Notes under the pieces: model-generated | Databases searched by the model: none | Seen by the model: the letters and a program-made list of their open reading frames with translations, nothing else | What the model was told of the DNA's origin: nothing | Position numbers and translations under genes: made by a program | Shown here: one piece after another, positions 1-16,579 of the stretch | How positions within the stretch are numbered: the first letter of the stretch is position 1 | How the letters are laid out: each line of letters opens with the position of its first letter | IMG/VR virus record: IMGVR_UViG_2721755721_000006 | Length of the DNA: 16,579 nucleotides | Source of the DNA: a virus | Taxonomy: Duplodnaviria > Heunggongvirae > Uroviricota > Caudoviricetes | Reading direction: 5' to 3' (one strand)

Positions 1-210
1 ATGAAACACCGGACCTGGATCACTGAAGCTTTACGTCTTCACTTTGAAGAACATTTACCCCGGGTTGTGGCCGGGCGTCGCCTGAGTGTACCAAAATCAA
101 CAGTTTGTAGTATGTTCGTGCGCTTTCGGAGAGCTGGCCTTTCGTGGCCTTTGCCCGCAGGCATGTCGGAGCAGGAACTTGATGCCTGCCTTTACGGACA
201 ATTTTCCACG
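1..210 (+). pseudogene. IS21-family IstA transposase, N-terminal fragment (HTH region only)
   Basis: Translation of 1-210 (…RRLSVPKSTV…RRAGLSWPLP…MSEQELDA…) matches the HTH and GLSWPLP-type motif I remember from IS21 IstA N-termini. The rest of IstA and any IstB are absent. The frame runs on into an unrelated IS66 TnpA-like segment, so this is a remnant. Confidence 0.4.
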
Positions 211-255
211 GTACCAGTCGTACGTCCTGAAAGCACCGTTATATCCGAAGCCCCC

Positions 256-609
256 GTGGTAAAAAAACGTCCCCGGCGGCCCAACTTCCCTTATGAGTTT
301 AAAATCGCCTTAGTGGAGCAGTCACTACAGCCCGGAGCCTGTGTGGCGCAGATCGCCCGGGAAAACGGAATCAACGATAACCTGCTCTTCAACTGGCGCC
401 ATCAATACCGGAAAGGTGGCCTGCTGCCTTCCGGAAAAAATATGCCGGCACTGCTTCCCGTGACGTTAACGCCGGAGCCGGATAATAAAATCCCGGCCCC
501 CGCACAGGAACCAGAGCAGATAAATACACCGTCCGACAGTCTGTGTTGTGAGCTGGTTCTGCCGGCCGGAACTCTCAGGCTTAAAGGTAAACTGACGCCG
601 GCGTTATTA
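256..609 (+). pseudogene. IS66-family TnpA (orf1)-like remnant, cut at the IRR of the intact IS66 copy
   Basis: The peptide RPRRPNFPYEFKIALVEQSLQPGACVAQIARENGINDNLLFNWRHQYRKGG aligns directly with the intact IS66 TnpA at 2632-3057 (EPRKNYSNEFKLRMVELASQPGACVAQIARENGVNDNVIFKWLRLWQNEG). A possible GTG start lies at 256. Homology ends at 609, where the IS66 terminal repeat GTAAGCG begins. No tnpB or tnpC follows on this strand. Confidence 0.6.
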
Positions 610-610
610 C

Positions 611-634
611 GTAAGCGTCAACGGAGCACCGTAT
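611..634. repeat. IS66 terminal inverted repeat (tnpC-proximal end)
   Basis: GTAAGCGTCAACGGAGCACCGTAT, compared with the reverse complement of 3119-3142 (GTAAGCGTAAACTGACCGCCGTAT). Confidence 0.6.
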
Positions 635-640
635 TGACGC

Positions 641-2254
641 TTATTTATTGGTGAGTACTACGTTCCATGGCAGGAGTTCATCAACTCGGTTGGAAGGCCA
701 TTCCGGCAGTACGCTCAGGATATGGCGCAGATACGCTTCCGGATCGATACCGTTCAGACGGCAGGTGCCGATCAGCCCGTACAACAGTGCTCCACGCTCG
801 CCGCCGTGATCGCTGCCAAAGAACATAAAGTTTTTCTTTCCGAGACAGACTGCACGAAGCGCTCTTTCCGCAGCATTATTATCCGCCTCCGCCAGACCGT
901 CATCACTGTAATAACAGAGGGCATCCCACTGATTCAGTACATAGCTGAACGCTTCGCCCAGTCTGGATTTTTTCGACAGCGTACCATTCTTCTCCACCAT
1001 CCATTCATGCAGCGACGTCAGTAACACTTTGCTTCGCTGCTGCCTGACGGCAAGACGCTCTAACTCCGGTAATCCCCGTATTTCATCCTCGATGGCGTAC
1101 AGTTCACTGATTCGCTTCAGGGCTTCTTCTGCCGTCGCACTTTTGCTGCTGATGTATACATCGTGGATTTTTCGCCGGGCATGGGCCCAGCACGCAACTT
1201 CTGTCAGTGCACCACCTTCACGTTCTGCACTGAACAACCTGTCGTAACCTGTGAACGCATCCGCCTGCAGGATACCCCGGAAGGGGCGGAGGTGTTGCTC
1301 CGGGTGTTTCCCCTGCCGGTTCGGCGAGTACGCGAACCAGACCGCTGGAGGAGATGACGAACCCACATTGCGATCATCCCGGACATACGTCCAGATACGC
1401 CCTGTTTTCGCCTTTTTCTGACCCGGTGCCAGTACCTTTACCGGTGTGTCATCAGTGTGAACCTTGCGGGTGTTCATTACATAACGGTACAGGGCATCAT
1501 TCACCGGTGTCATTAACTGGCAGCACGCGTCAACCCAGTTGGAGAGTAAGGCCCGGCTCAGTTCGACACCCTGGCGGGCAAAGATTTCACTCTGACGATA
1601 CAGTGGCAGATGTTCGCAGTATTTTCCCGTTAACACGCGGGCAAGTAATCCGGGGCCCGCGATACCACGCTCTATCGGGCGGGACGGCGCCGGTGCTTCA
1701 ACAATACAGTCACATTTTGTACAGGCTTTTTTTACCCGTTCTGTGCGGATCACTTTCAGGGCACTGCTCACCAGTTCCAGCTGTTCAGCGCTGACTTCCC
1801 CCAGATAATCCAGCTCACCGCCACACTCCGGGCAACAGCTTTCTTCTGGCTCCAGGCGGTGTATTTCACGGGGAAGGTGTGCCGGTAACGGACGACGATG
1901 GCGCGACTGTCGCAACTGGCGGGGAACCTGAGGATCGTCTTCCCGCCCACTGTAACGATCGCTGTCCTGTTCACGTTGTTTCAGCAGAGCCTCAGCCAGT
2001 TCAACTTCACGACGCAGTTTTTCAGAACGGGTACCGAACAGCATCCGGCGCAGTTTTTCTATCTGAGCCCGCAGATGTTCTATTTCCCGTTCATCTTCTT
2101 CGATCTTTTCTTCGGCACGTGTCAGTGCAGAGCGCAGGAAGGCTTCCGTCTCTTCAACCAGACTCAGTTGCTGGTCTTTCTGACGGAGGGCTTCAGCCTG
2201 CTCAGAGAGCAACCTTTCCAGCTCTGCGATGCGAATGAGGTATTTCTGACTCAT
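641..2254 (-). CDS. tnpC: IS66-family transposase TnpC (537 aa)
   Basis: N-terminal coiled-coil/leucine-zipper region, a CPECGG…CTKCDC zinc-finger region and a long DDE-type core. Size and order match IS66 TnpC. Confidence 0.92.
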   Translation of the reverse strand: MSQKYLIRIAELERLLSEQAEALRQKDQQLSLVEETEAFLRSALTRAEEKIEEDEREIEHLRAQIEKLRRMLFGTRSEKLRREVELAEALLKQREQDSDRYSGREDDPQVPRQLRQSRHRRPLPAHLPREIHRLEPEESCCPECGGELDYLGEVSAEQLELVSSALKVIRTERVKKACTKCDCIVEAPAPSRPIERGIAGPGLLARVLTGKYCEHLPLYRQSEIFARQGVELSRALLSNWVDACCQLMTPVNDALYRYVMNTRKVHTDDTPVKVLAPGQKKAKTGRIWTYVRDDRNVGSSSPPAVWFAYSPNRQGKHPEQHLRPFRGILQADAFTGYDRLFSAEREGGALTEVACWAHARRKIHDVYISSKSATAEEALKRISELYAIEDEIRGLPELERLAVRQQRSKVLLTSLHEWMVEKNGTLSKKSRLGEAFSYVLNQWDALCYYSDDGLAEADNNAAERALRAVCLGKKNFMFFGSDHGGERGALLYGLIGTCRLNGIDPEAYLRHILSVLPEWPSNRVDELLPWNVVLTNK

Positions 2255-2284
2255 GACCGTTTTTATAATGCGGTCAGGAGTTTT

Positions 2285-2635
2285 TTACAACATTGTCAGT
2301 GAGTTACGGCTGGATGTTTTTGGCTGACGCCAGTCCAGCTTATCGAGGAGCATTGCCAGTTGCGAGCGGGTAATGGATACCTTGCCGTCACGTACCGCAG
2401 GCCAGATAAACTGGCCTTCCTCCAGGCGTTTGGTGAACAGGCACAGACCATCAGCATCAGCCCAAAGAATTTTGACGGTGTCACCCCGTCGGCCACGGAA
2501 GATAAACAGGTGACCGGAGAAGGGATTATCATTCAGCACATGTTGTACCTGTTCTCCCAGTCCGTTGAAGGATTTACGCATATCGGTAACGCCGGCAACG
2601 AGCCAGATACGGGTACCTGATGGGAGTGAGATCAT
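2285..2635 (-). CDS. tnpB: IS66-family accessory protein TnpB (orf2, 116 aa)
   Basis: MISLPSGTRIWLVAGVTDMRKSFNGL… is the hallmark IS66 Orf2 N-terminus. Its ATGA overlaps the tnpA stop. Confidence 0.92.
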   Translation of the reverse strand: MISLPSGTRIWLVAGVTDMRKSFNGLGEQVQHVLNDNPFSGHLFIFRGRRGDTVKILWADADGLCLFTKRLEEGQFIWPAVRDGKVSITRSQLAMLLDKLDWRQPKTSSRNSLTML

Positions 2636-3057
2636 CTTCCCCTCCCGGTCAGTTCACGGATCAACACTGTGAGCAGCTCTGGCGATGGATTTTCCAGCGT
2701 CATGTTACCGTGACGGAATTCCACCTTGCAGGAACTGGCACTGACTCTGGTCTGAGTGGAAGTGGATAAAGACGGCGCAATGGCCGCCACAGGTTCTTTC
2801 TGCTCATCCGGCGTTATTTCTACAGGTAATAATTCAACGCCAGTGTCAGAAGAGGTCGTTACCGGAAGACGCCGCGAAACACGCCCTTCGTTCTGCCAGA
2901 GCCTGAGCCATTTGAAAATAACATTATCATTGACGCCATTTTCACGTGCAATCTGTGCAACACAAGCTCCAGGTTGTGATGCCAGTTCCACCATACGAAG
3001 TTTGAATTCATTCGAATAGTTTTTACGAGGTTCTTTTCGCCAGTCCTGTAATTCCAT
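2632..3057 (-). CDS. tnpA: IS66-family accessory protein TnpA (orf1, 141 aa, HTH)
   Basis: First gene inside the tnpA-proximal terminal repeat. HTH segment QPGACVAQIARENGVNDN. ATG confirmed at 3055-3057. Confidence 0.9.
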   Translation of the reverse strand: MELQDWRKEPRKNYSNEFKLRMVELASQPGACVAQIARENGVNDNVIFKWLRLWQNEGRVSRRLPVTTSSDTGVELLPVEITPDEQKEPVAAIAPSLSTSTQTRVSASSCKVEFRHGNMTLENPSPELLTVLIRELTGRGR

Positions 3058-3118
3058 ACTTAGATGTCCGTCTATATCAGATGGGCGTCTAAGTTACCAA
3101 TTCTCGTCTGATGGCTAC

Positions 3119-3142
3119 ATACGGCGGTCAGTTTACGCTTAC
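3119..3142. repeat. IS66 terminal inverted repeat (tnpA-proximal end)
   Basis: Reverse complement is GTAAGCGTAAACTGACCGCCGTAT. It lies 85 bp upstream of the tnpA start. Confidence 0.6.
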
Positions 3143-3284
3143 GGTAATTCTGAATCAGCCACTCGACCTGTTCTTCAGTGCATTGGTCATGCTGGTACCA
3201 GTCATATTTGAATGCGTGAGAGCGCCGTCCGTGTCTGCTGGCAGGGTCGGCATCAGAATTGTGGTGTTTGGTATTGTGCGCCAT
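3143..3284 (-). pseudogene. 5' fragment of an unknown ORF, interrupted by the IS66 insertion
   Basis: ATG at 3284 opens MAHNTKHHNSDADPASRHGRRSHAFKYDWYQHDQCTEEQVEWLIQNYR. The frame then runs into the IS66 terminal repeat and stops at 3072 inside the IS. The upstream Shine-Dalgarno is weak. Confidence 0.2.
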
Positions 3285-3351
3285 CGGTTGTCTCTGCTGG
3301 CGCAGCAGGTGCCAGTTGTTCAGGCTGGCGTGTGGATTGTAAACCAGAATG

Positions 3352-3383
3352 CCAGGAAAAAACAAAACCCGCGAAGCGGGTTA
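3352..3383 (-). terminator. Rho-independent terminator downstream of the restriction endonuclease gene
   Basis: On the minus strand a GC-rich hairpin (AACCCGC / GCGGGTT, 3366-3382) is followed immediately by UUGUUUUUUCC. On the plus strand no U-tract follows, so it is unidirectional. It lies 70 bp past the R stop. Confidence 0.7.
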
Positions 3384-3454
3384 GTAAAAATGTACTGAAG
3401 TCAATGACGTGCCATCACAGTTAAAATATGACAGACTCTATTTACGTAGAGATG

Positions 3455-4333
3455 TCAGACTGCAAGATCCAAGGGAAGATCAGAAATATCCTTTAATCTT
3501 TTACCATTAACCATCACGGAAAGCATGTCAGCTGCATCGCTGAGCCCCAGTATTTCAACTGCTGATATAAGTTCATAAAGCGCAAAATGATACACGCAAT
3601 CTATATCACCAGTACCAAGAGCAATAGACGCCAGACGACTTGGAGTAGGCTCAGCAGTAACAACCATTACATGAGGGAGATTTCCCTTACGGTTGCGAAT
3701 AAGATTTAATGCCTCAGAACGAGCATTCTGGGCCCGGTCGCTTCTTATTGTCCATTTGCAGGAAATACTTGCGTGTAATATTGGTTTCCCACCATTCGAA
3801 CTCCTGAGAGCTGACATGCGGGTAACAGAATCATCCACCAGTAATTCAGGACTGTTGATAACTTGATCACATTCAGGTTCTCTTTCAACAATAATATCTG
3901 GTGAAATCGTATAATCACTCCCCAGTGCAGCAGCTAGCTGAGGATTACTTTTTGCAGCACTATCCAATGCTATAAGATGGGCATATTGTTCATATTTAGC
4001 TATCTCTAATCTGTTTCTACCAGAAACCTGATGTACATTCCATTTTCCAGGGCGTAAGTGGCTGAGTTTAAAAAAGGTTTTTTCTATAAACTCTGCGCAG
4101 ATACTCTCAAACTGATTACCAGATGTTTGCCCTGCAACACGTTCACCAATCGTTTCAGCCTGCAAGAAGCGAGCAATTTCTCTTGCTATAGCTTTACTGT
4201 TTTTGTTACTGCTATCTGCGTTACTAACAACTCCGGCAGTATTAATTGTGAGCGTATTCAGTAACAATTGGGCATGAAACTCCTTTCTGGCTTCAGCAAA
4301 ACCAACTATGCTGTCAACCAAATCTCCATTCAT
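3455..4333 (-). CDS. Type II restriction endonuclease, Cfr10I/NgoMIV-like PD-(D/E)xK family (292 aa from the ATG at 4333)
   Basis: Immediately downstream of the m5C methyltransferase gene. The sequence TGA-AGGAAATCCAGAA-ATG gives a Shine-Dalgarno 9 nt before the ATG at 4331-4333. The protein has PD (in TISPDIIVERE), then SCK 47 residues later, then E 14 residues after the K. The six-frame ORF extends to 4468 but that part overlaps the M gene 3' end. Confidence 0.72.
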   Translation of the reverse strand: MNGDLVDSIVGFAEARKEFHAQLLLNTLTINTAGVVSNADSSNKNSKAIAREIARFLQAETIGERVAGQTSGNQFESICAEFIEKTFFKLSHLRPGKWNVHQVSGRNRLEIAKYEQYAHLIALDSAAKSNPQLAAALGSDYTISPDIIVEREPECDQVINSPELLVDDSVTRMSALRSSNGGKPILHASISCKWTIRSDRAQNARSEALNLIRNRKGNLPHVMVVTAEPTPSRLASIALGTGDIDCVYHFALYELISAVEILGLSDAADMLSVMVNGKRLKDISDLPLDLAV

Positions 4334-4346
4334 TTCTGGATTTCCT

Positions 4347-5471
4347 TCAGGCTGCTTGACTATTCTTACTGATGTTATTCTTATACCGTCCCTGCAAAAC
4401 TCCATACACATATTGTGCGATTTTTGCCGCAAATAGCGGTGGAACAGCATTCCCGATCTGCTTTGCAATCTCAGTTTTTGAACCGGTAAAAATGAAATTA
4501 TCAGGAAAAGACATTAATCTCGCTGCCTCACGATGAGTTATTGGCCGATCCTCTTCCGGATGTAAATATCGCCCTTTCTCCGGTTTGAAAAACTCAGTAC
4601 GAATCGTTACTGAAGGTCTGTCCCACCACAGACGTCCAAACAAATCGGTCCCTCCAGATTTCTTTTTTAGCCAGCACGCCGGGGTTATATCAGGTCTTTT
4701 TTTCTGTAAATCGAAACGGTTACCTCCTGGTGGAACCGCTTTATATCGCTCCAGAGAAACAGGTGTGGGATTACGCCCAAAATGTAAGTTCAGCGGAGGA
4801 AGTTCATTACGAATATCAGTTCCAACAGGAGCAGGTAAGTCACCAATTGCATCACGCGTACAGACCCATTCAGGCAAAGCGACATCCTTATCAGGGGAAC
4901 GATGCGTTGGTGCTGGCGGGAACGCCGGAATACTATGCACATCGAAGAGTTCTCGTTTGATACCGATTGCTATCGTTCGTTTTCTTGTCTGAGGTACTCC
5001 ATAGTCAGCAGTATTCAACACCATTGGATTAAGCAGAATAAAGCCCATGGATTTCGCTCTAAACGTAATGTCCGCAAACTCATCGCTTATCAGCAATCCG
5101 GGGACATTTTCCATGACGAACATACAAGCCCTTGAACGCTCAATGACATCCATATAAGGCTCCCACAATGCTCTTCGGTGATCACCATAACGATTCTTAT
5201 TCAATAAACTGAATCCCTGACACGGGGGGCCACCTATGACCACATCAGCCTCAGGAACAGTATTGCTGGATGCCCACTCCTCAATATTTGCCTGAACTCC
5301 ATGCAAACCAAAATTGGCATTGTAGGTATTTATAGCTGCAGCATTATTATCAATAGCAAGGATACTTTCAAAGTAGTCAGACATCTCTCCATGAAGAAAA
5401 CCATAAGATAATCCACCTGCCCCACAAAAGAGGTCTATCACTCTGAATTTATTTAATTCTTTCATCCGCAT
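4347..5471 (-). CDS. DNA (cytosine-5)-methyltransferase (374 aa)
   Basis: Canonical m5C methyltransferase motifs in order: FCGAGG (I), GGPPCQGFS (IV, catalytic Cys), ENV (VI), QTRKR (VIII), GNAVPP (X). There is no N-terminal HTH extension. Confidence 0.93.
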   Translation of the reverse strand: MRMKELNKFRVIDLFCGAGGLSYGFLHGEMSDYFESILAIDNNAAAINTYNANFGLHGVQANIEEWASSNTVPEADVVIGGPPCQGFSLLNKNRYGDHRRALWEPYMDVIERSRACMFVMENVPGLLISDEFADITFRAKSMGFILLNPMVLNTADYGVPQTRKRTIAIGIKRELFDVHSIPAFPPAPTHRSPDKDVALPEWVCTRDAIGDLPAPVGTDIRNELPPLNLHFGRNPTPVSLERYKAVPPGGNRFDLQKKRPDITPACWLKKKSGGTDLFGRLWWDRPSVTIRTEFFKPEKGRYLHPEEDRPITHREAARLMSFPDNFIFTGSKTEIAKQIGNAVPPLFAAKIAQYVYGVLQGRYKNNISKNSQAA

Positions 5472-5554
5472 CCATATGCCTCAGATTAATGTTGAGCGTC
5501 TTACAGGACGCGTAATGTTAACTGGGGCTTTCTCTATCTGCCTTTTGGTGTTCA

Positions 5555-5579
5555 TGCCTGAGGCAGACAGCCTCAGGCA
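5555..5579. repeat. Perfect 9-bp inverted repeat (TGCCTGAGG-N7-CCTCAGGCA) between queH-like and the methyltransferase gene
   Basis: Stem 5555-5563 pairs with 5571-5579 around the loop CAGACAG. No U-tract follows on either strand, so it is not a canonical terminator. It sits about 85-100 bp upstream of the M start. Confidence 0.4.
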
Positions 5580-5649
5580 CCCGCAGCAATTCTACTTAAC
5601 TCACGTCACCTCGCCAATATGAAATCAATCAGAAAGGTGATCCATAAAA

Positions 5650-6336
5650 TCACTCCTTCTCTTCTTTTCCGTAGTGGAGTTGGCCAATTTTGATAAGAGG
5701 GCGTCCCTGAGATTTGCGGTGTAGATTGGTATCGCGCAGAGAATACACACAGCCACAATATTCCTGCTGATAGAATTTTTCGCGCTTGCTGATTTCAATC
5801 ATACGGGACGAGCCGCCCTGCTTGCGCCAGTTATAATCCCAGTACACCATACCCGGATAATGCGCAACAGCTCGCCGCCCACACTCGTTAACCTGCTGCA
5901 TATTTTTCCAGCGTGAAATGCCCAGTGAACTACTGATCACACTGAAACCATTTTCAGCAGCGTACAACGCTGTCCGCTCAAAACGCATGTCAAAACACAT
6001 GGTACAACGGATCCCCCTCTCAGGCTCCCATTCCATTCCTTTGGCACGTTCAAACCAGTTGTCGGTGTCGTAATCAGCATCGATAAACGGCACGCCGTGT
6101 TGTTCAGCAAAGCGAATATTTTCATCCTTACGAATTAAATACTCTTTCTGAGGATGAATGTTCGGGTTGTAGAAAAAGATGGTGTAGTCGATTCCCGAGG
6201 CCTGAAGCGCCTCCATCACTTCACCGGAACATGGAGCACAGCAAGAGTGCAGTAGTAGTTTGTTTGCCCCGTTTGGAAGCTCCAATTTAGGCCGTTTGAA
6301 ATCAGCAATAGTCATAAATATTTTTATTGGGGTCAT
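5650..6336 (-). CDS. queH: QueH-like protein (DUF208; putative epoxyqueuosine reductase family)
   Basis: Shows the DUF208/QueH signatures [24 protein letters not shown] and QEYCGCVY. An alternative ATG start at 6315 would shorten the N-terminus. No obvious Shine-Dalgarno at either start. Confidence 0.75.
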
Positions 6337-6489
6337 GAAAATAGCACAGAGTGTAGCATCAGAGCAGGGCTATCGGGAATATATGTCTAAATCTGGTAAT
6401 ATCTGGTTTTGACGCAAAGCGGACAACCACGCTGGCTCTACCCTGCGCCATGAAAATGTCAATTCACATCTGAACTAATGCTCTTTAAT

Positions 6490-6915
6490 CTAGTAACGTC
6501 TAAAATACCTAACATTTCCTTGATAAAATGCCAGTACACGCTGCATAGCTTCGCTCTTCCGGCACTCGCGACAGATTATGTTCATACGCCTGTCGTAGCG
6601 GCGTATTTCTCCGTCGGGTAATGTCCAGATAAGGCCCGGATCAACCACAACAGGTTTCTTCACCTTTGCACTCGAGAGTTTTTTGCGGGCGTTTTGCCAG
6701 TCCTTACGAGCCTGTTCTGACGGGAACAACCCATAGCCAGAGTGATATACATCACCACTGGCAACCAGCTCTCTGGCAAGAACGCTCATCAGATATCTTG
6801 TCGCACCTGTCTTGGCTTCCAGTTGCCGTAACGTCTCGCGCCCACTCCGGCGTACTAGCTCAACAACCTGCCCTTTAATTTTTTCCCGCTCTTCTTGTGT
6901 AAATACTTTTTCCAT
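6490..6915 (-). CDS. Hypothetical phage protein (141 aa) with a putative N-terminal winged-helix segment and a basic C-terminus
   Basis: ATG at 6913-6915 is preceded by GAAGG 5 nt upstream. It abuts the stop of the upstream ORF and is co-oriented with the replication genes. The six-frame ORF begins at a TTG at 6930. Confidence 0.55.
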   Translation of the reverse strand: MEKVFTQEEREKIKGQVVELVRRSGRETLRQLEAKTGATRYLMSVLARELVASGDVYHSGYGLFPSEQARKDWQNARKKLSSAKVKKPVVVDPGLIWTLPDGEIRRYDRRMNIICRECRKSEAMQRVLAFYQGNVRYFRRY

Positions 6916-6930
6916 AAGCGCCTTCGGCAA

Positions 6931-7701
6931 TCACTTTTCCGATACAACACGGCGGGAAGAATCAGTAATCTGTCGAACAATATCCCGGTGCTTGTTCAGC
7001 TCCCGCAGCGCGGCGCAGACTCGCTCCCACTTCTGAACATCACTTTTCGCCCTGCGCAGCGCCAGGTTTGCCCTGCGAAGGGACGGAAAAATCAGCTCAT
7101 CTGCTTGCGTTTCGGTAAACGATGGCAACGGCTGCACAATGTCCGCCACAGTTTCTGTTTTAATTTCTTCCTGTGTTGCGGCTTCCCGGACTGGTAACGC
7201 AGCACCTGCTGGCTGAGGAAAGGCCTTACCATCACTTTCCGTTACCAGCGCGGCTTTCGGCTCTGCTGGTAAATTATCGCCCGGCATGCAGTAACGAAAT
7301 TTACCGTTCTGATTAACGCGTGCCAGCCGCCCCGTTGCGGTTACCACCGCCAGCGTGGAAGCAACCTTGCGAGTACTGACACCGAACTTACCCGCCAGTT
7401 CCTCACACGTTTTAGCCCCATCCTGACCGATAAACTCAATCATCATGTCTGCGGTAACTTTTTGTTCGACCTCCCTGGTCAGCATATCCTGTGCTTCAGA
7501 TTTTACTGGCCGCTCCTCGGTTACCCGGGATTCACCTTCGCCAGCCAGAAACCAGGTGTGACCAGTTTTATCAACGACGCCATTTCTTTTGAGTTCCCAC
7601 ACCTCGTTGACAGCCTCTTCACGAGTGATTCCAAGGCGAGCTGCCACCACATGTGAAGAGGCTTTTTTCAGTGCTTTCAGTGCGTCAGATACGGTTTCCA
7701 T
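6931..7701 (-). CDS. Hypothetical phage protein (256 aa) with two winged-helix-like repeats
   Basis: Strong Shine-Dalgarno GGAGGAAATTTTA before the ATG at 7701. Two HTH-like segments (VVAARLGITREEAV… and …CEELAGKFGVSTRKVAST…). Sits just downstream of the DnaC-like gene, as lambdoid post-replication genes do. Confidence 0.6.
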   Translation of the reverse strand: METVSDALKALKKASSHVVAARLGITREEAVNEVWELKRNGVVDKTGHTWFLAGEGESRVTEERPVKSEAQDMLTREVEQKVTADMMIEFIGQDGAKTCEELAGKFGVSTRKVASTLAVVTATGRLARVNQNGKFRYCMPGDNLPAEPKAALVTESDGKAFPQPAGAALPVREAATQEEIKTETVADIVQPLPSFTETQADELIFPSLRRANLALRRAKSDVQKWERVCAALRELNKHRDIVRQITDSSRRVVSEK

Positions 7702-7722
7702 TAAAATTTCCTCCGGACAAAA

Positions 7723-8469
7723 TTACTTCACAACCCTCATATTGCTGACATTTGGACGCCAGCTATCCCAGTTAAACGTCACCCATCGACCACCGTTCAT
7801 GGTCATGCGGTCCATAATCCTCTCACCAAGAAGCGTACTCATTGCGGCATGATTCAGGTTTGTTAACATCCCGACACTGCACAGTGATGCTGTCCGGCGA
7901 TCAATTATCTGGTGCAATACCACCTGCTCGTTTTTCGTCTCCCGCTGAACGCCTATTTCATCCAGGACCAGCAAATCAACCCCGCAAAGCTCCTGTAAAA
8001 ATTTTTCCCCGGATTTGCCGTTGTCGTAGCTGTCATGCAACACGCTCATGACGTCAGACACGGTGACGATAATCACGCTGCGCCCCTTCACCATCAGCCG
8101 GTTGCCCATCGCCGCTGCAAGGTGATTTTTCCCGGTGCCGGTTTTACCGCTGAACACAAAATTCGTGCACCCGGTCATCAGTTCGTCAGCTATGGATTTG
8201 GCCTGGCTCAGCGCGTATTTTTGCCCGTCGTTCTGCACCTGATAATTTGCAAACGAGCATTTGCTGTGCAGAGGCTGGATGCCCGAACGATTCAGGATTT
8301 TTTCCACCCGCAACTGGCGATTCTGGCGGTTAATCTCCTCGCTGCGTTTTCGTCCTTCAGCAAGTTGCCATTCCCGCCACTCCTCCACCGTCCGGTACGG
8401 TGGAACCGACCCCTGTGGTGCAAGTCTGCGAATACGTTCAAGAACCCCAACTGCCGCAATGTTTTTCAT
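7723..8469 (-). CDS. DnaC/IstB-like AAA+ helicase loader (phage replication protein, P/YdaV-position)
   Basis: Walker A (GKTGTGKNHLAAA) and Walker B (LLVLDEIG) motifs. 248 aa. Starts 7 bp after the O-like gene stop. Confidence 0.9.
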   Translation of the reverse strand: MKNIAAVGVLERIRRLAPQGSVPPYRTVEEWREWQLAEGRKRSEEINRQNRQLRVEKILNRSGIQPLHSKCSFANYQVQNDGQKYALSQAKSIADELMTGCTNFVFSGKTGTGKNHLAAAMGNRLMVKGRSVIIVTVSDVMSVLHDSYDNGKSGEKFLQELCGVDLLVLDEIGVQRETKNEQVVLHQIIDRRTASLCSVGMLTNLNHAAMSTLLGERIMDRMTMNGGRWVTFNWDSWRPNVSNMRVVK

Positions 8470-8475
8470 GACACG

Positions 8476-9438
8476 TCACCCCCTGAATCCCGGCGGTATT
8501 TCAGTGTCCGGTTCAGAAATGTGATTCACGCAACGCTGCGCGGGCGAACGCCCCAGGCGGATAACCAGTTCATCCCATTTTTCCCGGAGTTTTGCCGGAC
8601 TCATGATGTTTTTTACCCAGAACGAATCCCGCTGGAGACGCCCAAACATTTCACAAATTTGTCTGTGAGTTCTGCCATCCAGCATCCGCATTGTCCGCAC
8701 GTCATTGGCCCATGCAGTCCAGTTGGGTTCTTTCGGTCTCGTGATCTCGCCATCATCGCTGGCCGCCTGCTCGTAAAGACTCACGATTCGTCCCCAGATC
8801 CACTGTGCGCACACCAAATCTTCCTGACTTCCCCACTGGCGTTTTTTCGCACTGAACACAACCGCGTCAGGGTGTCGGGTTAAAAAATTCTGTTCAGCCG
8901 TCTGCGGGTCCGGTTGCGAAGCGTCCGGACAAGAAGATCTTTTATCTGACGGATCAGGTTTTAATACTGACGGATCGGGGTCAATCATCGCCCCCCTAAT
9001 CGGCAGTTTGTTATCAACAGTTGATCCATCAAAATTTGACGGGTCAACCGTTGAGGGGGCAATATTTGACGGGTCAACTGTTAACGGGTCATTTTTTGCC
9101 GGGCTAATTTTTCTTTTCGGTTTATATGACTCACGCGCCGCCGCAGCAGCTGCTTCGAGTTTTTCCACATTAAGCCGATAGATATTGCTTACATTACGCC
9201 CACCGACCTTACGCTCTTCCTTCGTCAGCCAGCCCTCTTTCGCCAGTTCTGCAATAGCCGATTTCACTGTGGATTCACTTCTTGCACCGATCTGACGCCG
9301 GATAGTTTCAATGGCAGGCCATGACACGCCCTCGTCATTGCTGTAGTCTGCAAGACGGGCCATAACCGCCACCCTGGATAAGATCATGCCGGTGAAGGCG
9401 CACCCTTCCCAGACAAGACCATGAAGCTTGCTGCTCAT
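8476..9438 (-). CDS. Phage replication initiator (lambda O-like; YdaU-position), with internal iteron repeats
   Basis: N-terminal wHTH region, a repetitive linker (…TVDPSN… three times, DPDPS, KPDPSD) that corresponds to DNA iterons, and a C-terminal domain. ATG at 9436-9438; the six-frame ORF starts at a GTG at 9453. Confidence 0.8.
   Translation of the reverse strand: MSSKLHGLVWEGCAFTGMILSRVAVMARLADYSNDEGVSWPAIETIRRQIGARSESTVKSAIAELAKEGWLTKEERKVGGRNVSNIYRLNVEKLEAAAAAARESYKPKRKISPAKNDPLTVDPSNIAPSTVDPSNFDGSTVDNKLPIRGAMIDPDPSVLKPDPSDKRSSCPDASQPDPQTAEQNFLTRHPDAVVFSAKKRQWGSQEDLVCAQWIWGRIVSLYEQAASDDGEITRPKEPNWTAWANDVRTMRMLDGRTHRQICEMFGRLQRDSFWVKNIMSPAKLREKWDELVIRLGRSPAQRCVNHISEPDTEIPPGFRG
8945..9130. 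repeat. Iteron cluster plus adjacent AT-rich stretch (putative prophage replication origin inside the O-like gene)
   Basis: Five copies of T(G/A)ACGG(A/G)TC at 8947, 8968, 9037, 9067 and 9082. Two ~23-bp near-identical repeats at 9031-9053 and 9061-9083 (AAAATTTGACGGGTCAACCGTTG versus AATATTTGACGGGTCAACTGTTA). An AT-rich run follows at 9091-9130. Confidence 0.55.
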
Positions 9439-9460
9439 AAAACCCCCGAACACCGTGCTT

Positions 9461-9886
9461 TTAGTGCATCACCACAGCATTCCCTGCCGGGCCGCCGCGA
9501 TTCATCTGGTCATACAAAACAACCGCTGACGCAACAAAATCATCGACATCCTTCACCAGCCGATCCCTCCGTTCGACGATCTCACGGTAATATTCAGAAC
9601 TGTGGCTGCGCATACGGGCCACCAGCAGAGGCGGCATTGCCTTTTCGATCGCCGGTAACAGAGCCTGAATTTTTTCAACAGCATCAGGGGTGTCTTTATC
9701 CAGCCAACGGAAAATTTTCTGTGTATTACGGGCCAGGGCTTCCGGATGGCTGTCGTCGTACAGTTCAGGGAACGTCATCCCCAGTTCGAAATAAGTCCGG
9801 GCTATTTCAGCTGCAGGAACTTTCTCACCATCAGGGTATGCCCAGGCATTCATCGCCATGCGGATGTGCTCATGTTTGATTTTCAT
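9461..9886 (-). CDS. YdaT-like protein (CII-position regulator of Rac/CP-933P-type prophages; 141 aa)
   Basis: Second gene of the rightward-operon analogue, directly after the Cro-like gene (its ATG at 9884-9886 overlaps the upstream stop at 9870). Size matches what I recall for YdaT (~140 aa). Assignment rests on position and size, not a verified alignment. Confidence 0.6.
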   Translation of the reverse strand: MKIKHEHIRMAMNAWAYPDGEKVPAAEIARTYFELGMTFPELYDDSHPEALARNTQKIFRWLDKDTPDAVEKIQALLPAIEKAMPPLLVARMRSHSSEYYREIVERRDRLVKDVDDFVASAVVLYDQMNRGGPAGNAVVMH

Positions 9887-10193
9887 GAATCATTTGCCTC
9901 TTGATGCTTCGGGTATGATCGTTTTCGTCATTTGGTTGCTTCATCGACATATTCTGCGAATAACATGACGAGCGTCGTAAGTATGTCCAATCAACATCAG
10001 GACGAAGTTCTTCACACAGGACACCACCTTTTGTTGCTCGTTCAATCGCAGGACATCTCTCAGCAGGCAACTGACGTACACCTTTGATCCATTGATTTAC
10101 GCTTGGAGGAGATACACCTAAAAGCCTAGCCATTGCTGATTGCCCACCGACAACAGCACAAGCTCGTTTGAATGAATAGTTATCTTTTTTCAT
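9870..10193 (-). CDS. Cro/YdaS-like HTH regulator (107 aa from the ATG at 10193)
   Basis: HTH segment QSAMARLLGVSPPSVNQWIKGVRQLP. GGAG lies 8 nt before the ATG. It is the first gene after the divergent PR-like promoter. The six-frame ORF begins at a GTG at 10214, which coincides with the predicted transcription start. Confidence 0.72.
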   Translation of the reverse strand: MKKDNYSFKRACAVVGGQSAMARLLGVSPPSVNQWIKGVRQLPAERCPAIERATKGGVLCEELRPDVDWTYLRRSSCYSQNMSMKQPNDENDHTRSIKRQMIHENQT

Positions 10194-10220
10194 CGAATGA
10201 ACTCCAAAAAACACGCAACA

Positions 10221-10250
10221 ATATTAGGCTTAGCCTAATACAATTGTCAA
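10221..10250 (-). promoter_or_regulatory. PR-like sigma70 promoter driving the Cro/YdaS-like operon
   Basis: Minus strand reads TTGACA (plus 10245-10250), an 18-nt spacer, then TAATAT (plus 10221-10226). The spacer contains the operator dyad ATTAGGCTAAGCCTAAT. Confidence 0.6.
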
Positions 10251-10288
10251 TAGGCTATGCCTAACACATCGAGAGTAGGGATTGCCTA
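10223..10288. promoter_or_regulatory. Three operator-like dyads (OR analogue) in the divergent intergenic region
   Basis: ATTAGGCTTAGCCTAAT (10223-10239), TAGGCTATGCCTA (10251-10263) and TAGGGATTGCCTA (10276-10288). Centres are about 25 bp apart. Consensus TAGGC-N3-GCCTA. Confidence 0.55.
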
Positions 10289-10317
10289 ACGCGATGCGCA
10301 TAGGAGACTATTAAGCA

Positions 10318-10794
10318 ATGCTTAGTGGTAAAGACTTAGGCCGAGCGATAGAGCAGGCCATTAACAAAAAAATTGCATCAGGAGCCGTCAAATCAAAGGC
10401 GGAAATCGCACGTCATTTCAAAGTCCAACCACCATCAATCCATGACTGGATTAAGAAAGGTTCGATAAGTAAAGACAAACTTCCAGAACTATGGCGTTTC
10501 TTTTCTGATGTGGTTGGTCCAGAGCATTGGGGGCTTAACGAATACCCCATACCAACCCCATCCACTTCAGATACAAAAAGTGAACTTTTAGACATAAACA
10601 GCCTTTATCAAGCCGCCTCTGATGAAAAAAGAGCAATTGTGGCTTTCCTCTTATCTGGAAATGCTACGGAGCCTAGTTGGGTTGATCATGACGTTCGCGC
10701 CTACATTGCCGCAATGGAAATGAAGGTAGCTAACTATCTGAAAAATCAAGAATCAAAACGGAAAAGCCAGAACATCACCAAGACAGGAACTTAA
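10318..10794 (+). CDS. Prophage repressor, RacR-like (158 aa, HTH, no recognisable LexA-type autocleavage domain)
   Basis: Divergent from the Cro-like gene. TAGGAGA lies 10 nt before the ATG at 10318. HTH segment KSKAEIARHFKVQPPSIHDWIKKGS. Flanked on both sides by the same operator dyads. Confidence 0.72.
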   Translation: MLSGKDLGRAIEQAINKKIASGAVKSKAEIARHFKVQPPSIHDWIKKGSISKDKLPELWRFFSDVVGPEHWGLNEYPIPTPSTSDTKSELLDINSLYQAASDEKRAIVAFLLSGNATEPSWVDHDVRAYIAAMEMKVANYLKNQESKRKSQNITKTGT

Positions 10795-10808
10795 ACTTAT
10801 ATGGTCCG

Positions 10809-10830
10809 ACGGGAAATTCCTAGTTCCCGT
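10809..10830 (+). terminator. Weak hairpin downstream of the repressor gene (candidate terminator)
   Basis: ACGGGAA / TTCCCGT stem with an 8-nt loop, 13 bp after the stop. The following sequence TAGTT is only weakly U-rich. Confidence 0.25.
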
Positions 10831-10887
10831 TAGTTAACTCCTACTACCTCTCCCACAAACCATCACCTATTAGGTCGCGCCCAAATT

Positions 10888-10931
10888 ATTAGGCATAGCC
10901 TATTGACAAGTAATTAGGCATTTCCTATAGT
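10888..10931 (+). promoter_or_regulatory. PL-like sigma70 promoter with overlapping operator dyads (OL analogue)
   Basis: TTGACA (10903-10908), a 17-nt spacer, then TATAGT (10926-10931). Operator dyads TAGGCATAGCCTA (10890-10902) and TAGGCATTTCCTA (10915-10927) have the same core as the OR sites. Confidence 0.6.
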
Positions 10932-11116
10932 TTTCCCATACCAACCCATCCCGTCCCACACAATACAGGGCAATACCTCGAGTTACCAGGCAGTGGTCAG
11001 GGGTTAAGTAGCCAGCCCGAGGCGTAAGAACATGACGGCAGGGTTCAACTTTAATAACTATGCAGCAGGTTTTTGTTCCGCTACCCCGGCGTTAAGGGGA
11101 AACAGAGGGTTTCTCA

Positions 11117-11473
11117 GTGGGCGAAGTCAAACATCAGAATGGAAGGCATCCCGGGATCGGCAAAGAAGCAGCAATGGCGCTTTATATTGACATCAGCGCC
11201 ATTGCAGGACAGGTAAGAGTTATCAGAGCGGTAACTAAGCGGTATGCGCCTTTACTTCAGAAAGTCTCTGGTGAGTGCACCGAAGATATTGTCAACGATT
11301 TCGTCATCGAACTGCGAGGACTCATCTTCAGTTACAAGGTGACCACAATTTTTGCAGATGGCTCCCGCGAAACTGTCAGAGCCCTGCGGCTTAAAGGATG
11401 TATCAAAGACTTCGCCACCACATTCTGGGCAAGAAAACTTGATTGTATTCATAACCAATTTCCTCTCGAGTAA
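11117..11473 (+). CDS. Hypothetical early-left ORF (118 aa); mutually exclusive with the minus-strand zinc-ribbon ORF
   Basis: First ORF downstream of the PL-like promoter and co-oriented with it. GTG start preceded by GAGGG at 7 nt. It is in exact codon phase with an antisense ORF, so one of the two is probably a mirror artefact. Confidence 0.3.
   Translation: MGEVKHQNGRHPGIGKEAAMALYIDISAIAGQVRVIRAVTKRYAPLLQKVSGECTEDIVNDFVIELRGLIFSYKVTTIFADGSRETVRALRLKGCIKDFATTFWARKLDCIHNQFPLE
11252..11452 (-). CDS. Small zinc-ribbon protein with an acidic C-terminal tail (66 aa); alternative to the plus-strand ORF
   Basis: ATG at 11450-11452 preceded by GAGAGGAAATTGGTT. Contains CPECGG…(20 aa)…CKNCGH followed by the tail EDESSQFDDEIVDNIF. 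Convergent with PL-like transcription. Confidence 0.35.
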   Translation of the reverse strand: MNTIKFSCPECGGEVFDTSFKPQGSDSFAGAICKNCGHLVTEDESSQFDDEIVDNIFGALTRDFLK

Positions 11474-11544
11474 CAGACCCCTCAGAGGATACCACCTCGC
11501 CTGACGTGGTTAAAAGCAGGCAACGCTAACCACAAGGAGCCGAC

Positions 11545-11763
11545 ATGCAGAAACGAGAACCCGTCATCATCGCGCCAGACTATACCGATGATGAACTTTA
11601 TGAGTGGATGCACCAGAAAATTAATGCAGCGCAGGATCTGAAATGGGCCAATGAAGCCAGGGCTAAGCAGGCTGAAAATCTGTCCGCTCTGGAGCAGGAT
11701 ATCACCAGGCTGGAAAAAGCAGCGGCATTAAGCATTGCCAGAATGATTACATACCCGCGTTAA
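11545..11763 (+). CDS. Small hypothetical early-left protein (72 aa)
   Basis: Consensus Shine-Dalgarno AAGGAG 5 nt before the ATG. Co-oriented with the PL-like promoter. No antisense competitor ORF. Confidence 0.55.
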   Translation: MQKREPVIIAPDYTDDELYEWMHQKINAAQDLKWANEARAKQAENLSALEQDITRLEKAAALSIARMITYPR

Positions 11764-12331
11764 TAGCTAACCAACGAAGCTAAGGTTGGTAATTAAGGAG
11801 TTCTCCACGGGTGAGGTGGAGTGCGTGCGCCGGACACGGGTGAGCATCCGGCACTGACAGTTTACTGAAAGGATATTTCCCTGAAAAGTCAGACCATAAC
11901 GCGAAAGCGCACGGCGAGGTAGCTGGTTCATAGATAGCCTGTCGTTAAATTTTCGTCGACCGTGCGCTTCCGGTTGTGGCAATCCGCGAAATGGCGCGGC
12001 GGTAAGTATGGCGGGGTTATTCCTTCCCCCGTTGAGGACACCGGGTTGTCAGGTTGACCATACGCTTAAGTGACAACCCCGCTGCAACGCCCTCTGTTAT
12101 CAATTTTCTGGTGACGTTTGGCGGTATCAGTTTTACTCCGTGACTGCTCTGCCGCCCTTTTTAAAGTGAATTTTGTGATGCGGTGAATGCGGCTGAGCGC
12201 ACGCGGAACAGTTAAAACCAAAAACAGTGTTATGGGTGGATTCTCTGTATCCGGCGTTAATTGTTAACTGGTTAACGTCACCTGGAGGCACCAGGCACTG
12301 CATCACAAAATTCATTGTTGAGGACGCGATA

Positions 12332-12520
12332 ATGGAAACGTTATTACCAAACGTTAATACGTCTGAAGGTTGTTTTGATATTGGTGTTCTGCTCAGTAAC
12401 CGGGAGTTTACTGAAGATGCCATTAATATGAGGAAATATGAGCCTTATCTGCTCAATGATAATTCCATACTTTCCCGAATTGCTCTTCTTGAACTTGGTA
12501 TTTTCGGAGAACGTCAATGA
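12332..12520 (+). CDS. Small hypothetical protein (62 aa), first gene of a translationally coupled pair
   Basis: ATG at 12332 with AGGA 7 nt upstream. Its stop overlaps the next start in an ATGA at 12517-12520. The six-frame ORF begins further upstream at a GTG at 12227 that has no Shine-Dalgarno. Confidence 0.5.
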   Translation: METLLPNVNTSEGCFDIGVLLSNREFTEDAINMRKYEPYLLNDNSILSRIALLELGIFGERQ

Positions 12521-12705
12521 CTTCAGCATTTGCACTGATGATGACGGTTTTTCTTATAACGGGTGAATCACAGAATGTGATTACCGGAATTTATGCAAGT
12601 AAAGAATCCTGCCTCCAGGCAAGAGACGAGCAAAAAATTTCTGGTGAATGCCTCCCGCTAAAAAAAGTATCGCTGTACCTGAATAACGAAACACCGGCTG
12701 GATAA
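12517..12705 (+). CDS. Small protein with an N-terminal hydrophobic signal/anchor segment (62 aa)
   Basis: GGAGAA 5 nt before the ATG. The N-terminus MTSAFALMMTVFLITG is hydrophobic, and the hydrophilic C-terminal part has two Cys residues. Confidence 0.5.
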   Translation: MTSAFALMMTVFLITGESQNVITGIYASKESCLQARDEQKISGECLPLKKVSLYLNNETPAG

Positions 12706-12800
12706 CCCTCCAGCCATATTAACACCATACCAACGGATTAAAAATGCCAGCAATGGCAGGGATTCGTTCACCCTGAAATCTGTCATGAGGTTAAAACAAA

Positions 12801-15272
12801 ATGAGTAAAGTCTTTATTTGCGCCGCCATTCCTGACGAACTGGCAACAAGGGAAGAAGGCGCTGTGGCTGTAGCCACAGCTATTGAAGCTGGCGACGAAC
12901 GCCGTGCTCGAGCAAAATTTCACTGGCAATTCCTGGAACATTATCCGGCTGCTCAGGACTGCGCTTATAAATTTATTATCTGCGAGGATAAACCTGGCAT
13001 ACCCCGCCCTGCCCTCGATTCATGGGATGCTGAATATATGCAGGAAAACCGCTGGGATGAGGATTCTGCTTCTTTTGTCCCGGTTGAGACTGAATCCGAT
13101 CTGATGAACGTCACTTTTGACAAGCTGGCCCCTGAAGTACAGAACGCTCTCATGGTTAAGTTCGACACATGTGAAAACATCACCGTTGATATGGTTATTA
13201 GCGCACAGGAATTGTTGCAGGAAGACATGGCAACATTCAACGGACATATCGTTGAAGCGTTGATGAAAATGCCAGAAGTTAACGCCATGTATCCGGAGCT
13301 TAAGCTGCATGCCATCGGGTGGGTTAAGCATAAATGTAAGCCTGGTGCCAAATGGCCCGAAATTCAGGCAGAGATGCGCATCTGGAAAAAACGTCGCGAA
13401 GGTGAACGCAAGGAAACCGGAAAATACACGTCTGTTGTTGATCTCGCCCGCGCCAGAGTCAATCAACAGCACACTGAAAATTCAACAGGAAAAATCAGCC
13501 CGGTCATTGCTGCCATTCATCGCGAATACAAGCAGACATGGAAAACACTGGATGACGAACTGGCCTACGCTCTCTGGCCTGGTGATGTGGATGCCGGAAA
13601 CATTGACGGCAGCATCCATCGCTGGGCAAAAAATGAAGTTATCGACAACGACCGCGAAGACTGGAAGCGTATCTCGGCATCAATGCGCAAACAGCCTGAT
13701 GCCCTTCGCTACGACCGCCAGACTATTTTTGGCCTTGTCCGTGAACGTCCGATCGACATTCACAAAGACCCTGTGGCACTGAACAAATACATTACTGAAT
13801 ACCTGACTACAAAGGGCGTGTTTGAAGATGAAGGAACAAATCAGAGCGCAACTGATACTCTCTCGTCGTCAGTACCAGAAACTGATGCAGTGGAAACGGC
13901 AATTCCGGACAACGAAAAAACCGAATGCAAAGTGGAAGTCGAACCATCTGTAGAGCGTGAGGGGCCGTTCTACTTCCTCTTCACCGACAAGGATGGCGAA
14001 AAATACGGTCGCGCAAACAAACTTTCTGGTCTGGATAAGGCACTGGCTGCCGGGGCTACTGAAATCACGAAAGAAGAATATTTCGCCCGCAAAAACAGTA
14101 CATACTCAGGTTCACAACAAAATACTGGTGCATCTGACACGACCGCACAACCAGGGCCGGTAAAAGTTACCGCTGACGAAGTAAACAAAATTATGCAGGC
14201 AGCCAATATCAGCCAGCCTGACGCCGATAAGTTGCTTGCTGCCTCTCGCGGAGAATTTGTTGCAGGGATTAGCGACCCGAATGATCCGAAATGGGTTAAG
14301 GGGATCCAGACCCGCGATTCTGTAAACCAGAACCAGCATGAATCGGAACGGAACTACCAAAAAGCGGAACAAAACAGCCCAAATGCGTTACAAAACGAGC
14401 CAGAAACGAAACAGCCTGAACCAGTGGCGCAACAGGAAGTGGAAAAAGTCTGCACCGCCTGCGGTCAGACCGGCGGCGGCAACTGCCCTGATTGTGGCGC
14501 AGTGATGGGCGACGCAACATACCAGGAAACATTCGATGAAGAGTATCAGGTTGAAGTTCAGGAAGATGATCCGGAGAAAATGGAAGGCGCTGAACATCCA
14601 CACAAGGAGAACACTGGCGGCAATCAGCATCACGATAGCGATAATGAAACTGGCGAGACGGCAGATCACTCAATTAAGGTGAACGGTCATCAAGAAATCA
14701 CATCCACCAGCAGGACGTGTGACCATCTAATGATCGACCTTGAAACCATGGGAAAAAATCCTGATGCCCCGATCATCTCAATAGGTGCAATATTTTTCGA
14801 TCCGCAAACCGGAGATATGGGACCGGAATTTAGTAAGACTATTGATCTGGAAACTGCTGGCGGAGTCATTGATCGGGACACCATTAAATGGTGGCTTAAG
14901 CAATCACGCGAAGCGCAATCTGCCATTATGACCGATGAAATCCCGTTAGATGATGCACTGTTACAATTGCGGGAATTTATCGACGAAAACTCCGGTGAAT
15001 TTTTTGTTCAGGTCTGGGGTAACGGTGCAACTTTCGACAACGTGATTTTACGCCGTTCATATGAACGGCAGGGGATCCCCTGCCCGTGGCGTTACACCAA
15101 TGATCGCGATGTAAGAACGATGGTTGCTCTGGGACTGGTGATGGATTTCGACGCAAGAACGACTATTCCATTCGAAGGTGAACGCCATAACGCTCTGAAC
15201 GATGCACGTTACCAGGCGAAATACGTTTCAGCCATCTGGCAAAAACTGCTCCCGAGTCAGGCTGATTTTTAA
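12801..15272 (+). CDS. Large prophage exonuclease (823 aa): N-terminal region of unknown function, acidic low-complexity linker with an internal zinc ribbon, C-terminal DnaQ-like DEDDh 3'-5' exonuclease domain
   Basis: The C-terminal ~185 aa carry Exo I (LMIDLETMG), Exo II ([13 protein letters not shown]) and Exo III ([14 protein letters not shown]-x4-D) motifs. [17 protein letters not shown] zinc ribbon lies around 14447-14500. The gene sits where RecE sits in Rac-type prophages. Confidence 0.85.
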
Positions 15273-15339
15273 TGTTCAACCCATATCGCCGCCCACCAGC
15301 TATAGTGGCGGCGGTCATGCTGTAAAGGCACGTGACCAC

Positions 15340-15582
15340 ATGTACGAATTAACTCTATCTCCAGCAGAGATTAAAGAGATCACGAAATACGAGCGATACA
15401 CAAAACAGCAACACCAGTTAAGACTGCACGGCATCCCATTTGTAATCGGCCCTAAAAACGAACCCATAGTTCTCCGCAGGGATATTCCACACGGTCTGAC
15501 AACGATGCCAAAAACATCTGAACTGTTTTCTGCTGAACCCGATTTTGAGGCGCTGAACAATGGGAAGACCAAGAAAAAATAA
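15340..15582 (+). CDS. xis: Excisionase-like protein (80 aa)
   Basis: The N-terminus MYELTLS… resembles lambda Xis (MYLTL…). The gene overlaps the integrase start by 23 nt, as lambda xis does with int. The upstream Shine-Dalgarno is weak. Confidence 0.55.
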   Translation: MYELTLSPAEIKEITKYERYTKQQHQLRLHGIPFVIGPKNEPIVLRRDIPHGLTTMPKTSELFSAEPDFEALNNGKTKKK

Positions 15583-16579
15583 AAAAGATAATGTACTGCC
15601 ACCGCGGGTTAGATCGAATGGTTACAGTTACGTGTGGAAACCCGAAGGAAGTACAAGAAGTATAGGGCTAGGAAGAGTGCGGAAAACCAGCGTAGCTAAA
15701 GTCTGGCAAAATTATGAACTGGAAAAAGCAAAACTCCACAACATAATGACCGTAGCTAAATTATGGCACATGTTTATGGACTCCCCTGCATTTACAGAAC
15801 TGGCCCCCCGAACCCAAAAAGATTATCGACAACATCAGAAGGCGTTGCTGATGGTATTCGGAAAAGTGCTTGCTGATAATGTCAAAACTGAGCAGGTAAG
15901 AATTTTCATGGATAAACGAGGGCTTGAGAGCAAGACCCAGGCAAATCATGAACTGGCAAGCCTGAGTCGAGTATACGGGTGGGGATATGAGCGTGGGTAT
16001 GTGAAGAATAACCCATGCAAAGGAGTCAGAAAATTCTCTCTTAAAGCCCGCACTGTTTACATCACCGATGAACAGTATGCGGCGATATATGCGGAAGCAA
16101 TTCCACAGTTACGCATTGCAATGGAGATTTCCTATCTCTGTGCGGCAAGACTCGGTGATGTGCTTGAGTTGAAATGGCAGGATATTATGGATAAAGGGAT
16201 CTACATTGAGCAAAACAAAACCGGCACCAAACAAATCAAGGAATGGTCACCGCGATTACGTACAGCGATCCAGTTAGCCCGAAATGTATCTTCCTGTACA
16301 TGCGAATATGTGATCAATACAACCAAAGGCGGGAAAGTCATAGCTAAAACGCTGAATAACTGGTGGAATCAGGCTAAACGCGCAGCCGAGCAAAAAGTTG
16401 GCGTTCCGTTCGGGTGCAATTTTCACGACATAAAAGCCAAGGGGATCTCAGATTACGAAGGCAGCAGTCGCGACAAACAAATTTTCAGCGGGCATAAAAC
16501 AGAAAATCAGGTGTTGATTTACGATCGTAAAACAAAAATCACACCAACACTGGATTTGCCGCTCGTGGTTAGCAAGTAG
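15560..16579 (+). CDS. int: Lambda-family tyrosine integrase (339 aa)
   Basis: N-terminus MGRPRKNKKDNVLPPRVRSNGYSYVWKP…GLGR resembles lambda Int. ARLGDVLELKWQDI matches the lambda Int box-I region (QRVGDLCEMKWSDI). The C-terminal part carries an FSGHKTENQVLIY-type His…Tyr segment. The stop codon is the last 3 nt of the window. Confidence 0.9.
   Translation: MGRPRKNKKDNVLPPRVRSNGYSYVWKPEGSTRSIGLGRVRKTSVAKVWQNYELEKAKLHNIMTVAKLWHMFMDSPAFTELAPRTQKDYRQHQKALLMVFGKVLADNVKTEQVRIFMDKRGLESKTQANHELASLSRVYGWGYERGYVKNNPCKGVRKFSLKARTVYITDEQYAAIYAEAIPQLRIAMEISYLCAARLGDVLELKWQDIMDKGIYIEQNKTGTKQIKEWSPRLRTAIQLARNVSSCTCEYVINTTKGGKVIAKTLNNWWNQAKRAAEQKVGVPFGCNFHDIKAKGISDYEGSSRDKQIFSGHKTENQVLIYDRKTKITPTLDLPLVVSK

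Follow-up and report, generated by a model that had tools for sequence, protein, structure and literature searches.

The locus considered here raises the question of what a DNA methyltransferase gene and a restriction endonuclease gene, lying side by side in viral DNA, are likely to do: whether they constitute an intact restriction-modification (RM) system, which site such a system would recognize and how it came to lie where it does. The window, that is, the whole stretch of 16,579 nucleotides that was analysed (IMG/VR record IMGVR_UViG_2721755721_000006), carries both genes, here called M and R, on the minus strand. The explanation that fits the observations best, and in which we place good confidence, is that of an intact, co-transcribed Type II RM system of the NgoMIV type, carried as a moron in a lambdoid E. 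coli prophage.

M and R are two co-directional open reading frames with the same boundaries as in an initial annotation of this DNA (Table 1). RefSeq places the start of M, named 'DNA cytosine methyltransferase', two codons later, at 5465, which gives a protein of 372 amino acids (WP_001427299.1). R, the 'NgoMIV family type II restriction endonuclease' WP_001012717.1, starts with an ATG 13 nt past the TGA of M; a longer, TTG-initiated frame at 3455..4468 is an artefact of the listing. The junction reads GCCTGA AGGAAATCCAGAA ATG, with the Shine-Dalgarno element of R, AGGA, at 4346..4343, 9 nt ahead of its start codon, and both the exact length of the spacer and the separate Shine-Dalgarno element are as had been noted at the outset. 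In a Type II RM operon, the M and R genes are neighbours, point the same way and stay linked in relatives, and this is the arrangement found here. The complete M-R pair proposed in the initial annotation is borne out by the full length of both genes, their family profiles, their motifs and their linkage.

Table 1. Features of the window in and around the M-R pair
Feature	Position	Strand	Basis or description
IS66-family element(s)	1..3141		Pfam DDE_Tnp_IS66, TnpB_IS66, HTH_Tnp_1
Intrinsic terminator	3357..3382	(-)	7-bp stem (5 G-C pairs), 3-nt loop, then TTGTTTTTT
3' untranslated stretch, 72 nt	3383..3454	(-)	shared with the L113 and L114 copies of the cassette
R: NgoMIV-family Type II restriction endonuclease	3455..4333	(-)	292 aa; PF09015, identity to NgoMIV
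M-R spacer, 13 nt	4334..4346	(-)	carries AGGA Shine-Dalgarno
M: C5-cytosine DNA methyltransferase	4347..5471	(-)	374 aa; PF00145, TIGR00675, six motifs
Hok-type mRNA leader remnant, 105 nt	5478..5582	(-)	Rfam RF01794; ends in mok Shine-Dalgarno GAGG
Promoter-like site TTGGCG-17 nt-TAGAAT	5589..5617	(-)	consensus match; predicted transcript start near 5582
QueH (epoxyqueuosine reductase) gene	5650..6336	(-)	Pfam and RefSeq annotation of identical DNA; immediately upstream

R matches the Pfam profile NgoMIV_restric (PF09015) with 423 bits (cut-off 23.2; E 6e-127), over profile positions 1-275 of 275 and protein residues 19-292, and the PADLOC model REase_II with 417 bits; NCBIfam holds no model specific for R. 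The sole sequence match in the PDB at E <= 0.01 is to the NgoMIV chains 1FIU/4ABT (E 1e-118), and identity to NgoMIV of N. gonorrhoeae amounts to 65% over the full length, with internal gaps of at most one residue. Compared with NgoMIV, R has six additional N-terminal residues; the least conserved segment, 150-185, includes the tetramerization loop region of NgoMIV, which is free of gaps. The active site consists of PD at 145-146, SCK at 191-193 and E207, the lysine lying 47 residues after the aspartate and the glutamate 14 residues after the lysine. Residues E76, D146, S191, K193 and E207 align with E70, D140, S185, K187 and E201, the catalytic residues of NgoMIV as named in PMC2532715, and the catalytic and base-contacting residues of R are invariant in an alignment of 36 family sequences (down to 56% identity). 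The initial annotation had given exactly this spacing, with reference to D140, K187 and E201 of NgoMIV, and had stated that a failure of R to align with the catalytic residues of NgoMIV or Cfr10I would speak against its reading; all of them align with those of NgoMIV. The Pfam search that it suggested returns NgoMIV_restric for R and DNA_methylase for M.

The arrangement PD-X46-53-K-X13-E and an R-(D/E)R motif that reads CCGG are common to the whole CCGG family (PMC3413111), and the spacing given at the outset therefore fits this family as a whole. Cfr10I and Bse634I (R/CCGGY), as well as SgrAI, AgeI, BsaWI and Ecl18kI, resemble R both in the arrangement of the active site and in having an R-(D/E)R motif. 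The original description of R as Cfr10I/NgoMIV-like can thus be kept for the NgoMIV family and the CCGG-type active site, but not for a relationship in sequence to Cfr10I or Bse634I, to which R has no match (NgoMIV_restric is the only family found in Pfam, and NgoMIV chains the only ones in the PDB). NgoMIV itself (PDB 1FIU, 4ABT; Type IIF, G/CCGGC) shares with R the family PF09015, the permuted active site, the RSDR motif and the outer-base contacts. Its gene, too, immediately follows that of an m5C methyltransferase, with both on the same strand, but the Neisseria pair is found in the chromosome between housekeeping genes, while the pair studied here resides on a lambdoid prophage. An AlphaFold2 model of R, built on an alignment of 29 sequences, is of low confidence (mean pLDDT 53.9), probably because this alignment is shallow. 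Its only significant match in the PDB is 1FIU (E 2.8e-24, TM 0.66), with AgeI and BsaWI appearing only at non-significant E-values. In practice, an NgoMIV fold of R is implied by the sequence identity.

C5-cytosine methyltransferases are characterized by motifs I (FxGxG), IV (PCQ, with the catalytic cysteine), VI (ENV), VIII (QxRxR), IX and X (GNxVP); motifs VIII and IX are separated by a target-recognition region that is variable. All six, which M had been said to contain, can be located: FCGAGG at 15 (I), PCQGFS at 83 (IV), ENV at 121 (VI), QTRKR at 161 (VIII), THREAAR at 312 (IX) and GNAVPP at 340 (X). Profile scores of 184.6 bits for DNA_methylase (PF00145; E 4e-54) and 154.5 bits for TIGR00675 (cut-off 100.65) likewise place M in this class, and its best relatives in the PDB are 3G7U, M.HaeIII and M.HhaI. 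An orthologue of M.NgoMIV it is not: identity is 22%, across the shared motifs only, with 73 gap positions and a length of 374 against 312 amino acids. Among 80 loci collected with NgoMIV as seed, nearly all have a methylase of the M.NgoMIV type and only two a methylase of the type in the window; R-family members at 74-76% identity are also paired with M.NgoMIV-type methylases. Conversely, close relatives of M (47-76% identity) are partnered not by an NgoMIV-type R but by an HNH nuclease (~325 aa in L124 and L119), which counts against the favoured explanation; this nuclease may be an uncharacterized cutter of the same site. Nuclease and methylase lineages are shuffled independently in the NgoMIV family.

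With an identity to M.NgoMIV of no more than 22%, the specificity of M has to be deduced from conserved linkage and not from a characterized relative. Of 69 viral loci that were inspected, 29 have R directly downstream of a window-type M, and the same linkage occurs in Klebsiella-type prophages and two cyanobacterial genomes. The target-recognition region of M is conserved to the same degree as its catalytic core. Together, linkage and conserved recognition region suggest that M would protect the site cut by R.

The pair is a moron within the early-right operon of a Rac/Qin-like lambdoid E. coli prophage. It had been described as lying beside the prophage; it is situated inside it, between the replication genes and QueH on one side and the nin/Q region on the other, and the left-hand IS66 element alone falls outside phage DNA. 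Farther upstream than QueH, on the same strand, there is a replication module (DUF977, DUF1627, DnaC-like and O-like genes). Identical DNA in strain 9000 and other genomes is located between QueH and the DUF968/RusA/Q genes of complete lambdoid prophages, and a second DNA methyltransferase gene is present in the same prophage type. The window differs from the identical annotated E. coli copies in that its prophage is interrupted downstream of R by the IS66-family element, which cuts in 240 bp beyond the terminator of R and has removed the DUF968/RusA/Q genes of the intact relatives. Prophage homology in other genomes starts at 3142, and a small reading frame at the cut end runs on into DUF968 in relatives. 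There is a precedent for such cargo: an NgoMIV R and M pair is carried as non-essential phage cargo by the Xylella fastidiosa prophage xap4 (PMC2605562), in a different host and phage and likened here by description only.

In sister prophages, exactly the same slot, between QueH and the DUF968 gene, is occupied by hokD. From 5900 to 5478, the window matches the hokD locus of one of these (L002) with 97.6% identity, the similarity ending at 5478, and identical promoter-like hexamers stand ahead of hokD in L002 (4684..4656). Downstream, the terminator of the window is homologous to that of the hokD transcript (4255..4238 in L002). Between these flanks, 287 bp with the mok and hok reading frames of L002 are absent and 2,094 bp are found in their place. 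What the window shares with a hokD-type locus is therefore the promoter-like hexamers, the 105-nt leader, the terminator and the position; a Hok toxin frame with overlapping mok frame is absent from the window, where only leader and terminator persist. By analogy with characterized loci, the sok promoter and a 3' fold-back element would also have lain in the lost 287 bp. A simple sok-promoter scan missed this promoter even in the intact hokD locus, so that the lack of a match in the window says nothing. The match to the Rfam hok/sok leader model begins at 5582; the leader reaches 61 bits against RF01794 'sok' (gathering score 59) with a good alignment only at model positions 1 to ~90. The whole 'sok' match (5402..5582) gives no evidence of a live antitoxin RNA, as the alignment is confined to the hok-leader half and whatever overlaps M is filler. 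The mok Shine-Dalgarno element (5482..5479) now stands 7 nt upstream of the ATG of M.

At the other end, one terminator hairpin was found, AACCCGC-TTC-GCGGGTT at 3382..3366 (-10.8 kcal/mol), 72 nt past the stop codon of R. The 72-nt untranslated stretch moves along with the cassette, and in L114 the same hairpin follows R with differing sequence farther downstream. Two further candidates were discarded: a hok coding remnant between R and the terminator, for which 27 of 500 shuffles reached the best local alignment score, and a weak RyhB match at the terminator, a chance hit with 24 bits where the cut-off is 55. The clean terminator of an intact operon, as it had first been described, is indeed present, but it is not the cassette's own and matches that of a hok-type locus. 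The same holds for the Shine-Dalgarno element of M and for the likely promoter, all three matching a hok-type toxin transcription unit. On this comparison, the cassette has replaced the hok toxin gene inside the gene's own transcription unit. Mobility signals were not found at the cassette ends, and DNA similarity to the Klebsiella-type copies is limited to the two reading frames (5453..3462, 72-75% identity).

This history brings up the possibility that the pair is mainly a selfish addiction module that stabilizes the prophage by post-segregational killing, heir to the killer role of hok/sok. Type II RM systems are well established as causes of post-segregational killing, the cassette takes up the exact position of a type I toxin-antitoxin locus of the hok type, together with the promoter-like site, leader and terminator of such a locus, and it is compact, essentially two reading frames, moving among different lambdoid prophages. 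We regard this reading as plausible but hold it only tentatively, since no observation separates addiction from defence and R-frameshift alleles with an intact M persist, which shows that the element can persist when R is gone. Moreover, exclusion of phage T4 has been reported for hok/sok itself (in a reference cited by PMC11364771), and on that basis a defence hotspot would be just as conceivable at this slot. Addiction is compatible with the mechanism of an NgoMIV-type RM system; only the selected function would differ. It could also be imagined, though this seems rather doubtful, that a hybrid module has arisen, with the RM cassette grafted base-precisely into the hok unit and expressed under hok-type RNA control. 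Provided that translation or mRNA processing is still governed by the structured 105-nt leader, one killer or defence module would have been exchanged directly for another at a prophage hotspot. No description of hok together with RM genes in lambdoid prophages was found in the accessible literature.

Returning to an intact RM system as the preferred reading, its distribution and its selective history can be considered. Positions 3300..5700 of the window are present as 100% identical DNA in 60 of the 5,426 complete E. coli genomes compared, among them O157:H7 strain 9000, UK Z-series O157:H7 genomes and O39:NM F8704-2. The identical cassette also occurs in at least 20 IMG/VR E. coli prophage contigs. 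In the complete-genome collection no record holds the whole window, the best coverage being 77%. Searches of the accessible literature for NgoMIV in connection with prophages or O157, and for GCCGGC in connection with methylomes or O157, yielded no description of this E. coli system and no experiment or methylome for it. The lower GC content of the pair, which had been judged by eye, is confirmed by computation: 0.430 for 3455..5471 (M 0.442, R 0.416), against 0.531 in the IS part and 0.484 in the remaining prophage, with GC3 values of 0.37 (M) and 0.30 (R) against 0.48-0.62 in adjoining genes. The recent acquisition read from it does not follow; homologous cassettes in Klebsiella-type prophages have a low GC content as well (0.41-0.47), and the bias therefore marks a travelling phage module instead of a datable event.

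Both genes are under purifying selection, with dN/dS between E. coli alleles of 0.16 for M (against L113 and L114) and 0.06-0.07 for R. Some E. coli prophages (L111, L112) have a frameshifted R, and a 1-nt deletion at 4084 is a natural R- allele; decay thus occurs, which weighs against the favoured explanation and could suggest that R is inactive or silent and that M acts as a solitary phage methyltransferase, guarding the DNA of the phage in new hosts against restriction of the GCCGGC type. Orphan methyltransferases are indeed common on prophages, and the second such gene in this prophage type would be in keeping with it. This is nevertheless quite improbable: R of the window is full-length with every catalytic residue, the selection acting on it exceeds that on M, and the 2.4-kb unit is 99.9-100% conserved across dozens of genomes and viral contigs.

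The site that an active R would cut can be predicted from its base-contacting residues. RSDR at 197-200 is identical to residues 191-194 of NgoMIV, and the R-(D/E)R motif reads the CCGG core (PMC3413111, PMC5389614). D40, R233 and Q69 are the counterparts of D34, R227 and Gln63 of NgoMIV, of which D34 and R227 read the outer G:C pair (PMC5389614) and Gln63 is among the outer-pair residues (PMC3413111). Because the residues contacting the outer G:C pair are all conserved, the predicted target is G/CCGGC and not RCCGGY; unlike Cfr10I and Bse634I, R keeps the residues of NgoMIV that impose a strict outer G:C pair. The two targets considered in the initial annotation, GCCGGC and RCCGGY, are in this way reduced to the first. 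That R has drifted to a related specificity, for example RCCGGY as in Cfr10I and Bse634I or another CCGG-core site, which M would then protect, is very improbable: R is only 65% identical to NgoMIV, M stems from a lineage other than M.NgoMIV and, in the CCGG family, outer-base specificity can be set by minor changes at positions other than the R-(D/E)R motif (PMC3413111), but D40, R233 and Q69 are invariant across the family, neither Pfam nor the PDB gives a sequence match to Cfr10I or Bse634I, and the R relatives at 74-76% identity keep M.NgoMIV-type partners. Four GCCGGC sites occur in the whole window, all inside the IS66 part; the absence of such sites from the 13.4-kb prophage part, where 2.4-2.9 are expected, is not significant either way.

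For the intact NgoMIV-type system, the following course of events may be envisaged. Transcription would begin at the hok promoter, which has been retained, pass through the hok leader and end at the hok terminator. On host and prophage DNA, M would methylate a cytosine at C5, either in GCCGGC itself or in a site of which GCCGGC is a part. R, by analogy with NgoMIV probably a tetramer that binds and cleaves at two sites, would cut unmethylated G/CCGGC and leave 5'-CCGG overhangs. Incoming phage and plasmid DNA would be restricted, and loss of the prophage would be penalized.

The pair as such is ordinary and already known, both proteins being named in RefSeq and NgoMIV-family enzymes being among the best-characterized restriction enzymes. 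The new points are evolutionary and modest: a hok gene has been replaced within its own unit, and nuclease and methylase lineages are exchanged separately. To judge from conserved residues and linkage, carriers, including those of serotype O157:H7, are predicted to methylate and restrict GCCGGC. DNA marked with m5C could become a target of McrBC- or McrA-type restriction in other hosts. In the carrier lineages, the predicted modification of GCCGGC would affect transformation, phage susceptibility and the interpretation of m5C methylomes.

The nuclease R of the pair is, judged from its sequence, a true member of the NgoMIV family. It matches the Pfam profile NgoMIV_restric over its entire length (423 bits), its only sequence relatives in the PDB are the NgoMIV entries 1FIU and 4ABT (E 1e-118), and it aligns with NgoMIV of N. 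gonorrhoeae DSM 9188 (reference locus L004) at 65% identity over 282 positions with one single-residue gap. The catalytic residues E70, D140, S185, K187 and E201 of NgoMIV (PMC2532715) correspond to E76, D146, S191, K193 and E207 in R. Similarly, the R-x-D-R stretch recognizing the CCGG core (PMC3413111) corresponds to RSDR 197-200, and the outer G:C pair contacts Gln63 (PMC3413111), D34 and R227 (PMC5389614) to Q69, D40 and R233. All these positions are invariant in a 36-member family alignment extending down to 56% identity. The active-site spacing seen by the initial annotation (SxK 47 residues after PD, E 14 residues further) is indeed present, as PD 145-146, SCK 191-193 and E207. Pfam and PDB searches detected no sequence similarity of R to Cfr10I or Bse634I. 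Since the residues assigned in the literature are all kept and this similarity is lacking, the NgoMIV half of the original “Cfr10I/NgoMIV-like” label holds, with G/CCGGC as the predicted target, while the Cfr10I half and the alternative RCCGGY are dropped. A structure prediction of R is of low confidence (pLDDT 54), and its sole significant PDB match is 1FIU; with sequence identity at 65%, the model contributes no further information.

The partner M appears from its sequence to be a bona fide C5 methyltransferase. The canonical motifs ascribed to it were all located, six in the right order (FCGAGG, PCQGFS, ENV, QTRKR, THREAAR and GNAVPP), and it matches Pfam DNA_methylase (4e-54) and exceeds the cut-off of TIGR00675. 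Orthology to the NgoMIV methylase is ruled out: M differs from M.NgoMIV, which lies directly upstream of R in L004, sharing 22% identity with a likeness confined to the common motifs. In nearly all of the 80 genome loci found with the NgoMIV sequence (L004-L083), the gene upstream of R is of the M.NgoMIV type, also where R is 74-76% identical to the window R; the window-type M (59% identity) occurs in two loci of this set, L062 and L070, both cyanobacterial. This argues that M and R have been swapped independently. Of the 69 viral contigs found with the window M, 29 carry an NgoMIV-type R immediately after it. In all six inspected loci lacking R, the 3' end of M is overlapped by a protein of about 325 amino acids whose C-terminal domain is an HNH nuclease. 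Specificity in C5 methyltransferases is set between motifs VIII and IX, and this stretch shows the same degree of conservation as the catalytic core in all methylases of these loci. Possibly, the HNH protein is an uncharacterised nuclease acting on the same site. We read this as modular shuffling: one M lineage, probably of a single specificity, would be combined with two unrelated nucleases and one nuclease lineage with two unrelated methylases, both lineages being exchanged independently. From the conserved linkage of M and R we infer that M would protect GCCGGC.

Both open reading frames lie where the initial annotation had placed them, on the minus strand (see table), and R has its own Shine-Dalgarno sequence as described there, an AGGA in the spacer 9 nt ahead of its ATG. 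The sequence features listed in that annotation are all confirmed.

Coordinates of the gene pair, its surroundings and related loci (window positions unless a locus is named)
Feature	Position	Strand	Remarks
M	4347..5471	minus	374 aa; RefSeq start is the second in-frame ATG, 5465
R	3455..4333	minus	292 aa; ATG 13 nt past TGA of M
Terminator-like hairpin	3382..3366	minus	7-bp G+C-rich stem, then TTGTTTTTT
Promoter-like hexamers	5617..5589	minus	TTGGCG-17-TAGAAT; same in L002
Retained hok-type parts	5478..5617 and 3357..3382	minus	L002 4232..4684
QueH gene	5650..6336	minus	
Early-right operon	5650..10214	minus	
YdaT- and YdaS-type genes	9461..10214	minus	YdaS-type is Cro-like
RacR-like repressor gene	10318..10794	plus	
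Repressor, DicF RNA, dicB region, exonuclease, integrase	10318..16579	plus	
DicF RNA gene	12106..12157	plus	
IS66-family DNA	1..3141		
IS66 transposase; orf2; orf1	641..2254; 2285..2635; 2632..3057	minus	
Second HTH_Tnp_1 ORF in IS66-family DNA	1..654	plus	
GCCGGC sites	444, 561, 597, 2591		
Upstream of pair in carrier genomes		same as pair	replication module: O-like, DnaC-like, DUF1627, DUF977, QueH
Downstream of pair in carrier genomes		same as pair	DUF968, RusA, antiterminator Q genes
NgoMIV R with M.NgoMIV-type methylase	L004 3050..4849; loci L005-L083		methylase 312 aa; R up to 76% identical to window R
Methylase-HNH loci	L119, L121, L124, L127, L136 (about 7088..8080), L140 (7507..8430)		methylase 60-76% identical to window M
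Second methyltransferase gene	L114 10271..11311		minus in L114
	L001 15824..16882; L003 2257..3315		

An identical 2.4 kb (3300..5700) is found in 60 of 5,426 complete E. coli genomes, including O157:H7 strain 9000, UK Z-series genomes, O39:NM and human commensal isolates, where RefSeq names the products “DNA cytosine methyltransferase” (WP_001427299.1) and “NgoMIV family type II restriction endonuclease” (WP_001012717.1). These carriers have the pair within a complete lambdoid prophage. The window has the same arrangement, and the pair is therefore within the early-right region of the prophage, not beside it as originally proposed. IS66-family DNA breaks the prophage 240 bp beyond the terminator of R and cuts short a small ORF that follows R; the window has four GCCGGC sites, and all of them fall in this IS66 part. 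The gene for the DicF antisense RNA (Rfam score 76.7 bits, cut-off 48) adjoins the dicB/ydfB/ydfC region and marks the prophage as Qin/Rac-like. The YdaT- and YdaS-type genes, divergent from the repressor gene, form with it the immunity region. Near the Q/lysis region, prophages of the same types have another DNA methyltransferase gene, which encodes a C5 methylase in L114 and a “DNA-methyltransferase” in strain 9000, so that one prophage can bring two methylases.

In sister prophages without the pair, such as L002, the same place is occupied by a hokD-type type I toxin gene. Identity to L002 is 97.6% from QueH (epoxyqueuosine reductase, directly upstream of the hok leader and kept in sister prophages) down to 5478, and 84% again from 3383 leftwards. 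Between these points, 2,094 bp (3384..5477) comprising M, R and a 72-nt tail stand in place of the 287 bp that hold the mok and hok frames in L002; promoter-like site, leader and terminator are shared, and the cassette lies within a hok-type type I toxin transcription unit. The 105 nt of hok leader that are kept are recognised by the Rfam hok/sok model and end in GAGG, which serves mok in L002 and lies 7 nt before the ATG of M in the window, while the retained downstream part starts with the hok terminator. These matches suggest that the terminator and the ribosome-binding site of M are hok-locus sequence, probably foreign to the cassette. Thus, the clean terminator reported earlier exists, as the sole terminator-like site within 3000..6000, but is probably not native. 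It is reasonable to suppose that the former hok promoter drives the operon.

The closest homologues outside E. coli (M 80-81%, R 86% identical) are in lambdoid prophages of Klebsiella-type hosts, likewise within the early-right or the Q region, with DNA similarity restricted to the ORFs; an older report describes an NgoMIV pair in a Xylella prophage (PMC2605562). In L114, another E. coli prophage, the cassette has the same terminator in another neighbourhood, without the hok leader, indicating that it moves by recombination among lambdoid prophages. The AT-richness noticed by eye is confirmed by computation: GC content is 0.430 in the pair versus 0.531 in the left-hand IS DNA and 0.484 in the remaining prophage, and GC3 is 0.37 in M and 0.30 in R versus 0.48-0.62 in neighbouring genes. 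Since GC is low (0.41-0.47) in the Klebsiella-type copies as well, the AT-richness belongs to the travelling module itself.

Compared with the two diverged E. coli alleles L113 and L114 (nucleotide identity about 97%), M has a dN/dS of 0.16 and R one of 0.06-0.07. Purifying selection acts on both genes, and more strongly on R. Damaged alleles exist on E. coli prophage contigs: L111 and L112 have a common 1-nt deletion at window 4084 that shifts the frame of R near codon 84 and leaves M intact, whereas L130, where R is intact, lacks one nucleotide of an A-run in M at 4703, possibly through a sequencing error.

The most likely account, and one we consider well probable, is a working Type II restriction-modification system. 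M would methylate GCCGGC in resident DNA and R would cut unmethylated G/CCGGC in DNA that enters the cell, probably working on two sites as a tetramer like that of NgoMIV, so that the lysogen would benefit and prophage loss would be penalised. Replacement of the hok killer gene fits defence and addiction alike. It could also be imagined that the specificity of R has drifted, or that R is silent and M acts alone; the conservation of the contact residues and the selection data make either very improbable. The NgoMIV family is textbook knowledge, and public annotation already names this exact pair; a literature search turned up no experimental study of the system in E. coli. Two minor evolutionary observations are worth noting, namely the replacement in the hok slot and the shuffling of M and R independently of each other.

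Follow-up and report, generated by a model that had tools for sequence, protein, structure and literature searches.

The window, by which we mean the whole 16,579-nt stretch of DNA analyzed here (IMG/VR virus record IMGVR_UViG_2721755721_000006), is part of an Escherichia coli Rac/Qin-type lambdoid prophage. Its queH gene sits in the early-right operon, between the replication genes and the hokD/DUF968/RusA/Q block, and is followed in this copy by a type II restriction-modification (R-M) pair made up of a methyltransferase gene (M) and an endonuclease gene (R). The features of the region, all of them on the minus strand, are as follows (coordinates are window positions).

641-3142, minus strand: IS66-family element (Pfam and NCBIfam IS66 matches), comprising tnpA (2632-3057), tnpB (2285-2635) and transposase (641-2254), all minus
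3366-3382, minus strand: intrinsic terminator-like hairpin and T-run ending the M-R unit (terminator scan)
3384-5477, minus strand: R-M cassette of 2094 bp, in place of 287 bp with the hokD ORF
3455-4333 (frame open to 4468), minus strand: NgoMIV-family type II endonuclease (Pfam NgoMIV_restric, E = 1e-126)
4347-5471 (RefSeq start 5465), minus strand: C5 cytosine DNA methyltransferase (Pfam DNA_methylase, E = 4e-54)
5478-5649, minus strand: retained hokD/sok leader (the spacer), 92-98% identical to the queH-hokD intergenic DNA of loci without R-M genes
5650-6315, minus strand: queH CDS, 221 aa from the conserved Met; frame open up to an ATG at 6336
6350-6379, minus strand: candidate queH promoter, with extended -10-like TGCTACACT (6358 to 6350) and weak -35 TTCCCG (6379 to 6374)
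6490-6915 (or to 6930), minus strand: DUF977/Ren-like gene (LygF), directly upstream of queH (Pfam DUF977, E = 9e-28; RefSeq)
6931-7701, minus strand: DUF1627 gene
7723-8469, minus strand: DnaC/IstB-like ATPase
8476-9453, minus strand: O-like HTH replication gene
9461-9886, minus strand: ydaT
9870-10214, minus strand: Cro/YdaS-like gene

The LygF gene was also matched by the PHROG for Ren-like exclusion protein. The plus strand of the window carries racR, the DicF RNA, a DUF1482 gene, a large exonuclease gene and the integrase gene. A complete E. coli chromosome holds a locus that is 99.7% identical over 3142-11102, where the prophage adjoins yccA/tusE, and the RefSeq gene names given there agree with those found here. 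The end of the IS66 element at about 3142 cuts short a small gene that intact relatives have ahead of DUF968/RusA/Q; this border was placed where homology with the intact prophage L001 begins (3142), and the CDS map of L001 gave the intact gene order. The sequence-only reading of this DNA had described a queH-like gene embedded in mobile cargo and oriented with the R-M pair, and this description holds: prophage replication genes, DUF1627 and DUF977 lie upstream, the R-M pair lies downstream, and all of the flanking genes share the minus strand.

ARAGORN identified no tRNA genes in the window, so queH has no link to phage tRNA genes here, and no que, tgt or folE genes occur in the window or in the related prophage. 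Clustering with que genes is frequent in the QueH family but does not define it. The rickettsial queH described in PMC5615194 is likewise unlinked to other que genes.

Identity of the queH product

The minus-strand ORF at 5650-6336 comprises 228 codons. Its proposed assignment to the QueH (DUF208) family was confirmed by profile search, in which Pfam QueH (PF02677) matched end to end (profile positions 1-174 of 175) with an E-value of 1.1e-65 and 221.5 bits against a cut-off of 23.5, a match far beyond chance. The best PDB match was the QueH of Thermotoga maritima (7lc5; E = 7.8e-22; residues 27-203 against 4-178), and identity to this crystallized enzyme is 30-33%. A fold search was carried out with an AlphaFold model of the protein (pLDDT 74, pTM 0.76). 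The top five PDB matches were all T. maritima QueH entries (target-normalised TM 0.74-0.77), and other PP-loop-type enzymes ranked far below them. The protein is thus predicted to adopt the QueH fold, with the adenine-nucleotide-alpha-hydrolase-like core of 7lc5. NCBIfam returned no model match for the protein, so the family assignment rests on the Pfam, PDB and fold evidence. PHROGs holds the family as phrog_3217 (E = 2e-138) under the label "unknown function"; the profile starts at residue 41, past the CCAPC motif.

The three cysteine motifs that had been described as intact are all present in the translation, with CCAPC at residues 32-36 of the long ORF, RCTMCF (an RCxxCF motif) at 110-115 and YCGC at 193-196. 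In an alignment with QueH proteins from Acinetobacter, Neisseria, Streptococcus, Bacillus, Erwinia, Providencia, Photorhabdus and T. maritima, residues C25, C26, C104, C107, C187 and C189 (numbered from Met-8) are invariant, and the residues of His-x-Cys-Cys-Ala-Pro, Arg-Cys-x-x-Cys and Tyr-Cys-Gly-Cys show no variation. At the fifth place of the first motif, the window protein and every other aligned QueH have Cys, with the exception of the Thermotoga enzyme, which has Asp13; CCAPC is therefore the common form.

The true start of the gene is likely the second ATG, at 6315, giving a protein of 221 aa. RefSeq, which already names the gene QueH (WP_000150294.1, identical locus), starts it there, and the corresponding Met is the first residue of plasmid copies and of an Erwinia-named homologue (P0004). 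The start at 6315 is also favored because homology with the plasmid copies stops a few to some tens of bases upstream.

The window protein has no added domain. Its identity to QueH proteins named from Erwinia, Providencia, Proteus, Photorhabdus, Gibbsiella, Rahnella, Ewingella, Sodalis and others is 80-86%; a large number of these are encoded on Mb-scale contigs and are presumably chromosomal. Given this level of identity to Enterobacterales QueH and the lack of an extra domain, the gene has the appearance of an enterobacterial housekeeping gene whose capture was recent. Identity to an Acinetobacter plasmid QueH is 74-77%.

Transcription signals of queH

A strict consensus scan called no sigma-70 promoter upstream of queH, and a strict scan found no terminator after it on its own strand. 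There is also no terminator-like site on that strand between queH and the replication genes. Without strict signals around the gene, read-through from the early-right promoter after induction would be expected. The prophage and Klebsiella plasmid copies nevertheless have in common a block that runs from TTCCCGATAGC to CTGATGCTACACT and includes TGCTACACT, while their DNA further upstream is unrelated, and in other queH homologues a -10-like hexamer is found about as far from the gene. This conservation suggests that queH has an autonomous promoter. Rfam searches, run on the whole window at the gathering threshold and on 3000-7000 at E <= 1, turned up sok and DicF only; the DNA upstream of queH gave neither a preQ1 riboswitch nor any other RNA element.

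The restriction-modification cassette

The cassette downstream of queH encodes a type II R-M system, in which the C5 methyltransferase and the NgoMIV-family endonuclease genes are arranged in tandem on one strand, 13 nt apart. The methyltransferase was also matched by TIGR00675 (dcm) and PADLOC MTase_II, and the endonuclease, a CDS of 879 nt in RefSeq, by PADLOC REase_II (E = 1e-125). The borders of the cassette were apparent from comparison with the ST131 prophage L002, which is 97.9% identical over window 5478-9894 and 84% identical over 3142-3383. Homology is lost between 3383 and 3384 and between 5477 and 5478 of the window, opposite L002 positions 5540 and 5828. The hok ORF itself is deleted and the M/R pair stands in its stead, at the exact place of hokD in most relatives. 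The hairpin that ends the M-R unit lies in the backbone block 3142-3383, whose L002 counterpart lies downstream of hokD.

A simple scan found no intrinsic-terminator-like site in 5472-5649, which agrees with the earlier observation that no terminator precedes the M gene; however, this interval is hokD/sok leader and has a promoter-like site of its own (TTGGCG-17-TAGAAT, 5617 to 5589). Rfam also places sok here (RF01794, 5582 to 5402), at 61 bits, the gathering score being 59. With its leader kept and the hok ORF lost, the 178-bp spacer reads as a hok/sok remnant and not as a functional toxin-antitoxin module. Because the M gene follows the promoter-bearing hokD leader, the M/R pair probably uses the hokD transcription signals, and co-transcription with queH would not be needed.

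In order to determine how often queH and the cassette occur together, 5426 complete E. coli genomes were searched for queH DNA (at least 80% coverage) and for the junctions (a probe spanning each junction, covered at 80% or more). The queH gene is present in 985 genomes, the queH-M junction in only 57 and the queH-hokD junction in 741; about 94% of the queH-bearing genomes are without the R-M cassette. A similar picture came from IMG/VR, where hokD lies beside queH in 55 and M/R in 20 of 75 informative contigs, the tally having been made on the best 80 of at least 165 loci, all encoding the identical E. coli QueH. The cassette was found in 60 genomes, in 59 of them at 99% identity or more. It adjoins queH in 57 and occurs without queH in three, where it lies in lambdoid prophages that have DUF551 or a beta/sce7726 pair at the place of queH. 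The near-identity of these copies points to one recent acquisition, which would account for most of them still adjoining queH. Close homologues elsewhere are flanked by LysR and acetyltransferase genes, by chemoreceptor genes and, once, by a housekeeping dcm-vsr pair. By and large, queH homologues do not co-occur with R-M genes.

The sequence-only reading had asked whether the linkage of queH, M and R recurs, and it implied that the three genes might form a unit. Neither is borne out, since the queH-hokD junction is far the commoner arrangement, the cassette occurs without queH, and plasmid and other-contig homologues have unrelated neighbors. Nothing points to joint action of queH and the R-M pair; their adjacency is incidental and follows from replacement of the hokD ORF by the cassette. 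The alternative offered in the same reading, that queH is a coincidental moron, is favored instead by the cassette borders at the hokD ORF, by the minority status of the queH-M junction and by the mobility of queH as a single gene.

Distribution and selection

Carriers of queH include ST131, O104:H4, several O157:H7 lines, O111, O103 and REL606. Cobalamin-dependent queG is present in all 5426 complete E. coli genomes, and REL606 carries both genes. Among the 1047 genomes with any queH match, 985 keep at least 80% of the gene. The E. coli matches number 1076 in total, and 705 E. coli records are at least 99% identical, with other lineages at 91-98%. The earlier description of QueH as normally chromosomal is correct insofar as 1014 of these matches are on chromosomes, but every full-length chromosomal copy that we inspected resides in a lambdoid prophage. 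The remaining 62 matches are on plasmids and include decayed remnants; a second, divergent queH lineage on E. coli plasmids has decayed to pseudogene fragments.

Among phages, the isolated temperate phage HannyBb keeps queH at the same position, where it is annotated as hypothetical. HannyBb is the one convincing isolate in the phage collection, the other matches being unannotated fecal contigs or dubious records. In IMG/VR, queH occurs on at least 165 contigs. It is also found on Klebsiella plasmids (99 records, mostly conjugative; 87-92% identity among the copies listed) and on Acinetobacter plasmids. Homology between the prophage and Klebsiella plasmid loci is restricted to window 5643-6380, that is, to the gene plus some tens of upstream bases, which indicates that queH moves as a single gene. 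On Klebsiella plasmids it lies among defense genes (CBASS-type JAB, dGTPase and ThsB). On an Acinetobacter plasmid it adjoins genes whose annotations read methionine synthase, MesX and MTHFR C-terminal domain protein, which we take to be a cobalamin-independent methionine route.

The mobile copies, which always occur alongside chromosomal queG, are under strong purifying selection, with pN/pS at about 0.05. In all pairwise comparisons of prophage and plasmid copies, pN/pS is 0.04-0.09, also in pairs that differ at 60-80% of synonymous sites and so approach saturation there, and selection on the plasmid copies is as strong as elsewhere. The gene is also kept intact in defective prophages, such as Qin of REL606 and the IS66-disrupted element of the window.

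Discussion

We consider it likely that the intact queH is a single-gene moron whose product converts epoxyqueuosine (oQ) to queuosine (Q) in tRNA without cobalamin, and that the M/R pair is an independent cassette. By homology with its family, the protein would bind a [4Fe-4S] cluster and a neighboring iron through its seven conserved cysteines (CCAPC, RCxxC and YCGC), and would reduce epoxyqueuosine-34 to queuosine in tRNA-Asp, -Asn, -His and -Tyr in a cobalamin-independent manner. The tRNA activity of the prophage enzyme in E. coli is a prediction from what is described for this family. In E. coli the gene is accessory cargo, occupying a slot whose contents vary among Rac/Qin-type lambdoid prophages. 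A short conserved promoter of its own probably drives transcription, supplemented by early-right read-through after induction. The M/R pair would be a selfish or defense cassette that, in a single lineage of the prophage, took the place of the hokD ORF behind the promoter and leader of hokD, and it would have nothing to do with QueH chemistry.

The prophage enzyme would do the same work as QueG, which is universal and chromosomal. E. coli lacks de novo cobalamin synthesis and the QueG step needs this cofactor, so the simplest benefit would be the formation of Q under corrinoid limitation, with carriers able to complete queuosine synthesis when corrinoids are scarce. The methionine-route neighbors on the Acinetobacter plasmid provide a small supporting hint. 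The benefit of cobalamin independence to carriers is conjectural, since we know of no growth phenotype for loss of the oQ-to-Q step. In one study, deletion of queG left growth unchanged (PMC11841063).

Several known systems can be compared with this locus. QueH is described as a cobalamin-independent alternative to QueG (PMC5615194; PMC6461909), and the window protein shares the cysteine motifs, profile and predicted fold of that family (DUF208/PF02677/IPR003828; T. maritima 7lc5, 7lc7 and 9deu). It departs from typical QueH in that it is prophage-borne, has close relatives on conjugative plasmids and occurs in a host that already has QueG; other QueH genes may be clustered with que genes, whereas this one is not. 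QueG performs the same reaction on the same tRNAs, and the E. coli QueG step is reported as cobalamin dependent (PMC4646009, citing Frey et al. 1988), but its fold and cofactor are unrelated to those of QueH. In E. coli, queG is a chromosomal gene of every genome (5426/5426), whereas queH is accessory (985/5426). Like the morons and addiction modules of lambdoid phages, queH and the M/R pair lie in the variable cargo region that follows the replication genes. Such cargo regions are in general rich in addiction and defense genes. In contrast to hokD/sok or type II R-M cargo, queH encodes a housekeeping-type enzyme and not a toxin or defense function.

The same chemistry could instead serve the phage. 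In that case, queH would be an auxiliary gene of the delayed-early phase whose expression comes largely from pR once the prophage is induced, and its product would adjust the host's tRNA-Asp, -Asn, -His and -Tyr to suit phage translation or to counter toxins of the host or of competitors that target tRNA, in place of adding to the fitness of the lysogen. The position of queH in the early-right operon, the lack of a same-strand terminator-like site after the replication genes and of a strong promoter call, and the retention of queH at the same place in HannyBb are consistent with this explanation. However, the short upstream block with its -10-like element accompanies queH onto plasmids, where there is no phage operon, purifying selection is equally strong on the plasmid copies, and the gene is intact in prophages that are defective. 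We therefore regard a benefit to the phage as unlikely.

A further idea, which we judge to be quite improbable, is that mobile QueH is kept for a role in genetic conflict rather than for housekeeping. It draws on the placement of the gene among addiction and defense genes, with hokD or R-M in prophages and JAB, dGTPase and ThsB on plasmids. An oQ/Q switch of host tRNAs might aid translation of the element or blunt anticodon toxins or nucleases that act at the queuosine position; a conflict role through a 7-deazaguanine substrate other than tRNA is less likely. PADLOC gave no match for QueH.

It is more doubtful still that queH is a neutral hitch-hiker, a captured chromosomal gene that has no current function and is carried by a successful prophage module. 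Full redundancy with queG, which every genome contains, the apparent lack of a phenotype for the oQ-to-Q step and the decay of the divergent plasmid lineage to pseudogene fragments would all fit such a gene, but pN/pS stays at 0.04-0.09 at up to about 0.7-0.8 synonymous differences per site, 985 of 1047 genomes retain at least 80% of the gene, and every ligand residue is intact.

Phage 7-deazaguanine DNA-modification systems are also phage-borne and belong to the same 7-deazaguanine/queuosine metabolic neighborhood, but they are defined by DpdA together with FolE, QueD, QueE and QueC, none of which the window element has. [quoted passage not shown] The suggestion that queH has a non-tRNA role on DNA beside the R-M system loses its footing with the lack of any DNA-transglycosylase or preQ0-pathway gene. 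Hutinet et al. (2019) found no QueA, QueG or QueH in the viruses they analyzed, and no Q-specific enzymes in the DNA-modifying ones (PMC6884629). Blocking of restriction by phage 7-deazaguanine DNA modifications is established (PMC6884629), no canonical terminator separates queH, M and R on their common strand, and the cassette adjoins queH in nearly all of its copies. Even so, we find it scarcely credible that QueH acts with the R-M pair or on DNA by helping to make or process a 7-deazaguanine base of phage or host DNA, for example so as to modulate restriction at GC-rich NgoMIV-type sites: the adjacency mirrors a single recent insertion, with three recombinants that lost queH, the cassette is missing from most queH-bearing genomes and has its own C5 methyltransferase for self-protection, and QueH closely resembles non-phage Enterobacterales copies with no domain added.

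Conclusions

Cooperation between queH and the R-M pair, as it had been framed, has no significance, as cassette replacement brought the two together by accident. The gene is already known as QueH in RefSeq, and the kind of finding is not new. The wide spread of cobalamin-independent QueH on phages and plasmids in E. coli and Klebsiella nevertheless seems little discussed. Our literature search found no paper on prophage-borne QueH; the matches to "DUF208 + prophage" were false, being to DUF2080 and DUF2081. Roughly a fifth of complete E. coli genomes carry, on prophages, an intact and strongly constrained gene for a predicted cobalamin-independent epoxyqueuosine reductase, and close copies are found on conjugative plasmids of Klebsiella. 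Strains with queH would be predicted to differ from others in having Q rather than oQ in their tRNA when grown without B12. Such a difference may be relevant when tRNA modification or translation is compared between K-12 and B or pathogenic strains.

The hokD/sok leader and the R-M cassette

The type II restriction-modification (R-M) cassette occupies the position that belongs to a small toxin gene in most relatives of this prophage, as the hokD open reading frame has been swapped for a segment (window positions 3384-5477) holding the C5 DNA methyltransferase (M) and NgoMIV-family endonuclease (R) genes. The features located around the cassette and in the rest of the window are as follows.

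Features of the window outside queH and the R-M genes
1-654, orientation opposite to the IS66 element at 641-3142: second IS66-type tnpA
641-3142, minus strand: IS66-family element comprising tnpA, tnpB and transposase, with its end at ~3142
5478-5649, minus strand: conserved hokD/sok leader (Rfam RF01794), the "spacer" separating queH from the M gene
12106-12157, plus strand: DicF small RNA (Rfam RF00039, 76.7 bits)

The match to the sok family RF01794 scored 61 bits and spans 5402-5582 on the minus strand. With the cassette in place of the hokD open reading frame, the R-M system is now positioned downstream of the leader, and predicted promoter, of a type I toxin-antitoxin locus.

DicF lies within the dicB-type immunity region and, as expected, is in keeping with a Qin/Rac-like prophage. 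The IS66-family element cuts off, at its ~3142 end, a small gene that intact relatives carry ahead of DUF968/RusA/Q. The part of the prophage that follows the R-M pair is probably defective.

Annotation and genomic contexts of queH

The PHROGs family matching QueH (5650-6336) is phrog_3217, which is labelled "unknown function". Because its profile begins at residue 41 of the window protein, past the CCAPC motif, the comparison suggests that the QueH start is placed too late in many phage annotations.

Prophage copies of queH are intact, unlike a divergent second lineage on E. coli plasmids, which was found only as frameshifted or truncated fragments on pZ1323PEC0010-2 (L095, 4164-4285) and similar plasmids (matches H108-H110 and H231-H240); the carrier inspected among these is a RepB-type plasmid. 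On Klebsiella plasmids, queH is surrounded by recognised defence genes (L004, 1-11284; L006, 11705-12409): one plasmid has a CBASS-type JAB gene adjoining a ThiF (E1-like) gene, together with a NACHT protein, a dGTPase and a PDC-S45-like protease, and the other has ThsB (TIR). On Acinetobacter lwoffii plasmid pmZS (L011, 1-5045), the annotations of the genes flanking queH are methionine synthase, MesX oxygenase and MTHFR C-terminal-domain protein; queH and these methionine genes represent two functions, both expected to be cobalamin-independent.

A second queH next to a C5 DNA methyltransferase gene, evidently by coincidence, was found on the P0008 contig (L100, 3893-6663), where a gene encoding a QueH 85% identical to that of the window is divergent to, and adjoins, the housekeeping dcm-vsr pair. 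The order yedA / vsr / dcm / ... / HD-protein resembles the dcm surroundings of E. coli K-12.

Variation in the cargo slot

An extra segment of ~370 bp separates queH from the hokD leader in the REL606 Qin prophage (L003, 5623-5994) and phage HannyBb (L005, 5694-6065), and is missing from the window and from the ST131 prophage. The E. coli A34 prophage (L008, 6571-8206) carries the R-M cassette without queH, and its slot upstream of the cassette holds genes for a "beta family protein" and a "sce7726 family protein", which fits the position of queH being a general cargo hotspot.

Follow-up and report, generated by a model that had tools for sequence, protein, structure and literature searches.

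A probable Rac-type lambdoid immunity module with predicted RacR-repressed promoters on both sides of racR

The closest described relative of the locus analysed here is the immunity region of the Rac prophage of E. coli K-12, for which others have reported DNase I footprints over the OR dyads, the start site of PydaS and autorepression by RacR; the footprints yield the operator consensus (T/A)TAGGC-n3-GCCTA(T/A), and protection is known solely for the racR-ydaS intergenic region (PMC9638921). RacR is an octamer in solution, and its regulon outside ydaST has been termed uncharacterised (PMC11014345), while a fall in RacR raises kilR, ydaF, ydaG, ydaE and racC 40- to 70-fold (PMC6765115). The K-12 YdaT protein activates a reverse promoter directed toward racR from a site known as the YdaT-box (PMC11879457). 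Two other prophage systems are related in design. In Qin the PR-like promoter and the PL-like promoter have three operators each, PL drives ydfABC-dicF-dicB, and the whole acts as a bistable switch (PMC10448788). In CP-933P the PL933P hexamers match those of PR, and regulation has been demonstrated with reporters (PMC8630535).

The OR half, octamer formation, the analogy with lambda, the operator consensus and switches operating without a LexA-like domain have thus all been published, and the idea itself is not new. In the literature searched we found no description of an OL/PL half, no RacR site at OL and no genome-wide RacR binding; nor, for RacR prophages including that of K-12, did we find binding, start-site or reporter data for OL/PL. 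An older description is possible, for example in the Rac kil paper of Conter et al. (1996, J Bacteriol).

We analysed a stretch of tailed-phage DNA of 16,579 nucleotides (IMG/VR record IMGVR_UViG_2721755721_000006), referred to here in its full length as the window. One region of it is, with good confidence, a Rac-type lambdoid prophage immunity module in which RacR represses both PR and PL and its own gene, and in which YdaS and YdaT have regulatory roles. Its protein-coding genes and the YdaT-box are as follows.

9461..9886, minus strand: ydaT, which comes second in the PR operon and encodes a cII-like regulator (Pfam YdaT_toxin, E = 8.2e-11)
9870..10193, minus strand: ydaS, which heads the PR operon and encodes a Cro-like HTH protein (Pfam YdaS_toxin, 3.8e-30; P22_Cro, 1e-08)
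9876..9893, minus strand: YdaT-box, ATGATTCATGAAAATCAA, read from the sequence and lying across the ydaT start codon
10318..10794, plus strand: racR, a 158-aa repressor with a lambda-repressor-like HTH N-terminal domain and a helical, non-S24 C-terminal domain

The initial annotation had called the repressor RacR-type and non-LexA-like, and both descriptions hold. It scores 246.8 bits against the RacR equivalog NF049929 of NCBIfam, for which the cut-off is 200, and K-12 RacR is 92% identical to it over 158 aa. A Pfam search matched zero families and hence zero S24 peptidase domains. The N-terminal domain has the five helices of a lambda-repressor-like (Xre/Cro-C1) HTH. Searching the PDB by sequence gave nothing meaningful, and we turned to a search by fold; models of the C-terminal domain show helices, for which the PDB offered no convincing counterpart. 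An S24 domain is present in nine of ten scanned homologs that have the N-terminal domain of RacR, and in such proteins the RacR DNA-binding domain is joined to an S24 peptidase domain of LexA-like type while the operator layout stays unchanged.

The genes racR and ydaS are divergent, as expected for a lambdoid repressor and a cro-like gene, with related operators between them that overlap both promoters; four dyads within 124 bp cover PydaS and the start of racR. We compared 59 loci encoding the RacR N-terminal domain, from Enterobacterales to Burkholderiales, examining 2.5 kb of each, and in 47 of them the repressor gene has a ydaS homolog as its divergent neighbour. The ydaT gene, which PGAP annotates on identical DNA as 'toxin YdaT family protein', and the YdaT-box, the same in sequence as the K-12 box on which YdaT was footprinted, together supply the elements of a cII-like activator, whose function is established in K-12 alone.

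Dyads of the form TAGGC-N3-GCCTA (TAGGCNNNGCCTA) with no more than one mismatch occur five times in the 16.6-kb window, at 10225, 10251, 10276, 10890 and 10915, against 0.29 expected, and none of 200 shuffles reached five. All of them fall inside the two clusters, 10225-10288 and 10890-10927, that had been claimed from inspection of the sequence, and the claim of clustering is thereby upheld. Allowing two mismatches adds 10312-10324, over the racR ATG, and 10871-10883; the window-wide count at this threshold (seven, versus 4.39 expected) is not significant by itself, and we therefore take the evidence from the one-mismatch count and the clustering.

10225..10237, no strand: OR1, TAGGCTTAGCCTA, perfect; within the PR spacer with a 2-bp overlap of the -10
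10251..10263, no strand: OR2, TAGGCTATGCCTA, perfect; adjoins the PR -35 hexamer and lies within the 21-nt repeat shared with OL2
10276..10288, no strand: OR3, TAGGGATTGCCTA, one mismatch; overlaps the likely -35 of a leaderless racR promoter
10312..10324, no strand: OR4, TAAGCAATGCTTA, two mismatches; centred on the racR ATG and absent from the initial annotation
10871..10883, no strand: doubtful third OL dyad, TAGGTCGCGCCCA, two mismatches; 19 bp from OL2
10890..10902, no strand: OL2, TAGGCATAGCCTA, perfect; adjoins the PL -35 hexamer
10915..10927, no strand: OL1, TAGGCATTTCCTA, one mismatch; in the PL spacer with a 2-bp overlap of the -10, mirroring OR1

The expectation that an operator consensus could be read directly from the sequence was well founded, as the motif agrees with the footprint-derived K-12 consensus (PMC9638921). 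The four intergenic sites at 10225, 10251, 10276 and 10312 fit it with zero, zero, one and two mismatches, respectively, and align with the K-12 sites. In K-12, the counterpart of OR1 needs the least RacR for protection (PMC9638921). OR3 is unchanged across three aligned Rac-type sequences and matches the -35 dyad of other genera, and OR4 is the counterpart of the published K-12 operator overlapping the ATG; most of the 59 loci have a dyad at its position, as a rule TAGGCAATGCTTA. On the other side, the third OL dyad is a doubtful member of the set, weak and off-register: only its left half, CCATCACCTATTAGGT, is invariant, and that only among the three aligned Rac-type sequences, and other genera among the compared loci show no consistent counterpart. 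The dyads had been counted as three on the OR side and two or three on the OL side; two OL dyads are indeed solid and the third is in question, but OR has four. Similarly, the proposed spacing of about 25 bp describes three of the centre-to-centre intervals (26 and 25 bp at OR, 25 bp at OL), but not the 36-bp interval at OR or the 19-bp interval at OL.

10221..10250, minus strand: PR equivalent (PydaS), TTGACA at 10250-10245, an 18-nt spacer and TAATAT at 10226-10221; 10 of 12 hexamer positions, from the promoter scan
10304..10309, plus strand: probable -10 of a leaderless racR promoter, GAGACT, from alignment with GAGAAT of K-12 PracR3 and the K-12 mapping
10903..10931, plus strand: PL equivalent, TTGACA at 10903-10908, a 17-nt spacer and TATAGT at 10926-10931; 11 of 12 hexamer positions, from the promoter scan
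10932..11116, plus strand: leader of the PL transcript, conserved and some 180 nt long, from alignment

Both of the outward-facing, near-consensus promoters that had been described were recovered by the scan. Hexamer matches of at least 10/12 are no rarer than chance, with four in the window and 3.93 in shuffles (at 11/12 there is one, versus 0.16), and for this reason we dropped the hexamer score as stand-alone evidence and rest the promoter calls on context. For PR this context includes K-12 PydaS, whose hexamers are identical and were located by primer extension and -10 mutagenesis (PMC9638921). The predicted PL is directed outward from racR into the recombination/int operon. At the racR promoter GAGACT is the probable -10, as judged by alignment; the mapped K-12 PracR2 -10, AGTAAG, is not kept in the window, which has CGAGAG instead. 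K-12 Rac keeps the PL leader, and so does the O103 RM8385 prophage, which is of different immunity. The leader folds no more stably than its shuffles do (z = +1.05) and matched no Rfam family, and we rejected it as a structured or known RNA; a conserved small ORF within it is unlikely because an indel between K-12 and the window shifts the frame. We also set aside L001 (strain A1) as an annotation proxy past PL, where its coordinates do not fit the window.

These elements suggest a mechanism in which RacR dimers would bind the 13-bp dyads, with an extended half-site aTTAGGC. The leftward PR would transcribe ydaS, ydaT and the replication genes, and the rightward PL a ydfC-dicF-dicB-exonuclease-int operon. 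Each early promoter would carry one dyad adjoining the -35 and one in the spacer overlapping the -10, so that bound RacR would exclude RNA polymerase. The two extra OR dyads, at position -36 and at the racR ATG, overlap the putative leaderless racR promoter and may serve autorepression. YdaS would take the role of Cro, and YdaT that of cII, with the box at 9876-9893 driving the reverse promoter toward racR. Because RacR is an octamer, it could join the OR pair to the OL pair across the intervening 640-690 bp or so by looping the DNA, as happens in lambda. We infer that RacR binds at OL, that PL is active, and that there is looping and bistability.

On the last of these the K-12 reports are ambiguous. 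In K-12, YdaS is reported not to repress racR (PMC9638921), which weakens the bistable, Cro-like feedback part of the model, and inactivation of ydaS lifts PydaST 16-fold, indicating autoregulation of PR only (PMC11879457). Together with a repressor that has neither an S24 domain nor a known inducer, these data speak for a one-way lock, in which the layout is lambda-like and RacR silences PR and PL, but YdaS autoregulates PR without shutting off racR, and there is no self-sustaining anti-immune state. We consider this arrangement rather unlikely, given that the same laboratory later has RacR and YdaS competing for operators, that the analogous modules DicA/DicC of Qin and PaaR2/YdaS of CP-933P act as bistable switches, and that at 47 of the 59 loci YdaS has been inherited together with the dyads and the N-terminal domain of RacR.

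The OL/PL cassette was examined in the same set of loci. Together they contain 163 dyads with no more than one mismatch, compared to 4.3 in shuffles, and a pair of dyads 23-27 bp apart is found in 26 of them and in none of the shuffles. A pair lies downstream of the repressor in 20 of the 59, within the 2.5 kb examined and amid unrelated flanks, and only these 20 have an OL pair. Their layout is kept, as dyad|TTGACA-6/7 nt-dyad|-10: TTGAC[A/T] directly follows the first dyad in 18 of the 20, and in nearly all the terminal TA of the second dyad begins a -10-like hexamer. The complete Klebsiella phage KpF5 has a matching layout. In the window the corresponding second cluster lies beyond the 3' end of racR as OL2|TTGACA-17-TATAGT|OL1, at 10890-10931, with both binding and promoter activity predicted. 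The segments 10244-10264 and 10889-10909 form a perfect inverted repeat of 21 nt, each copy of which takes in a -35 and one dyad. Homology with the O103 prophage, which has another repressor and other operators, begins at 10936, just past the -10, and the -35 of that prophage aligns with the -35 of PL; the boundary of the immunity module is placed here at PL +1. Conservation at a distance and this mosaic boundary argue strongly for the predicted OL/PL half.

The same observations bear on whether, in a prophage undergoing decay, the downstream cassette could be a relic that no longer functions or an accidental duplicate of its OR counterpart. This prophage carries IS66 and further insertions and K-12 Rac is defective, which speaks for this view, but the identical geometry in 20 loci from two classes of proteobacteria, as well as in a complete phage, with unrelated flanks, and the lack of any dyad pair in shuffles make it highly improbable.

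A different question is which protein binds at OL. RacR footprints cover the intergenic region only, and since YdaS co-varies with the module, conservation alone cannot name the OL-binding protein; RacR might thus be confined to the racR-ydaS intergenic region, and the downstream dyads bound mainly by YdaS or another factor. We regard this as improbable, because the OL dyads fit the footprint-derived RacR consensus no worse than OR1 and OR2, OL2 and the adjoining -35 repeat OR2 and its -35 perfectly over 21 nt, and lowered RacR derepresses genes of the left operon. Moreover, OL dyads track the OR dyads of their own genome, differing by 2.35 mismatches per 17-mer versus 3.28 for those of other genomes, and none of 5000 permutations equalled this.

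Binding of RacR on both sides of its gene thus remains our preferred reading, and it does not overturn current understanding. It completes the parts list of a Rac-type immunity region, including a PL/OL cassette absent from the K-12 descriptions found, and this cassette would explain the derepression, as RacR falls, of kilR, recET and xis-int in K-12 or of dicF and dicB in this prophage. Defined fragments are now on hand for footprinting, reporter fusions and looping assays. More tentatively, and with a little less than even confidence, we propose a broader interpretation, that the RacR N-terminal domain, TTAGGC dyads, PR/PL cassettes and YdaS form a chassis conserved across Gamma- and Betaproteobacteria on which the C-terminal domain is swapped between a LexA-like S24 autocleavage form and the helical oligomerisation form of RacR, with an octamer-bridged OR-OL loop of about 0.65 kb and a split OR2 in Escherichia. 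If so, phages with the same operators would differ in induction, some by SOS cleavage and others by a different route; in RacR-type members it would be the octamer that holds OR and OL together across the ~0.65-kb loop; and in the Rac-type loci of E. coli and E. ruysiae two dyads would stand where other members have the one shared OR2, as the outcome of a split, giving four OR sites and eight half-sites. One operator and DNA-binding-domain specificity common to SOS-cleavable and non-cleavable repressors is, more broadly, a tidy case of modular evolution in phage switches.

Among known systems, K-12 Rac (PMC9638921, PMC11014345, PMC11879457) is closest, with an identical racR-ydaS-ydaT gene order and the same dyad consensus, PydaS hexamers, four OR dyads, YdaT-box and OL/PL cassette downstream of racR. 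It differs in its DNA, which is in the 80-90% identity band (for one Rac-type phage record, identity across the immunity region is 87.8%), in the spacer triplets of its dyads and in the genes past PL, which are ydaG, ydaF, sieB and kilR in K-12 Rac and of Qin type (ydfC, dicF, dicB) here. The parallel drawn with lambda OL/OR logic stands in that two outward cassettes of equal geometry flank racR, as PR and PL do in lambda, but not in the number of sites, which is 4 + 2 plus one doubtful dyad rather than 3 + 3. Unlike the lambda repressor, RacR of the window has no S24 autocleavage domain; the operators are 13-bp dyads rather than 17 bp, and OL and OR are separated by about 0.65 kb instead of 2.3 kb. 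The dyad nearest the racR promoter overlaps its -35, so that repression is predicted where lambda has activation, and Cro-type repression of racR is only putative here. Qin DicA/DicC/dicBp (PMC10448788) likewise has a short repressor without a RecA cleavage site and a divergent Cro-like gene, but its repressor is DicA with other operators, and here the place of dicA and dicBp, ahead of an operon of dicBF type, is taken by the RacR cassette. The racR-PL region aligns poorly with dicA-dicBp and was rejected as its direct homolog, the Qin-like part starting further downstream. CP-933P (PMC8630535) differs in that PaaR2 is a distinct repressor, co-transcribed with a toxin-antitoxin pair and recognizing the half-site consensus GTTTAGTAA in 18-bp palindromes, but it shares with this module the YdaS and YdaT partners, an octameric repressor, and clusters of operators at both OR and OL.

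The 1,062 bases between coordinates 9870 and 10931 match several complete E. coli chromosomes at 100% identity, and of 5,426 complete E. coli genomes 1,085 contain at least 80% of them; in the matching genomes PGAP lists racR together with an HTH protein and a protein of the YdaT family. K-12 falls within the 80-90% band of DNA identity, and a single phage record, Escherichia phage vB_EcoS-683R6, matches the region (87.8%). The DNA forms a lambdoid prophage's immunity region, in which the right operon runs left in the window and the left (recombination/int) operon runs right:

Leftward: replication genes
9461-9886, leftward: ydaT
9870-10193, leftward: ydaS
10318-10794, rightward: racR
3' of racR, in this order: ydfC, DicF (12106-12157), dicB, an 823-aa exonuclease, integrase

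It is the Rac immunity module, which has been studied in depth, and its right-hand operators, consensus and lambda analogy have been published. RacR, YdaS and YdaT are the Rac equivalents of cI, Cro and cII (Casjens 2003; Jobling 2018; PMC5917428), and Krishnamurthi et al. (2017) showed RacR binding to the intergenic region and proposed the half-sites GCCTAA/TTAGGC. Primer extension identified a single ydaS promoter (-35 TTGACA, -10 TAATAT), footprinting of RacR on the intergenic region gave the consensus (T/A)TAGGC-n3-GCCTA(T/A) and assigned one operator to PydaS and another to the racR ATG, and the main racR promoter is leaderless (2022 NAR, PMC9638921). A 2023 follow-up counted four inverted repeats and described RacR as an octamer (PMC11014345). 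The racR-ydaS half (OR) of the initial annotation, including its 'testable consensus', was therefore already known.

The 158-aa racR product scores 246.8 bits against the NCBIfam RacR equivalog (cut-off 200), is 92% identical to K-12 RacR, and contains no Pfam domain, Peptidase_S24 included. In an AlphaFold2 model (mean pLDDT 78.6) the N-terminal domain is helical and its closest PDB structures are lambda-repressor-like HTH domains, namely the lambda cI N-terminal domain (score 7.7), ImmR (7.4), C.AhdI (7.3), P22 C2 (6.8) and the 434 repressor (6.0); the C-terminal domain, also helical in the model, had no convincing match in this comparison. The repressor is thus RacR-type and not LexA-like, as had been proposed.

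Five copies of the 13 bp dyad TAGGC-N3-GCCTA with no more than one mismatch are present in the 16.6 kb, all within 10225-10288 or 10890-10927, against 0.29 expected, and none of 200 shuffles reached this count. Allowing two mismatches adds dyads at 10312-10324, centred on the racR ATG, and at 10871-10883. Both outward sigma70 promoters were located, TTGACA (10250-10245)-18-TAATAT (10226-10221) on the minus strand (PR, toward ydaS/ydaT) and TTGACA (10903-10908)-17-TATAGT (10926-10931) on the plus strand (PL, toward the recombination/int operon). Hexamer scores alone are not above chance in the window at 10/12 or better (four sites, against 3.93 in shuffles), and one site reaches 11/12, against 0.16. 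The remarkable feature is the geometry: in both cassettes one dyad adjoins the -35 and the other lies in the spacer, its final TA opening the -10, and the -35 with its neighbouring dyad recurs across the two sides as a perfect 21-nt inverted repeat (10244-10264 / 10889-10909). The initial reading of the sequence is therefore correct with two amendments to the dyad counts: OR has four dyads rather than three, the one at the ATG having been missed, and the third dyad 3' of racR (OL), at 10871-10883, is doubtful. It carries two mismatches, lies 19 bp from its neighbour instead of 25 bp, and only its left half-site is invariant in an alignment of three Rac-type sequences.

Neither RacR sites nor a promoter 3' of racR turned up in the literature, of which the older part was incompletely covered; the RacR regulon, ydaFG included, is described as not characterised (PMC11014345). 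Reduction of RacR derepresses kilR, ydaF, ydaG, ydaE, racC, recET, xisR and intR. The comparative evidence for the OL/PL half is strong, and the cassette is very probably a genuine RacR-controlled early promoter. The same cassette aligns between racR and ydaG in K-12 Rac, where 7.5 kb contain four dyads at OR and two at OL with up to two mismatches, and no others. OL dyads also resemble the OR dyads of their own genome more than those of other genomes (2.35 vs 3.28 mismatches per 17-mer, a comparison that takes in the 'free' spacer triplet and flanks), a concerted variation reached by none of 5,000 permutations.

Homologues from Enterobacterales to Burkholderiales, Xanthomonadales and Pseudomonas share the first 73 residues of RacR almost without change. 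Fifty-nine loci encoding this domain contain 163 dyads with up to one mismatch, against 4.3 in dinucleotide shuffles, and 26 of them have a pair 23-27 bp apart, which no shuffle produced. In most, dyads sit at -60, -35 and 0, counted from the repressor ATG. In 20 of the 59 a pair spaced 24-25 bp lies 62 to about 1,700 bp past the repressor stop codon; TTGAC[A/T] directly follows its first dyad in 18 of these, the terminal TA of the second opens a TAnnnT-like hexamer in nearly all, and the flanking sequences are unrelated. Since a YdaS homologue is the divergent neighbour of the repressor in 47 of the 59 loci, conservation alone does not separate RacR from YdaS sites; the OR dyads are assigned to RacR by the K-12 footprints (PMC9638921). 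In the complete Klebsiella phage KpF5 (L065) the OR dyads lie at -60, -35 and 0 and an OL pair follows 1.4 kb downstream, with a DUF450 gene between repressor and OL (2977-4374) in the place held by rexAB in lambda. Several other loci have 0.6-1.7 kb of extra DNA between repressor and OL.

The best matches to DNA 3' of racR start at 10936, five bases past the -10. In one of these, E. coli O103 RM8385, a different repressor and a HigBA pair are encoded upstream and the operator-like repeats differ, yet the -35 (TTGACC) aligns with that of the window. Because homology to a prophage of different immunity begins here, the immunity module stops where PL transcription is predicted to start, the pattern of classic lambdoid mosaics. 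The exact 13-mer CCCATACCAACCC occurs both within racR (10546-10558) and at the predicted PL start (10935-10947), by rough estimate an unlikely chance recurrence in 850 bp. K-12 Rac and the O103 prophage both conserve the predicted PL leader (10932-11116, about 180 nt), the homology starting directly past the -10. The 5' end of the leader is C-rich and G-poor, like Rho-loading sites; its folding does not exceed that of shuffles, and it matched no Rfam family.

DicF (12106-12157, plus strand; Rfam 76.7 bits) and dicB (about 12332-12520)/ydfD sit in the operon 3' of this RacR-type PL, and in this prophage, a Rac/Qin mosaic, the DicF and DicB cell-division inhibitors would be controlled by RacR instead of DicA. 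The prophage also carries a type II restriction-modification system on the minus strand (3455-5471; NgoMIV-type endonuclease and C5 cytosine methyltransferase, the listed ORFs overlapping). A restriction-modification controller protein is known to disturb K-12 RacR, which makes this co-residence curious. A sok antitoxin RNA match (5402-5582, minus strand; 61 bits, gathering score 59) implies a hok/sok module. Other genes include an IS66-family element (641-3057, minus strand) with transposase, TnpB-like Orf2 and HTH Orf1, an additional HTH_Tnp_1 ORF at the window edge (1-654, plus strand), and QueH (epoxyqueuosine reductase; 5650-6336).

In most genera (L008-L062 of our collected loci) OR comprises three dyads: those at -60 and -35 serve PR with the geometry seen at PL, and those at -35 and 0 bracket the leaderless repressor promoter, so that both promoters use the middle one. 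Four are present in the Escherichia Rac-type loci (E. coli and E. ruysiae, L004-L007, and the window), at -87, -61, -36 and 0; PR and its two dyads lie one 26-bp unit farther out, and the repressor promoter retains its own dyad at -36. One 26-bp dyad unit appears to have been duplicated, un-sharing the middle operator between PR and the repressor promoter. The -36 dyad (10276-10288) holds the best -35 candidate of the leaderless promoter, TTGCCT, 16 nt upstream of GAGACT (10304-10309), as read from the sequence and the K-12 alignment. This placement agrees better with autorepression, as reported in K-12, than with activation in the manner of lambda. The -10 of K-12 PracR2 is not conserved in the window. 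The YdaT-box at 9876-9893 is unchanged from that footprinted in K-12.

On the best-supported account, RacR dimers bound to both dyads at each outward promoter would exclude RNA polymerase, and at higher concentration RacR would fill the -36 and ATG dyads and turn racR off, with YdaS providing a Cro-like and YdaT a cII-like function. Bridging of OR and OL across about 0.65 kb by the published RacR octamer is plausible. The circuit may act as the bistable switch first suggested, with a one-way lock as the less likely rival.

Nine of ten longer homologues scanned join the RacR-type N-terminal domain to Peptidase_S24, and such proteins come from Achromobacter, Pigmentiphaga, Bordetella, Lysobacter, Sphaerotilus and Pseudomonas, with one Pectobacterium-type protein (loci L014, L016, L019, L022, L024, L026, L035 and L040; homologous proteins P0101, P0102 and P0114). 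Their DNA-binding domains are about 50-86% identical to that of RacR, their hosts are Beta- and Gammaproteobacteria, and the loci scannable for dyads have the same -60/-35/0 layout plus an OL pair. The specificity of operator and DNA-binding domain thus predates the RacR C-terminal domain and is more widespread, and RacR looks like a classical cI-type repressor whose C-terminal domain has been swapped.

The left-hand OL/PL cassette, like the domain-swap observation, adds incrementally to the known Rac module. Lambda logic with a repressor that is not LexA-like is not a new concept: Qin DicA/DicC/dicBp is a bistable, lambda-like OR/OL switch (PMC10448788), and CP-933P PaaR2/YdaS is a lambda-like switch with demonstrated PL and OL (PMC8630535), the repressors of both lacking a LexA-like domain.

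Follow-up and report, generated by a model that had tools for sequence, protein, structure and literature searches.

Long antisense coding overlaps in bacteria and phages are few and contested, and most candidates consist of expression data on young, poorly conserved ORFs. In the antiparallel frame of a gene, stop codons correspond to TTA, CTA and TCA codons of that gene, hence long open shadow frames are common. Embedded antisense genes have been described in E. coli O157:H7, including nog1/citC, laoB, asa, ano, pop/ompA and others (PMC4683798, PMC5810103, PMC6294744, PMC5960689, PMC7103648, PMC9927249). RNA-seq, ribosome profiling and phenotypes back these cases, in which the embedded gene is usually a young one of narrow distribution. 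The NCBIfam family NF047912 of putative zinc-binding proteins is named after ECs_2282, a gene of E. coli O157:H7 Sakai, and its entry is silent on any overlapping ORF on the opposite strand. A remnant of a gene of this family in strain EDL933 is listed as an embedded antisense ORF matching ECs_2282 in the BLAST table of a survey of EHEC genomes (10.1101/2020.11.18.388249); in the portions of that survey available to us, the locus appears in the BLAST table only and its coordinates were not found in the ribosome-profiling tables.

A second relevant system is the dicBF operon of E. coli K-12, located in the cryptic prophage Qin and organized as dicBp-ydfA-ydfB-ydfC-dicF-dicB-ydfD, in which dicBp fires a polycistronic transcript through ydfABC-dicF-dicB (10.1101/2023.04.14.536235). 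The stretch of DNA analyzed here (hereafter the window; 16,579 nucleotides, IMG/VR record IMGVR_UViG_2721755721_000006) derives from a Rac/Qin-like E. coli prophage with a dicBF-type operon and carries a pair of overlapping ORFs of opposite orientation just 3' of the early-left promoter. Its zinc-ribbon gene is already known, both as a family and as an annotation; what is suggested here is that a second conserved protein is probably encoded on the other strand. Sequence comparisons make it fairly probable that the locus is a conserved nested antisense gene pair. If true, the start of a prophage early operon would hold one of the rare examples of antisense dual coding conserved in evolution, in the well-studied setting formed by the immunity region and the toxic dicBF operon of E. 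coli prophages.

Genomic context of the ORF pair

The main features of the region are the following.

10318..10794, plus strand: RacR-type (immunity) repressor gene, on the same strand as the early-left operon
10903..10931, plus strand: early-left (dicBp-like) promoter, TTGACA, 17 nt, TATAGT, matching the consensus at 11 of 12 positions
10937..11106, plus strand: conserved 5' leader, common to prophages with ydfA-ydfB in place of the ORF pair
11117..11473, plus strand: plus ORF, 118 aa, from GTG 11117 to TAA 11473
11252..11452, minus strand: zinc-ribbon ORF of the ECs_2282 family, 66 aa, from ATG 11452 to TAA 11252
11545..11763, plus strand: ydfC, the next early-left cistron, annotated as such in homologous E. 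coli loci
12106..12157, plus strand: DicF small RNA (Rfam RF00039, 76.7 bits against a gathering score of 48)
12332..12520, plus strand: dicB, cell division inhibitor, annotated as dicB in the homologous locus L001

The product of the repressor gene matches NCBIfam NF049929 (TransRepsrRacR) with 246.8 bits against a cutoff of 200, and in a homologous E. coli locus the gene is annotated as racR. The promoter that follows corresponds in position to dicBp, and the order of repressor-controlled promoter, ydfC, DicF RNA and dicB is that of a dicBF-type operon; ydfC, dicB and ydfD are all annotated in the homologous locus. The plus ORF had been described by a first-pass annotation of the sequence as the first of the early-left operon, and this placement holds, with the promoter located after the racR-type gene and the ORF preceding ydfC, DicF and dicB.

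The window resembles the Qin operon in its repressor gene, promoter, nearly identical leader of about 170 nt, ydfC, DicF RNA, dicB and ydfD. Where Qin has ydfA and ydfB, which both lie on the operon strand, the window has the sense/antisense pair, from about 11106 to 11486, and its repressor is of the RacR type and not DicA. The leader is recovered in megablast pieces (query 138-303) common to ydfA/ydfB-type loci. The junction of the module lies at about 11106; in the pairwise alignment with locus L127, near-identity ends after ...GGGGAAA and the sequences diverge from there on.

Geometry of the two reading frames

The minus ORF, with the sequence MNTIKFSCPECGG...CKNCGH...DDEIVDNIF..., is nested entirely within the plus ORF, antisense and in register. 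Position 11456 lies 339 nt (3 x 113) from position 11117, so that both frames use the same triplets in reverse complement and position 1 of either frame is position 3 of the other. The program-made ORF list gives the minus ORF as 68 aa, starting at TTG 11458. Both frames are intact and each has its own start codon and ribosome-binding site: a Shine-Dalgarno (SD) sequence AGAGGG at 11104-11109, 7 nt 5' of GTG 11117, in the case of the plus ORF, and GAGAGGA at 11467-11461 of the minus strand, 8 nt 5' of ATG 11452, in the case of the zinc gene. The two ORFs of 118 and 66 aa, their exact antiparallel codons, their acceptable SD sequences and the four-cysteine zinc-ribbon geometry of the minus product (Cys 8, 11, 33 and 36) had all been recognized from the sequence in the first pass, and are borne out here.

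Identity of the zinc-ribbon gene and selection acting on it

The minus-strand protein belongs to NF047912 (ECs_2282 family putative zinc-binding protein; 57.3 bits, E 1e-15, cutoff 37), with residues 4-59 matching positions 1-56 of the 60 in the model. In length and in its two CxxC pairs it agrees with the family, and nothing at the sequence level sets it apart from other members. The ORF had been regarded as hidden; this view has to be abandoned, given the curated family and the annotation of the gene by PGAP in E. coli genomes at the same prophage position. The motif CxxC-21-CxxC (C8, C11, C33, C36) is invariant in 31 aligned relatives, and the wider family comprises 81 clusters of proteins of about 65 aa. 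Binding of zinc by the 66-aa protein is putative, judging from this geometry. Modelling with AlphaFold2, from alignments of 7 and of 31 sequences, gave low-confidence structures (pLDDT 57-59).

None of the Pfam zinc-ribbon families searched (Zn_Ribbon_TF, Zn_ribbon_3, DUF5795 and others) reaches its gathering threshold, the best being DUF5795 with 23.4 bits against 27, and profile searches of the PDB with both protein families of the pair returned nothing meaningful. The restriction-alleviation proteins of the Lar/Ral type (TIGR03655, PF14354) from lambdoid prophages are likewise small CxxC...CxxC proteins encoded in early regions. Matches to them are weak (TIGR03655, E 0.014; phrog_6422, E 0.0098; one family member against PF14354, 2.8e-4), and all scores fall far short of the curated cutoffs (15.7 bits against 39.6 for TIGR03655); the likeness is confined to the generic zinc ribbon. 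An acidic C-terminal tail, pointed out in the first pass as resembling acidic protein-interaction tails, is real in this enterobacterial clade; the wider family has a basic or amphipathic helix instead, and the idea of an acidic interaction tail is thus clade-specific.

Substitution patterns show that the zinc frame is under strong purifying selection. Among E. coli variants, 15 of the 18 polymorphic sites fall at position 3 of zinc codons (p = 1.9e-5), and 25 DNA variants encode only 6 variants of the zinc protein, against 19 of the plus protein. The pN/pS of the zinc frame is 0.12 in the E. coli clade, 0.30 in other clades and 0.35 when each clade is represented by a single sequence. No other frame in the overlap has a pN/pS as low. 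The gene is 66 aa long and free of indels in all close lineages, down to 45% identity. The first-pass claim that the two frames cannot be told apart by codon statistics does not hold in practice: the phase of substitutions separates them cleanly. Altogether, the comparative data strongly support the minus ORF as a genuine protein-coding gene, convergent to the early-left promoter.

These patterns bear directly on the proposal that the plus ORF alone is real, as the first early-left gene called by RAST and DDBJ, and that the zinc ORF is its shadow. The phage records LR597642 and LC567836 and the RefSeq annotation of EDL933 do list the plus ORF, which is co-oriented with the operon, and EDL933 has a nonsense codon in its zinc ORF (E14*) with the plus ORF intact. 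However, changes concentrate at position 1 of plus codons, which is position 3 of zinc codons (15/1/2, 29/6/9 and 46/15/32), the zinc frame has the lowest pN/pS of the six in the overlap, its SD and ATG are conserved and its length is fixed. In addition, the four cysteines are invariant in the broad family, including members that occur in unrelated contexts without the N-terminus of the plus protein. The proposal is already contradicted by the substitution data and appears very improbable.

Several distant candidates recovered in the course of these searches were set aside. P0015 and P0016, zinc relatives with open antisense frames, lack the plus N-terminus and share 38-41% identity with the query, and were not retained as evidence of dual coding; their contigs appear GC-rich by eye. 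P0014, located within a gene for an MFS transporter, is probably not orthologous. Scanning the genome contigs yielded only generic zinc-ribbon matches in large proteins, and neither searches for related loci with single distant proteins nor tblastn against phages and plasmids uncovered new lineages.

Conserved signals around the zinc gene

Sequences flanking the zinc gene contain the following elements.

11461..11467, minus strand: zinc-gene SD, GAGAGGA; a purine-rich SD (GAAGGA or AAGGAGG) occurs at the same distance in all lineages
11486..11513, minus strand: putative zinc-gene promoter, -35-like TTAACC at 11513-11508, 16-nt spacer, extended -10 TG-n-TATCCT at 11494-11486
11499..11521, no strand assigned: hairpin 1, GCCTG-13 nt-CAGGC, conserved across lineages
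11462..11488, no strand assigned: hairpin 2, between the -10-like motif and the zinc SD, around and just after the plus ORF stop
11173..11203, no strand assigned: 9-bp inverted repeat, AATGGCGCT...AGCGCCATT, containing ATG 11174, read from the sequence

Conservation of the SD and ATG and the fixed gene length extend across lineages. The -10-like motif TGGTATCYT (GGTATATCCT in L006 and L007) is kept in 7 of 7 lineages despite their differing flanks; a scan with consensus promoters scored the putative promoter at 11486..11513 below threshold. In L094 both sides of the stem of hairpin 1 are changed, to GCCGGG...CCCGGC. Single-sequence folds with ViennaRNA place hairpin 2 at the same position in all lineages (-5.5 to -11.7 kcal/mol), with arms of three different sequences: CCTCTGAG/CTCGAGAGG, CTTGG../..CCAAG and CGGTTCC/GGACCG. 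RNAalifold, applied to a MAFFT alignment of the region upstream of the zinc gene, did not recover the hairpins because their sequences differ among lineages.

At the other end of the zinc gene, homologous arms of the inverted repeat (GGCGCT/AGCGYC) are found in the remaining lineages, where a G.U pair can form only in RNA of zinc sense. This repeat could be a 3' structure of the zinc mRNA or an occluder of ATG 11174. It has a 13-nt loop and a poor U-tract, and a consensus scan found no intrinsic terminator 3' of the zinc gene.

The arrangement of these signals raises the question of whether the minus transcript acts mainly as a regulatory antisense RNA against the first early cistron, with the duplex being cleaved by RNase III, providing a lock on leaky expression of toxic dicF/dicB in lysogens and leaving the zinc protein in a secondary role. 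The gene consistently faces an early promoter head-on, be it on the PL or the PR side, and is preceded by the conserved promoter-like motif and hairpins; also, the dicBF transcript of K-12 is shaped by RNase III and RNase E, and both DicB and DicF are toxic (10.1101/2023.04.14.536235). Yet an antisense RNA requires no conserved reading frame, whereas purifying selection acts strongly on the protein encoded in the zinc frame, whose SD and ATG are conserved. A predominantly regulatory role is improbable on these grounds, and it would in any case be compatible with a nested gene pair rather than a replacement for it.

Family, start site and contexts of the plus ORF

Read from ATG 11174, the plus ORF is a member of PHROG 21318 (residues 1-99 against profile positions 1-99, 223.4 bits, E 4.6e-67), as are the plus ORFs of Klebsiella and Citrobacter, membership in a PHROG built from gene calls indicating that annotators called the ORF and being no proof of expression. 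Searches of Pfam, NCBIfam and the PDB found no relative of the plus protein. The motif M-T-L-x-V-D-x-S-A...Q...P-L-L at its N-terminus recurs in 45 clusters of 93-126 aa, with identities as low as 37%. In every context found the ORF has the direction of the early operon, in some cases on the PL side and in others on the PR side, after cro.

Two candidate starts can be considered. The GTG at 11117 has counterparts in L096-L098 (GTG, GTG, ATG or GTG) with the same SD; the segment 11117-11173 lacks codon periodicity, and in EDL933 one nucleotide of it is deleted. The second is the conserved Met at ATG 11174, which is preceded by AGGAG, GGAGG or GAGG in five lineages (L002, L006, L007, L008 and L094) and by a poor SD in the window. 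This Met delimits the part of the plus ORF that lies outside the zinc gene:

11174..11251, plus strand: non-overlapping N-terminal part of the plus ORF, from the conserved Met to the complement of the zinc stop

Evidence for and against selection on the plus frame

In the window itself, the antisense in-register frame of a 66-codon gene would be open with a probability of about 0.2 given local codon usage. Openness in a single sequence is not beyond chance, and only the comparative data make it significant. The plus frame has no stop along the zinc gene in any of the 10 divergent versions, which come from 7 lineages. Conditional on the zinc proteins and local codon usage, each lineage would have an open frame with a probability of 0.09-0.37, which gives 1.7e-5 for all of them if independence of the lineages is assumed. 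Tree-based simulations with selection on the zinc protein only, run under a simple mutation model on a UPGMA tree with the null calibrated to the data, left all nine tips open in no more than 0.2% of replicates (a single one among 2,500 overall), the mean being 2.5-3.1 of 9.

Comparison with ordinary genes points in the same direction. Shadow ORFs share the exact antiparallel register of the plus ORF; they differ from it in that the plus ORF has no stop in any lineage, a conserved start of its own and a selected non-overlapping extension. Eight neighbouring genes used as controls contain 1-5 stops each in their antiparallel frame, in which pN/pS is 1.26-3.33. In the overlap, the plus frame has a pN/pS of 0.62-0.66 (9-sequence and one-per-clade sets), within the lowest 0-3.6% of simulations. 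In the 25-27 codons outside the overlap it has the lowest pN/pS of the six frames, 0.35 [0.21-0.53] for the clades other than E. coli and 0.42 [0.29-0.62] when each clade contributes one sequence; the frame that shares its wobble positions is also low, yet has stops and no start. The block conserved 3' of the zinc stop contains a hairpin, and an RNA element is possible there. Furthermore, at two-fold sites synonymous in the zinc frame, swaps of Phe and Leu in the plus protein are absent and those of Ile/Val and Lys/Glu are common (Fisher p = 0.0095), in a test that was chosen post hoc and for which ordinary genes have no such asymmetry. Taken across lineages, these data show a plus frame that is kept open, with a conserved start and a non-overlapping part under purifying selection, and the plus ORF is probably more than a mere shadow.

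Inside the E. coli lineage of the window, constraint on the plus frame is undetectable. Its pN/pS in the overlap is 1.84, as in ordinary shadow frames, dSN/dSS is 0.94, with too few doubly synonymous sites to be useful, and the N-terminal value of 0.52 [0.28-1.06] is not significant. The plus ORF may be under relaxed constraint in this lineage. A second population sample, from the L009-type clade, consists of 15 unique sequences and has a phase of 4/4/3, too sparse for inference. A dNN/dNS of 0.38 [0.25-0.53], obtained with our own in-register script in the style of OLGenie, was discarded as evidence for the plus frame, ordinary neighbours giving 0.24-0.9.

The most serious alternative is that only the zinc gene is functional and that the plus ORF is a common antiparallel shadow ORF, at most translated incidentally or kept open, with a start site, solely to provide ribosome cover against Rho-type termination before ydfC-dicF-dicB, its amino acids being irrelevant. 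Such a scenario fits the E. coli values, which lie within the ordinary shadow range, the 19 plus-protein variants, the probability of an open frame in any one lineage alone, the assignment of the plus protein to an uncharacterised PHROG without structural relative and the preference of PGAP for the zinc ORF wherever this is intact. It does not account well for the 10 of 10 open versions against the small fraction expected from simulation, or for a conserved Met with a strong SD that, in five lineages, coincides exactly with where the conserved block begins or ends. The pN/pS of 0.35-0.42 outside the overlap implies that the sequence is constrained there, not its openness alone, while the across-lineage value in the overlap falls below all controls and nearly all simulations, and synonymous codon choice in the zinc gene is biased so as to spare the plus protein. 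On balance, a plus ORF without function is possible but the less probable of the two readings.

The conserved nested gene pair, favored here, resembles the O157:H7 cases in having one ORF wholly within another on the opposite strand. It is unlike them in that its support is comparative, and in that the partners are conserved in prophages of Escherichia, Citrobacter, Klebsiella and Enterobacter, the embedded gene being the older and broader family and the pair moving as one module. This candidate thus reverses the usual pattern of antisense overlaps, having unusually good comparative support at the level of sequence.

The first pass had offered a choice between a missed first gene of the operon and a convergent zinc-binding gene. 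The latter is strongly supported; the exclusivity of the two is not, the plus ORF having its own signs of selection across lineages, which suggests that the alternatives are not mutually exclusive.

A proposed two-gene module with convergent expression

The locus may be viewed as a module of two genes, in which each strand of one ~200-bp segment would encode a protein. On the minus strand, the 66-aa zinc-ribbon gene, with its own SD, -10-like motif and 5' hairpin, would be transcribed toward the immunity region and head-on against the early-left promoter. On the plus strand, an ORF of 93-118 aa (PHROG 21318) would form the first cistron after the early promoter, in place of ydfA-ydfB, with ~27 codons of its own followed by the whole zinc gene in exact antiparallel register. 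Production of both proteins and their mutually exclusive expression by convergent transcription are what we infer from this layout. As long as the early promoter is silenced by the RacR-type repressor, expression would be limited to the zinc gene; upon derepression, the strong early promoter would drive the plus cistron, ydfC, DicF and DicB, and early transcription would suppress the zinc gene through collision and antisense pairing.

A more far-reaching version, which we put forward tentatively, is that the 198 bp dual-coding pair has been co-maintained through at least six or seven enterobacterial prophage lineages as one mobile unit that invariably sits just behind an early promoter (PL or PR side), and that induction would flip expression from the zinc-ribbon protein in the lysogen to the plus-strand protein in early lytic growth, as a toggle at the protein level. 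The pair offers an inexpensive test case, since either frame can be destroyed by a single-base change that is synonymous in the other.

Conflicting annotation of the locus

The plus ORF is annotated as a CDS in the phage records LR597642 and LC567836. At this locus the call of PGAP is the zinc gene and that of RAST and DDBJ the plus ORF, on the opposite strand. Since these pipelines disagree on the strand, comparative analyses of such prophages silently mix two "genes" at one locus. In EDL933, the one such case checked, where the zinc gene carries its nonsense codon, PGAP calls the plus ORF.

Prophage context of the ORF pair

The window covers part of an E. coli lambdoid prophage of Rac/Qin-like type, in which the following early-region features were recognized:

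Leftwards of the repressor gene, minus strand: cro-like, YdaT-like, O-like and DnaC-like genes
10318-10794, plus strand: RacR-type repressor gene (NF049929, 246.8 bits)
10903-10931, right of the repressor gene: near-consensus promoter TTGACA-17-TATAGT (11/12 matches)
11545-11763, plus strand: ydfC, downstream of the promoter
12106-12157, plus strand: DicF RNA (Rfam, 76.7 bits vs 48)
After the DicF RNA, plus strand, in this order: dicB, ydfD, a large exonuclease gene, xis and int

The C-terminal end of the large exonuclease is a Pfam 3'-5' exoribonuclease domain. The promoter and the ydfC/DicF/dicB gene order are those of a dicBF-type early-left operon, which in the Qin prophage of K-12 is a single polycistronic RNA running from dicBp through ydfABC-dicF-dicB (10.1101/2023.04.14.536235). 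Over its first 170 nt (10937-11106) the leader is near-identical to that of loci bearing ydfA-ydfB, these two genes being replaced here by a segment that extends from ~11106 to 11486. Of 5426 complete E. coli genomes, 4358 contain some part of a 1-kb query and 817 contain at least 80% of it.

Both ORFs of the sense/antisense pair reported in the first-pass annotation lie where they had been placed, the plus ORF running from GTG 11117 to TAA 11473 (118 aa) and the minus ORF from ATG 11452 to TAA 11252 (66 aa), with a possible extension of the latter to TTG 11458 in the ORF listing. The sequence also bears out that they share codon triplets read in opposite directions, and each has a plausible Shine-Dalgarno sequence. 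An exactly antiparallel frame acquires stop codons solely where the gene has TTA, CTA or TCA. With the codon usage of the region, the chance of an open frame opposite this zinc protein is ~0.2, and the pair is therefore unremarkable in one sequence.

The convergent zinc-ribbon gene

The minus ORF is almost certainly a real, convergent zinc-ribbon gene. Its product, previously described as hidden, belongs to an already named family: it scores above the cutoff of the curated NCBIfam ECs_2282_CxxC (57.3 bits vs 37), and PGAP calls it on the minus strand of the racR to ydfC interval in E. coli genomes. Citrobacter, Klebsiella and Enterobacter have relatives with 60-70% identity, every one of exactly 66 aa, and 81 clusters, mostly of ~65 aa, were recovered when 1.8 billion cluster representatives were searched with a profile. 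Four cysteines are invariant among 31 aligned family members. Structure models of the zinc protein (AlphaFold) are of low confidence, and so is the helix predicted in its C-terminal part. Searches of Pfam, NCBIfam, PHROG and PDB found a characterised relative for neither the zinc nor the plus protein.

Among 25 distinct E. coli DNA variants, 15 of the 18 polymorphic sites in the zinc ORF are at the third codon position (binomial p = 1.9e-5), and these variants encode 6 zinc-protein vs 19 plus-protein variants. By the Nei-Gojobori method the zinc frame has a pN/pS of 0.12 for the E. coli lineage, 0.30 for the remaining lineages and 0.35 when each lineage contributes one sequence; in the overlap no other of the six frames is as low. 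Together, these results exclude the plus ORF as the sole real gene.

In some records the zinc protein is annotated 33 residues longer at its N terminus, as in a 99-aa protein of Enterobacter hormaechei (P0009). The same extended ORF is present at 2402-2701 of one homologous locus (L108); the extension is not conserved elsewhere and probably reflects an over-long gene call.

Evidence for a probable second gene on the plus strand

A missed first gene of a PL-like operon had been proposed as the alternative to the zinc gene; the latter stands, and the plus ORF is probably real as well. Annotations are split, with the plus ORF called in phage records from RAST and DDBJ. A second gene is favoured by five comparative results, and the ORF is probably not an ordinary shadow.

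The plus frame is open across the whole zinc gene in all ten divergent DNA versions recovered, which represent seven lineages and reach down to 45% zinc-protein identity; its sole stop, at zinc codon 2 in two lineages, trims two residues. The expected probability of an open frame, from the zinc protein and the codon usage of the region, is 0.09-0.37 per lineage, or 1.7e-5 jointly if lineages are independent, and a conservative hand count of distinct Ser/Leu codon states gives ~0.003. Simple tree-based null simulations, in which only the zinc protein was selected and synonymous divergence was set to match that observed, kept the frame open at all nine tips in no more than 0.2% of the replicates of any setting (1/2,500 overall), the mean being 2.5-3.1 of nine. 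The corresponding antisense frame of all eight neighbouring control genes contains 1-5 stops each.

The plus ORF reaches 27-36 codons past the zinc stop to a conserved Met (ATG 11174 in the window), which is preceded at 5-10 nt by AGGAG, GGAGG or GAGG in five lineages and marks the exact end of sequence conservation (five lineages). For these non-overlapping N-terminal codons pN/pS of the plus frame is 0.35 (0.21-0.53) among lineages other than E. coli and 0.42 (0.29-0.62) when each lineage contributes one sequence, lower than in the other five frames; of these, the only one that is also low has the same wobble position as the plus frame, has stops and has no start. The motif M-T-L-x-V-D-x-S-A...Q...P-L-L is kept to 37% identity in 45 clusters of 93-126 aa.

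Within the overlap, the plus frame has a cross-lineage pN/pS of 0.62-0.66 (sets of nine sequences and of one per clade) and of 0.75 for non-E. coli clades, against 1.26-3.33 in the same antisense frame of the eight control genes; zinc-only simulations average 0.9-1.4, with the observed value in their lowest 0-3.6%. Of the two-fold zinc codons with an invariant amino acid, those ending in C/T vary in 11/13 cases (plus-frame Ile/Val, Lys/Glu and Ala/Thr) and those ending in A/G, where variation would give Phe/Leu, in 1/6, the exception being Leu/Leu (Fisher p = 0.0095, in a post hoc test devised after seeing the data); control genes lack this asymmetry (26% vs 21%).

In the E. coli lineage that includes the window, plus-frame constraint was not seen: pN/pS in the overlap is 1.84, which is shadow-like, dSN/dSS is 0.94, and the N-terminal value of pN/pS, 0.52, has an interval that extends to 1. 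OLGenie-type ratios are non-specific. The Shine-Dalgarno sequence before ATG 11174 is poor, and this codon lies within a 9-bp stem (11173-11203); GTG 11117, the better start, heads 19 codons that lack codon periodicity and are frameshifted in E. coli O157:H7 EDL933. Downstream of the zinc stop is a conserved block with a hairpin whose G.U pairs suit zinc-sense RNA, so that part of the conservation there could reflect RNA structure. In the accessible part of a published survey of embedded antisense ORFs, the EDL933 zinc-ORF remnant appears only in the BLAST table, and no entry for it was found in the ribosome-profiling tables. For the family at large, these comparisons make it fairly likely that the plus ORF is also a real gene of the module; for the copy in this window the chance seems only slightly better than even, and it may be under relaxed selection. 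As a member of the small class of antisense overlapping gene pairs, the pair would be new and comparatively well supported; it is not a new kind of system.

Several loci depart from the common arrangement. In EDL933 (L128, NZ_CP008957.1 1848502-1848801, homologous to 11117-11473) the zinc ORF carries the nonsense change E14* (GAA to TAA; Phe to Leu on the plus strand), 1 nt is deleted between the equivalents of GTG 11117 and ATG 11174, and PGAP calls a 99-aa plus ORF instead of the zinc gene. The E14* allele also occurs at an IMG/VR locus (L080). Three Citrobacter prophages (L002, L003, L106) have a 174-aa plus ORF, the product of an in-frame fusion with the gene upstream, which belongs to another phage family (phrog_23433, residues 4-77); the PHROG 21318 part retains its internal Met and its GGAGG Shine-Dalgarno sequence. 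In another lineage (L009, L107-L125) the plus ORF has 126 aa, TTG stands in place of the conserved Met, and the start lies 32 codons further upstream, adding a lineage-specific extension (MSTSANRKTIKLPAGETFAPISNKCKSCGYVE) with CxxC; at L108 this ORF is the first past the cI-like repressor gene.

Position, upstream signals and proposed mode of action

In every context found the plus ORF is co-oriented with the early operon and the zinc gene opposed to it. The pair lies on the PL side, after the repressor gene, in the window and at L001-L005, L008, L094, L096-L098 and L108, sometimes with a toxin-antitoxin pair or other insert in between, and on the PR side, after cro and at the place expected for cII, at two loci (L006, L007). 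The two ORFs thus move together as one module, always in the same orientation to an early promoter. Some E. coli-type prophages (L097, L098) have a PaaA2/ParE toxin-antitoxin pair as an insert that separates the immunity repressor from the module.

The order of elements before the zinc ATG is common to seven lineages despite unrelated flanking DNA:

Upstream of the zinc ATG: hairpin GCCTG...CAGGC, both arms altered to GCCGGG...CCCGGC in the most distant lineage
After the first hairpin: motif TGGTATCYT, resembling an extended -10
After TGGTATCYT: second hairpin, with three different sequences among lineages
After the second hairpin: purine-rich Shine-Dalgarno sequence, then ATG (seven lineages)

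The zinc-gene promoter at TGGTATCYT is putative, its -35/-10 match lying under the threshold of the consensus promoter scan. The block 11486-11522 (-10-like motif and hairpin 1) has ~35-37-nt matches of 100% identity in other E. coli records, with no ECs_2282 or ydfC gene annotated beneath them, and thus the element may serve a function that does not depend on the zinc gene.

We infer the following working mode. With repressor bound, only the minus-strand gene would be expressible; after derepression the strong early promoter would transcribe across the zinc gene, the plus protein and downstream ydfC-DicF-DicB would be made, and the zinc gene would be suppressed by convergent transcription and RNA pairing. 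In a weaker variant, the plus frame would be kept translatable solely to shield the early transcript from premature termination.

Other features of the window

1-3057, window left end: IS66-family element, recognised from translations only
1-654, plus strand: partial accessory-ORF copy of the IS66 element, from translation
641-2254, minus strand: putative IS66-family transposase of 537 aa, by resemblance of its translation
2285-2635 and 2632-3057: IS66 accessory ORFs, from translations
3455-5471, minus strand: NgoMIV-type restriction endonuclease (PF09015, E 1e-126) and C-5 cytosine DNA methylase (PF00145) genes
5402-5582, minus strand: sok antitoxin RNA (Rfam RF01794, 61 bits vs 59)
5650-6336, minus strand: full-length QueH epoxyqueuosine reductase homologue (PF02677, E 1e-65)

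The endonuclease and methylase genes, which overlap by ~120 nt, are by homology a type II restriction-modification system of the prophage. The sok RNA adjoins the 5' end of the methyltransferase gene, with partial overlap, and suggests a hok/sok-type module beside the restriction-modification genes. The QueH homologue is located between these and the replication genes.

Follow-up and report, generated by a model that had tools for sequence, protein, structure and literature searches.

What does a lambdoid early operon encode in about 570 bp that hold no sizeable open reading frame? We addressed this question at positions 11764-12331 of a 16,579-nt stretch of DNA from the IMG/VR record IMGVR_UViG_2721755721_000006 (Caudoviricetes), hereafter the window, to which all coordinates refer unless another locus is named. 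The original prediction, made from the letters and their ORFs, had described positions 11764-12331 as free of ORFs and rich in hairpins, and had proposed either a structured non-coding RNA (an sRNA or an RNA element controlling downstream genes) or a decayed gene, with an Rfam scan, a covariation analysis and a tBLASTn search as ways to decide. The ORF listing agrees with the first part of this description: 0 plus-strand ORFs of at least 60 codons lie inside 11764-12331, and the sole one touching it (12227-12520, +, GTG start) is the dicB frame upstream of its ATG at 12332. All the inverted repeats quoted are present as well, with coordinates accurate to within 0-2 nt. The repeat search recovered the two strongest, namely the 10-bp repeat AAGCGCACGG (11905-11914) against CCGTGCGCTT (11960-11969) with its 45-nt loop, which lengthens to 13 nt (arms 11902-11914 and 11960-11972), and the 9-bp stem formed by GGGTTGTCA (12043-12051) and TGACAACCC (12071-12079). 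The AGCGCACG core does occur again at 12196-12203. For three others the repeat is real and its position had to be moved: GCCGGA/TCCGGC to 11829-11852, CCGCG-AAATGG-CGCGG to 11984-11999, and GGCGG…CCGCC followed by CTTTTT to 12120-12162.

Folded as RNA, the whole 569 nt reached -215.4 kcal/mol versus -186.2 ± 6.1 kcal/mol in dinucleotide shuffles (z -4.83), and 0/100 shuffles folded as well. The excess of structure is uneven along the stretch: it is found in 11884-11982 (z -3.1), in the DicF segment described below (z -2.0) and in 12170-12312 (z -5.0), with 11764-11883 and 11976-12100 (z -0.5 each) near shuffle level. We refer to the parts of the stretch as modules A, B, C and E. Module A (11764-11883, + strand) is the ydfC-proximal spacer, which holds small hairpins such as the GCCGGA/TCCGGC repeat at 11829-11852 and has no structure above chance (z -0.53).

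The Rfam scan gave a name to the RNA. The DicF model (RF00039) matched 12106-12157 on the + strand over its full length (positions 1-52 of 52) with 76.7 bits against a gathering score of 48 (E-value 9e-16), placing the 53-nt DicF sRNA, 100% identical to K-12 dicF, at 12106-12158 (+). The structured non-coding RNA of the original prediction was right in kind; its sRNA option was also right, but by the Rfam match and the identity to K-12 this sRNA is an already known one. DicF, which acts in trans with Hfq to inhibit ftsZ and other mRNAs, has been known since about 1990. Its first 14 nt are unpaired and form a single-stranded 5' seed, and its 3' hairpin (-15.9 kcal/mol) is followed by UUUUU. From the Rfam match and the K-12 alignment it follows that the GGCGG…CCGCC repeat with its CTTTTT is the intrinsic terminator of DicF (a GGCGGUA…UGCCGCC stem plus U-run at 12120-12162, +, z -2.0). 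The pairing of DicF with the ftsZ, xylR and pykA mRNAs is experimental in K-12 (PMC5069750), and by its 100% identity to K-12 DicF the window copy should be able to pair with the same mRNAs.

The spacer as a whole is ~98% identical to the ydfC–dicB region of the K-12 Qin prophage (569 vs 567 nt), and in this alignment the identity is complete over DicF and almost everything 3' of it. The layout of ydfC (11545-11763), DicF (12106-12158) and dicB (12332-12520) has the spacing seen in K-12. Upstream of the gap, ydfC (+) is 97% identical to K-12 YdfC by tblastn and is annotated by PGAP in near-identical genomes; downstream of it, the cell-division inhibitor gene dicB (+) has 67% identity to K-12 DicB over residues 1-55 by tblastn and likewise carries a PGAP annotation. 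A megablast search with a 1.1-kb query found a match in 4747/5426 complete E. coli genomes, at up to 10 places per genome, and the best matches (99.3%) are annotated ydfC, dicB and DUF1482. Scanning contigs (596 Gb) with a 17-base DicF pattern, which is too short, returned mostly chance matches, with ~10 loci truly homologous to the spacer. The gene order ydfC–dicF–dicB–DUF1482 (ydfD)–exonuclease is that of the K-12 Qin dicBF operon, with which the window also shares identical DicF, terminator and flanking hairpins. The two differ in that the window lacks ydfA and ydfB upstream of ydfC and has another repressor (158 aa), in the divergent C-terminal half of DicB, and on the exonuclease side, which looks intact in the window (823-aa ORF) whereas K-12 has the ydfE pseudogene. 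We hold with high confidence that 11764-12331 separates ydfC from dicB in the early-left dicBF operon of a lambdoid, Qin-like E. coli prophage, and that it codes for RNA and not for protein. This core finding is already known, as the dicF locus annotated in K-12 and in Rfam.

The early-left (PL-type) placement of the stretch, also part of the original prediction, proved correct, because there are a repressor gene (10318-10794) and a consensus promoter (10903-10931), and every gene downstream is on the + strand. This promoter (TTGACA-17-TATAGT, +, 11/12 matches in a consensus scan) is located downstream of the repressor gene as the equivalent of dicBp, and is the likely source, from outside the stretch, of the transcript. 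The consensus scan found no sigma-70-like site on the plus strand inside 11764-12331, and no internal promoter was found in the K-12 dicBF operon (Ragunathan 2023, PMC10448788). Between the PL-type promoter and ydfC we observed a 68-aa ORF with a CxxC…CxxC pattern in antisense orientation (11252-11458, -), which relatives annotate as 'ECs_2282 family putative zinc-binding protein' and which takes the place of K-12 ydfA and ydfB. With ydfA and ydfB missing and this zinc-binding ORF on the minus strand in their place, the promoter may differ from that of K-12 in strength and regulation. A lambda-type nut site was considered and rejected: boxA (YGCTCTTWA, ≤1 mismatch) does not occur on the plus strand in 10900-12332, and no N-like ORF was seen. 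Elsewhere in the same prophage, the Rfam sok antitoxin model (RF01794) matched 5402-5582 (-) with 61 bits against a gathering score of 59, suggesting a hok/sok-type toxin-antitoxin locus.

In K-12, dicBF is transcribed from dicBp into 1,146-nt transcripts that stop at DicF and 1,608-nt transcripts that read through to ydfD, and the 190-nt DicF species is RNase III-dependent and the 53-nt species RNase E-dependent (PMC10448788); an Hfq-enriched interval lies upstream of dicF (PMC4152368). In the window, module B (11884-11982) is predicted to fold into a long imperfect hairpin at 11894-11979 (+; ~24 pairs with bulges, -37.4 kcal/mol, z -3.09, 1/200 shuffles as good), whose core is the 10-bp repeat. 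Measured back from the DicF 3' end (12158-12162), 190 nt reach to 11969-11973, in the 3' arm of this hairpin. We infer that RNase III acts on module B and so makes the 190-nt DicF precursor start near 11969-11973, a cut placed by transcript length only (the published coordinate is 'between positions 813 and 814'). A Rac-type relative (L252) keeps the module B stem with an A-U to G-C double change (AAGCGCA/TGCGCTT to AGGCGCA/TGCGCCT). Module C is followed by a linker with a conserved CAAC motif (12080-12105, +), at the end of which RNase E would cut between AA and UUU (12105/12106) to make the DicF 5' end; the position is taken from the K-12 dicF annotation and the identity of both sequences, and the bases around it fit the RNase E consensus.

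On this basis, the stretch would be part of a polycistronic RNA that initiates at the promoter near 10903-10931 under repressor control. RNase III would cut the hairpin at 11894-11979 to yield a ~190-nt precursor (module C plus DicF), and RNase E would cut at 12105/12106 to yield the 53-nt DicF (12106-12158), which with Hfq would pair with the ftsZ, xylR, pykA and manX mRNAs, and division would be blocked. The DicF stem-loop and U-run (12120-12162) would serve as an intrinsic terminator ending part of the transcripts, and read-through RNA would pass the structured leader at 12170-12312 into dicB, which would be translated from it. Both cleavages, the transcript sizes and the targets come from published K-12 work and would carry over unchanged to this near-identical copy, which itself contributes identity, synteny, the Rfam match, and predicted structures and conservation. 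As a separate observation, CGTGCGCT (11961-11968), in the 3' arm of module B, is perfectly complementary to AGCGCACG (12196-12203) in module E. The two sites sit just outside both ends of the 190-nt precursor, which may reflect a long-range alternative pairing or coincidence; a processing stalk around pre-DicF formed by this pairing was considered and dropped, since phages that have no module B still show an invariant 12196-12203 block.

Module E, the leader between the DicF terminator and dicB (12170-12312, +), is the most structured part of the stretch when segments are compared by z-score (z -5.02, 0/200 shuffles as good). Inside its closing stem of 16 bp (12170-12185 with 12297-12312) are several hairpins, among them GGCGUUAA…UUAACGUC and CCUGG-AGGCA-CCAGG. 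The module recurs in Rac-type and Stx1 phages, in P7/D6 and in a Klebsiella phage, and 7 divergent copies share 32 consensus pairs, of which 8 show double compensatory changes. The genes that follow these 7 copies are dicB, kil (three), tciA/terB in P7 and D6, and an ORF in the Klebsiella phage. We also observed two loci (L211, 1120-1400, and L176, 4732-4920) in which module E is followed not by dicB but by a P1 immI-like module that has matches to isrK and C4 antisense RNA and an antirepressor-like ORF.

Module E resembles STnc100 (Rfam RF02076), a prophage sRNA related to PasD whose canonical copies are late-region elements located downstream of Q or stx (PMC12370729; bioRxiv 10.64898/2026.05.13.724894). 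The window copy scored 35.7 bits and five other copies 32.9-43.0 bits, all below the gathering score of 47, and we therefore call module E STnc100-like and not a member of this family. The window copy aligns to the full 206-position model, and other copies to the whole or most of it; the closing helix and the CACC(U/G)GGAGGCACC(A/C)GGCAC hairpin are common to both, and the AGGCA hairpin coincides with the Rfam consensus. One inner hairpin of the model is unformed in module E, and the locations differ: module E belongs to the early-left operon, where dicB, kil or tciA follows it, whereas STnc100 is in the late region, its canonical STnc100/PasD copies being 75 nt downstream of stx2 or near Q/LpxR. 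The literature gives no established function for canonical STnc100 and PasD of Stx-type phages, and the papers searched ascribe none to modules C and E.

Module C (11984-12079, +), the 5' part of the 190-nt precursor, is a conserved domain of three hairpins with helices P1 (11984-11999), P2 (12012-12031) and P3 (12043-12079). An alignment of 47 distinct copies favours the three hairpins, and pair counts in it give 95% paired cells. P2 stays a hairpin across five or more distinct stem sequences, a double change from UA to CG is seen for P3 in 6 sequences, and the loops and joining segments are nearly invariant. Diversity among the copies is low, and the single-sequence fold has a z-score of -0.5. 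RNAalifold replaced P3 by a J1/2–loop helix and an outer helix, P3 being missing from its output because RNAalifold draws no pseudoknots; we retained P3 on account of its 9 bp and the covariation within it. In the J1/2–loop helix, GGU..GUAUGG (12001-12011) is predicted to pair with the P3 loop CCAUACGCU (12058-12066), which together with P3 would make a pseudoknot. Its pairs include UA to CG in 2 sequences and 4 U·G intermediates, and the duplex energy (-8.6 kcal/mol) was equalled by 244/1000 loop shuffles; as this energy is unremarkable, the support for the pseudoknot is conservation and one UA to CG double change only. We regard the hairpins of module C as well supported and the pseudoknot as suggested. 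The covariation analysis across homologous loci, by pair counts in the alignments, thus found compensatory changes in modules C and E.

Copies of module C occur apart from DicF in phages cdtI, Ayreon and 2H10 and in Stx2c phages (88-90% identity), in Salmonella F1055 (~84%), and in P1/P7-type phages and 611 plasmids (~77-82%). In the cdtI-type, Stx2c and F1055 loci it lies downstream of a repressor gene and PL promoter. In P1/P7-type phages and the 611 plasmids it is located ~40 nt past the Pban promoters, which C1 controls, and in P1/P7 a long operon follows; the phage P1 record names part of it 'dicF-like region'. This ban-operon leader of P1/P7 has the whole of module C (helices P1, P2 and P3 and the joining sequences), then a linker and an intrinsic terminator. 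It differs in having no DicF seed and another terminator (GCCCAUCUUCGGGUGGGC plus U-run), in its place directly after the C1-controlled promoter and not inside the operon, and in what follows, which is tRNAs, tciABC and ban, not dicB. Faubladier and Bouché in 1994 and Łobocka in 2004 may have treated the 'dicF-like' homology of phage P1 and Rac already, and in more detail. Pas sRNAs were considered as relatives of module C and rejected, PasA/C/D being located in the late region.

Downstream of module C, a linker bearing the conserved CAAC and, after it, a hairpin with a T-run occur in 65/65 distinct contexts. Between CAAC and the terminator lies a single-stranded seed that exists in at least 8 versions (DicF, several with …CCAUGUU…, a Rac type and a cdtI type), one example of an alternative-seed cassette being …CAACAACCCAUGUUGAUUACC…, and none of the alternative seed types tested reached the DicF gathering score (RF00039). 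Over the region homologous to window 12080-12162, the loci L229, L235, L128, L176, L211, L241, L125 and L252 have the DicF seed swapped for at least 7 other sequences, several with CCAUGUU, with the terminator and both flanks retained. Judged by sequence, these seed-swapped loci resemble DicF-like sRNAs, not yet annotated, that would have other targets. L252 (Rac-type) and L125 (Shigella 75/02) keep the seed, the terminator and the leader after it but have no complete module C. Two side observations concern this region: the alternative-seed cassette is in tandem duplicate in L250 (~2640-2780; seed, terminator and AAAGTGAATTTTGTGA flank twice), and in cdtI (L124, 2675-2770) and F1055 (L248, 2705-2800) a long inverted repeat (ACAAAACAGAGAAGAGCA … GTTCTTCTCTGTTTTGT) lies between the module C terminator and the first early-left ORF, close to the latter, and may be another processing or regulatory hairpin.

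Comparing ~130 related loci, with relatives drawn from a distant blastn search against phages and a pattern scan of IMG/VR (120 loci), we found that RNA modules make up the spacer in mosaic fashion. The breakpoints in homology are concentrated at window positions 11884, 11973/11984 and 12081/12096, and within module A they fall at 11784, 11806, 11824 and 11884. The loci L135, L176 and L080 are without ydfC and modules A and B, and the leader upstream of ydfC (11503-11527) joins module C; the junction falls on the repeat CGCGAAA (window 11901-11907 and 11985-11991), suggesting a deletion between short repeats. Two records with non-E. coli names, PP818812.1 ('Actinobacillus phage vB_Apl-pPE4', L250) and MT713136.1 ('Aeromonas phage AP1', 249906-250143, H40), hold E. 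coli Rac/Qin-like prophage DNA, AP1 being 99.2% identical over window 12095-12332; both are probably contaminated or chimeric assemblies, or have mis-assigned hosts.

Several other accounts of the stretch were weighed against this evidence. Module C could do more than form the discarded 5' part of pre-DicF, as a cis-acting RNA that governs the following terminator, whether through read-through into dicB or early genes like HK022 put or Bacillus EAR, through the sRNA:mRNA ratio, or by directing RNase E; we consider this unlikely. It would fit the conservation of the module without the DicF seed, after Pban in P1/P7 and after the PL promoter ahead of early-left genes in cdtI and F1055. It would also fit the distance to the terminator, as a hairpin plus T-run ends 47-83 nt after P3 in 65/65 distinct contexts compared with 7.75% of random 130-nt segments, but coupling this strict is equally expected if module C is the 5' domain of an sRNA gene family. 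The stems covary and hold G·U pairs, so the constraint acts on + strand RNA, and the near-invariance of loops and joining segments, as well as the lack of an N-like gene or boxA between promoter and terminator, point the same way; yet the single-sequence fold is no better than shuffles (z -0.5), and the pseudoknot rests on one double change with an unremarkable duplex energy. The Rac-type L252 and Shigella 75/02 L125 loci have the order seed, terminator, module E and kil without a complete module C, which is therefore not required for downstream gene expression. The processive antitermination RNAs put and EAR provide a functional analogy only: like module C they are structured RNAs just past an early promoter or before terminators in operons with no recognisable N-type protein, but sequence similarity is absent and the number of helices differs (two stem-loops and ~70 nt in HK022 put, three hairpins and ~100 nt in module C), and some relatives without module C keep the downstream genes. 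A blastn-short comparison of module C with the HK022 nun–cI–cro region found only chance matches of 7-13 nt.

That the stretch instead encodes a small minus-strand protein at 11767-11931 (or to 11982), the 54-aa hypothetical WP_001331716.1, strikes us as very improbable. PGAP calls this protein in some near-identical genomes, and the ORF is intact in 17/19 (54 aa) or 21/25 (71 aa) sequence variants, but stop-interrupted and -29-nt forms also exist, no Pfam or PHROGs family matches it, and it is antisense to the transcribed operon and overlaps the RNase III hairpin. Substitutions by codon position (8/24/20) have no third-position excess, in a test of low power since the ydfC control is also noisy, and the ratio of synonymous to non-synonymous changes is 17:35.

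The decayed-gene option of the original prediction, the remnant of a degraded protein gene such as a sieB/kil-type early-left gene, is unsupported and already largely refuted, and we give it next to no chance: for a phage operon the gap is uncommonly long, hypothetical ORFs are annotated across it in several phage records, and phrog_8854 and phrog_24763 (families of unassigned function) match translations of modules C and E, but these two families correspond to ORF calls placed over conserved non-coding DNA; the proposed tBLASTn search, run with 21 neighbour proteins from relatives, Kil, YdaE, RacC, YdfA and YdfB among them, matched nothing in the gap except opposite-strand ORF calls over module C, YdfC and DicB being recovered at the expected places; Pfam has no match in any of the 10 stop-to-stop frames of the six-frame translation; ORFs are broken in close relatives, with the minus-strand ORF 12133-12423 broken or indel-altered in 27/44 variants (23 stop codons, 4 with a 9-nt insertion) and the module C frame (11962-12057) shifted by ±1-nt indels in most; and the covariation and G·U pairs point to constraint at the RNA level.

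The preferred reading, a ydfC–dicB spacer that codes for DicF, adds nothing new at its core; the flanking modules and the seed-swapped cassettes are a modest lead. Identifying DicF leaves the DicF-independent conservation of modules C and E unexplained: across phage types these flanking modules are conserved, and the DicF seed is replaced in several relatives. We tentatively propose, as one possibility, that the spacer is one case of a modular RNA cassette in the early operons of many enterobacterial temperate phages, with modules C and E acting as cis-regulatory elements. Such a cassette may combine module C (possibly pseudoknotted), an exchangeable seed of at least 8 types, a conserved intrinsic terminator and the STnc100-like module E, the last of which may be placed before toxic or division-inhibiting genes (dicB, kil, tciA/terB, ant). 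If this is true, modules C and E would set the share of transcripts that end as sRNA versus those that read through and are translated into a toxic protein. The comparison could explain how prophages balance a division-blocking sRNA against the toxic protein encoded downstream, and it suggests that pathogenic E. coli carry 'DicF-like' sRNAs with alternative seeds that Rfam misses.

Follow-up and report, generated by a model that had tools for sequence, protein, structure and literature searches.

The two overlapping reading frames at positions 12332-12520 and 12517-12705 (+ strand) of the window, that is, of the whole stretch of 16,579 nucleotides analyzed, are very probably dicB and a homologue of ydfD. 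These are the last two small genes of a dicBF operon (ydfC, DicF, dicB, ydfD), and the mechanism of the pair would follow by homology from that of its counterpart in K-12. The finding is real and already known, the pair being a divergent but catalogued allele whose exact proteins are in RefSeq: complete E. coli genomes contain a 99.8%-identical match to positions 12200-12800, in which the first protein is labeled dicB (WP_000449175.1) and the second DUF1482 family protein (WP_000199473.1). The view of the preliminary description that neither protein resembles a known family is therefore corrected by the identification of DicB and DUF1482.

Work on the dicBF operon dates back to the 1980s, and thousands of genomes carry its annotation, so that the re-identification of its dicB-ydfD end has little weight as a discovery. 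Still of use is the observation that the allele found here, which is widespread and of the EHEC type, is markedly different from the K-12 proteins behind all functional work, with 63% identity for DicB, 44% identity for YdfD, and a charge-reversed C terminus in DicB. Given this divergence, the conclusions on MinC/ZipA and on IspG should not be carried over from K-12 without testing.

Coordinates and translation signals of the gene pair

Both reading frames lie on the + strand and contain 62 codons. The first (12332-12520) encodes the protein METLLPNVNTSEGCFDIGVLLSNREFTEDAINMRKYEPYLLNDNSILSRIALLELGIFGERQ, which opens with METLLPNVNTSEGCF, and the second (12517-12705) encodes MTSAFALMMTVFLITGESQNVITGIYASKESCLQARDEQKISGECLPLKKVSLYLNNETPAG, which opens with MTSAFALMMTVFLITGES. 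They overlap in an ATGA (12517-12520, +) that contains the stop codon of dicB and the start codon of ydfD. The Shine-Dalgarno sequence of dicB is GAGGA (12320-12324, +) and that of ydfD is GGAG (12506-12509, +), the latter located in the final codons of dicB, and each is found 7 nt 5' of its ATG. The coordinates, translations, overlap, and good Shine-Dalgarno sequences reported in the preliminary description were thus reproduced exactly. Judged from this arrangement of letters, dicB and ydfD are translationally coupled through the ATGA overlap.

The list of open reading frames also holds a longer frame that begins with GTG (12227-12520, 97 codons) and contains dicB in phase. The 62-aa product of dicB arises from the internal in-phase ATG start, which bears the Shine-Dalgarno sequence. 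Two minus-strand frames, at 12344-12535 and 12591-12728, were rejected as genes, given that they run antisense to two conserved coding genes under selection.

Both proteins belong to curated families

The first protein matches the Pfam DicB family (PF05358) over the full length of the model, with 125.5 bits (cutoff 27; E 6.4e-37; positions 1-62 of 62), and the NCBIfam DicB model NF049927 with 114.2 bits (cutoff 100). Comparison with K-12 DicB by BLASTP gave 63% identity from end to end, and a sequence search of the PDB returned no match. The gene also occupies the place of dicB, 3' of DicF in a dicBF-type operon; ydfC is upstream, and genes for a repressor, an exonuclease, and an integrase mark the surroundings as a lambdoid prophage.

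DicB of the K-12 Qin prophage (b1575, PF05358) has the same length of 62 aa, and its N-terminal 18 residues and FTEDAIN motif are nearly identical to those found here. The C-terminal segment keeps its hydrophobic pattern (L40, L41, I46, S48, A51, and L53), and in both cases the gene is located downstream of DicF, has an internal in-phase start, and overlaps ydfD by 4 nt. In contrast, residues 19 to 62 are strongly divergent. Polar positions change charge and the net charge flips, being -5.5 in the present protein, with a predicted pI of 4.4 versus 9.0 in K-12. By homology with K-12 DicB, the present allele should cause MinC/ZipA-dependent inhibition of division.

The second protein matches Pfam DUF1482 (PF07358) over the entire profile (positions 1-57 of 57) with 54 bits, above the gathering score of the family (cutoff 25; E 1.5e-14), and PHROG 1092 with an E value of 2e-33. 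It carries the signature of the family, namely, a hydrophobic N terminus ending in Gly, two conserved Cys, and an E-Q motif, and its gene is located directly 3' of dicB with a 4-nt overlap. BLASTP against K-12 YdfD gave 44% identity over the full 62 aa (E 7e-20), whereas no NCBIfam model and, by sequence search, no PDB entry was matched. YdfD of K-12 Qin (b1576, "lysis protein"; PF07358 also includes YebW) is of similar length (62 versus 63 aa) and shares the hydrophobic N terminus ending in G16-E17, the two invariant cysteines, the EQK motif, the C-terminal PAG, and the position and overlap with dicB. It differs in that the two proteins are only 44% identical and in that the protein here is less acidic (net charge of -1.5 versus -4.3 in K-12). 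The lysis activity and the binding of IspG should hold for the present allele by homology with K-12 YdfD.

An alignment of 15 diverse members of the YdfD family showed that L7, G16, C32, C45, and P47 are invariant and that A6, T10, V11, G24, E38, and Q39 are at least 90% conserved. The two cysteines pointed out in the preliminary description, C32 and C45, are therefore invariant across the family. The family is small: when 1.84 billion representatives were scanned exhaustively with HMMER, 30 relatives reached E <= 1e-3, the relatives returned by a word-indexed search were all at least 68% identical, and a search of genome contigs with the single YdfD protein returned one locus, from E. albertii. 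A 1031-aa metagenomic repeat protein (P0108; E 2.7e-8 versus YdfD) was discarded, as its similarity consists of six short matches to a "AGIFSSEEGCLNG" repeat and is probably a compositional or repeat artifact.

Operon and prophage context

The Rfam model of DicF (RF00039), the small RNA that is antisense to ftsZ mRNA, matches positions 12106-12157 (+) over its full length (1-52) with 76.7 bits (gathering score 48; E 9e-16). The sequence is 100% identical to K-12 dicF and sits in a long untranslated region. This match shows that the "structured non-coding region" of the preliminary description is the ydfC-dicF-dicB untranslated region, and the location of the pair between this region and the exonuclease gene (12801-15272, +) is borne out. 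The upstream gene of the operon, ydfC (11545-11763, +), has 97.7% DNA identity to K-12 ydfC, and the homologous position is annotated ydfC. The presence of DicB, a DUF1482 protein, and DicF identifies the locus as the distal part of a dicBF operon of a lambdoid prophage.

Across the stop codon of ydfD, a hairpin of 7 bp (12696-12716, +; GGCUGGA-UAACCC-UCCAGCC) was found, with a fold z-score of -2.5 for positions 12670-12800. Relatives with the same allele keep its inner 6 pairs, the K-12 allele lacks it, and on the + strand there is no U-tract behind it. The hairpin may be an RNA 3'-end or stability element. In K-12, transcripts end past ydfD (PMC10448788).

The exonuclease gene encodes a protein of 823 aa and is intact, whereas its K-12 counterpart, ydfE, is a pseudogene. 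The C terminus of the protein is an Rv2179c-like 3'-5' exonuclease domain (Pfam PF16473, E 1.4e-65), and the middle matches the NCBIfam exodeoxyribonuclease VIII (RecE) only partially. Downstream of the gene come a DUF4224 excisionase-like gene and then an integrase gene (Phage_integrase match), and no RecT-like gene. The order of repressor, ydfC, DicF, dicB, the 62/63-aa frame, exonuclease, excisionase, and integrase is common to K-12 Qin and the closest overall relative of the window, and it recurs in EHEC-type prophages, in the PPompW prophages that Stx-producing strains carry, and in the isolated phage mEp460. This shared gene order indicates that the window is the early-left arm of a lambdoid prophage.

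The immunity region differs from that of the K-12 Qin operon. The position of dicA is occupied by a RacR-type repressor gene (10318-10794, +), which matches NCBIfam NF049929 (TransRepsrRacR) with 246.8 bits (cutoff 200), and divergent from it are a YdaS-like gene (9870-10214, -) and a YdaT-like gene (9461-9886, -). A Rac-type immunity region (9461-10794) upstream of a Qin-type dicF-dicB-ydfD block is, as read from these genes, a Rac/Qin hybrid arrangement, and the operon would then be controlled by RacR and not by DicA/Rem. A candidate promoter for the operon, proposed from its consensus match (TTGACA-17-TATAGT, 11/12 matches), is located at 10903-10931 (+). Given that a scan for promoter and terminator consensus sequences found a number of sites in the region not above the shuffled expectation, this promoter is a lead only.

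The K-12 genes ydfA and ydfB are also absent from the present operon, and positions 10795-11544 contain other sequence instead. In their place is a 118-aa frame (11117-11473, +) that is annotated as hypothetical in PPompW phages, and opposite to it is a 68-aa frame with two CxxC motifs (11252-11458, -). None of the + strand frames scanned between 10795 and 11544 has a Pfam match.

Conservation of the pair and selection

The same cassette type is present in 1019 of 5426 complete E. coli genomes (about 19%), counted by megablast with positions 12200-12800 as the query and a query coverage of at least 80%. The conservation of the pair was followed in 163 loci from scans of viral contigs, in which the 80 closest loci per scan were taken, a sample suited to the conservation of the pair within this allele and poor in other cassette types. 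Anchored on DicB, the sample contains 42 unique DNA versions, of which 35 have both genes intact. Anchored on YdfD, an intact 62-aa DicB located directly upstream and ending in the 4-nt overlap was found in all 43 unique cassettes. The K-12 pair has the same 4-nt overlap. The conservation in related prophages that the preliminary description named as a check is thus observed.

The overlap is ATGA in 21 of the 42 unique cassettes, GTGA in 19, and ATAA in 2, where ATA replaces ATG/GTG and the start of ydfD is lost. Together with these two start losses, four frameshifts in an A-tract and one early stop disrupt ydfD in 7 of the 42, and in each case ydfD alone is hit; dicB is disrupted in none of the 43. 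Disrupting mutations in close relatives, which would have spoken against the pair according to the preliminary description, are therefore present for ydfD and absent for dicB. The frameshift hotspot is an A7 homopolymer in ydfD (12660-12666, +), whose A6 and A8 variants in the relatives (4/42) give products of 54 and 56 aa. Sequencing error at this homopolymer may be the source of these variants. In this sample the lysis gene is occasionally lost and the division inhibitor is not, and the disruption of ydfD suggests that some hosts can do without the function of YdfD or select against it.

Purifying selection acts on both genes. Within the allele group, pN/pS is 0.19 for dicB and 0.27 for ydfD (Nei-Gojobori method, 496 sequence pairs), and versus the K-12 allele dN/dS is ∼0.34 for dicB codons 19 to 61 and ∼0.38 for ydfD, with dS near saturation. 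The conservation of the pair and the pN/pS values identify the two frames as real coding genes under constraint, and with the curated Pfam matches and the occurrence of the pair in all 43 unique cassettes, both are far beyond chance.

A swapped cassette with a breakpoint inside dicB

Comparison of the window with K-12 Qin revealed 96 to 100% identity from ydfC through DicF, the leader, and dicB codons 1 to 18 (to position 12385). The identity falls to 55 to 58% between 12386 and 12705 and to 37% in the next 40 nt, and it is back to more than 92% from 12746 on. The boundaries of this mosaic are sharp, with the left breakpoint within dicB, at codon 18/19, and the divergent allelic cassette (12386-12745, +) comprises dicB codons 19 to 62, the whole of ydfD, and 40 nt of 3' flank. 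L003, the closest relative overall, matches 77% of the window at 98.8% identity and has exactly the same boundaries with a K-12-like cassette in place. Its identity to the present sequence is 55 to 58% inside these boundaries, versus 96 to 100% upstream and 92% or more downstream. These identical boundaries indicate that the exchangeable unit consists of the C-terminal two-thirds of DicB plus YdfD.

Since the whole unit is only ∼360 bp long, simple linkage explains the co-inheritance of the DicB C terminus and YdfD. It is quite improbable that the two form allele-specific functional pairs, either through direct interaction or through an allele-specific host target other than the MinC/ZipA and IspG of K-12. 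If such pairing were true, the charge-reversed C terminus of DicB would mark a different specificity class of division-inhibitor/lysis module.

Proposed mechanism

In K-12, the operon is expressed as a polycistronic RNA from a repressor-controlled promoter, RNase III and RNase E free DicF from it, and the longest species is a 1,608-nt ydfABC-dicFB-ydfD RNA (PMC10448788). K-12 DicB binds MinC and, by septal targeting via ZipA, Z-rings are dismantled and division is blocked; through a MinC-dependent block of ManYZ, the cells also resist λ and further phages that need ManYZ (PMC6832061). DicB alone is toxic as well (PMC5069750), and ydfD is toxic and kept silent (PMC9782134; PMC11430063). According to PMC8835842, which cites Masuda 2016, K-12 YdfD alone causes rapid lysis, and co-expression of DicB or SulA prevents it. 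This lysis depends on division, YdfD binds IspG with a Kd of 18 µM, overexpression of ispG or HMBPP rescues the cells, and trimming a few terminal residues weakens YdfD (PMC8835842). The IspG mechanism goes back to one study, in which the affinity was moderate and no enzyme assay was included (PMC8835842).

By homology, relief of the prophage repressor would give one polycistronic transcript from which RNase III and RNase E would free DicF, and dicB and ydfD would be translated as a coupled pair. DicB would bind MinC and recruit it to the septum through ZipA, so that FtsZ rings would be dismantled and division blocked, with the side effect that ManYZ would be inactivated and ManYZ-dependent phages excluded. 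YdfD would be a small soluble α/β protein that lyses dividing cells, reportedly by binding IspG, which would lead to starvation for isoprenoid (undecaprenyl-phosphate) precursors. Because lysis needs division, the co-translated DicB would hold YdfD in check, and its division block would restrain lysis until division resumes or the stoichiometry shifts. For the present alleles, we infer every one of these biochemical activities by homology with the characterized proteins, to which they are 63% and 44% identical.

Such a pair has counterparts in other phages and prophages. Like the Kil-type inhibitors (lambda Kil and Rac KilR), DicB is a small early-region prophage protein that blocks FtsZ-dependent division, although its effect on FtsZ is indirect, by way of MinC. 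Like the single-gene lysis proteins (phiX174 E, Qβ A2, and LysM), YdfD is a small protein that would cause lysis through an inhibited cell-wall precursor pathway, although its reported target, IspG, is upstream of the lipid carrier and not at the Mur, MraY, or MurJ steps. No sequence relationship of DicB or YdfD to the Kil-type inhibitors or to the single-gene lysis proteins was detected.

Alternative readings of the pair

The N terminus of YdfD, with a run of 16 residues that contains no charged residue, was taken in the preliminary description for a membrane or signal segment. YdfD might accordingly be inserted in the membrane or exported and have its site of action in the envelope, as holins and signal-anchored proteins do, instead of inhibiting a cytoplasmic enzyme, which we regard as unlikely. 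The best 19-residue Kyte-Doolittle window, which reaches 2.0 in K-12 YdfD, is 1.31 in the present allele, and there is no Lys or Arg (basic n-region) ahead of the hydrophobic run. In divergent relatives, G, S, H, Q, or N occurs within the stretch, and only ∼8 hydrophobic residues remain. Structure prediction, which the preliminary description had suggested as a check, gave with AlphaFold2 (from the 15-sequence alignment) a compact ββαβα fold with strands at residues 5-12, 18-26, and 43-47 and helices at residues 29-39 and 48-56. The mean pLDDT is 79 and the values are 81 to 91 across residues 1 to 40, where the hairpin formed by the first two strands is packed on a helix. By hydropathy, alignment, and predicted structure, YdfD is expected to have neither a transmembrane helix of at least 18 to 20 residues nor a Sec signal peptide (basic n-region, h-region, and AxA-type cleavage site). 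The model and the family alignment argue that the hydrophobic N terminus is a core β-strand in a β-hairpin and not a membrane anchor, which fits a cytoplasmic target. A periplasmic disulfide between the two invariant cysteines is conceivable, and the literature name "lysis protein" becomes "membrane lysis protein" for some authors (PMC9782134). In K-12, however, YdfD forms a soluble complex with IspG, which is cytoplasmic; the N-terminal part of YdfD mediates the binding, and cysteine mutants still bind (PMC8835842).

The joint exchange of the DicB C terminus and YdfD could also be expected of a cognate toxin/antitoxin-like (kil/anti-kil) module, in which the C-terminal two-thirds of DicB directly neutralizes its own YdfD. 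The recombination boundary inside dicB at codon 18/19, through which the two are co-inherited, the 4-nt overlap that enforces co-translation, and the prevention of YdfD lysis by DicB agree with such a module. It is nevertheless very improbable, because two genes totaling ∼370 bp are co-inherited by simple linkage and because, according to PMC8835842, SulA, which is unrelated to DicB, prevents YdfD lysis too. A division block is then sufficient, and the protection by DicB would be indirect. The toxicity of DicB itself (PMC5069750) and the net charges of the two proteins (DicB -5.5 and YdfD -1.5), which are not complementary, also speak against it. The pair resembles type II/IV toxin-antitoxin pairs in being an overlapping two-gene operon for small proteins, one of which cancels the lethality of the other. 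It departs from them in that both products are toxic, SulA substitutes for DicB, and neither protein matches toxin-antitoxin or defense families in Pfam, NCBIfam, or PADLOC. With a DicB that is toxic instead of a nontoxic antitoxin, a protection that would be indirect instead of a direct neutralization, and no match to toxin-antitoxin domains in these databases, a classical toxin-antitoxin system was rejected. Of the functions proposed in the preliminary description, the kil/anti-kil and superinfection-exclusion ideas were roughly right, in that DicB is a kil-type inhibitor that excludes ManYZ-dependent phages (PMC6832061) and its co-expression suppresses YdfD lysis (PMC8835842); the toxin-antitoxin-like idea was not borne out in the classical sense. 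That one or both frames are decaying relics without present function in a cryptic prophage is hardly credible: K-12 Qin is defective and its operon normally repressed (PMC10448788), and ydfD is disrupted in some related cassettes, as described above, but here both frames are intact, with good Shine-Dalgarno sequences and purifying selection, dicB is never disrupted in the sample, and the pair persists as this allele in ∼19% of the complete E. coli genomes, as well as in phages that are inducible or have been isolated.

Other features of the window

Far upstream of the operon, the Rfam model of the sok antitoxin RNA matches positions 5402-5582 (-) with 61 bits (gathering score 59), and no intact Hok frame was found in its vicinity. 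The match is flanked by genes for a C5 DNA methyltransferase (4347-5471, -) and an NgoMIV-like restriction endonuclease (3455-4468, -), with a QueH-like gene (5650-6336, -) on the other side. Taken together, these features appear to represent a hok/sok remnant adjacent to a type II restriction-modification system that was inserted into the prophage.

What the first reader, a model, noticed from the sequence alone, without database searches (positions are those of the whole stretch)
12801..15272. 823-aa RecE-position exonuclease with a DEDDh (DnaQ-like) catalytic domain and no adjacent recombinase
In Rac-type prophages this position holds RecE, a PD-(D/E)xK 5'-3' exonuclease, together with RecT. 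Here the protein ends in a clear DEDDh 3'-5' exonuclease domain (Exo I DLE, Exo II FDN, Exo III H-x4-D), has an internal C-x2-C-x8-C-x2-C zinc ribbon inside a long acidic linker and a ~400-aa N-terminal region of unknown function. No RecT, Red-beta or Erf-like gene lies between it and xis. The opposite polarity and missing annealase point to a different role, for example host takeover, anti-defence or defence nuclease.
Basis: partly seen in the sequence, partly recalled or inferred. Interest (0 to 1): 0.55.

Follow-up and report, generated by a model that had tools for sequence, protein, structure and literature searches.

The report
Prophage RecE-like protein, DnaQ-type nuclease
This is a very common but untested E. 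coli prophage gene in which the front two-thirds of a RecE-type recombination protein carries a 3'-to-5' (DnaQ/DexA-type) exonuclease instead of RecE's 5'-to-3' nuclease and its partner RecT. It marks phages that appear to rely on the host RecBCD/Chi pathway.

Summary
ORF 12801-15272 (+) encodes 823 aa ending in a complete DEDDh domain (Pfam PF16473, E=1e-65; D646, E648, D746, H796, D801). It has a CxxC-x7-CxxC zinc ribbon in an acidic linker, and no annealase lies anywhere in the window.

The protein is more than a positional stand-in for RecE; it is a RecE chimera. Residues 1-256 match the K-12 Qin pseudogene ydfE. Residues 474-622 are 76% identical to RecE 454-588, zinc ribbon included. Only the nuclease head differs.

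The family shuffles two N-terminal scaffolds with three heads: a PD-(D/E)xK exonuclease, a DEDDh exonuclease, or a Rad52-fold annealase. In 160 viral contigs, 0 of 123 DEDDh genes had an annealase nearby. All 36 evaluable PD-(D/E)xK genes were followed directly by recT.

DEDDh loci are Qin-type (dicF-dicB-ydfD upstream) and lack Gam/Abc. They carry about 8 times more Chi sites than RecET loci, mostly in one orientation.

The gene occurs full-length in 65% of complete E. coli genomes and is under purifying selection. Databases annotate it "exonuclease", and no experimental study was found.

Best reading (about 0.4): a lytic-cycle 3'-end-trimming DNA exonuclease working with host RecBCD/RecA. 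Defence, scavenging and RNA roles remain open.

The parts
12801..15272 (+). Whole gene: 823-aa RecE-scaffold / DEDDh exonuclease (full-length ydfE-type gene)
   Evidence: ORF and translation. Full-length match to phrog_2082 'exonuclease', 823/823. Intact ORF in 78 of 80 viral loci; overall dN/dS 0.22.
12801..13568 (+). Module N1 (aa 1-256), equal to the K-12 Qin YdfE fragment. Predicted alpha/beta domain aa 1-97 plus helical domain aa 100-206.
13533..13829 (+). Module N2a (aa 245-343), a helical domain shared with RecE (aa about 278-336) and with the Rad52-fusion proteins
   Evidence: BLASTP against RecE. phmmer module map. AF2 pLDDT about 87. dN/dS 0.17.
13953..14105 (+). Module N2b (aa 385-435), a small beta-beta-alpha-beta-alpha domain with the invariant motif GPFY...GRANK...EI
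   Evidence: G388, P389, F390, Y391, G403, R404, A405, N406, K407, E421 and I422 are invariant across 72 sequences that are 29-96% identical. pLDDT about 88. dN/dS 0.08.
14211..14450 (+). RecE-like conserved segment (aa 471-550; [29 protein letters not shown])
   Evidence: aa 474-622 are 76% identical (102/135) to RecE 454-588. NCBIfam NF007259 partial match.
14451..14495 (+). Zinc ribbon C551-x2-C554-x7-C562-x2-C565, also present in RecE
   Evidence: Motif search. Aligned with RecE CNACGQTGGDNCPDC. dN/dS 0.09.
14496..14708 (+). Acidic, probably disordered linker (aa 566-636). Homology with RecE ends at aa 625, which is the head-swap junction.
   Evidence: Net charge -12 in aa 561-600. dN/dS 0.91. 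The RecE alignment ends at aa 625. P0128 is RecE 1-591 joined to a DEDDh head.
14724..15239 (+). DEDDh 3'-5' exonuclease domain (aa 642-813), DexA/Rv2179c-like; catalytic residues D646, E648, D746, H796, D801
   Evidence: Pfam PF16473, E=1.4e-65. T4 DexA 8kel, E=9e-7. Motifs. dN/dS 0.18.
14704..14711 (-). Chi site (GCTGGTGG on the - strand) at the linker/DEDDh junction (codons S635-T636-S637)
   Evidence: Conserved at this position in 73 of 80 N1-type genes and 39 of 43 RecE_N-type DEDDh genes.
15293..15300 (-). Second Chi site, 21 nt after the stop codon
   Evidence: Present in about 30 of 80 related loci.
10903..10931 (+). Probable early-left promoter (TTGACA-17-TATAGT), downstream of racR. 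It is the only strong + strand promoter-like site upstream of the gene.
   Evidence: Consensus scan, 11/12 match. No promoter-like site between ydfD and the gene, and no + strand terminator-like site before it. This is a consensus match only.
12106..12157 (+). DicF sRNA, in the same operon
   Evidence: Rfam RF00039, 76.7 bits against a gathering score of 48.
12332..12705 (+). dicB (12332-12520) and the ydfD-like DUF1482 gene (12517-12705), constant upstream neighbours
   Evidence: Pfam DicB E=2.7e-36 and DUF1482 E=1.5e-14. Present upstream in 78 of 80 N1-type loci and 37-38 of 43 RecE_N-type loci.
15340..16579 (+). xis (DUF4224, 15340-15582) and tyrosine integrase (15560-16579), directly downstream. 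No annealase gene lies between.
   Evidence: Pfam. PGAP annotation of a 98.8% identical locus.

Best explanation
What it is (confidence about 0.9). The protein is a modular phage DNA-metabolism protein of the RecE family. A RecE-type scaffold carries a DexA/DnaQ-like DEDDh 3'-to-5' exonuclease head where Rac RecE carries a PD-(D/E)xK 5'-to-3' head plus a separate RecT. The scaffold consists of the YdfE-like N1 domains, the N2 domains, the RecE-like segment, the zinc ribbon and the acidic linker.

How it most likely works (confidence about 0.4; inferred).
1. The gene is transcribed with dicF-dicB-ydfD from the repressed early-left promoter after induction or infection.
2. The scaffold brings the protein to phage DNA ends or recombination intermediates, the same job it presumably does for RecE's nuclease and for the Rad52-fold annealase fused to it in other prophages.
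3. The head removes nucleotides from 3' ends of DNA.
4. These phages encode no annealase and no RecBCD inhibitor but are rich in correctly oriented Chi sites. The enzyme therefore probably conditions or edits 3' ends within a host RecBCD/RecA-dependent recombination-replication strategy, not single-strand annealing.

Shown: domain identities, mosaic architecture, annealase exclusivity, Chi enrichment, purifying selection.
Inferred: DNA as substrate, end targeting by the scaffold, cooperation with RecBCD.
For: - Domain identity: PF16473 at 220.7 bits, with the full catalytic pentad. The closest solved relative is the DNA exonuclease T4 DexA.
- RecE homology: aa 474-622 are 76% identical to RecE 454-588, including the zinc ribbon. 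NF007259 gives a partial match. P0128 is RecE 1-350 at 100% identity, about 80% up to aa 591, then a DEDDh head.
- Annealase exclusivity: 0 of 80 N1-type and 0 of 43 RecE_N-type DEDDh loci have RecT, Bet, Erf, Rad52-like, lambda Exo, Gam or Abc nearby. Of the 37 PDEXK loci, 36 have recT immediately downstream and the last is cut by a contig end. SPN3UB and HK225 show the same arrangement.
- The complete phage Tritos genome has the gene, no annealase, and 11 Chi sites against a shuffle mean of 1.3 (maximum 5). Nine of the 11 share one orientation.
- Chi density: 0.30-0.32 per kb in DEDDh loci, against 0.032 in RecET loci and 0.087 in Rad52-fusion loci. Scrambled octamers give about 0.03 per kb. 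Outside the gene itself the figures are 0.25-0.27 against 0.041 per kb.
- Literature: 22% of lambdoid phages lack a Rec module, carry many Chi sites and grow better with RecBCD. DnaQ-type nuclease genes are noted near int (PMC12315714).
- Operon: there is no promoter-like site of the gene's own. dicB and ydfD are linked upstream in 115 of 123 loci.
- Selection: dN/dS is 0.08-0.19 in every folded module, and 78 of 80 ORFs are intact.
Against: - There are no biochemical or genetic data for this protein or any close relative.
- 3'-to-5' exonucleases generally inhibit homologous recombination by destroying the 3' tails that RecA needs. PMC12315714 notes this, and its authors do not count near-int DnaQ nucleases as Rec-module genes.
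- The Chi association may be a lineage effect, Qin-type versus Rac-type operons. The loci are related, so the counts are not independent.
- Lambda-type cos ends have 5' overhangs, which a 3'-5' exonuclease would lengthen, not blunt (own knowledge).
- The Pfam family is named after an RNase (Rv2179c).
- The N-terminal domains have no recognisable DNA-binding fold.
Confidence: 0.4

Rival explanations
1. Defence (superinfection-exclusion) nuclease of the 'HREX' kind. The DexA-like head selectively degrades incoming phage DNA that carries modified cytosine (5hmC), as reported for the E. coli DexA homologue EcD.
For: PMC12153337 reports that a plasmid-borne E. coli DexA homologue (EcD) digests T4 DNA, spares unmodified DNA, and protects against T4. 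The C-terminal domain here is in the same family as DexA. The dicBF operon genes are prophage accessory genes. The D90-equivalent position is ambiguous.
Against: EcD is a short stand-alone protein starting MIDTET, not a RecE-scaffold fusion. Its sequence could not be recovered for comparison. DexA W152, needed for 5hmC recognition, aligns with T766 here under both HMMER and MAFFT, whereas stand-alone mEp460 gp26 keeps the W. The gene has no promoter-like site of its own and lies downstream of dicB, a cell-division inhibitor gene, in the early-left operon presumed repressed in lysogens, so a lysogen would not normally express it. PADLOC gives only a 19-bit generic DEDDh match.
Confidence: 0.15
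2. Host-takeover or scavenging nuclease. After induction it degrades host (or competitor) DNA fragments to nucleotides, as T4 DexA does downstream of endonucleases.
For: T4 DexA's established roles include host DNA scavenging (PMC12153337 abstract). The head is DexA-like. The gene is expressed with the host-directed functions DicF, DicB and YdfD, given in K-12 as a cell-division inhibitor and a lysis protein.
Against: Temperate lambdoid phages are not known to degrade the host chromosome (own knowledge). No endonuclease partner is encoded in the operon. Scavenging does not explain the conserved 640-aa RecE-type scaffold, which is under purifying selection, nor the strict alternation with the recE-head-plus-recT cassette.
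Confidence: 0.12
3. Anti-defence nuclease. It destroys host defence nucleic acids that have free 3' ends, such as retron msDNA, reverse-transcriptase cDNAs and oligonucleotide signals.
For: Early expression and 3'-5' exonuclease chemistry fit this reading. There is no direct evidence from any call.
Against: No similarity to known anti-defence proteins was found. The scaffold is shared with recombination proteins. The gene is nearly ubiquitous in E. coli prophages regardless of context.
Confidence: 0.08
4. RNA exonuclease of the RNase AS/Rv2179c kind, acting on phage or host transcripts, for example 3' trimming within the dicF-dicB operon RNA.
For: The Pfam family PF16473 is defined by the M. 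tuberculosis 3'-5' exoribonuclease Rv2179c. PGAP names many copies "3'-5' exoribonuclease". An sRNA (DicF) that must be processed lies in the same operon.
Against: No Rv2179c chain was among the PDB sequence matches at E<=1; the only matches are DexA, a DNA exonuclease. The scaffold is shared with a DNA exonuclease (RecE) and a DNA annealase. DicF processing in K-12 occurs although ydfE is disrupted there (inference).
Confidence: 0.08
5. Still a single-strand-annealing recombinase component. It makes 5' overhangs that are annealed by an annealase supplied in trans (RecT or Bet of co-resident prophages), or that anneal spontaneously.
For: E. coli genomes carry a median of 2 matching places and usually several lambdoid prophages. 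The RecE scaffold that enhances linear-linear recombination is retained.
Against: The free phage Tritos has no annealase anywhere in its 46-kb genome. 0 of 123 loci have one nearby. Exonuclease-annealase pairs are normally specific and adjacent (PMC11611040).
Confidence: 0.07
6. Decaying remnant in a cryptic prophage, with no current function.
For: K-12 Qin carries only a truncated copy interrupted by IS2. This window's prophage carries an IS66-family insertion elsewhere.
Against: 78 of 80 viral loci have intact ORFs, and dN/dS is 0.08-0.19 in all folded modules. The gene is present in sequenced phage genomes (Tritos, vB_EcoS-813R8). It is full-length in 3534 genomes.
Confidence: 0.02

Closest known systems
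RecE (exonuclease VIII) of the Rac prophage, E. coli K-12
   Same: It occupies the same slot in the early-left operon, upstream of xis-int. The middle region is homologous (aa 262-625 against RecE 278-591). The zinc ribbon and acidic linker are 76% identical over aa 474-622. Natural chimeras exist with RecE 1-591 and this head (P0128).
   Different: The catalytic head is a DEDDh 3'-5' exonuclease, not a PD-(D/E)xK 5'-3' exonuclease. The first 256 aa (YdfE-type N1) replace RecE's N-terminus. There is no RecT partner (0 of 123 against 36 of 36). The operon is Qin-type, not Rac-type. The NCBIfam RecE equivalog score is 284, far below the 1269 cut-off.
Bacteriophage T4 DexA (exonuclease A; PDB 8kel/8ken)
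   Same: It is the closest solved structure by sequence (E=9e-7 over aa 643-783). The DEDDh catalytic residues align: D7/E9/D119 with D646/E648/D746, and H-x4-D is present.
   Different: DexA is a stand-alone 227-aa protein of a virulent phage, with extra loops. Residue W152, implicated in 5hmC recognition, is T766 here. The domain here is tethered to a 640-aa scaffold.
EcD / 'HREX' E. coli DexA homologue (PMC12153337)
   Same: It belongs to the same DexA-like family and is found in E. coli. It is the only experimentally tested bacterial or prophage member found in the searchable literature.
   Different: EcD is short and starts at the Exo I motif (MIDTET). It was tested only from a plasmid. 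Its sequence could not be retrieved, so its closeness to this domain is unknown.
Rv2179c / RNase AS family (Pfam PF16473)
   Same: The domain scores 220.7 bits against this family model over its full length, 2-177 of 177.
   Different: Rv2179c is a stand-alone mycobacterial exoribonuclease. At sequence level it does not appear among PDB matches (E<=1) to this protein, whereas DexA does.
DnaQ-type nucleases of lambdoid phages and the 'no Rec module, abundant Chi' class (PMC12315714, Genome Res 2025)
   Same: That paper reports DnaQ-like 3'-5' nuclease genes in lambdoid early-left operons, often next to int. It also describes lambdoid phages with no annealase or Gam and many Chi sites. This prophage, and phage Tritos, fit both descriptions.
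   Different: The text read does not describe the fusion to a RecE scaffold or the strict alternation with the recE-head-plus-recT cassette. It does not link the DnaQ nuclease to Chi density and excludes near-int DnaQ genes from Rec modules.
ydfE pseudogene of the K-12 Qin prophage
   Same: It has the same gene, position and upstream neighbours (ydfA-C, dicF, dicB, ydfD). It is 97% identical over aa 1-256.
   Different: The K-12 copy is cut by IS2 after codon 256 and lacks everything downstream, including the nuclease.
N1+N2 scaffold fused to a Rad52-fold annealase ('exodeoxyribonuclease VIII' of Klebsiella, Salmonella and Enterobacter prophages; probably 'RecE-2' of PMC12315714)
   Same: These proteins share the N1 and N2 modules (29-47% identity, invariant GPFY...GRANK motif) and the same precomputed Pfam families PF27430/PF27432.
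   Different: Their head is an annealase fold, not a nuclease. They have no zinc-ribbon segment in most members, and their loci have intermediate Chi density.

Membership tests
DEDD(h) / DnaQ-like exonuclease superfamily, Rv2179c-like family (PF16473) | Profile match above the curated threshold across the whole domain | tested here: met
   220.7 bits against a cut-off of 27; profile positions 2-177 of 177; E=1.4e-65.
DEDD(h) / DnaQ-like exonuclease superfamily, Rv2179c-like family (PF16473) | Exo I (D-x-E), Exo II (D) and Exo III (H-x4-D) catalytic residues | tested here: met
   D646, E648, D746, H796 and D801 are present. They align with DexA D7/E9/D119. Catalytic residues of DexA are as given in PMC12153337.
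DEDD(h) / DnaQ-like exonuclease superfamily, Rv2179c-like family (PF16473) | 3'-5' exonuclease activity | not testable with these tools
   Needs purified protein and labelled substrates.
RecE / exodeoxyribonuclease VIII (NCBIfam NF007259 equivalog) | Full-length profile score above the equivalog cut-off | tested here: not met
   283.8 bits against a cut-off of 1269. Only profile positions 271-602 of 877 match.
RecE / exodeoxyribonuclease VIII (NCBIfam NF007259 equivalog) | C-terminal PD-(D/E)xK 5'-3' nuclease domain | tested here: not met
   aa 637-823 have no significant alignment with RecE (19 of 61 identities in a spurious local match). tblastn with RecE 600-866 against the window gives E=0.81. 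Pfam finds PF16473 instead.
RecE / exodeoxyribonuclease VIII (NCBIfam NF007259 equivalog) | Shared non-catalytic region (middle domain, zinc ribbon, acidic linker) | tested here: met
   BLASTP E=5e-62 over aa 262-625. 76% identity over aa 474-622.
Two-component exonuclease-annealase (SynExo / RecET / Red) recombination module | Adjacent gene for a single-strand annealing protein | tested here: not met
   None in the window. None in 123 related DEDDh loci. None in the whole Tritos genome.
Two-component exonuclease-annealase (SynExo / RecET / Red) recombination module | 5'-3' dsDNA exonuclease that leaves 3' overhangs | tested here: not met
   The head is of the DEDDh class, whose characterised members are 3'-5' exonucleases. 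Polarity is inferred from the family, not assayed.
HREX (DexA/EcD 5hmC-recognising exonuclease, PMC12153337) | Conservation of the residues proposed for 5hmC recognition (DexA W152 and D169) | tested here: inconclusive
   W152 aligns with T766 under HMMER and MAFFT, and a Trp (W763) lies 3 residues upstream. D169 aligns with D782 in the HMMER alignment only.
HREX (DexA/EcD 5hmC-recognising exonuclease, PMC12153337) | Selective digestion of 5hmC DNA and protection against T4 | not testable with these tools
   Requires enzyme assays and plaque assays.
Known anti-phage defence systems (PADLOC-DB v2) | Significant match to a defence-system protein model | tested here: not met
   The only hit is PDLC01247, a generic Cas-associated DEDDh model, at 19.3 bits and E=3e-4.
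'No Rec module, abundant Chi' lambdoid phage class (PMC12315714) | No annealase, nuclease-annealase pair or anti-RecBCD gene, combined with a high density of co-oriented Chi sites | tested here: met
   The window has 3 Chi sites, all on the - strand, against 0.49 expected. Tritos has 11 Chi (9 co-oriented) against 1.3 expected, and no SAP, Gam or Abc. DEDDh loci have 0.30-0.32 Chi per kb against 0.032 in RecET loci. RecBCD dependence of growth was not tested.

The most novel reading that the evidence does not exclude
The RecE-type scaffold would be a general delivery platform for interchangeable DNA-processing heads: a 5'-3' exonuclease, a 3'-5' exonuclease or a Rad52-type annealase. Under this reading the DEDDh-headed version is the hallmark of a so far unrecognised kind of phage recombination module, one that works through the host RecBCD-Chi-RecA pathway instead of replacing it. 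It might, for example, edit 3' ends so that RecBCD can load or so that Chi-generated tails are controlled. If so, 'Rec-less' Chi-rich lambdoid phages would not be Rec-less after all. The conserved Chi site at the head-swap junction may also have driven the exchange of heads.
Probability: 0.2. Interest if true: 0.75.

Novelty: new variant of a known kind. Interest (0 to 1): 0.45.

Why it matters
The gene is one of the most widespread prophage genes in E. coli, full-length in about two-thirds of complete genomes, yet no experimental study of it was found. Its architecture bears on two open questions.

The first is what the roughly 600-aa non-catalytic part of RecE does. It is still described as 'of unknown function', although it boosts linear-linear recombination used in direct cloning. 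The same scaffold is fused in nature to three different DNA-processing heads, which argues that it is a targeting or partner-binding platform. This gives ready-made natural chimeras for testing.

The second is how the many lambdoid phages without an annealase or a RecBCD inhibitor carry out recombination-dependent growth. The DEDDh head alternates strictly with the recE-head-plus-recT cassette and tracks Chi-rich genomes. That makes it a concrete candidate accessory factor for that strategy.

There are practical consequences too. Many proteins named 'exodeoxyribonuclease VIII' in databases have the opposite polarity or no nuclease at all. New heads on the RecE scaffold could be useful for recombineering and in vivo cloning tools.

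Tried and rejected

2. Recovering the EcD sequence for direct comparison. The forward-primer 17-mer scanned over GTDB genomes gave only chance hits plus one Hydrogenophaga homologue. The reverse-primer 22-mer gave no hit in metagenomes. The gene was probably codon-optimised, so the attempt was abandoned.

3. The first homologous-protein search was saturated by E. coli copies 88-97% identical and gave no diversity. Diversity came from the 50%-representative search.

5. PADLOC gave no defence-system assignment.

6. Literature searches for ydfE, Rv2179c plus phage, prophage plus RecE plus DEDDh, and ydfD plus dicB plus exonuclease found no study of this protein. One search was wasted on a word-start match, 'RecE' matching 'receptor'.

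7. The names of the precomputed Pfam families PF27430 and PF27432 could not be looked up, because they are not in the local Pfam copy.

8. The 'pseudogene or remnant' reading was rejected on selection and intactness. 'Annealase elsewhere in the phage' was rejected for Tritos.


Full report
**Observation**

The window contains an ATG-initiated ORF at 12801-15272 (+) of 823 aa.
- Its C-terminus matches Pfam PF16473 (Rv2179c-like 3'-5' exoribonuclease domain) over aa 642-813, with E=1.4e-65 and 220.7 bits against a cut-off of 27.
- The DEDDh residues are D646, E648, D746, H796 and D801.
- The closest solved structure by sequence is phage T4 DexA, a DNA 3'-5' exonuclease (8kel, E=9e-7).
- The zinc ribbon is C551-x2-C554-x7-C562-x2-C565, so the spacer is x7 and not x8. 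It lies in a strongly acidic stretch.
- The gene is followed after 67 nt by xis (DUF4224) and a tyrosine integrase.
- tblastn with RecT (three types), Red-beta, Erf, a Rad52-like domain, lambda Exo, Gam, Abc1/2 and the RecE nuclease domain finds nothing in the window.

**What the rest of the protein is**

The N-terminal two-thirds is not an orphan.
- Residues 1-256 are 97% identical to the product of ydfE, a K-12 Qin-prophage pseudogene cut by IS2.
- Residues 262-625 align with Rac RecE 278-591 (E=5e-62). Residues 474-622 are 76% identical to RecE 454-588, including the zinc ribbon and acidic linker. NCBIfam's RecE model matches only this part and scores far below its equivalog cut-off.
- Homology with RecE stops at aa 625, just before the DEDDh domain.
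- PHROGs has a full-length family for the protein (phrog_2082, 'exonuclease'). PGAP names it 'exonuclease' or "3'-5' exonuclease".
- It is full-length in 3534 of 5426 complete E. coli genomes. It also occurs in sequenced phage genomes such as Tritos and vB_EcoS-813R8, in the same operon.

Across 72 alleles, dN/dS is 0.08-0.19 in every folded module and 0.6-2.8 in the linkers. 78 of 80 viral loci have an intact ORF. The gene is functional.

**A mosaic family**

An exhaustive search with aa 1-640 against 1.84 billion representatives found only 246 relatives. Mapping modules onto the long ones shows combinatorial shuffling.
- Either the YdfE-type N1 or the RecE-type N-terminus is joined through N2 and/or the zinc-ribbon segment to one of three heads.
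- The first head is the PD-(D/E)xK nuclease of RecE (also Pfam DUF3799).
- The second is the DEDDh nuclease.
- The third is a domain with no Pfam hit at threshold.

P0128 is 100% identical to K-12 RecE over aa 1-350 and about 80% identical up to aa 591. It then switches to the DEDDh head, a clean in-frame head swap.

So the same scaffold is fused in other enterobacterial prophages to a Rad52-family annealase. These proteins are named 'exodeoxyribonuclease VIII' in NCBI. They probably correspond to the 'RecE-2' proteins without a nuclease domain mentioned in PMC12315714.

**Context survey**

In 80 IMG/VR loci with close relatives of this protein, no annealase, lambda Exo, Gam or Abc gene lies within 8 kb. 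dicB and ydfD lie directly upstream in 78 of the 80, while the immunity and integrase modules vary.

A second set of 80 loci, retrieved with the RecE-N-terminus/DEDDh chimera, split into two groups.
- 43 loci were DEDDh-headed. None had an annealase.
- 37 loci were PD-(D/E)xK-headed. 36 had recT immediately downstream, and the remaining one ended at the contig edge.

SPN3UB and HK225 show the same recE-recT pairing.

DEDDh genes sit in Qin-type operons (dicB and ydfD in 115 of 123 loci). PD-(D/E)xK genes sit in Rac-type operons (racC, ydaE and kilR in 37 of 37).

The exchange unit is therefore 'nuclease head plus recT' against 'DEDDh head alone'. The 80 Rad52-fusion loci have no separate nuclease or annealase.

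**Link to Chi and RecBCD**

A 2025 study of 314 lambdoid phages reports the following (PMC12315714).
- DnaQ-like 3'-5' nuclease genes occur in or near Rec modules, often beside int.
- 22% of lambdoids lack any Rec module, carry abundant Chi sites, and, for phage LLS, grow better with RecBCD.

I tested this here.
- The window has 3 Chi sites, all on the - strand, against 0.49 expected; 4 of 200 shuffles reach 3.
- The complete Tritos genome has 11 Chi sites (9 co-oriented) against a shuffle mean of 1.3 and a maximum of 5. It has no annealase, Gam or Abc anywhere.
- Chi density is 0.32 and 0.30 per kb in the two DEDDh groups, 92-96% in one orientation, and every locus has at least one site.
- Chi density is 0.032 per kb in RecET loci (27 of 37 have none) and 0.087 in Rad52-fusion loci. 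Scrambled octamers give about 0.03 per kb.
- Excluding the gene itself, the contrast remains: 0.25-0.27 against 0.041 per kb.

Caveat: the loci are related and the two heads belong to different operon lineages, so the counts are not independent events.

**Expression**

The only strong sigma-70-like site on the + strand upstream of the gene is at 10903-10931, just after racR. No promoter-like site lies between ydfD and the gene, and no + strand terminator-like site precedes it. DicF (Rfam, 12106-12157) and dicB lie in between.

In K-12 the corresponding genes lie in the same order and orientation. From my own knowledge of EcoCyc, they form one DicA-repressed operon. The gene is thus expected to be silent in lysogens and expressed after induction or infection, like lambda's red genes.

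**Mechanism**

The following is shown: a complete, selected DEDDh domain of the DexA kind; a RecE-type scaffold shared with a 5'-3' exonuclease and with an annealase; no annealase and no RecBCD inhibitor; Chi-rich surroundings.

The following is inferred. The scaffold targets the head to phage DNA ends or recombination intermediates. The head trims DNA 3' ends. The enzyme serves a RecBCD/RecA-dependent recombination-replication strategy, not single-strand annealing. I put about 0.9 on the structural description and about 0.4 on this functional reading.

Points against the functional reading:
- 3'-5' exonucleases usually antagonise recombination (noted in PMC12315714).
- cos ends have 5' overhangs (own knowledge).
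- The Pfam family is named after an RNase.
- Nothing has been assayed.

**Rivals**

- The HREX defence reading rests on one paper, in which a short stand-alone E. coli DexA homologue (EcD) expressed from a plasmid digests 5hmC DNA and protects against T4 (PMC12153337). Here the W152 equivalent is T766. The gene is in a repressed operon, PADLOC is negative, and EcD's sequence could not be recovered.
- Host-DNA scavenging, anti-defence, RNA processing and annealing in trans remain possible at lower probability.
- A dead remnant is excluded by selection.

**Novelty**

The gene family is annotated. DnaQ-type nucleases near int in lambdoid phages were noted in 2025, and DexA-like enzymes are known.

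Several points were not found in the searchable literature: the RecE-scaffold fusion, the three-head mosaic, the strict alternation with recT, and the association with Chi-rich, Gam-less phages. The review literature still calls the RecE N-terminal region 'of unknown function' (PMC11611040).

I rate the finding a new variant of a known kind, of moderate interest. It is not a new kind of system, but it offers a well-defined, testable handle on RecE's scaffold and on 'Rec-less' lambdoid phages.

Noticed in passing
[not shown]
   Followed up: yes
window 14704-14711 (-) and 15293-15300 (-): A Chi site lies about 30 nt after homology with RecE ends, at the head-swap junction (codons S635-T636-S637). 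It is conserved in 73 of 80 and 39 of 43 DEDDh genes on two different scaffolds. A second Chi lies 21 nt after the stop codon. The DEDDh-coding cassette is thus bracketed by co-oriented Chi sites, which may have promoted the exchange of heads.
   Followed up: partly
window 13953-14105 (aa 385-435): This small, confidently predicted beta-beta-alpha-beta-alpha domain has an invariant motif (GPFY...GRANK...EI) across proteins only 29-47% identical overall. It is flanked by disordered acidic linkers, has the lowest dN/dS in the protein (0.08), and its function is unknown.
   Followed up: partly
window 12106-12157 (+): DicF sRNA (Rfam RF00039, 76.7 bits) lies between ydfC and dicB, in the same operon as the exonuclease gene. 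The left operon is Qin-type although the repressor (10318-10794) is RacR-like, so the prophage is a Rac/Qin mosaic.
   Followed up: partly
window 5402-5582 (-): A sok-like antitoxin RNA (Rfam RF01794, 61 bits against a gathering score of 59) overlaps the 5' end region of the cytosine methyltransferase gene. A hok-type toxin ORF may lie nearby (50-57 aa ORFs at 5606-5798, - strand).
   Followed up: no
window 3455-5471 (-): An NgoMIV-family type II restriction endonuclease (about 3455-4333) and a DNA cytosine methyltransferase (4347-5471) are carried inside the prophage, next to a QueH-like gene (5650-6336). Names are from the PGAP annotation of a 98.8% identical locus.
   Followed up: no
window 1-3141: An IS66-family element (three ORFs on the - strand: 2632-3057, 2285-2635, 641-2254; ISEc23-like) is present. 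A partial transposase ORF with an HTH_Tnp_1 domain lies at 1-654 (+). Together they interrupt the prophage to the left of a truncated hypothetical gene, and the best-matching genomes lack this insertion.
   Followed up: partly
L006:5998-6570 (phage mEp460 gp26): A stand-alone 190-aa homologue of the DEDDh head (60% identical) sits directly upstream of xis in mEp460, with no annotated annealase in the ~12.5-kb annotated stretch examined around it. Unlike the window protein, it keeps a Trp at the position of DexA W152.
   Followed up: partly
protein-level: Precomputed annotations list two recent Pfam families, PF27430 and PF27432, on both the DEDDh proteins and the Rad52-fusion proteins. They must therefore cover the N1/N2 scaffold. 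They are absent from the local Pfam copy, and their names could not be checked.
   Followed up: no
L192:5166-5462 and L193:5166-5462: In two Rad52-fusion loci a lambda Gam homologue lies immediately upstream of the fusion gene. This suggests that at least some of these scaffolds belong to bona fide Rec modules with an anti-RecBCD function.
   Followed up: no
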